This document shows positions 1-24,000 of a stretch of DNA of 24,000 nt, in pieces. The position numbers and the translations under genes are program-made. Origin of the DNA: Micrococcoides hystricis (lineage in GTDB: Bacteria; Actinomycetota; Actinomycetes; Actinomycetales; Micrococcaceae); NCBI RefSeq assembly GCF_042434215.1, contig NZ_JBHLUB010000028.1, positions 1 to 24,000 of the forward strand, read 5' to 3'. Under the pieces are notes generated by a model, which was not told where the DNA came from, made no database searches, and saw nothing but the letters and a program-made list of their open reading frames with translations. Every line of letters begins with the position of its first letter. Within the stretch, counting starts at the first letter, position 1.

Positions 1-79
1 ACCGCACACCAGCCGAAGTCGAGACCGACTACTGGCAGCAACACCAGCTGTCAGCAACAATAGAAATCAGGGTAAACGC

Positions 80-1345
80 CTAGGAAGAAAACCCGGACCA
101 TTTCAGTGCGAAGAACGCGCTATTGAGGTCTTCTTGCGTTGCCTGACCGATGCCGGCTTGTTTTTCCATATCAAGGTGCATTGCAGAACCGCCCATGATC
201 GTAAACCAAGCGAAGAAAAAGAAGCTAGGGACGAGCATGACACCCGCAACGAATTGACGAACCGTTCTTCCGCGAGAGATTTTTGCGAGGAAGATCCCGA
301 CAAATGCTGACCAGCTAAGCCACCAAGCCATCATGAAATAGGTCCACCACTGCATCCACTCCATGTCGGCGCTCGTCAATGGGGTCATGAGGGAGATCAT
401 CAAGAAATCAGAGGAGTATTGTCCCACTGAACGAACAAATAGGTTGGAAATGAATCCTGTAGGACCAAGCAGGAAGATGAAGAGCCCAAACAGGGTGGCA
501 AGTGTCAGAGTGATCTGAGAGATATATCGAATGCCACGGCTAACTCCAGTTAGCGCAGAACCTGTGAATAGCAAAGTCACTACCGCAATGACCATAATCT
601 GAATCGCCAACGTAGGCTCAATGCCGATGACAGTGTTGAGACCCTGACTAATTTGAGCAGCGCCCAAACCAAGAGATGTGGTGGTGCCGAACAATGTAGC
701 CAGAATTGTCAGAATGTCGACGAGTTTTCCAGGCCATCCATCGACCGCTTTGCCAAGAACCGGACGCAACATCACAGAAACCAGTGCAGGGCGTCCTTTT
801 CTGTGCGTTGAATATCCAATTGCTAGACCAAAGATCCCGAAGACGGCCCAAGCATGCATGCCCCAGTCCAGGTACGCAAACTCCAACGCGCGAATAGCAG
901 CATCCATGGTTTCTGGTTCGGCTAAACCATGAGGTGGAGCGAGAAAATGTGACATGGGTTCAGCTACGCCGTAGCTGACTAATCCGATACCCATAACGGC
1001 AGCCAGAATCATCGCCAACCAAGAAAAAGTGCTGTATTCCGGTCGACACTCTTGGCTGCCTAATCGCAATTTACCGAACCTACTGATAGCCAACCAAGCC
1101 ATCAAGAAGACACAGAGAAGTGGGACAACCAAATAAGACCAGCCGATAGTGCCAGCCACTGCGTTCATTGCACCACCCATTGCCTCACCTATCGCGGCAG
1201 GTGATAGGGCGGTAACGACAACGAATACTATGACAAGGCCGACTGAAACAAGAAAGACAGTACTTAGCTTTCTGCTACCTGAGGATGAATCATTCTGATC
1301 GTTCCTATCAAGGAGTACTTCGGGGCCTGAACGTATTTGGGACAT
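80..1345 (-). CDS. BCCT family (betaine/carnitine/choline-type) transporter, C-terminally truncated relative to the family; possible pseudogene or fragment
   Basis: The product is multi-TM and carries the BCCT signature WWTYFMMAWWLSWSAFVGIFLAKISRGRTVRQF. Only about 55 aa follow that signature, whereas family members normally have about 150 aa (TM10-12). The ATG at 1345 has AGGAA 8 nt upstream, so I prefer it to the track's TTG at 1363. The stop is TAG at 80-82, and the frame stays open downstream to a second TAG at 29-31. Confidence 0.8.
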   Translation of the reverse strand: MSQIRSGPEVLLDRNDQNDSSSGSRKLSTVFLVSVGLVIVFVVVTALSPAAIGEAMGGAMNAVAGTIGWSYLVVPLLCVFLMAWLAISRFGKLRLGSQECRPEYSTFSWLAMILAAVMGIGLVSYGVAEPMSHFLAPPHGLAEPETMDAAIRALEFAYLDWGMHAWAVFGIFGLAIGYSTHRKGRPALVSVMLRPVLGKAVDGWPGKLVDILTILATLFGTTTSLGLGAAQISQGLNTVIGIEPTLAIQIMVIAVVTLLFTGSALTGVSRGIRYISQITLTLATLFGLFIFLLGPTGFISNLFVRSVGQYSSDFLMISLMTPLTSADMEWMQWWTYFMMAWWLSWSAFVGIFLAKISRGRTVRQFVAGVMLVPSFFFFAWFTIMGGSAMHLDMEKQAGIGQATQEDLNSAFFALKWSGFSS

Positions 1346-1468
1346 TGGATCGGTTCCTGTCAATAGGCGACCTTGAGGTTTGGTCGTGTCTTATTTCGAA
1401 CCCCAAGCATCGTCTTCTGCTAGGGATTGGTTTGGTTGGAGTCGCGAATTTTCTAATGGCGAAGCAAA

Positions 1469-2440
1469 CTAGTCAGCGAATTCCGGCAAGGGCTCCAACC
1501 GCCCGCCGTCGTAGAACTTTCCAGCCTTATAAACGATTGGAGTCTTATCTGTGGAATTCGCGTGGGTTACTTTTCCAATGAAGAGCGTGTGGGTTTTAAC
1601 TTGGACTCGCTCGACTACTTCAACCTCAAGAGCAGCGGCCGCTTGTGAAAGCAGCGGGCTACCTTTCGGGCCATGCTCCCAGTCGACGCCTTCAAACTTA
1701 TTTTTGGACTTCGATGCAAATGAGGCGAGGACATCCGACTGATCTGTTGCGAGAATATTGATTCCAATATGGTCGGACTTAAACATCGATGGGTATGTCG
1801 ATGAGGATTTCTGGACACAGACGATAACCAAGGGTGGGTCGAAAGACACAGAGGCGTAGGAGTTCACAGCAAGACCACGCGGGACATCACCATCGAGCGT
1901 CGTAACGACCGTCACGCCGGTTACGAATTGTCGATTAAAGCTACGCACGTGGTCGTAGAAACGGCTATCGTCAGATTGAGTTCCGGTGTCTTGTTGATCG
2001 AGCTCGAACGCAGCGCGGAGAGAGTTGACTCCCAAATCTGCAAGCAGTTCACCGGCATCCCAAGTTACTTTTTCTTTGACGATCATTCCGTCTTGGATGG
2101 TCATGAGATTGGTCCCAGCCGTTTCAACCCTCCGGCCAGTCGGAGGTACGTCATTGAGCGGTTTCGAGAAGGTTCCGCTGGATTTCCAGAACACTGCAAC
2201 GGAATCAGCGTCAACTAGGATCTTCTCGATAGAAGTCTTCAAATCTGGGAAGGCTTCCCGAATGATTCTGATTTCTTGTTTCAGATCCTCGTAGCTCATT
2301 TCTTGCTCTGAATTGGCGCCCTCGCGGGAGTAATCAGGTGCGACCAGCTTGTCAAAGTTGCTGAAATTGCCCTGATCCCAGGCGGCGGACCAGGCTTCTT
2401 GGATTTGGGTAACAATATTATGTTGCATGGTACAGAGCAT
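1469..2440 (-). CDS. Fusion protein: N-terminal SnoaL-like/ester-cyclase (NTF2-fold) domain plus C-terminal flavin reductase (HpaC/RutF-type FMN-binding split barrel)
   Basis: The N-terminal half matches the ester-cyclase pattern (AFPDLKTSIEKILVDADSVAVFWKSSGTF...VPPTGRRVETAGTNLMTIQDGMIVKEKVTWD). The C-terminal half matches flavin reductases (FVTGVTVVTTLDG..PRGLAVNSYASVSFDPPLVIVCV...THTLFIGKV). The start could instead be the internal ATG at 2428 (MQHN...). Confidence 0.8.
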   Translation of the reverse strand: MLCTMQHNIVTQIQEAWSAAWDQGNFSNFDKLVAPDYSREGANSEQEMSYEDLKQEIRIIREAFPDLKTSIEKILVDADSVAVFWKSSGTFSKPLNDVPPTGRRVETAGTNLMTIQDGMIVKEKVTWDAGELLADLGVNSLRAAFELDQQDTGTQSDDSRFYDHVRSFNRQFVTGVTVVTTLDGDVPRGLAVNSYASVSFDPPLVIVCVQKSSSTYPSMFKSDHIGINILATDQSDVLASFASKSKNKFEGVDWEHGPKGSPLLSQAAAALEVEVVERVQVKTHTLFIGKVTHANSTDKTPIVYKAGKFYDGGRLEPLPEFAD

Positions 2441-2508
2441 AGATTTGTGACTGACATCTCGTCAAGGGGGCCACTCGTGAGCCGCTTTAGGTCATTTTTG
2501 TGAGTTGC

Positions 2509-2537
2509 TTGACACAACCTTGTATGGAACATAGCCT
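2509..2537 (+). promoter_or_regulatory. Candidate sigma-A-type promoter of the GntR gene (TTGACA-N17-TAGCCT)
   Basis: TTGACA lies at 2509-2514, followed by a 17-nt spacer and TAGCCT at 2532-2537. The ATG at 2545 is 7 nt after the -10 element, which implies a leaderless or near-leaderless mRNA. An imperfect inverted repeat ACAA-N2-TTGT (2514-2523) sits in the spacer. Confidence 0.35.
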
Positions 2538-2544
2538 CATAGTC

Positions 2545-3249
2545 ATGTCAGCGATTCCCCCAAGCCAAGACACTCGAGCCGAGTCGTTAGCAAACGCTCC
2601 GCTCATCGAGCGAGTCCGTCATTTCGTGCTTTACGGAGGCCACCCAGTGGAAGCTTCGTTATCTGAGTTGGCCCTCTCGCAGAGATTTAGTGTCAGCAGG
2701 ACTCCGATCCGCGAGGTGCTCAAACAACTTGAGAATGAAGGATTGGTGGAGGTTCGTCCGAAAGTTGGAACTTTCATTAAGGTTCCAACACGGAGTGAGA
2801 TAGTTGATCTATTCCAGTTGAAAGAATCGATGGAAGGTCTGGGCGCGTCACTCATGGCGCGTTCTCCGAGTAAATCCGCGCTAGACACGCTGAAGCGGAA
2901 TGTCGATGCCTCACGACGCATTGTGTCCACGAATGAAGCATCCGTGTACGCGAATCTAGTTCATGAATTCCACTGGACGATCATTCTGGACTCAGGAAAT
3001 TCAAAACTCGTTGACCATTATTCTCGCTTGATGAATCAACTGGCTTATCAGTCAATAGTCGTGGAAACCGTGAGTAACCCTGGGCGGCTTTCGACCTCGA
3101 TTAATGAACATCAAAGCGTCTTGGAAGCAATCGAAGCCAAAGATTCGATCGAAGCTGAGCTTGCAATGAGGAATCATGTCCACGCATCGAGCAATGCTGC
3201 CCTGATGATGCCGGGGCTAGTGGAGCGAATGCGTAGAAACGGGTCTTAG
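2545..3249 (+). CDS. GntR family transcriptional regulator (FadR/FCD subfamily)
   Basis: There is a winged-HTH motif LSELALSQRFSVSRTPIREVLKQLENEGLVEVRPKVGTFI, followed by an all-helical FCD-like C-terminal domain. The track start at 2500 (GTG) would overlap the predicted -35 element. ATG 2524 and ATG 2545 are alternative starts. Confidence 0.85.
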   Translation: MSAIPPSQDTRAESLANAPLIERVRHFVLYGGHPVEASLSELALSQRFSVSRTPIREVLKQLENEGLVEVRPKVGTFIKVPTRSEIVDLFQLKESMEGLGASLMARSPSKSALDTLKRNVDASRRIVSTNEASVYANLVHEFHWTIILDSGNSKLVDHYSRLMNQLAYQSIVVETVSNPGRLSTSINEHQSVLEAIEAKDSIEAELAMRNHVHASSNAALMMPGLVERMRRNGS

Positions 3250-3284
3250 CTCTCAGGCTGGAAGTTTATTCTGAAAGGATTTGT

Positions 3285-3959
3285 ATGTCTGATGACCCCC
3301 TGCGCCCAAAAACGAATCTCTACGACAGCGATACACGCTACAACTACGAGAGAATCGCTCACCAAATTGGCGTAAGAAAAATAGTCACAATTGTCGATGA
3401 AACTTTTATCGAGGGAAAAACTGGTCTTCACACACCGGTGAAACAGGCGGCCGTCTCCATTGTGCTGAAGAACCCATGGGTAGGTGGAACTTCTGCTCAA
3501 GACCTTCAACCTGAGACGGAGAGAATCGCGCCCATAATCGCCAAGATCGCGGTGGATCGATTAATCGCACACCTAGGTTCGGTTCAGGAAATCGAAGCGT
3601 TCGGTAAAGCGGCAATTGTTGGGCTAGACGGGGAGATAGAGCATGCCGGCGCTCTCATCCATACTCCGTTTTTCGGCAACATCGTTCGAGAACTTCTAGA
3701 AGGTTCCTCAATCATGTGTTTTTCAGACCAGAGGTCCGCCCCGGGTACTCAAATTCGTATTCCGATGTGGCACAAGTCAGCAGCGGCAACTCGCAGCTAC
3801 TACCAGTCCATGTCGGTTGAAATAGCCGATTCACCCCAAAGAGATGAACTCGTGATCATCGTGGCTAGCTCTAACGGGCCACGACCGAATCACAGAATTG
3901 GTGATCGAACTACCGATCAACCCGTAACAAAAGAGCTACTGAAAGGAATTGAACTGTGA
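3285..3959 (+). CDS. 'Amino acid synthesis' family protein (PF06684/DUF1185-like), paralog 1, with an N-terminal extension of about 30 aa
   Basis: Family-typical blocks are present: RKIVTIVDE..IEG, NPWVGG, FGKAAIVGLDGEIEHAGALIHTPFFG, and RS..QS...AD.P..DE. AAGGA lies 5 nt upstream of the ATG. Confidence 0.7.
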   Translation: MSDDPLRPKTNLYDSDTRYNYERIAHQIGVRKIVTIVDETFIEGKTGLHTPVKQAAVSIVLKNPWVGGTSAQDLQPETERIAPIIAKIAVDRLIAHLGSVQEIEAFGKAAIVGLDGEIEHAGALIHTPFFGNIVRELLEGSSIMCFSDQRSAPGTQIRIPMWHKSAAATRSYYQSMSVEIADSPQRDELVIIVASSNGPRPNHRIGDRTTDQPVTKELLKGIEL

Positions 3960-4507
3960 ATGTTCGCAAAATTGTGACCCACGTTGAAGATGTACTGATC
4001 GAAGGCGGACGCCAGGTTGACCCAGTGACAAGAGTTGCTTTCGTTGGAGCGGTAATCCCGAACCCGTGGGCGGGTCAAGGATTCGTAGAAGACTTGTCGC
4101 ACGGGATTGACTCGGTTGCCTCAGATCTAGGTGCGTTGTTAGCCTCTCGTGTTATCGAAGCCCTCGAAACCGAATTGGAGGCTTACGGGAAGGCTGCCAT
4201 CGTAGGGCTGAATGGAGAAATTGAGCATGGTTCCGCTCTTATTCACACGTTGAAATTTGGTGATCACTTCCGTCAGGCTGCCAAGGCCACAACCTTGCTT
4301 CCAGCCGTCGAGAAACGGTCCGCTGCCGGACGCCCATTCGATGTCCCACTGAAGCATTTCACAGATGCAACTATTCGTTCCCACCACCAGAGTATCGAAC
4401 TGTGTTTCGCGGACATTCCGCATCCTGATGAAATCCTGATCGGATTAGCTGCAGCATCTCACGGACGCCCTCAACAACGGCTAGCGCCTTTGTCGACTGA
4501 GCAGTGA
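3956..4507 (+). CDS. 'Amino acid synthesis' family protein (PF06684/DUF1185-like), paralog 2
   Basis: It has the same blocks as paralog 1: RKIVTHVEDVLIEG, NPWAGQG, YGKAAIVGLNGEIEHGSALIHTLKFG and RSHHQSIEL.FADIPHPDE. The GTG start overlaps the upstream TGA (GTGA), consistent with translational coupling. Confidence 0.7.
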   Translation: MNVRKIVTHVEDVLIEGGRQVDPVTRVAFVGAVIPNPWAGQGFVEDLSHGIDSVASDLGALLASRVIEALETELEAYGKAAIVGLNGEIEHGSALIHTLKFGDHFRQAAKATTLLPAVEKRSAAGRPFDVPLKHFTDATIRSHHQSIELCFADIPHPDEILIGLAAASHGRPQQRLAPLSTEQ

Positions 4508-4516
4508 CCTGAAGCC

Positions 4517-5287
4517 ATGGTCTCAACGAATCCAGAGGTGGTGCCTCAAGCTAACGAGGGTAAACCTCTCGTTTTCTTGCACGGAGTTGGACTCGACCGA
4601 TCTATGTGGCGGGAGGTGGAGCTCGGTATTAAGAATCCGACCCTGAGCTTGGACTTACCCGGTCATGGAAACCAACCTCCTTTGACGCTAAGTTCTTCAC
4701 TCGAAGAGTTGGCTAAAGATGTCAAAGCGAGGATTCCCTACGACAACTATTATCTGGTTGGTTTTTCTCTGGGTGCATTAGTTGCTCAACAAATCGCAAG
4801 TAGTTCTGACAATGGGGTATGCGGACTGGTCTCTGTTAGTTCAGTCTGTAACCGAACAGAGTCGGAGAAGACTGCGGTGCGTGAGCGCTTGGCAACTGCA
4901 GAACGAGACTTCGAAAGCAGTATTGAGGCTTCGATTGACAGGTGGTATCCCCAAGGAAGTTCCGTAGCTCCGTCCATCGTCGAAGCAACACGAGAAACTC
5001 TGAGACGCAATAACGTTGAATCGTTTCTCCATGCTTACCGAGTTTTTGCAACTGGAGATGCTGAAGTATTCAATCAGCTTTCCCAGATCAAGGTTCCTGT
5101 CCTTGCCGTGACAGGGGAACAAGATCCAGGTTCCTCGCCTGCTATGACACATAGGCTTGTCGCTGCGTTGCCGAATGCAGAAGCGGTAATTGTGCCGAAT
5201 GCAAGGCATATGTTCCCAGTAACGCACCCTAACGTTCTTATCGAATTAGTTGAATCCTTTATTTCTAAGGTGGAGAGCACACCATGA
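4517..5287 (+). CDS. Alpha/beta-fold hydrolase (PcaD/RutD/XylF-like)
   Basis: The oxyanion region is LVFLHGVGLDRSMW, the nucleophile elbow is GFSLG, and the C-terminal sequence NARHMFPVTHP carries the catalytic His. Confidence 0.85.
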   Translation: MVSTNPEVVPQANEGKPLVFLHGVGLDRSMWREVELGIKNPTLSLDLPGHGNQPPLTLSSSLEELAKDVKARIPYDNYYLVGFSLGALVAQQIASSSDNGVCGLVSVSSVCNRTESEKTAVRERLATAERDFESSIEASIDRWYPQGSSVAPSIVEATRETLRRNNVESFLHAYRVFATGDAEVFNQLSQIKVPVLAVTGEQDPGSSPAMTHRLVAALPNAEAVIVPNARHMFPVTHPNVLIELVESFISKVESTP

Positions 5288-6765
5288 CACTTCGTCTTGA
5301 TCACTACATCAATGGCAAATACGAACGACCCGCTGCAGAGGAGTATTTCGAAAGCTACAACCCTGCAACTTTGGAATTGCTTTACGAGGCCGCACGCGGC
5401 GACAAAGATGACGTTGAGAAAGCAGTAGACGCAGCAAGCATGGCCTTCAAATCGGCGTCTTGGAAAAATCTTTCAGCAACTCAACGGGGACACTTGCTAC
5501 GACGTCTCGGTGACTTGGTAGTTCAACATGCCGACGAACTGGCCATGTTGGAAAGTCAGGACAACGGCAAATTGCTCAGAGAAATGAAAGGGCAGCTACA
5601 GACGCTTCCAGAGTATCTTTACTATTACGCGGGACTAGCTGACAAAGTACAGGGAGCGGTAGTCCCCAGCTCGAACATCGCCATAGTGAACTTTACGGAA
5701 CGGGAGCCACTAGGCGTAGTAGGGGCGATCACCCCCTGGAACTCACCTCTGACCTTGACTGTTTCCAAGCTTGCTCCCGCATTGGCTGCAGGCAACACAT
5801 TGGTCATCAAACCAAGCGAATATACCTCGCGGACAGTGCTTCGCTTGGCGGAATTGGCAACAGAAGCGGGTTTCCCTCAGGGCGTCATTAACGTAGTCAC
5901 GGGTTATGGAGCTGAGGCTGGTGCAGCCTTAGTGGAATCAAGAGAACTAGCAAAAATCTCCTTTACCGGTTCCACTCAGACAGGGTCACGTATTGCCTCT
6001 CAAACCGCCGCGCGCTTCGTAGGAAGCACCCTCGAACTCGGCGGGAAGAGCCCCAATATCGTATTTGAGGATGCAAATATTCATAACGCATCTATGGGAG
6101 TTGTCGCGGGCATATTCGCTGCAGCAGGACAAACTTGCATCGCTGGTAGCCGTGTCTTTGCTCACCGATCTGTGTATGAAGAACTGGTGGACAAGGTAAG
6201 CGAGCGCGCCCAGACAATTAAGATTGGGAATCCTCTCGAAGAGACAACTGAACTTGGACCACTTGCCTTCCAAGACCAGCTTGAAAAAGTTGAATCATAT
6301 GTGAATATCGGCCGTGAGGAAGGTGCGACCGTGGTAACCGGTGGTACCAGACCGGATACTGAATTGCCTGGCTATTTCTTCAGCCCGACTGTGCTGACTG
6401 ATGTCAACAACGACATGAAAGTTGTGCGTGAAGAGATCTTCGGGCCAGTTGCGGCAATCATGCCTTTTGATACAGAGGAAGAAGTACTCGCACTCGCTAA
6501 TGACACAGAGTATGGCCTGGCGGCGGGAGTTTGGACGCAGAATCTTGCCAGAGCTCACCGGATGGCGAAGAAGCTGGAAGCAGGGACCATTTGGGTAAAT
6601 ACCTATAGAGCAATGTCGCCCATGTCTCCACGGCAGGGATTTAAGTCTTCCGGCGTTGGTATCGAACATGGCATCGAGTCTATGTATGAGTACACCCGGC
6701 TTAAGAGCATCTGGATTAATACCGATGAAGATGCGGTGGCCGATCCGTTTGTAATGCGTAGCTAA
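5284..6765 (+). CDS. NAD(P)+-dependent aldehyde dehydrogenase
   Basis: Both ALDH signatures are present: ELGGKSPNIVF (catalytic Glu) and GQTCIAGSR (catalytic Cys). The 493 aa length is typical. The start overlaps the upstream stop by 4 nt (ATGA), and GGAGAG lies upstream. Confidence 0.92.
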   Translation: MTLRLDHYINGKYERPAAEEYFESYNPATLELLYEAARGDKDDVEKAVDAASMAFKSASWKNLSATQRGHLLRRLGDLVVQHADELAMLESQDNGKLLREMKGQLQTLPEYLYYYAGLADKVQGAVVPSSNIAIVNFTEREPLGVVGAITPWNSPLTLTVSKLAPALAAGNTLVIKPSEYTSRTVLRLAELATEAGFPQGVINVVTGYGAEAGAALVESRELAKISFTGSTQTGSRIASQTAARFVGSTLELGGKSPNIVFEDANIHNASMGVVAGIFAAAGQTCIAGSRVFAHRSVYEELVDKVSERAQTIKIGNPLEETTELGPLAFQDQLEKVESYVNIGREEGATVVTGGTRPDTELPGYFFSPTVLTDVNNDMKVVREEIFGPVAAIMPFDTEEEVLALANDTEYGLAAGVWTQNLARAHRMAKKLEAGTIWVNTYRAMSPMSPRQGFKSSGVGIEHGIESMYEYTRLKSIWINTDEDAVADPFVMRS

Positions 6766-6779
6766 GAAAGAAATAACTC

Positions 6780-6980
6780 ATGCCACTTTTTGATATCTCA
6801 ATCGCCAAGGGCCGTACCCGAGAAGAGCTAAGAAACCTCATCAGCGCTGTCCACCGAGCAGCGGAAGAGACGGTAAATGCTACGCCGGAAAATACCACCG
6901 TCATCATTCGTGAAGTTGAGCCTGAAAACTGGTCTAAAGCCAATCAGACTATTGCAGAACGTAACCAGGCAAAGAGTTAA
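6780..6980 (+). CDS. 4-oxalocrotonate tautomerase family enzyme
   Basis: The 66-aa product begins MP (Pro1 after Met removal). The pattern MPLFDISIAKGRTREELRNLISAVHRAAEETV...VIIREV matches the 4-OT beta-alpha-beta layout. Confidence 0.75.
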   Translation: MPLFDISIAKGRTREELRNLISAVHRAAEETVNATPENTTVIIREVEPENWSKANQTIAERNQAKS

Positions 6981-6989
6981 GGAGTAGTC

Positions 6990-8036
6990 ATGGATTTCTC
7001 ACTATTTATACACATGGAACGGTGGGATGATGAAATCACTCACCAACAAGCTTGGGAGAACTTAGTCGAACTCACCCTCATGGCTGAAGCTGGGGGATTT
7101 CGAACCGTTTGGATTGGTGAGCACCACTCAATGGAGTACACAATTTCTCCCAATCCGATGAGTCAGTTGGCCTATTTGGCGGGGAAAACTGAAAAAATTC
7201 GGCTTGGTGCTGGAACCATTATCGCTCCGTTCTGGAATCCTCTACGTGCAGCGGGAGAAGGTCCACTATTAGACGTCATTTCTGGTGGACGAGCGGAGAT
7301 GGGAGTCGCACGAGGTGCCTACCAGTTTGAGTTTGACCGGATGGCGGATGGTCTGCCTGCCACAGATGGCGGACAGCATTTGAGGGAACTCGTGCCGGCC
7401 ATGAAGAAGCTGTGGGAAGGCGACTATGCTCACGAGGGGAAGATCTGGAAATTCCCAGTTTCTACGAGTGTGCCGAAGCCAGTTCAAACACCTGGACCAC
7501 CTGTATGGGTGGCTGCACGTGACATCAATTCTCATGAATTTGCTGTTGAGAATGGTTGCAATGTAATGGTGACACCGTTGATGAAAGATGACGACGAAGT
7601 CGTCGATCTATTGAGTAAGTTCAATTCGGCGGTTGACAAGTTTAAACCTGCTGACAAACCAAAAATCATGGTGCTGCGCCACACTTTCGTCCATGATGAA
7701 AATGCCCCTGACCATTGGAAGGTTGGAGCTGCTGGTGTCAACAAGTTCTATCGCACTTTTGACGCATGGTTCGGAAACAAGACCGATCCAGTCAACGGAT
7801 TCCTAGAACCGAGCCCGGAATCAAAATTCGCTGACAGGCCGGAATTTTCGCTCGACTCGTTGCGCCGGAGTGCCATGATTGGAACTCCAAGCGAAGTCAT
7901 CGAACGAGTGCGACAGTACAAGGAATGGGGAGTCGATGAATATAGCTTCTGGTGCGACAACAGCCTGTCTCATGAGGAAAAGAAGCAGTCACTAAAGCTG
8001 TTTATCGATGAGGTCGTCCCTGCCATCAACAAATAG
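6990..8036 (+). CDS. LLM-class (luciferase-like) flavin-dependent monooxygenase/oxidoreductase
   Basis: At 348 aa it has the N-terminal pattern typical of bacterial luciferase-like monooxygenases (FSLF....E......AEAGGF..VWIGEHH). AAGGAG lies 6 nt upstream of the ATG. Confidence 0.85.
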   Translation: MDFSLFIHMERWDDEITHQQAWENLVELTLMAEAGGFRTVWIGEHHSMEYTISPNPMSQLAYLAGKTEKIRLGAGTIIAPFWNPLRAAGEGPLLDVISGGRAEMGVARGAYQFEFDRMADGLPATDGGQHLRELVPAMKKLWEGDYAHEGKIWKFPVSTSVPKPVQTPGPPVWVAARDINSHEFAVENGCNVMVTPLMKDDDEVVDLLSKFNSAVDKFKPADKPKIMVLRHTFVHDENAPDHWKVGAAGVNKFYRTFDAWFGNKTDPVNGFLEPSPESKFADRPEFSLDSLRRSAMIGTPSEVIERVRQYKEWGVDEYSFWCDNSLSHEEKKQSLKLFIDEVVPAINK

Positions 8037-8051
8037 AAATTCAAAGGCTAA

Positions 8052-8087
8052 GTGTGCCGCTCGAAGATATTTCTTCGGGTGGCACAC
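8052..8087. terminator. Bidirectional intrinsic-terminator-like hairpin between the convergent LLM and tag genes
   Basis: GTGTGCCGCTCGAAGA (8052-8067), a tatt loop, and TCTTCGGGTGGCACAC (8072-8087) form a 16-bp stem with two G:U pairs. A T-rich tract follows on the minus strand. The hairpin coincides with the composition shift. Confidence 0.6.
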
Positions 8088-8140
8088 TGTCTGTAACAGG
8101 GCGAAGAACCTGTTTCCATTGGAAATGCTATGGGTGGTTC

Positions 8141-8746
8141 TTATTTGGAACTAATCCCTCTGCGGTAAGAACCCACGATGTGGGTGTCTACCATCCCAAT
8201 TGCTTCCATCATGGCGAAAATCAGGGTCGGTCCCACGAAGGTGAAACCGCGCTTCTTTAGCTCCTTGGCCAAAGCGATGGACTCCGCTGACTGGCTAGGC
8301 ACTTCGGCGGCCGTGCGCGGTGCGAATTCCTGCTCGGGCCGGTAACTCCAGATCAACTCAGCCAGACCCGCATTGTCTCTAAGCTTGATGGTCGCAGCTG
8401 CGTTCTGCACCACCGCATTAATCTTGCGCCGGTTCCGAATCATGGTTGGATCCGCCAAGAGAGCTTCTATTTCATCTTCATCCATGCCGACGACCTTGTC
8501 CGGCACGAAGTTGTGAAACGCGGTCCGAAGTCTGTCCCGCCGACGCAAAACCGTCAGCCACGACAGGCCAGCTTGAAATCCTTCAAGACTGAGTCGTTCA
8601 AACAACCCTTGTTCGTCCCTGACGGGCACGCCCCATTCCTGATCGTAGTAATCCAGCAGGAGCGGGTCCGCAAGAGCCCAAGCCGAGCGGAGTTTCCCAT
8701 CCGGTCCTGGCTGCAAGTCTGGGGGGTTCGAAGCTCGAGTTTCCAT
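8141..8746 (-). CDS. tag: DNA-3-methyladenine glycosylase I
   Basis: DPLLLDYYDQEWGVP, LSLEGFQAGLSW.TVL.RR, IRNRRKI and KKRGFTFVGPT align with E. coli Tag as I recall it. The start is uncertain: ATG 8746 is chosen, and the track gives TTG at 8779. Confidence 0.85.
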   Translation of the reverse strand: METRASNPPDLQPGPDGKLRSAWALADPLLLDYYDQEWGVPVRDEQGLFERLSLEGFQAGLSWLTVLRRRDRLRTAFHNFVPDKVVGMDEDEIEALLADPTMIRNRRKINAVVQNAAATIKLRDNAGLAELIWSYRPEQEFAPRTAAEVPSQSAESIALAKELKKRGFTFVGPTLIFAMMEAIGMVDTHIVGSYRRGISSK

Positions 8747-8872
8747 GTGTCGATCATAGAGACGTTCGGACACCTGCAAAATAGCCGAGGTAAGCGGCAG
8801 GCTGATCTGGGGTGCAACGGTTGCCTGTGGAGGAAGTGGCTCGGGCAGCTTCAGTGTCTTAGTGTGGAAGCC

Positions 8873-9460
8873 ATGGGATCTAAGTCACAACGTGAACGCA
8901 TGGAAGCTGGCGAGCTGTACAACGCCAACGATCCCGAGTTGCACCGCCTGACGGAGAATGCTCGGCTGATCTGTGGCGAATTCAACGAACACTACGCAGA
9001 GAACAGTATGGCCGCCCAAACCATTGTTGGCGAGCTCTTGGGTGGTTTTGGTGCCGACTCACATATCCGCGCCCCACTGTGTGTGGACTACGGTATCAAC
9101 ATCTTTGTGGGGGAGCGGACCTTCATCAACTTCAACTTGACCGCTTTGGATGTTGCCCGGATAGAGATTGGAAATGACTGCCAAATCGGGCCCAACGTCC
9201 AGTTGCTGACACCAACCCACCCGCTGGACCCGCAGCTGCGTTTGCAGAAGTTGGAGGCCGGCGAACCGATTGTGCTGGAAGACAATGTGTGGCTTGGCGG
9301 TGGGGTGATCGTCTGCCCAGGAGTGCGGATCGGTGAAAACTCGGTGATCGGCGCCGGTGCGGTGGTCCTGCATGACGTCCCACCAAACTCAGTGGCGGTC
9401 GGCAACCCGGCACGGGTGATCAAACGAACCGATGGGACCGTGCCGGAAGAGCTGGACTAG
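8873..9460 (+). CDS. maa: Maltose/galactoside-type sugar O-acetyltransferase (hexapeptide-repeat, Mac N-terminal domain)
   Basis: ERMEAGELYNANDPEL......CGEFN is a Mac domain. It is followed by left-handed beta-helix hexapeptide repeats (IGNDCQIGPNV, VWLGGGVIVCPGVRIGENSVIGAGAVV) and ends NPARVIK. The ATG at 8873 is preceded by GGAAG. The track's 8513 start is an antisense-to-tag extension. Confidence 0.85.
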   Translation: MGSKSQRERMEAGELYNANDPELHRLTENARLICGEFNEHYAENSMAAQTIVGELLGGFGADSHIRAPLCVDYGINIFVGERTFINFNLTALDVARIEIGNDCQIGPNVQLLTPTHPLDPQLRLQKLEAGEPIVLEDNVWLGGGVIVCPGVRIGENSVIGAGAVVLHDVPPNSVAVGNPARVIKRTDGTVPEELD

Positions 9461-9466
9461 AACCGC

Positions 9467-9763
9467 TTACAGGTAGAGGCCGGTGACGATGTCAGCGGAG
9501 TCAGGTTCCGCGACGGCGTGGATGTCTCGTTCGCGCAGCAGAATGTAGCTTTGAGCGGAAATTTCGACTTCGTGACGGTCTTCGGGGTCGAAAAGAACCT
9601 TGTCGCCGTTGCTGACCTGTCGAACGTTCGGGCCGGTCGCGACCACATCTGCCCATGCAAGCCGCTTGCCCATCTGCGCGGTGGCGGGGATGACAATGCC
9701 GGAGGCGGAACGGCGTTCAGCGGCCTCATCATCGAGCTTGACCAAGATACGGTCATGCAGCAT
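9467..9763 (-). CDS. GroES/Cpn10-fold small protein (non-canonical GroES paralog) with a C-terminal tail
   Basis: MLHDRILVKLDD.....SASGIVIP....GK...A.VVATGP......GDKVLF......EV......YILLRERDIHAV follows the Cpn10 pattern. It lacks the roof-hairpin segment and adds a tail, EPDSADIVTGLYL. The upstream 50 codons of the track ORF are unlikely to be coding. Confidence 0.7.
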   Translation of the reverse strand: MLHDRILVKLDDEAAERRSASGIVIPATAQMGKRLAWADVVATGPNVRQVSNGDKVLFDPEDRHEVEISAQSYILLRERDIHAVAEPDSADIVTGLYL

Positions 9764-9875
9764 TTTCACCGGTAATGACTGTTCAATCTCATCCACGAGA
9801 ACTAAGTGTAGCTGGCATGAAGACGGTAAGCTGGATATCAGGAACCTGAACCCGAAAGCGGAGAACATCTTCCTC

Positions 9876-10688
9876 ATGGCAAAAAACCCAGTTTTTAACT
9901 CTAAAAACTTCAAATCACAACTCCAAACACAGCCACCTGCAGGCTACGGCACCACTCAACAGGGCTACGGCCAGCCGATGTCACCAGAGCAATTGCAGGA
10001 CATGTACAACGCTCCGGCAGCCACTGCGGCCCAAACCGGTCGCGTTACCTACAGCGATGTCATTAACAAGACCCTGATCTCGCTGGCCCTCGTGCTGGCG
10101 GGTGCAGTGCTGGGTTGGAACGTTACCGGCCTGCTGCTGATCGGCATCGTCGCCGGCGTGGTCTTGGGTCTGGTCAACTCCTTTAAGAAGAAGCCATCCC
10201 CGCCACTGATCTTGGCCTACTCCTTCTCCCAAGGTGTGGTTCTGGGTGCCATCTCCGGCATCCTGGAGTACTACTACCCAGGTATCGCCATTCAGGCAGT
10301 GGTGGCCACGCTGTCCGTCTTCGCAGGTGTGTTGGCGCTGTTCAAGTCCGGCAAGATTCGGACCTCGCCAAAGCTGACGAAGATCTTCTACGCAGCCATG
10401 CTGGGTTACCTGCTCTTCTCCTTGGTGAACTTCGGTCTGGTGCTGTTCGGTGCCACCGATTCGATGTTCGGTTTGCGCTCTGGCTGGTTGGGTCTAGCGA
10501 TCGGTCTGTTCGCTGTGGCGCTGGCTTCCTACTCGCTTGTGATGGACTTTGAAGACATCGCCCGCGCGGTGAACACGGGTGCTCCGAAGATCGTCGCATG
10601 GATCGGCGCTTTCGGCCTGACCGTTACCTTGGTCTGGTTGTACATCGAGATCATCCGGATCATCGCCATCCTGCGTGGCAGTGACTAA
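9876..10688 (+). CDS. Bax inhibitor-1/YccA family membrane protein
   Basis: A Q/G/Y-rich N-terminus is followed by about 7 TM helices, a layout typical of actinobacterial BI-1-like proteins. The ATG at 9876 has GGAGA upstream. The track start at 9600 is antisense to the GroES-like gene. Confidence 0.75.
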   Translation: MAKNPVFNSKNFKSQLQTQPPAGYGTTQQGYGQPMSPEQLQDMYNAPAATAAQTGRVTYSDVINKTLISLALVLAGAVLGWNVTGLLLIGIVAGVVLGLVNSFKKKPSPPLILAYSFSQGVVLGAISGILEYYYPGIAIQAVVATLSVFAGVLALFKSGKIRTSPKLTKIFYAAMLGYLLFSLVNFGLVLFGATDSMFGLRSGWLGLAIGLFAVALASYSLVMDFEDIARAVNTGAPKIVAWIGAFGLTVTLVWLYIEIIRIIAILRGSD

Positions 10689-10730
10689 CTAGATTCCCAT
10701 GATGGATTCGTAAAGTGACCTAACGGTCGG

Positions 10731-10767
10731 AGAGGGCAGGGGAGACTCTGCCCTCTTCTTATTTTGT
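10731..10767 (+). terminator. Rho-independent terminator after the BI-1 gene
   Basis: AGAGGGCAG (10731-10739), an 8-nt loop and CTGCCCTCT (10748-10756) are followed by TCTTATTTTGT. Confidence 0.7.
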
Positions 10768-10788
10768 AGCGGAAAGTGATACAGAAAC

Positions 10789-11961
10789 GTGCGAAATCTT
10801 TTCTCACCGGGAGCCCGTCAACCCAACCCGGACCGGCGTCCGCTGGCGCAGCGAACCGATGACCAAGCCTTCAAAGAGGTTCCTTACGGTCTACGCGTCG
10901 CCTCCGAATGGGGTCTTCGGTTCATCATCGTTGTGGTGGCTACAGGTGTGCTGCTGTGGCTCATGAGCTTCCTGACGCTGCTGATCATTCCGCTGATGGC
11001 AGCCGCGTTGCTGGCCACGCTGCTCTCCCCGCTACATCACCGGATGCGTTCGTGGGGCGTGCCCAATGGGTTGTCCGTCCTGATCACTATTTTGGCCTTC
11101 CTCGGGTTCCTAGCCGGCTCCATTGCCATGGTGGGCCAGCAGCTGGTGACTGGTTTCGCTGAGATGTGGGGGCAGGTCGTCGACGGCTGGAACAAGATCA
11201 TGATCTGGTTGGCCGATGGCCCATTGCATGTCTCATCTGCCCAGATCGAAAACGCTATTAGCGACTTTTTCGAAGTCATCCAATCCAACTCCAACACCAT
11301 CATTTCCGGTGCCATGAGCTTTGGCTCCACCGCCGGAAACTTTGCCGCCGGAAGCATCTTGGCGCTTTTCGCACTGGTGTTCTTCCTCCTGGACGGCAAG
11401 GGCATCTGGCGGTTCCTGCTGAACTTCACGCCCCGCCGCGACCGACAAGCCATTGAGGGCGCTGGCTACGCGGGATGGGATTCGCTGGGCTCATACGTGC
11501 GCGTGCAGGTCTTCGTGGCTGCCGTGGACGCCGTGGGTATCGGTTTGGGTGCGCTGTTGCTTGGCGTTCCGTTTGCCTTGCCGCTGGGCGTGTTGGTCTT
11601 CCTAGGTTCCTTCATTCCGATCGTCGGTGCAGTGCTGACCGGCGCGATCGCAGTACTGCTGGCACTGATCGCCAACGGATGGCTCAATGCCTTGATCATG
11701 CTGGGTGTCGTCTTGCTTGTGCAGCAGGTTGAATCCAACATTCTGCAGCCACTGGTCATGGGTAAAGCCGTCCAATTGCACCCACTGGCAGTTGTGCTGG
11801 CCGTGACCGGCGGAACCACGCTAGCCGGTATCGTCGGTGCGGTCTTCGCAGTGCCACTGCTGGCCTTGGTCAATCGGATGGTCCAGTACTTAGCCAAACG
11901 GGAATGGATCTCTGATCCCCGAATACAACCGGCGACACAGATCCCGTCCGTCAGACCCTAA
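10789..11961 (+). CDS. AI-2E family transporter (PerM/YhhT, UPF0118)
   Basis: The 390-aa polytopic membrane protein carries the family C-terminal block NALIMLGVVLLVQQVESNILQPLVMGK. The GTG start is tentative. Confidence 0.8.
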   Translation: MRNLFSPGARQPNPDRRPLAQRTDDQAFKEVPYGLRVASEWGLRFIIVVVATGVLLWLMSFLTLLIIPLMAAALLATLLSPLHHRMRSWGVPNGLSVLITILAFLGFLAGSIAMVGQQLVTGFAEMWGQVVDGWNKIMIWLADGPLHVSSAQIENAISDFFEVIQSNSNTIISGAMSFGSTAGNFAAGSILALFALVFFLLDGKGIWRFLLNFTPRRDRQAIEGAGYAGWDSLGSYVRVQVFVAAVDAVGIGLGALLLGVPFALPLGVLVFLGSFIPIVGAVLTGAIAVLLALIANGWLNALIMLGVVLLVQQVESNILQPLVMGKAVQLHPLAVVLAVTGGTTLAGIVGAVFAVPLLALVNRMVQYLAKREWISDPRIQPATQIPSVRP

Positions 11962-12075
11962 CTGGCGAGGCCTTTTTCAGGCGCATGGTCGCTGGTGCCG
12001 GAGTAACGGCGGCGCATCGAGAACGGAAGCGACGTAAACTAGATCAAGACCCCACGTAGAAGGCTGACCACATCG

Positions 12076-13347
12076 ATGAGTACCGACCAAACCATGTCCA
12101 CAACCGCCCTGACCTCTAAGGTGACCCTGGCTGATATTGAATCCGCGGCCAAACTCTTAGACGGCGTGATTGTGAAGACCCCGGTCGATCACTCGCGGGC
12201 ACTCGGTCGCCTAACCGGTTCCTCGGTGTATCTGAAATGCGAGAACCTGCAGCGTGCCGGGTCCTTCAAGGTGCGCGGCGCTTACGTTCGGATGGCGCGC
12301 CTCTCGGATGAAGAGAAGGCCTGCGGTGTGGTCGCCGCATCTGCTGGCAACCACGCCCAAGGCGTTGCCCTTGCCGCCTCCAAACTCGGTATTAAGGCCC
12401 GCATCTACATGCCATTGGGCGTCGCGTTGCCGAAGCTGGCCGCCACCAAAGACCACGGTGCGGAAGTTGTGCTCCACGGCGAAAACGTGGATGAGGCGTT
12501 GGCCGAAGCGCAACGCTATGCAGAAGAATCTGGCGCGATCTTCATTCACCCCTTCGACAACCCCGATGTGATCGCCGGTCAAGGCACGATTGGGCTCGAA
12601 ATTCTTGAGCAACTTCCTGAAGTCGACACCATCGTCATGGGTGTCGGGGGCGGCGGATTGCTGTCCGGTGTTGCCACCGCGGTCAAGGCCAGAGCCAAAC
12701 AAATGGGCCGGGACATCAAGGTCATCGGTGTGCAGGCAGAAAACGCCGCAGCATACCCGCCCTCGCTCGCCGCAGATGCCGTGGTGCCGCTGGATCGAGT
12801 CTCCACCATCGCGGACGGCATTGCCGTGGGAAAACCAGGGGCATTGCCCTTCAAGATCATCCGAGAGCTGGTTGATGAAGTCGTCACGGTTTCTGAAGAC
12901 GGCCTAGCCCAAGCCCTGATCTTCTTGCTCGAACGCTCCAAAATGGTCGTCGAGCCCGCCGGTGCCTCCGGCGTGGCCGCCTTGTTGGAGAACAAACTCA
13001 AAGAAATCGGTATCGAGTCCAAGAACACCGTCGTGGTGCTCTCCGGCGGTAACATCGACCCGATGCTGATGCTCAAAGTCATTCAGCGTGGTCTCTCCGC
13101 CGCCAGTAGGTTCCTCACCGTGAAGATCATGCTGCATGACCGCGCCGGTGAGCTGGCGACCATCTCCCGTATCATCGCCGAAGCCGACGCGAACGTCACC
13201 GGTGTGGATCACACCCGCATTGGCGGTTCGCTGTCCATGGGGGACGTGTCCATCACGATCGACATGGAGACTAAGGGCGAAGAGCATTCCGAAGAAGTAC
13301 TCAACGCGCTGCGCTCCGCCGGTTATCAGCCGATTACGGTCAACTAG
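12076..13347 (+). CDS. ilvA: Threonine ammonia-lyase (threonine dehydratase), short form with one ACT-like regulatory domain
   Basis: The PLP-lysine motif is ENLQRAGSFKVRGA. SAGNHAQGVA and the glycine-rich loop GVGGGGL are present, and the C-terminal part of the 423 aa is ACT-like. Confidence 0.92.
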   Translation: MSTDQTMSTTALTSKVTLADIESAAKLLDGVIVKTPVDHSRALGRLTGSSVYLKCENLQRAGSFKVRGAYVRMARLSDEEKACGVVAASAGNHAQGVALAASKLGIKARIYMPLGVALPKLAATKDHGAEVVLHGENVDEALAEAQRYAEESGAIFIHPFDNPDVIAGQGTIGLEILEQLPEVDTIVMGVGGGGLLSGVATAVKARAKQMGRDIKVIGVQAENAAAYPPSLAADAVVPLDRVSTIADGIAVGKPGALPFKIIRELVDEVVTVSEDGLAQALIFLLERSKMVVEPAGASGVAALLENKLKEIGIESKNTVVVLSGGNIDPMLMLKVIQRGLSAASRFLTVKIMLHDRAGELATISRIIAEADANVTGVDHTRIGGSLSMGDVSITIDMETKGEEHSEEVLNALRSAGYQPITVN

Positions 13348-13349
13348 CC

Positions 13350-13805
13350 ATGAAACTCAGTGCCTTCGCCGACGTTTGCCTCAGAGTCATGATGTTCACG
13401 GGCGCTGAGAACCGGGAGTCGGGCGCTCAGGCACTGACCACCACGCAAGAGCTGGCCGATGCTATCCAAGTCCCTTACAACCACGTGGCCAAAGCGGTGC
13501 TGCAGTTGCGCAAACTCGGGGTGCTGGAAGTAACTCGCGGACGCAGCGGGGGAACACGGATCTCCCCGGACGGGATGGACACCTCGGTGGGTGCGATCCT
13601 GAGACAACTGGACACTCGGGAGGACGTGGTCGACTGCGAGACCACGAATCACACCTGCCCGCTGGCTTCACGCTGCCGGTTACGCCGGGCCCTGCGGGAC
13701 GCGCGGGAAGCGTTCTATGCGACGCTCGATCCGCTGACCGTGGCAGACCTTGTCGATGAGAGCCGCACATTCGTGCCGATGCCCACCATCCCCGAACAGA
13801 AATAG
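13350..13805 (+). CDS. Rrf2 family transcriptional regulator (NsrR/IscR-like, three-Cys cluster motif)
   Basis: MKLSAFADVCLRVMMF is followed by the HTH ELADAIQVPYNHVAKAVLQLRKLGVLEVTRGRSGG, then C-x6-C-x5-C (CETTNHTCPLASRC). It starts 2 nt after the ilvA stop. Confidence 0.85.
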   Translation: MKLSAFADVCLRVMMFTGAENRESGAQALTTTQELADAIQVPYNHVAKAVLQLRKLGVLEVTRGRSGGTRISPDGMDTSVGAILRQLDTREDVVDCETTNHTCPLASRCRLRRALRDAREAFYATLDPLTVADLVDESRTFVPMPTIPEQK

Positions 13806-13841
13806 GGCCCAGTCTACACAGGGCTTTTCGCGCATAAAAAA

Positions 13842-13879
13842 GGTCTTCGTCGGTTTCTTCTGTGAAACCAACGAAGACC
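13842..13879. terminator. Bidirectional intrinsic terminator between the Rrf2 gene and greA
   Basis: GGTCTTCGTCGGTTTC (13842-13857), a ttctgt loop and GAAACCAACGAAGACC (13864-13879) form a 16-bp stem with one mismatch. It is flanked by an A-run upstream and TTTTCT downstream. Confidence 0.8.
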
Positions 13880-13898
13880 TTTTCTAGACGGGGAAGTC

Positions 13899-14393
13899 TT
13901 AGCCCTTGAAAGGCGTGACTTTGACGATCTCCACGGCGATATCTTTACCGTTTGGAGCCTCGTAGCTGAGCTTGTCACCCTCTTTGTGACCCTGAATCGC
14001 GGAACCGATTGGGGACTTCTCCGAATAAACGGTCAGATCCGAATCGCCGGCGATCTCGCGATTGCCAAACAGGAAGGTCATTTCCTTGTTCGCAACCTTG
14101 GCGGTCACAACCATGCCCGGCTCGACCACGCCATCATCCTTCGGGGCATGCCCGACAGTGGCGGTTTCGAGCAGCTGGGTGAGCTCGCGAATACGTGCTT
14201 CAATCTTGCCCTGCTCATCCTTGGCTGCATGGTAGCCACCATTTTCTTTGAGGTCGCCCTCTTCACGGGCAGCCTCGATACGAGCAACAACTTCTGTGCG
14301 GGCCGGTCCACTCAGGTGCTCCAGTTCCGCGCTGAGGCGGTCGTAGGCTTCCTGAGTGAGCCAAGCGCCAGTGTGTTCCGATGTGGGTGACAC
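13899..14393 (-). CDS. greA: Transcription elongation factor GreA
   Basis: The 164-aa product has an N-terminal coiled coil (LTQEAYDRLSAELEHL...AR.EGDLKENGGYHAAKDEQ) and a C-terminal FKBP-like domain. The start is GTG, with AGGAG 5 nt upstream. Confidence 0.95.
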   Translation of the reverse strand: MSPTSEHTGAWLTQEAYDRLSAELEHLSGPARTEVVARIEAAREEGDLKENGGYHAAKDEQGKIEARIRELTQLLETATVGHAPKDDGVVEPGMVVTAKVANKEMTFLFGNREIAGDSDLTVYSEKSPIGSAIQGHKEGDKLSYEAPNGKDIAVEIVKVTPFKG

Positions 14394-14403
14394 GTGTACT
14401 CCT

Positions 14404-14461
14404 ACAAAATAAAGGCCCCGCCGGAAGGTGCGAAACGAAGAGGCTCGCTTCCCGTCGGGGC
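14404..14461 (-). promoter_or_regulatory. Terminator-like GC-rich hairpin plus U-tract in the greA 5' leader (candidate attenuator)
   Basis: On the minus strand, GCCCCGACGGGAAG...CTTCCGGCGGGGC (14461-14415) is followed by CTTTATTTTGT. The SD AGGAG and the GTG start come immediately after. There is no room for a promoter between the hairpin and the start codon. Confidence 0.45.
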
Positions 14462-14564
14462 AATGCCTTATTCGAACAATGCTACGGGTTTGATGATTCG
14501 CTTCACAAGTAAGCAGGGCTTGCTGAGTCGAACATGACTCGAAAAAAGCTCCGGAAAGGCCGTC

Positions 14565-15059
14565 CTAGCTGGTCGGGACGACCCAGCAGGAGTCGACAAC
14601 GCCGGTGACTCCTTCTGAATCAGTCCGAAGCTCCATGACGTAATACCGATCCGCCGAGGTGGAGCGGCCGACTTCTGTCGCCCCAGTCACCGTTGACTGC
14701 GGAGAATCAGCCGTGTCTTTGGCCGTATCGGGGCCAATTGTGACGGTCTTCTGACCGACCACCGCATAAACCTCGTTCAAGACCTGGACGGCGCATTGGA
14801 CGGTATCTGCTGGCTTTTTGGAAACCTGGAACTCAACTTTGGCTTCGGTCGGCGAAACAATCTGATAGCCAACTTCTTTGTAGGTGTACGGCTTCAAAAA
14901 ACCAGCGAACGTGAACCACACGGAGACGGCGACGAGAACACCCAGCACGCCAGCAATCAGCCAGTTGCGCTGCTTCTTGGAGAGCTTAGAGAGCTTACCT
15001 TCTAGCGTCTTTGCTTTGCCGTAGCGGTCCGTAGGCTGGGGATCAGATTGTGGAGACAT
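14565..15059 (-). CDS. DUF4307 domain membrane protein (Rv1081c-like)
   Basis: It has a single N-terminal TM helix after RYGK...KKQRNW and a beta-rich C-terminal domain with conserved Cys residues. Its position between greA and mca matches mycobacteria. Confidence 0.7.
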   Translation of the reverse strand: MSPQSDPQPTDRYGKAKTLEGKLSKLSKKQRNWLIAGVLGVLVAVSVWFTFAGFLKPYTYKEVGYQIVSPTEAKVEFQVSKKPADTVQCAVQVLNEVYAVVGQKTVTIGPDTAKDTADSPQSTVTGATEVGRSTSADRYYVMELRTDSEGVTGVVDSCWVVPTS

Positions 15060-15158
15060 CGGTTTCTATTCTAGCCGGGCACGGGAATTTCTGCTTACCG
15101 GCACAAAGTTGAGATAATAGCAGGGCGCGTGTGCACCGCCATTACTTTTCTAGGGAGG

Positions 15159-16085
15159 ATGAGAGCTCTGAGTCAGCTCCGTGAGGACTACACCGGGTAC
15201 CGGTTGTTAGCGATTCATGCCCACCCTGACGATGAGTCGTCTAAGGGTGCAGCCATGATGGCTGATTACGCCGACCGGGGTGCCGACGTCATGGTCCTGA
15301 GCTGCACCGGCGGCGAACGTGGAGATGTGCTCAACGCTGAAGCCGCCTCCAACCCGAGAACCGAATGGGACTTGACCGGGGTGCGCTGGCAAGAAATGGC
15401 CGAAGCCACCGAGATCCTGGGTATTCACCACCGTTGGCTGGGCTTCGTAGACTCCGGTCTACCGGAAGGAGATCCCCTGCCGGCGCTACCGGCAGGCTCG
15501 TTCGCCACACTGCCTCTAGAGCAGGTCGCGGCACCGATTGTGAAACTCGTCCGGGATTTCAAACCCCACGTCATCATTTCCTACGACGAAATCGGCGGCT
15601 ACCCGCACCCCGACCACATCCAAAGCCACAAGGTCTCGGTAGAAGCATTCACCAAGGCGGGGGACCCGAACGCTTACCCGGATGCCGGCGAGCCGTGGGA
15701 GCCGCTGAAGCTCTACTACGATCGGGCCTTCAACCCGGACAAATTCCTCACCCTCCACGAATACCTGCTCGAAAGCACAGGAGAATCTCCGTACACTTCG
15801 CGTATAGCCCGGTATGAGGAAGGCATCCGCACCAAAGCCGACTGGATGACCCATCACAAGGTCACCACACAGGTGAATTCGGCGCATCTGCTGGACCGTC
15901 GCGACGCTGCGCTGCGAGCCCACCGGACCCAAGTAGAACCTTACGGTTTCTTCTTCATGGTCAATAACGACATTCTGACCGAAAAATGGCCGTGGGAAGA
16001 CTACGTCCTGATCGACTCTAAGGTCGACACCGAACTCCCCGAGACCTGTTTATTCGCCGGAATCACCCCGGCAGCGACCCTCTAA
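15159..16085 (+). CDS. mca: Mycothiol S-conjugate amidase (LmbE/PIG-L family)
   Basis: AIHAHPDDESSKGAA, TGGERG, WLGFVDSGLP, GGYPHPDHI, PDAGEPW and LFAGI closely follow M. tuberculosis Mca as I recall it. Synteny with greA favours Mca over MshB. The start is uncertain: ATG 15159 directly abuts GGGAGG, and GTG 15129 is the alternative. Confidence 0.85.
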   Translation: MRALSQLREDYTGYRLLAIHAHPDDESSKGAAMMADYADRGADVMVLSCTGGERGDVLNAEAASNPRTEWDLTGVRWQEMAEATEILGIHHRWLGFVDSGLPEGDPLPALPAGSFATLPLEQVAAPIVKLVRDFKPHVIISYDEIGGYPHPDHIQSHKVSVEAFTKAGDPNAYPDAGEPWEPLKLYYDRAFNPDKFLTLHEYLLESTGESPYTSRIARYEEGIRTKADWMTHHKVTTQVNSAHLLDRRDAALRAHRTQVEPYGFFFMVNNDILTEKWPWEDYVLIDSKVDTELPETCLFAGITPAATL

Positions 16086-16105
16086 AATCAAGAAAGATTC
16101 ACTCC

Positions 16106-16378
16106 GTGATTTTCACTCAATTCACCACCGACCTGCTGGTAGCCCTGTTCTTGGGCACCCGAGAATCCGAAATCGGACCGGGCATTGCAGGTTTCGTAGC
16201 AACCTTCGTCATGGTCGCCGCGACCATCTTCTTAATCCGTGACATGGCCAAACGCATTCGCCGTGTCCGCCACCGCGCCATGCTGGAACACGGCATCGAA
16301 GAGAACGCCTTCCCAGAAATGACCGTCGAAGAACAGCGCGCTAAGGCCGTCCACCCGGAAGAGAAACCAGAGAGCTAA
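16106..16378 (+). CDS. Small hypothetical membrane protein (position equivalent to Rv1083)
   Basis: The 90-aa product has two hydrophobic segments and a charged C-terminal tail. Its stop directly abuts the ATG of the next gene (TAAATG). No family was recognised. Confidence 0.5.
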   Translation: MIFTQFTTDLLVALFLGTRESEIGPGIAGFVATFVMVAATIFLIRDMAKRIRRVRHRAMLEHGIEENAFPEMTVEEQRAKAVHPEEKPES

Positions 16379-18526
16379 ATGAATCGTCTGAAGGAATCCG
16401 CGTCCGCCTACCTAAAACAACACGCCCAGGACCCTGTCCACTGGCAACAATGGGGCGCTGAAGCCTTCGACCAAGCTCGAGCCGAAAACAAGCCGGTCTT
16501 CATCTCGATCGGCTACGCCGCGTGCCATTGGTGTCACGTGATGGCTCGCGAATCCTTCCGAGATCTGGATGTGGCCCAGATCCTGAACGAACACTTTGTG
16601 TCCATCAAAGTTGACAGGGAAGAACACCCGCAGGTGGACGAACGATACATGTCCGCCACCCAACTCATGACGGGCCAAGGCGGGTGGCCGATGACCGTCT
16701 TCGCGCTGCCTGACGGGCAAGTGTTTTACGCCGGGACGTACTTCCCGCCCGAACCACGCAACAACCAACCCTCCTTCTCCCAGCTGCTCGCATCCATCAT
16801 TCACGTGTGGGACAACCGTCGAGAACAGCTGGAAGAATCAGCCGCGAAAATCACGGCGGCCCTCAAAGAAGAGAACCAACTCAACCAGAACATCCTGACC
16901 GCAGAGCTGCCAGGACCCAACGTTGAAGAGCTTTTCGGCGAGAACTTGGGCTGGCAACAGCTGGCCCAGATCGTCCCGACACTGGCCAAGGGTGAAGAAA
17001 AAGAACACGGCGGCTTCGGTTCCGCCAACGGACCCAAGTTCCCACCCCACCCGGCGTTGAACTTTCTCAACACCTACACTGCTGCAGAGTTCGGCATTGA
17101 CGAAGACGGCGACCAGACCCTAGCGCAGGCCTTCAGCGACGCCCGCAGCATCGCTAGCGGACTACAGCAACGCCTGCTTGATGCAATGGGCTCTGGCGCA
17201 CTCTTTGACCACGGCAACGGTGGGTTCTTCCGCTACACCGTCGACGGAGCATGGCAGCTACCGCACTTCGAAAAGATGCTCTTCGACAACGCCTACCTCC
17301 TGCAGGCCTATGCCGAAGCTGCGCTTCGGTCCGATAACCACTTTTGGACGTGGATTACCCGCACCACGGCCGCCTGGTTGATCAAAGACCTCCAGCTAGC
17401 CCACGGCGGTTTCGCCTCCTCACTGGAAGCAGACTCCGAGGTAGCCGGCTACAAAGTCGAAGGCGGCTACTACATTTACAGCGACGAACAGCTGGCAGAA
17501 GCTATCGCTGCGCTGAACCTACCGGCTGAGCTCTTTGAAGTCCGTGCCGGTGTGCCCGTGCCGGAAGCAGCCAATTTCGCCAGCGAGCTGACTGGTGCCA
17601 AAACCCTTGCGCTGAAGTCGATCCCCGACCAGAATCAACTGACCCAGTGGGCCCAGTTGATGAAGCATCTGGCGGCAGAACGCGAAGATGACCCCACCTT
17701 CTTGCTGCCTGACCGCGATGAGAAAATCGTCGCAGCTTGGAACGGGCAAGCCATCATTGCCCTGACCCAGGCGCACCTCTTGGCCCCTGAAGATAGTTTC
17801 CTCCAGGCCGCAGCGGCGGCCGGAGACTACCTCTGGAACTCCCATGTGCTCGAAGACCGGCTGGCACGCACCAGCTTCGACGGCAGCGCCTCCGACGTTG
17901 AAGGGATCCTGGCAGATTACACCCAAACCATCCGAGCCTTCGCCGCCTTGTACCGCAGCACGGGAGACAACCAGTGGTTCAGTCGCGCCAGCAAGGTCGA
18001 AGAGCTGCTGAATGCTCGTCTGGTTGATGACTCCGTCATTCGTGAAGTCGCCTCCGGGGATGTGCAGGTCAAGCACCTTGGCGCCCTGATCGAAGGTGAA
18101 TACTGGGCGAGCCCTCTAGATGACACCGAGCCATCCGGTGCCTCCAGATACGTGCTGGCACGCCATGAAATGAACGTGTTGCGCGGTGACAGTAGCGCCG
18201 AGGATGAGCACACCACTCGACTAATTTCGTTCGGTCTGACGTCCGGCACCCAAGTTCCCACCCACCTTGGCGGGATGCTGGAAGCAGCCGTGCACAAACT
18301 CAGGGCTCCGAAGACCCTGCTGATCCGTGACGTGGACGCCGCTGAACAGATTGCTGCTCAGCGCTGGGCCTGCACACACGGGTACGTGCCCATTGTTGTG
18401 ACGGAGGCCGACCAAGCGGCGCCAGTTGCTCAACAAGCCGCTGCGGTTGAAGCCGGACCGCTGCTACTGCGGTGTACCGGCATGATGTGTTTAGCTCCGG
18501 TCAGCTCAGTATCGGAGCTAAACTGA
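16379..18526 (+). CDS. Thioredoxin-domain protein, DUF255/YyaL family (Rv1084-like), with a C-terminal alpha/alpha-toroid six-hairpin-like domain
   Basis: The N-terminal sequence is NRL..S.S.YL.QHA.DPV.W..WG.EAF..A..E.KP.FISIGY..CHWCHVM..ESF. The length is 715 aa. Confidence 0.88.
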
Positions 18527-18540
18527 GTCGTCTTAAGGCC

Positions 18541-19203
18541 TTAGGCCAGCACGGCGAAGAACACGGCCACGAGGTGGCAAATAAATCCGACGACCGTCAG
18601 CGCGTGGAAAAGTTCGTGAAAGCCGAACCAGGTCGGTGAAATGTTTGGCCGTTTCAGCGCGTAGAACACCGCACCGGCAATATAGGCTGCGCCGCCGGCA
18701 CAGATCAGAATGGCGGCCGGCAAGTTCGCGGCAAAGAAGGACGGCAGGAACAGTGTCGCGGCCAGTCCCAGCACCACGTAGATCGGGGTGTAAAGCATCC
18801 GTGGCGCGTTGAGCCAGAAGATCCTGAAGAACGTGGCCATGAAAGCGCCCGCCCAGACCAAGGACAGCAACAGGATCGCTTCCGGCTGGGGCAGCAGCAA
18901 CCAAGAGATCGGGGTATAGGTACCCGCGATCAGGAACAGAATGTTGGTGTGGTCTATGCGGCGCAAAATGGCGCCTGTCCGAGGTGACCAACTGCCGAGG
19001 TGATACACGGCAGAAACCGTGAAAAGTTGCAGTGCCGAGGCCATAAAGACAAGCGTCGTCAGCCGCGCCGCCAACGACGGTGCCAAGACTAAGAGAACGA
19101 TGGCCACAATCAGCACCAACGGGGCCGTCACGAGATGGATCCAGCCACGTAAACGAGGCTTGACCTGTTGGAGGAGATCTTGTGCGGCGACAGCAGTGTT
19201 CAT
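18541..19203 (-). CDS. trhA: Hemolysin III / PAQR family membrane protein
   Basis: The 220-aa, 7-TM protein carries PAQR motifs: RLRGWIH near the N-terminus, SAVYH, RRIDH, and HELFHALT near the C-terminus. This is the Rv1085c-equivalent position. Confidence 0.88.
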   Translation of the reverse strand: MNTAVAAQDLLQQVKPRLRGWIHLVTAPLVLIVAIVLLVLAPSLAARLTTLVFMASALQLFTVSAVYHLGSWSPRTGAILRRIDHTNILFLIAGTYTPISWLLLPQPEAILLLSLVWAGAFMATFFRIFWLNAPRMLYTPIYVVLGLAATLFLPSFFAANLPAAILICAGGAAYIAGAVFYALKRPNISPTWFGFHELFHALTVVGFICHLVAVFFAVLA

Positions 19204-19351
19204 TACTCAAGAGTAGGGCACGAAGCTGTGCGTTCGCCGGGTGCGGCCGAATATGACGGGCCTGAAGGTGTGGTGCGCATCGCACCGGAAGGATGCTGAA
19301 CGCTCGGGTGGGTCAAGTAAACTATCTTCAAATCACCCACAGGAGGGCCAC

Positions 19352-20122
19352 TTGATCGCTAAAGCACTTTACCCGCTGTATGAGCGGCGGTTGTTGCGTA
19401 GCTTGGATCAAGATCAATTTCCCGGACACATCGGTGTCGTTGTCGATGGCAACCGTCGCTGGGCGAAGGCAACGGGGGAGACCACAGCATTTGGGCATCA
19501 AGCTGGCGCGGCCAAAATCATTGAATTTTTGGGCTGGTGCCACGAACTCGGTATTCACACCGTGACCCTGTACATGCTCTCGACGGACAATCTGAAGCGC
19601 CCAGCGCAAGAGCTGCAGCAGTTGATCAACATCATCTCCGACACGGTCGCCAAGATCGGAGCGGGGCTTCCGGACGGCACCCAGGTGCAATTGCAATGTG
19701 TCGGACAACTCCAACTGCTACCGGCGCAGCTGCGGGAACGGCTGACCGAGATCAGCGATCAGACCGCCAGCAATGAGGGTATTCACGTCAACGTAGCCAT
19801 TGGTTACGGCGGCCGCCAAGAAATCGTTGATGCCGTCCGCGACTTACTGCTGGCGGAAGAGGCTGCCGGGCGGGCCTGCAAGGACATTGCCGAAGATCTG
19901 AGCGCCGCTAAGATTTCTCAGTACCTCTATACCCGCGGGCAGCCAGATCCAGATCTTGTCATTCGTACTTCCGGGGAGCAGCGGCTCTCTGGTTTCCTCC
20001 TTTGGCAGGCTGCGTACTCCGAACTGTACTTCTGTGAGGCGCTCTGGCCTGATTTCCGCAAGACGGATTTTTTGCGGGCTTTGCGCGACTATACGAAACG
20101 TCAGCGTCGCTTCGGCATTTAG
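19352..20122 (+). CDS. uppS: Cis-prenyltransferase (UppS family; Rv1086-like short-chain Z-isoprenyl diphosphate synthase by synteny)
   Basis: Motifs are HIGVVVDGNRRWA, TLYMLSTDNLKR, IRTSGEQRLSGFLLWQAAYSELYF and WPDF. I prefer the TTG start at 19352, which has AGGAGG 5 nt upstream, giving 256 aa. The track start at 19241 is probably too far upstream. Confidence 0.85.
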   Translation: MIAKALYPLYERRLLRSLDQDQFPGHIGVVVDGNRRWAKATGETTAFGHQAGAAKIIEFLGWCHELGIHTVTLYMLSTDNLKRPAQELQQLINIISDTVAKIGAGLPDGTQVQLQCVGQLQLLPAQLRERLTEISDQTASNEGIHVNVAIGYGGRQEIVDAVRDLLLAEEAAGRACKDIAEDLSAAKISQYLYTRGQPDPDLVIRTSGEQRLSGFLLWQAAYSELYFCEALWPDFRKTDFLRALRDYTKRQRRFGI

Positions 20123-20257
20123 AACTACACATTTGTAATTTTCCTCACAGTTTTTAGCCTCCGTTAGCGTTTTGTTTACCGGCTACAGACCTTCGTGCTC
20201 CTAGGCTGAAAGTGAAGCCACCGGCTTTGGTGGCTCCACCCAAAACGAGGAGACCCC

Positions 20258-21631
20258 ATGAGTACGTCCGCACCAGAATACGCACAGGCGGGTAGCAGCA
20301 CGGACCGATTGGCTACTTCGGTCAAGAGTTACGTGTTGGACACTTCTGTCTTGTTGGCGGACCCGAAAGCCCTATTCCGCTTCGCAGAGCATCAAGTGAT
20401 CATCCCGATCGTCGTGATTAGCGAGTTGGAGAAAAAGCGTCATGATCCCGAGCTCGGCTACTTTGCCCGACAAGCGCTGCGCTTGCTCGATGAGCTCCGC
20501 TCCGAACATGGCGACCTGTCCCGGCCCATCCCGTTAGAAAAGAGCTCAGCGGGACAGGGCACCTTGATGGTGGAACTGAACCACATCAGCCTTGATGTGT
20601 TGCCGCTAGGATTCCGCAGTCAAGATAACGACACCCGCATCTTGGCGGTGTCACATAATCTTGCCCAAGAAGGCAAGGACATTGTGCTGGTCACTAAGGA
20701 CGTCCCGCTGCGTGTGAAAGCGGCAGCTCTGGGACTCGCCGCGGAGGCTTACCGACATGAACTAGTGCCAGATACCGGCTACACCGGGTGCACCAAGATC
20801 ATGGTTTCTGACGAGGCCAAGGACGAGCTGTACCGGAACGGTGGCATGGACGCCACCGAGCTGCGTAGCGGTAACCGGCCACTGATCGTCAATGAAGGCG
20901 TTGTGGTGCACTCACCATCTGGTGGAAGCGCGCTGGCTCGTTGCGTGAACGGAGTTTCGGGGAAGGAACTCCGTTTGGTGCGCGAACAGGATGTCTTCGG
21001 TGTGCAGGGCCGGTCAGCGGAACAACGCCTCGCCATTGACTTGCTCTTGGACGACTCAGTCGGGATCGTCTCTCTCGGCGGCCGGGCCGGAACCGGTAAG
21101 TCTGCGCTCGCGCTCTGTGCCGGTCTGGAAGCCGTCATGGAGCGTCGCCTCCACCGTAAGATCACTGTGTTCCGTCCGCTCTACGCCGTGGGCGGCCAAG
21201 AGCTCGGGTACCTGCCAGGTACTGAAGAGGAGAAAATGAACCCGTGGGGTCAGGCTGTGTACGACACACTGGGAGCCCTAGTCAGCGAGAACGTGCTTGA
21301 CGAGGTTACCGATCGTGGACTCCTAGAGGTCTTGCCGCTGACGCATATTCGCGGCCGCAGCCTGCACGACTCCTACGTGATCGTTGACGAGGCCCAGTCG
21401 CTGGAAAAGAACGTCCTGCTGACGGTGTTGTCCCGCATCGGACAGAACTCCAAGGTAGTCCTGACCCACGACGTGGCCCAACGCGACAACCTGCGTGTCG
21501 GTCGCCACGACGGCATCACCGCTGTGGTCGAGACCCTCAAGGGGCAGGGGCTGTTCGGGCATATGACGTTGCAGCGTTCCGAACGCAGCGCGATCGCCGC
21601 ACTGGTCACTGAACTACTCGATGAGTTCTAG
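20258..21631 (+). CDS. PhoH2: N-terminal PIN-domain RNase fused to a PhoH-like ATPase
   Basis: The PIN region is YVLDTSVLL...[10 protein letters not shown]...NDTRILAV. Walker A is GRAGTGKS, Walker B is YVIVDEAQ, and the PhoH C-terminal blocks are present. GAGGAG lies upstream of the ATG. Confidence 0.9.
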
Positions 21632-21658
21632 CCTGCCGCTGAGCTAGAACAACAAAGT

Positions 21659-21686
21659 GGGGCCCGGAAGAATTCTTCCGGGCCCC
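21659..21686. terminator. Bidirectional terminator hairpin between convergent phoH2 and icd
   Basis: GGGGCCCGGAAGAATTCTTCCGGGCCCC is a perfect 28-nt palindrome with 12-bp GC-rich arms and an AATT centre. TCTCTT follows on the plus strand. Confidence 0.75.
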
Positions 21687-21718
21687 TCTCTTGCTGGGTG
21701 TCAACTAGTGTGCAGTGA

Positions 21719-23998
<2,280 letters not shown>

Positions 23999-24000
23999 GC

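Follow-up and report, generated by a model that had tools for sequence, protein, structure and literature searches.

Does the group of catabolic genes at the left end of the window (the whole stretch of Micrococcoides hystricis DNA analyzed here, 24,000 nucleotides) encode an undescribed pathway, as proposed by an earlier sequence-only reading, or a version of a known one? The island consists of nine genes between positions 80 and 8036, each of which is confirmed by Pfam and NCBIfam where that reading placed it. The features are as follows.

80–1363, minus strand: BCCT-family transporter, probably disrupted (Pfam BCCT, E 9.6e-134)
1469–2440, minus strand: SnoaL-like + NAD(P)H:flavin reductase fusion (Pfam SnoaL, 1.3e-25; Flavin_Reduct, 3.2e-39)
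2441–2544, no strand: divergent intergenic/control region with a candidate GntR operator, TTGTATGGAA, at 2520–2529 (inference only)
2500–3249, plus strand: GntR/FCD transcriptional regulator, TgnR-like (Pfam GntR, 1.6e-13; FCD, 1.6e-19)
3285–3959, plus strand: DUF1185/AA_synth protein 1, TgnF-like paralogue, the less conserved copy (Pfam PF06684, 4.1e-56)
3956–4507, plus strand: DUF1185/AA_synth protein 2, TgnF-like paralogue, the highly conserved copy (Pfam PF06684, 4.8e-56)
4517–5287, plus strand: alpha/beta-fold hydrolase, TgnD-like (Pfam Abhydrolase_6/_1)
5284–6765, plus strand: NAD(P)-dependent aldehyde dehydrogenase (ALDH), TgnC-like (Pfam Aldedh, 2e-171)
6780–6980, plus strand: 4-oxalocrotonate-tautomerase (4-OT) family protein, 66 aa (NCBIfam 4-OT models, 1e-12, below cut-offs)
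6990–8036, plus strand: luciferase-like (LLM) flavin-dependent monooxygenase, TgnB homologue of a separate clade (Pfam Bac_luciferase, 1.8e-56)

The right end of the island is at 8036, and all genes from 8141 to 24000 are housekeeping genes. The G+C content is about 50% in positions 1–8000 vs 55–60% over the remainder of the window. A survey of gene neighborhoods, suggested as a check in the sequence-only reading, shows that 58 actinobacterial genomes, belonging to several orders, keep the whole set in the same order, so that the arrangement is not due to chance.

Trigonelline (N-methylnicotinate) is an osmolyte of plants and algae, and a cluster for its catabolism, tgn, was reportedly described in Acinetobacter baylyi ADP1 by Perchat et al. 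2018. The comparison was made with the NCBI-named orthologous cluster of A. baumannii (L002), which stands for that of ADP1. The LLM protein of the island aligns over its full length (346 aa) at 49% identity (E 9e-136) with P0121, the Acinetobacter LLM protein that NCBI names the oxygenase component of trigonelline monooxygenase. The ALDH shows 45% identity to the ALDH in the TgnC position vs 37% to the succinate-semialdehyde dehydrogenase (SSADH) of that cluster; the DUF1185 proteins show about 40% (42% for copy 1 against the single Acinetobacter protein), the reductase domain 37% over 145 aa, and the hydrolase 28% over 248 aa; a GntR regulator is present as well. The generic NCBIfam best hits of the window proteins match those of the Acinetobacter Tgn proteins (e.g., the same PcaD-like profile for both hydrolases), and the search of solved structures and other named families found nothing nearer than Tgn (the nearest solved structure for the LLM protein gives E 8e-27). 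Furthermore, hydrolase orthologues with 50–56% identity are named “(E)-2-((N-methylformamido)methylene)succinate hydrolase” (TgnD) by JGI, and some of the actinobacterial and Pseudomonas putida-group proteins that are 69–74% identical to the LLM protein are called TgnB; these names were assigned by homology rather than by experiment. TgnB contains an LLM domain (PMC11354265).

Given that most Tgn families, with the exception of the SSADH TgnE, have a homologue here and that JGI already names orthologues of TgnB and TgnD, the cluster does not count as an undescribed pathway; it is a variant of a system already known. The sequence-only reading had named high-identity orthology of the whole set to a characterized pathway as what would overturn it; the genes are indeed homologous to those of a known pathway but, because the identities are moderate (28–49%), not high, it is overturned only in part. 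Its other elements hold up better: the island is a two-component LLM monooxygenase catabolic cluster, and the analogy with Tgn, with trigonelline already among the suggested substrates, was apt. The exception is the placement of DUF1185 outside the pathways considered, given that TgnF is a DUF1185 protein (PMC7913881) and the Acinetobacter cluster carries one. By these comparisons, the cluster appears to be an actinobacterial variant of the characterized trigonelline pathway with a few extra conserved parts, and the region is probably a horizontally acquired, actinobacterial-type version of tgn.

That reading also invoked the Rut (pyrimidine) and Pyr (pyridine) routes of ring or C-N opening, with which the island has in common the general logic of an LLM oxygenase, a flavin reductase, an alpha/beta hydrolase (RutA, RutF and RutD in Rut) and a dehydrogenase. 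Weak HMM matches to RutF and RutD are detected but, at 66 bits vs a cut-off of 254.75 and 36 bits vs 238.5, respectively, these are far under the equivalog cut-offs; the RutA model is not among the best 25 of the 28 LLM hits, and homologues of RutB, RutC, RutE and RutG are absent from the cluster. Rut membership is therefore rejected and, with TgnB by far the closest named relative of the LLM protein, a route of either kind is highly improbable.

Compared to tgn, which has the same arrangement in Acinetobacter, Pantoea (L090) and Falsirhodobacter (L091), the island shares the two-component LLM oxygenase and flavin reductase, the ALDH, an alpha/beta hydrolase directly after a DUF1185 gene, the GntR regulator, a secondary transporter for a zwitterionic heterocycle and, in relatives, a nearby SSADH gene. 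The gene order differs, P-A / R-F1-F2-D-C-4OT-B in the window vs R / F-D-A-B-C-P in tgn, and so does the transporter, BCCT vs NCS1 (in Acinetobacter and Pantoea) or ABC. The island has two DUF1185 genes instead of one and adds a SnoaL domain and 4-OT, whereas its reductase lacks the C-terminal extension of about 150 aa found in canonical TgnA. Against the assignment to tgn stand the identity of only 28% between the hydrolase and TgnD, the different reductase architecture, the three components (SnoaL, 4-OT, second DUF1185) without a counterpart in the characterized pathway, the lack of an SSADH gene in the window, and the apparent inactivation of the BCCT gene.

In the fusion protein, the SnoaL-like (NTF2-fold) domain occupies aa ~12–137 and the flavin reductase aa ~170–311. 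The latter is predicted to be the TgnA-like partner of the LLM protein; the Acinetobacter 310-aa reductase is named by NCBI as a trigonelline monooxygenase component. SnoaL, which is N-terminal here, is unrelated to the C-terminal extension of TgnA (hhalign probability 0.1). The two domains are adjacent in 56 of the 58 actinobacterial loci and fused in frame in 21; in Gordonia, they are encoded by two separate adjoining genes. The start of DUF1185 copy 2 overlaps the stop of copy 1, and each copy is about 37% identical to orthologues of the other, with conservation across the actinobacterial loci of 47–57% for copy 1 and 70–79% for copy 2 (nearest structures 2qtp, E 8e-37, and 3byq). The ALDH is conserved at 66–78% identity, and the hydrolase retains a G-F-S-L-G nucleophile motif. 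In 46 of the 58 loci, a 4-OT gene is detected between those for the ALDH and the LLM protein, and the Pseudomonas and canonical tgn clusters compared have none; the 4-OT protein of the window has Pro1 and Arg11, with Arg39 replaced.

The cluster is a distinct lineage with a separate LLM clade, two DUF1185 genes, an added SnoaL and, usually, 4-OT. Identity within each of the two LLM clades is at least 66% and between them 45–57%. Because the LLM protein of the window sits in a discrete clade, a shift of substrate is possible: Tgn-type enzymology could act on a different N-heterocycle, with another pyridinium betaine or a pyridine carboxylate (e.g., homarine, N-methylnicotinamide, N-methylisonicotinate, an unmethylated pyridine acid) as candidates. 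SnoaL, 4-OT and the second DUF1185 protein would then handle intermediates that trigonelline does not give rise to. The conservation of these three components across Actinobacteria speaks for this explanation, as does the presence of two LLM matches on single Mesorhizobium and Rhizobium plasmids. The uncharacterized cluster on the pAt plasmid of Agrobacterium fabrum (L008) also shares the reductase, ALDH, LLM, hydrolase, DUF1185 and a betaine-type transporter; however, its LLM protein is only 42% identical to that of the window (40–45% to both clades), it has additional genes for CMD, NIPSNAP and a glyoxylate-reductase-like protein, and its transporter is the ABC-type ProXVW. This third tgn-like lineage implies that the family has diversified.

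Another point in favor comes from homarine, an N-methylpyridinium carboxylate isomeric with trigonelline: its breakdown, encoded by the operon homABCDER (PMC13236597, 2026), passes through intermediates of N-formyl, aldehyde and acid type, in parallel with the Tgn chemistry. However, the published operon order is E-A-B-transporter-C-D-R, different from that of the island, and 96% of the carriers are Alpha- or Gammaproteobacteria. The P. putida-group clusters (uncharacterized; e.g., L037 from P. putida GM4FR) carry LLM proteins of the same clade as the window (70–76% identity) linked to flavin reductase, DUF1185, hydrolase, ALDH and GntR genes and an NCS1-like permease, but contain a single DUF1185 gene, no SnoaL, no 4-OT, and a short reductase with a second reductase gene; hence LLM proteins of this clade can do without the extra components. 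The ALDH, DUF1185 and GntR proteins of these clusters are equally close to canonical tgn (54–57%, 37–40%) and to the actinobacterial proteins. Besides, the taxonomic ranges of the two LLM clades are complementary, and the lack of a common genus among the best 120 hits of each agrees with one form having taken the place of the other, and less with two paralogues that serve separate functions. A different substrate is accordingly unlikely, and the most likely one is trigonelline, although a related pyridinium betaine may be used; in either case the cluster most likely acts on a betaine-like N-heterocycle, as the sequence-only reading had it. None of the papers searched describes an actinobacterium that carries this cluster and uses trigonelline, which counts against the assignment to tgn. 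The LLM gene of Metapseudomonas otitidis stands alone, beside genes for LysR and an MFS carrier.

By analogy with the A. baylyi pathway, a betaine-type carrier (BCCT here, apparently broken; BCCT or NCS1 in relatives) would import the pyridinium betaine, and the reductase domain of the fusion would use NAD(P)H to supply reduced flavin to the LLM protein, the proposed ring-cleaving oxygenase. The latter would open the unhydroxylated pyridinium ring to yield an N-formyl enamine aldehyde or lactol, which the ALDH would convert to a diacid. The hydrolase would then strip the formyl group, with collapse of the enamine to succinate semialdehyde, methylamine, formate and CO2. The 4-OT protein and the SnoaL domain might accelerate tautomerization or decarboxylation, and the DUF1185 pair could be TgnF-like helper proteins. 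An SSADH counterpart is absent from the whole 24 kb inspected; in related Micrococcaceae, this gene adjoins the BCCT gene, and here it is expected just past the left edge of the window.

Transporters of the BCCT (betaine carrier) family, 51–63% identical to that of the window, are encoded at the equivalent position in 34–36 of the 58 actinobacterial loci, and NCS1 takes this place in others. The BCCT gene reported by the sequence-only reading is present but looks disrupted. The ORF, which is oriented toward the left edge of the window, matches only positions 1–384 of the 485 in the Pfam profile and ends with an in-frame TAG at 80–82, equivalent to residue ~496 of the intact 608-aa orthologue (L029). 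The alignment with that orthologue ends at the TAG, the frames beyond are degenerate, and the remaining 79 nt contain a clean continuation in no frame, so that the C-terminal ~100 residues are probably missing or degenerate. The island could, then, be a decaying remnant in which the enzymes may be intact and the pathway out of use because the transporter dedicated to it has become a pseudogene. Its G+C content, about 8 points below that of the flanks, is consistent with foreign DNA, and in relatives the cluster is found on a plasmid beside a recombinase or next to an ISL3 transposase. However, none of the eight other ORFs is truncated and their catalytic motifs are intact, the stop may stem from a sequencing error, the left flank of the gene is outside the window, and another carrier could import the substrate. 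Decay is a possibility, if a rather doubtful one, and bears on activity in one strain, not on the identity of the cluster; it is compatible with either trigonelline or a different substrate.

As for expression of the tgn-like cluster, orthologues of the regulator (44–62% identity, 226–233 aa) are encoded in all 58 actinobacterial loci, and its true start is probably the ATG at 2545, not the GTG at 2500. The GntR/FCD repressor, first in its operon, would probably control both divergent transcription units. A promoter scan yields one weak sigma-70-like site, 2465–2436 on the minus strand, no more than expected by chance. Of 16 Micrococcales relatives, 14 have the motif TTGTATGCAA (half-palindrome TTG-N4-CAA) in the corresponding region, and 10 of these 14 have a second copy, with one mismatch, 20–21 bp away. 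The window contains a single match with one mismatch, the only one in 24 kb, and positions 2520–2529 are a candidate GntR operator.

The cluster at the left end of the window (80-8036) comprises nine genes, and the ORF list together with Pfam and NCBIfam scans places every one of them where the sequence-only reading had put it.

Genes of the cluster (position, strand, product; assignments by Pfam and NCBIfam)
80-1363, minus, BCCT transporter
1469-2440, minus, fusion of a SnoaL and a Flavin_Reduct domain
2500-3249, plus, GntR/FCD regulator
3285-3959, plus, first PF06684 (AA_synth/DUF1185) gene
3956-4507, plus, second PF06684 (AA_synth/DUF1185) gene
4517-5287, plus, alpha/beta hydrolase
5284-6765, plus, aldehyde dehydrogenase (ALDH)
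6780-6980, plus, 4-OT-family protein of 66 aa
6990-8036, plus, luciferase-like flavin monooxygenase (LLM)

The plus-strand genes overlap or are separated by 9-35 bp, so that the stretch from GntR through the LLM looks like a single operon, and the BCCT and reductase genes form a divergent unit. The 4-OT protein retains Pro1 and Arg11. The right border of the cluster lies at 8036, and the genes from 8141 on are housekeeping ones, encoding Tag glycosylase, an acetyltransferase, a BaxI-like protein, an AI-2E transporter, Rrf2, a PIG-L deacetylase, DUF255, UPP synthase, PhoH, monomeric IDH and a PLP/ACT-domain enzyme, likely a threonine dehydratase. The G+C content is about 50% over positions 1-8000, compared to 55-60% in the remainder of the window, which suggests that the cluster is an acquired island. 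Among the relatives, an Arthrobacter copy (L001) resides on a plasmid next to a recombinase gene, and a Gordonia copy (L006) adjoins an ISL3 transposase. Within the housekeeping flank, the mechanically called 315-aa ORF of the hexapeptide acetyltransferase (8513-9460, plus strand) overlaps the Tag glycosylase gene (8141-8779, minus strand); because its Mac and Hexapep domains begin at residue 129, translation probably begins near 8890.

On sequence comparison, the cluster belongs to the known tgn (trigonelline catabolic) type of pyridinium-ring cleavage cluster, of which it represents an actinobacterial variant. The information on Tgn proteins comes from papers citing the original description and from the Acinetobacter orthologues named by NCBI; according to these papers, TgnA/B open the ring directly (PMC8269262), TgnB carries a luciferase-like domain (PMC11354265), and TgnF, a DUF1185 protein, stimulates the succinate-semialdehyde dehydrogenase (SSADH) TgnE (PMC7913881). 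The A. baumannii cluster (L002) is used as a stand-in for the characterized one because NCBI names relatives of its LLM, and flavin reductases as long as its own, as components of trigonelline monooxygenase: the LLM is 93-94% identical to proteins named [quoted passage not shown], and the name “reductase component” is given to 310-aa Acinetobacter flavin reductases, the same length as the L002 reductase. The gene order in L002 is GntR (minus strand), DUF1185, alpha/beta hydrolase, 310-aa flavin reductase, LLM, ALDH and NCS1 permease, with SSADH and a CMD protein encoded downstream, past an insertion; the F-D-A-B-C-permease order is found also in Pantoea and Falsirhodobacter.

The LLM of the window aligns with Acinetobacter TgnB over its full length (49% identity, 346 aa, 2 gap positions, E 9e-136) and, on this comparison, is a TgnB homologue that belongs to a separate clade, members of which bear the product name TgnB in JGI. 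The window ALDH shows 45% identity to the Acinetobacter ALDH that adjoins TgnB vs 37% to the SSADH of the same cluster, a level typical of ALDH subfamilies, and this difference is supportive of its being the TgnC counterpart. The hydrolase is only 28% identical to the Acinetobacter tgn hydrolase over 248 aa, which is weak if taken alone; the two are alike in their position after a DUF1185 gene and in their NCBIfam hit profile, and orthologues of the window protein are named MFMS hydrolase (TgnD) in JGI. The two PF06684 proteins are 39-42% identical to the single Acinetobacter DUF1185 copy, and the Flavin_Reduct domain shows 37% identity to Acinetobacter TgnA over 145 aa, the domain architectures of the two reductases being different. 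No second ALDH that could serve as the SSADH is found anywhere in the 24-kb window; given that an SSADH gene adjoins the BCCT transporter gene in 16 related loci, among them the Micrococcaceae nearest to M. hystricis, it may lie just to the left. No other named family close to the cluster proteins appears in NCBIfam or among solved structures, and PDB sequence searches with the LLM, SnoaL, DUF1185 and hydrolase proteins return generic relatives only.

These results agree in part with the sequence-only reading, which had taken the cluster for a candidate undescribed LLM-monooxygenase pathway for a betaine-like or N-heterocyclic substrate. The likeness to Tgn stands. The claim of novelty does not: identities of 28-49% and the JGI names TgnB and TgnD make the cluster a homologue of the characterized tgn pathway, and these product names, presumed to be KO-derived, already attach the tgn label to this cluster type, the NCBI labels on the genes being generic only. 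Its statement that DUF1185 proteins are foreign to Tgn is wrong because TgnF is one (PMC7913881) and the L002 tgn cluster encodes one. The likeness that it drew to the Rut pyrimidine pathway does not extend to membership, which is rejected on HMM cut-offs: the RutF match reaches 66.2 bits (cut-off 254.75) and the RutD match 36.2 bits (cut-off 238.5), and the RutA model is absent among the 25 LLM hits listed of 28.

An overlap of about 30 bp between the DUF1185 (TgnF) and hydrolase (TgnD) genes is seen in the canonical tgn clusters (L002, 6622-8035; L090 from Pantoea, 5654-7073; L091 from Falsirhodobacter, 6135-7503). This is a hint that DUF1185 is coupled to the hydrolase, even though it is SSADH that TgnF reportedly assists. 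The 90%-identity protein cluster that contains the Acinetobacter TgnB reference (P0121) mixes 345-aa TgnB and 310-aa TgnA sequences from Acinetobacter, presumably a clustering artefact of fused or overlapping gene calls.

A scan for relatives of the LLM, with one genome per species, yields 80 loci with 69-74% identity, 61 of which are actinobacterial; the 58 of these with enough flanking sequence were counted, all window proteins being used as queries against the LLM-bearing loci. The cluster lineage is widespread and tightly conserved, spanning Micrococcales, Mycobacteriales, Nocardioides, Streptomyces, Geodermatophilus, Kineococcus and others, and the gene grouping, the survey of which the sequence-only reading had proposed, recurs across the 58 loci.

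Occurrence of the cluster genes among the 58 actinobacterial loci
GntR and LLM, 58/58
Both DUF1185 genes, hydrolase and ALDH, 56-57/58 (the rest being fragmented MAG contigs)
SnoaL beside the reductase, 56/58
SnoaL in frame with the reductase (fused), 21/58, mostly Micrococcales
4-OT gene between ALDH and LLM, 46/58
BCCT transporter, 34-36/58
NCS1 transporter, 25/58
Both BCCT and NCS1 transporters, 5/58

Where it is not fused, SnoaL is encoded by a separate gene, as indicated by the Gordonia gene calls. Some of the actinobacterial clusters also have riboflavin-related genes attached (e.g., L001, 1881-2830; L006, 3737-4354; and several other loci): riboflavin kinase and NUDIX genes in Micrococcaceae, and a DHBP synthase gene in Gordonia, Rhodococcus and Geodermatophilus. 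Such genes may ensure that flavin is available.

Plants, algae and animals contain trigonelline and its isomers as abundant osmolytes, the breakdown of which has, to our knowledge, been worked out in Proteobacteria only. The cluster described here would extend pyridinium-betaine breakdown to major soil and gut-associated groups of Gram-positive bacteria, and it constitutes a natural experiment for learning how the poorly understood accessories (DUF1185, SnoaL and 4-OT) contribute to direct cleavage of the pyridinium ring. The practical gain is better annotation than the current generic labels provide.

When the best 120 relatives of the window LLM are compared with the best 120 relatives of Acinetobacter TgnB, the two sets are discrete, with at least 66% identity within each and 45-57% between them, and have no genera in common. 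Compared to canonical tgn, the actinobacterial type encodes two DUF1185 paralogues, one of them highly conserved (70-79%) and the other to a lesser degree (47-57%), whereas Acinetobacter has one; a SnoaL protein or domain is added, and a 4-OT tautomerase is usually present. Unlike canonical TgnA, the actinobacterial reductase lacks the C-terminal extension of about 150 aa, and in the window protein SnoaL is N-terminal; the SnoaL domain and the TgnA extension are unrelated (hhalign probability 0.1). The separate LLM clade and the genes beyond the canonical set are compatible with the possibility that the substrate is a related compound, such as homarine, N-methylnicotinamide or another pyridine acid. 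The stronger version of this interpretation, a distinct pathway for another pyridinium or pyridine substrate in which SnoaL, 4-OT and a DUF1185 hetero-oligomer all perform true catalytic steps, appears rather unlikely to us; if true, it would provide the first defined enzymatic role for DUF1185. Homarine breakdown itself has recently been assigned to the hom operon, the chemistry of which is analogous (PMC13236597). It is unlikely that the present cluster is that operon: the order reported there, homE-A-B-(transporter)-C-D-R, differs, and 96% of the hom carriers are Alpha- or Gammaproteobacteria, this being a comparison by order and taxonomy; SPO3188 is listed there simply as a hypothetical protein (PMC13236597).

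The extra genes are not required by the LLM clade, as seen from its members in Pseudomonas and Metapseudomonas, which sit in simpler clusters or alone. In 19 loci of the Pseudomonas putida group (L037, L043, L050 and 16 others), the LLM belongs to the actinobacterial clade (70-76% identity), but the cluster is a simpler mosaic, consisting of a short reductase, one DUF1185 protein, hydrolase, ALDH, a second flavin reductase, GntR and an NCS1-like permease. The non-LLM proteins are about equidistant from the canonical and actinobacterial types. The LLM of Metapseudomonas otitidis (L004/L062) stands as an orphan, next to genes for LysR, an MFS carrier and a chemoreceptor. A tblastn search of plasmid records with the window LLM detects 323 further records below 60% identity (42-51% among those listed), mainly from rhizobia, roseobacters, Burkholderia and Acinetobacter. 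A third tgn-like lineage is represented by the pAt plasmid of Agrobacterium fabrum (L008, 6466-17319), where an LLM 42% identical to that of the window is accompanied by reductase, ALDH, hydrolase, CMD, NIPSNAP, DUF1185 and a glyoxylate-reductase-like gene, with proXVW adjoining. Two LLM matches occur on single plasmids of Mesorhizobium ciceri and Rhizobium leguminosarum, which suggests that lineages coexist. Given these double matches and the Agrobacterium lineage, the LLM cluster family has diversified. The tgn copy on pSymA of S. meliloti AK57 (L003, 6569-8072) appears partly degraded, with the DUF1185 gene split into two ORFs, the hydrolase reduced to a fragment, and IS66 and IS21 transposases upstream.

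Homology, conservation and context of the cluster are observed directly, and the following steps are proposed by analogy with Acinetobacter. Trigonelline is the most likely substrate, a prediction in which we have reasonable though limited confidence. A BCCT or NCS1 carrier would take up the pyridinium betaine, and the reductase would supply reduced flavin to the LLM for ring cleavage. The ALDH would then oxidize the aldehyde or lactol product, and the hydrolase would deformylate it, the product collapsing to succinate semialdehyde, methylamine, formate and CO2; the final step would fall to SSADH, probably encoded just outside the window. On the basis of family chemistry, 4-OT and SnoaL might assist enamine/imine or enol/keto tautomerization and decarboxylation, and the DUF1185 pair might form a TgnF-like hetero-oligomer. 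DUF1185 proteins form trimers or hexamers in the structures described (PMC2954203); in the JCSG paper that describes the family, SPO0826 is encoded beside branched-chain amino-acid transporters and not in a tgn cluster (PMC2954203). Literature searches on trigonelline use by Actinobacteria or Pseudomonas yielded nothing relevant, nor any experimental work on clusters of this type.

The divergent control region contains the motif TTGTATGCAA in 14 of 16 Micrococcales relatives (loci among L012-L089), 10 of which have a second copy, with one mismatch, 20-21 bp away. In the window, the motif occurs once, with one mismatch, at 2520-2529, 16 bp upstream of position 2545, where GntR likely starts, and is a candidate GntR operator; the candidate site for the GntR protein reads TTGTATGGAA. 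A scan for promoters and terminators yields no more sites than in shuffled sequence, and no perfect palindromes are found in the divergent intergenic regions.

The BCCT ORF spans only profile positions 1-384 of 485, ending at an in-frame TAG (80-82) at about 80% of the length, and intact orthologues run about 110 residues past this point. Beside the stop, there is a 4-residue deletion relative to orthologues; over the final 79 nt, up to the window edge, no frame continues the BCCT sequence cleanly, and the downstream frames look degenerate. The gene is probably inactivated in this assembly, either as a pseudogene or through an assembly error. The in-frame stop suggests possible decay of the cluster in this strain, a question separate from that of what the cluster is.
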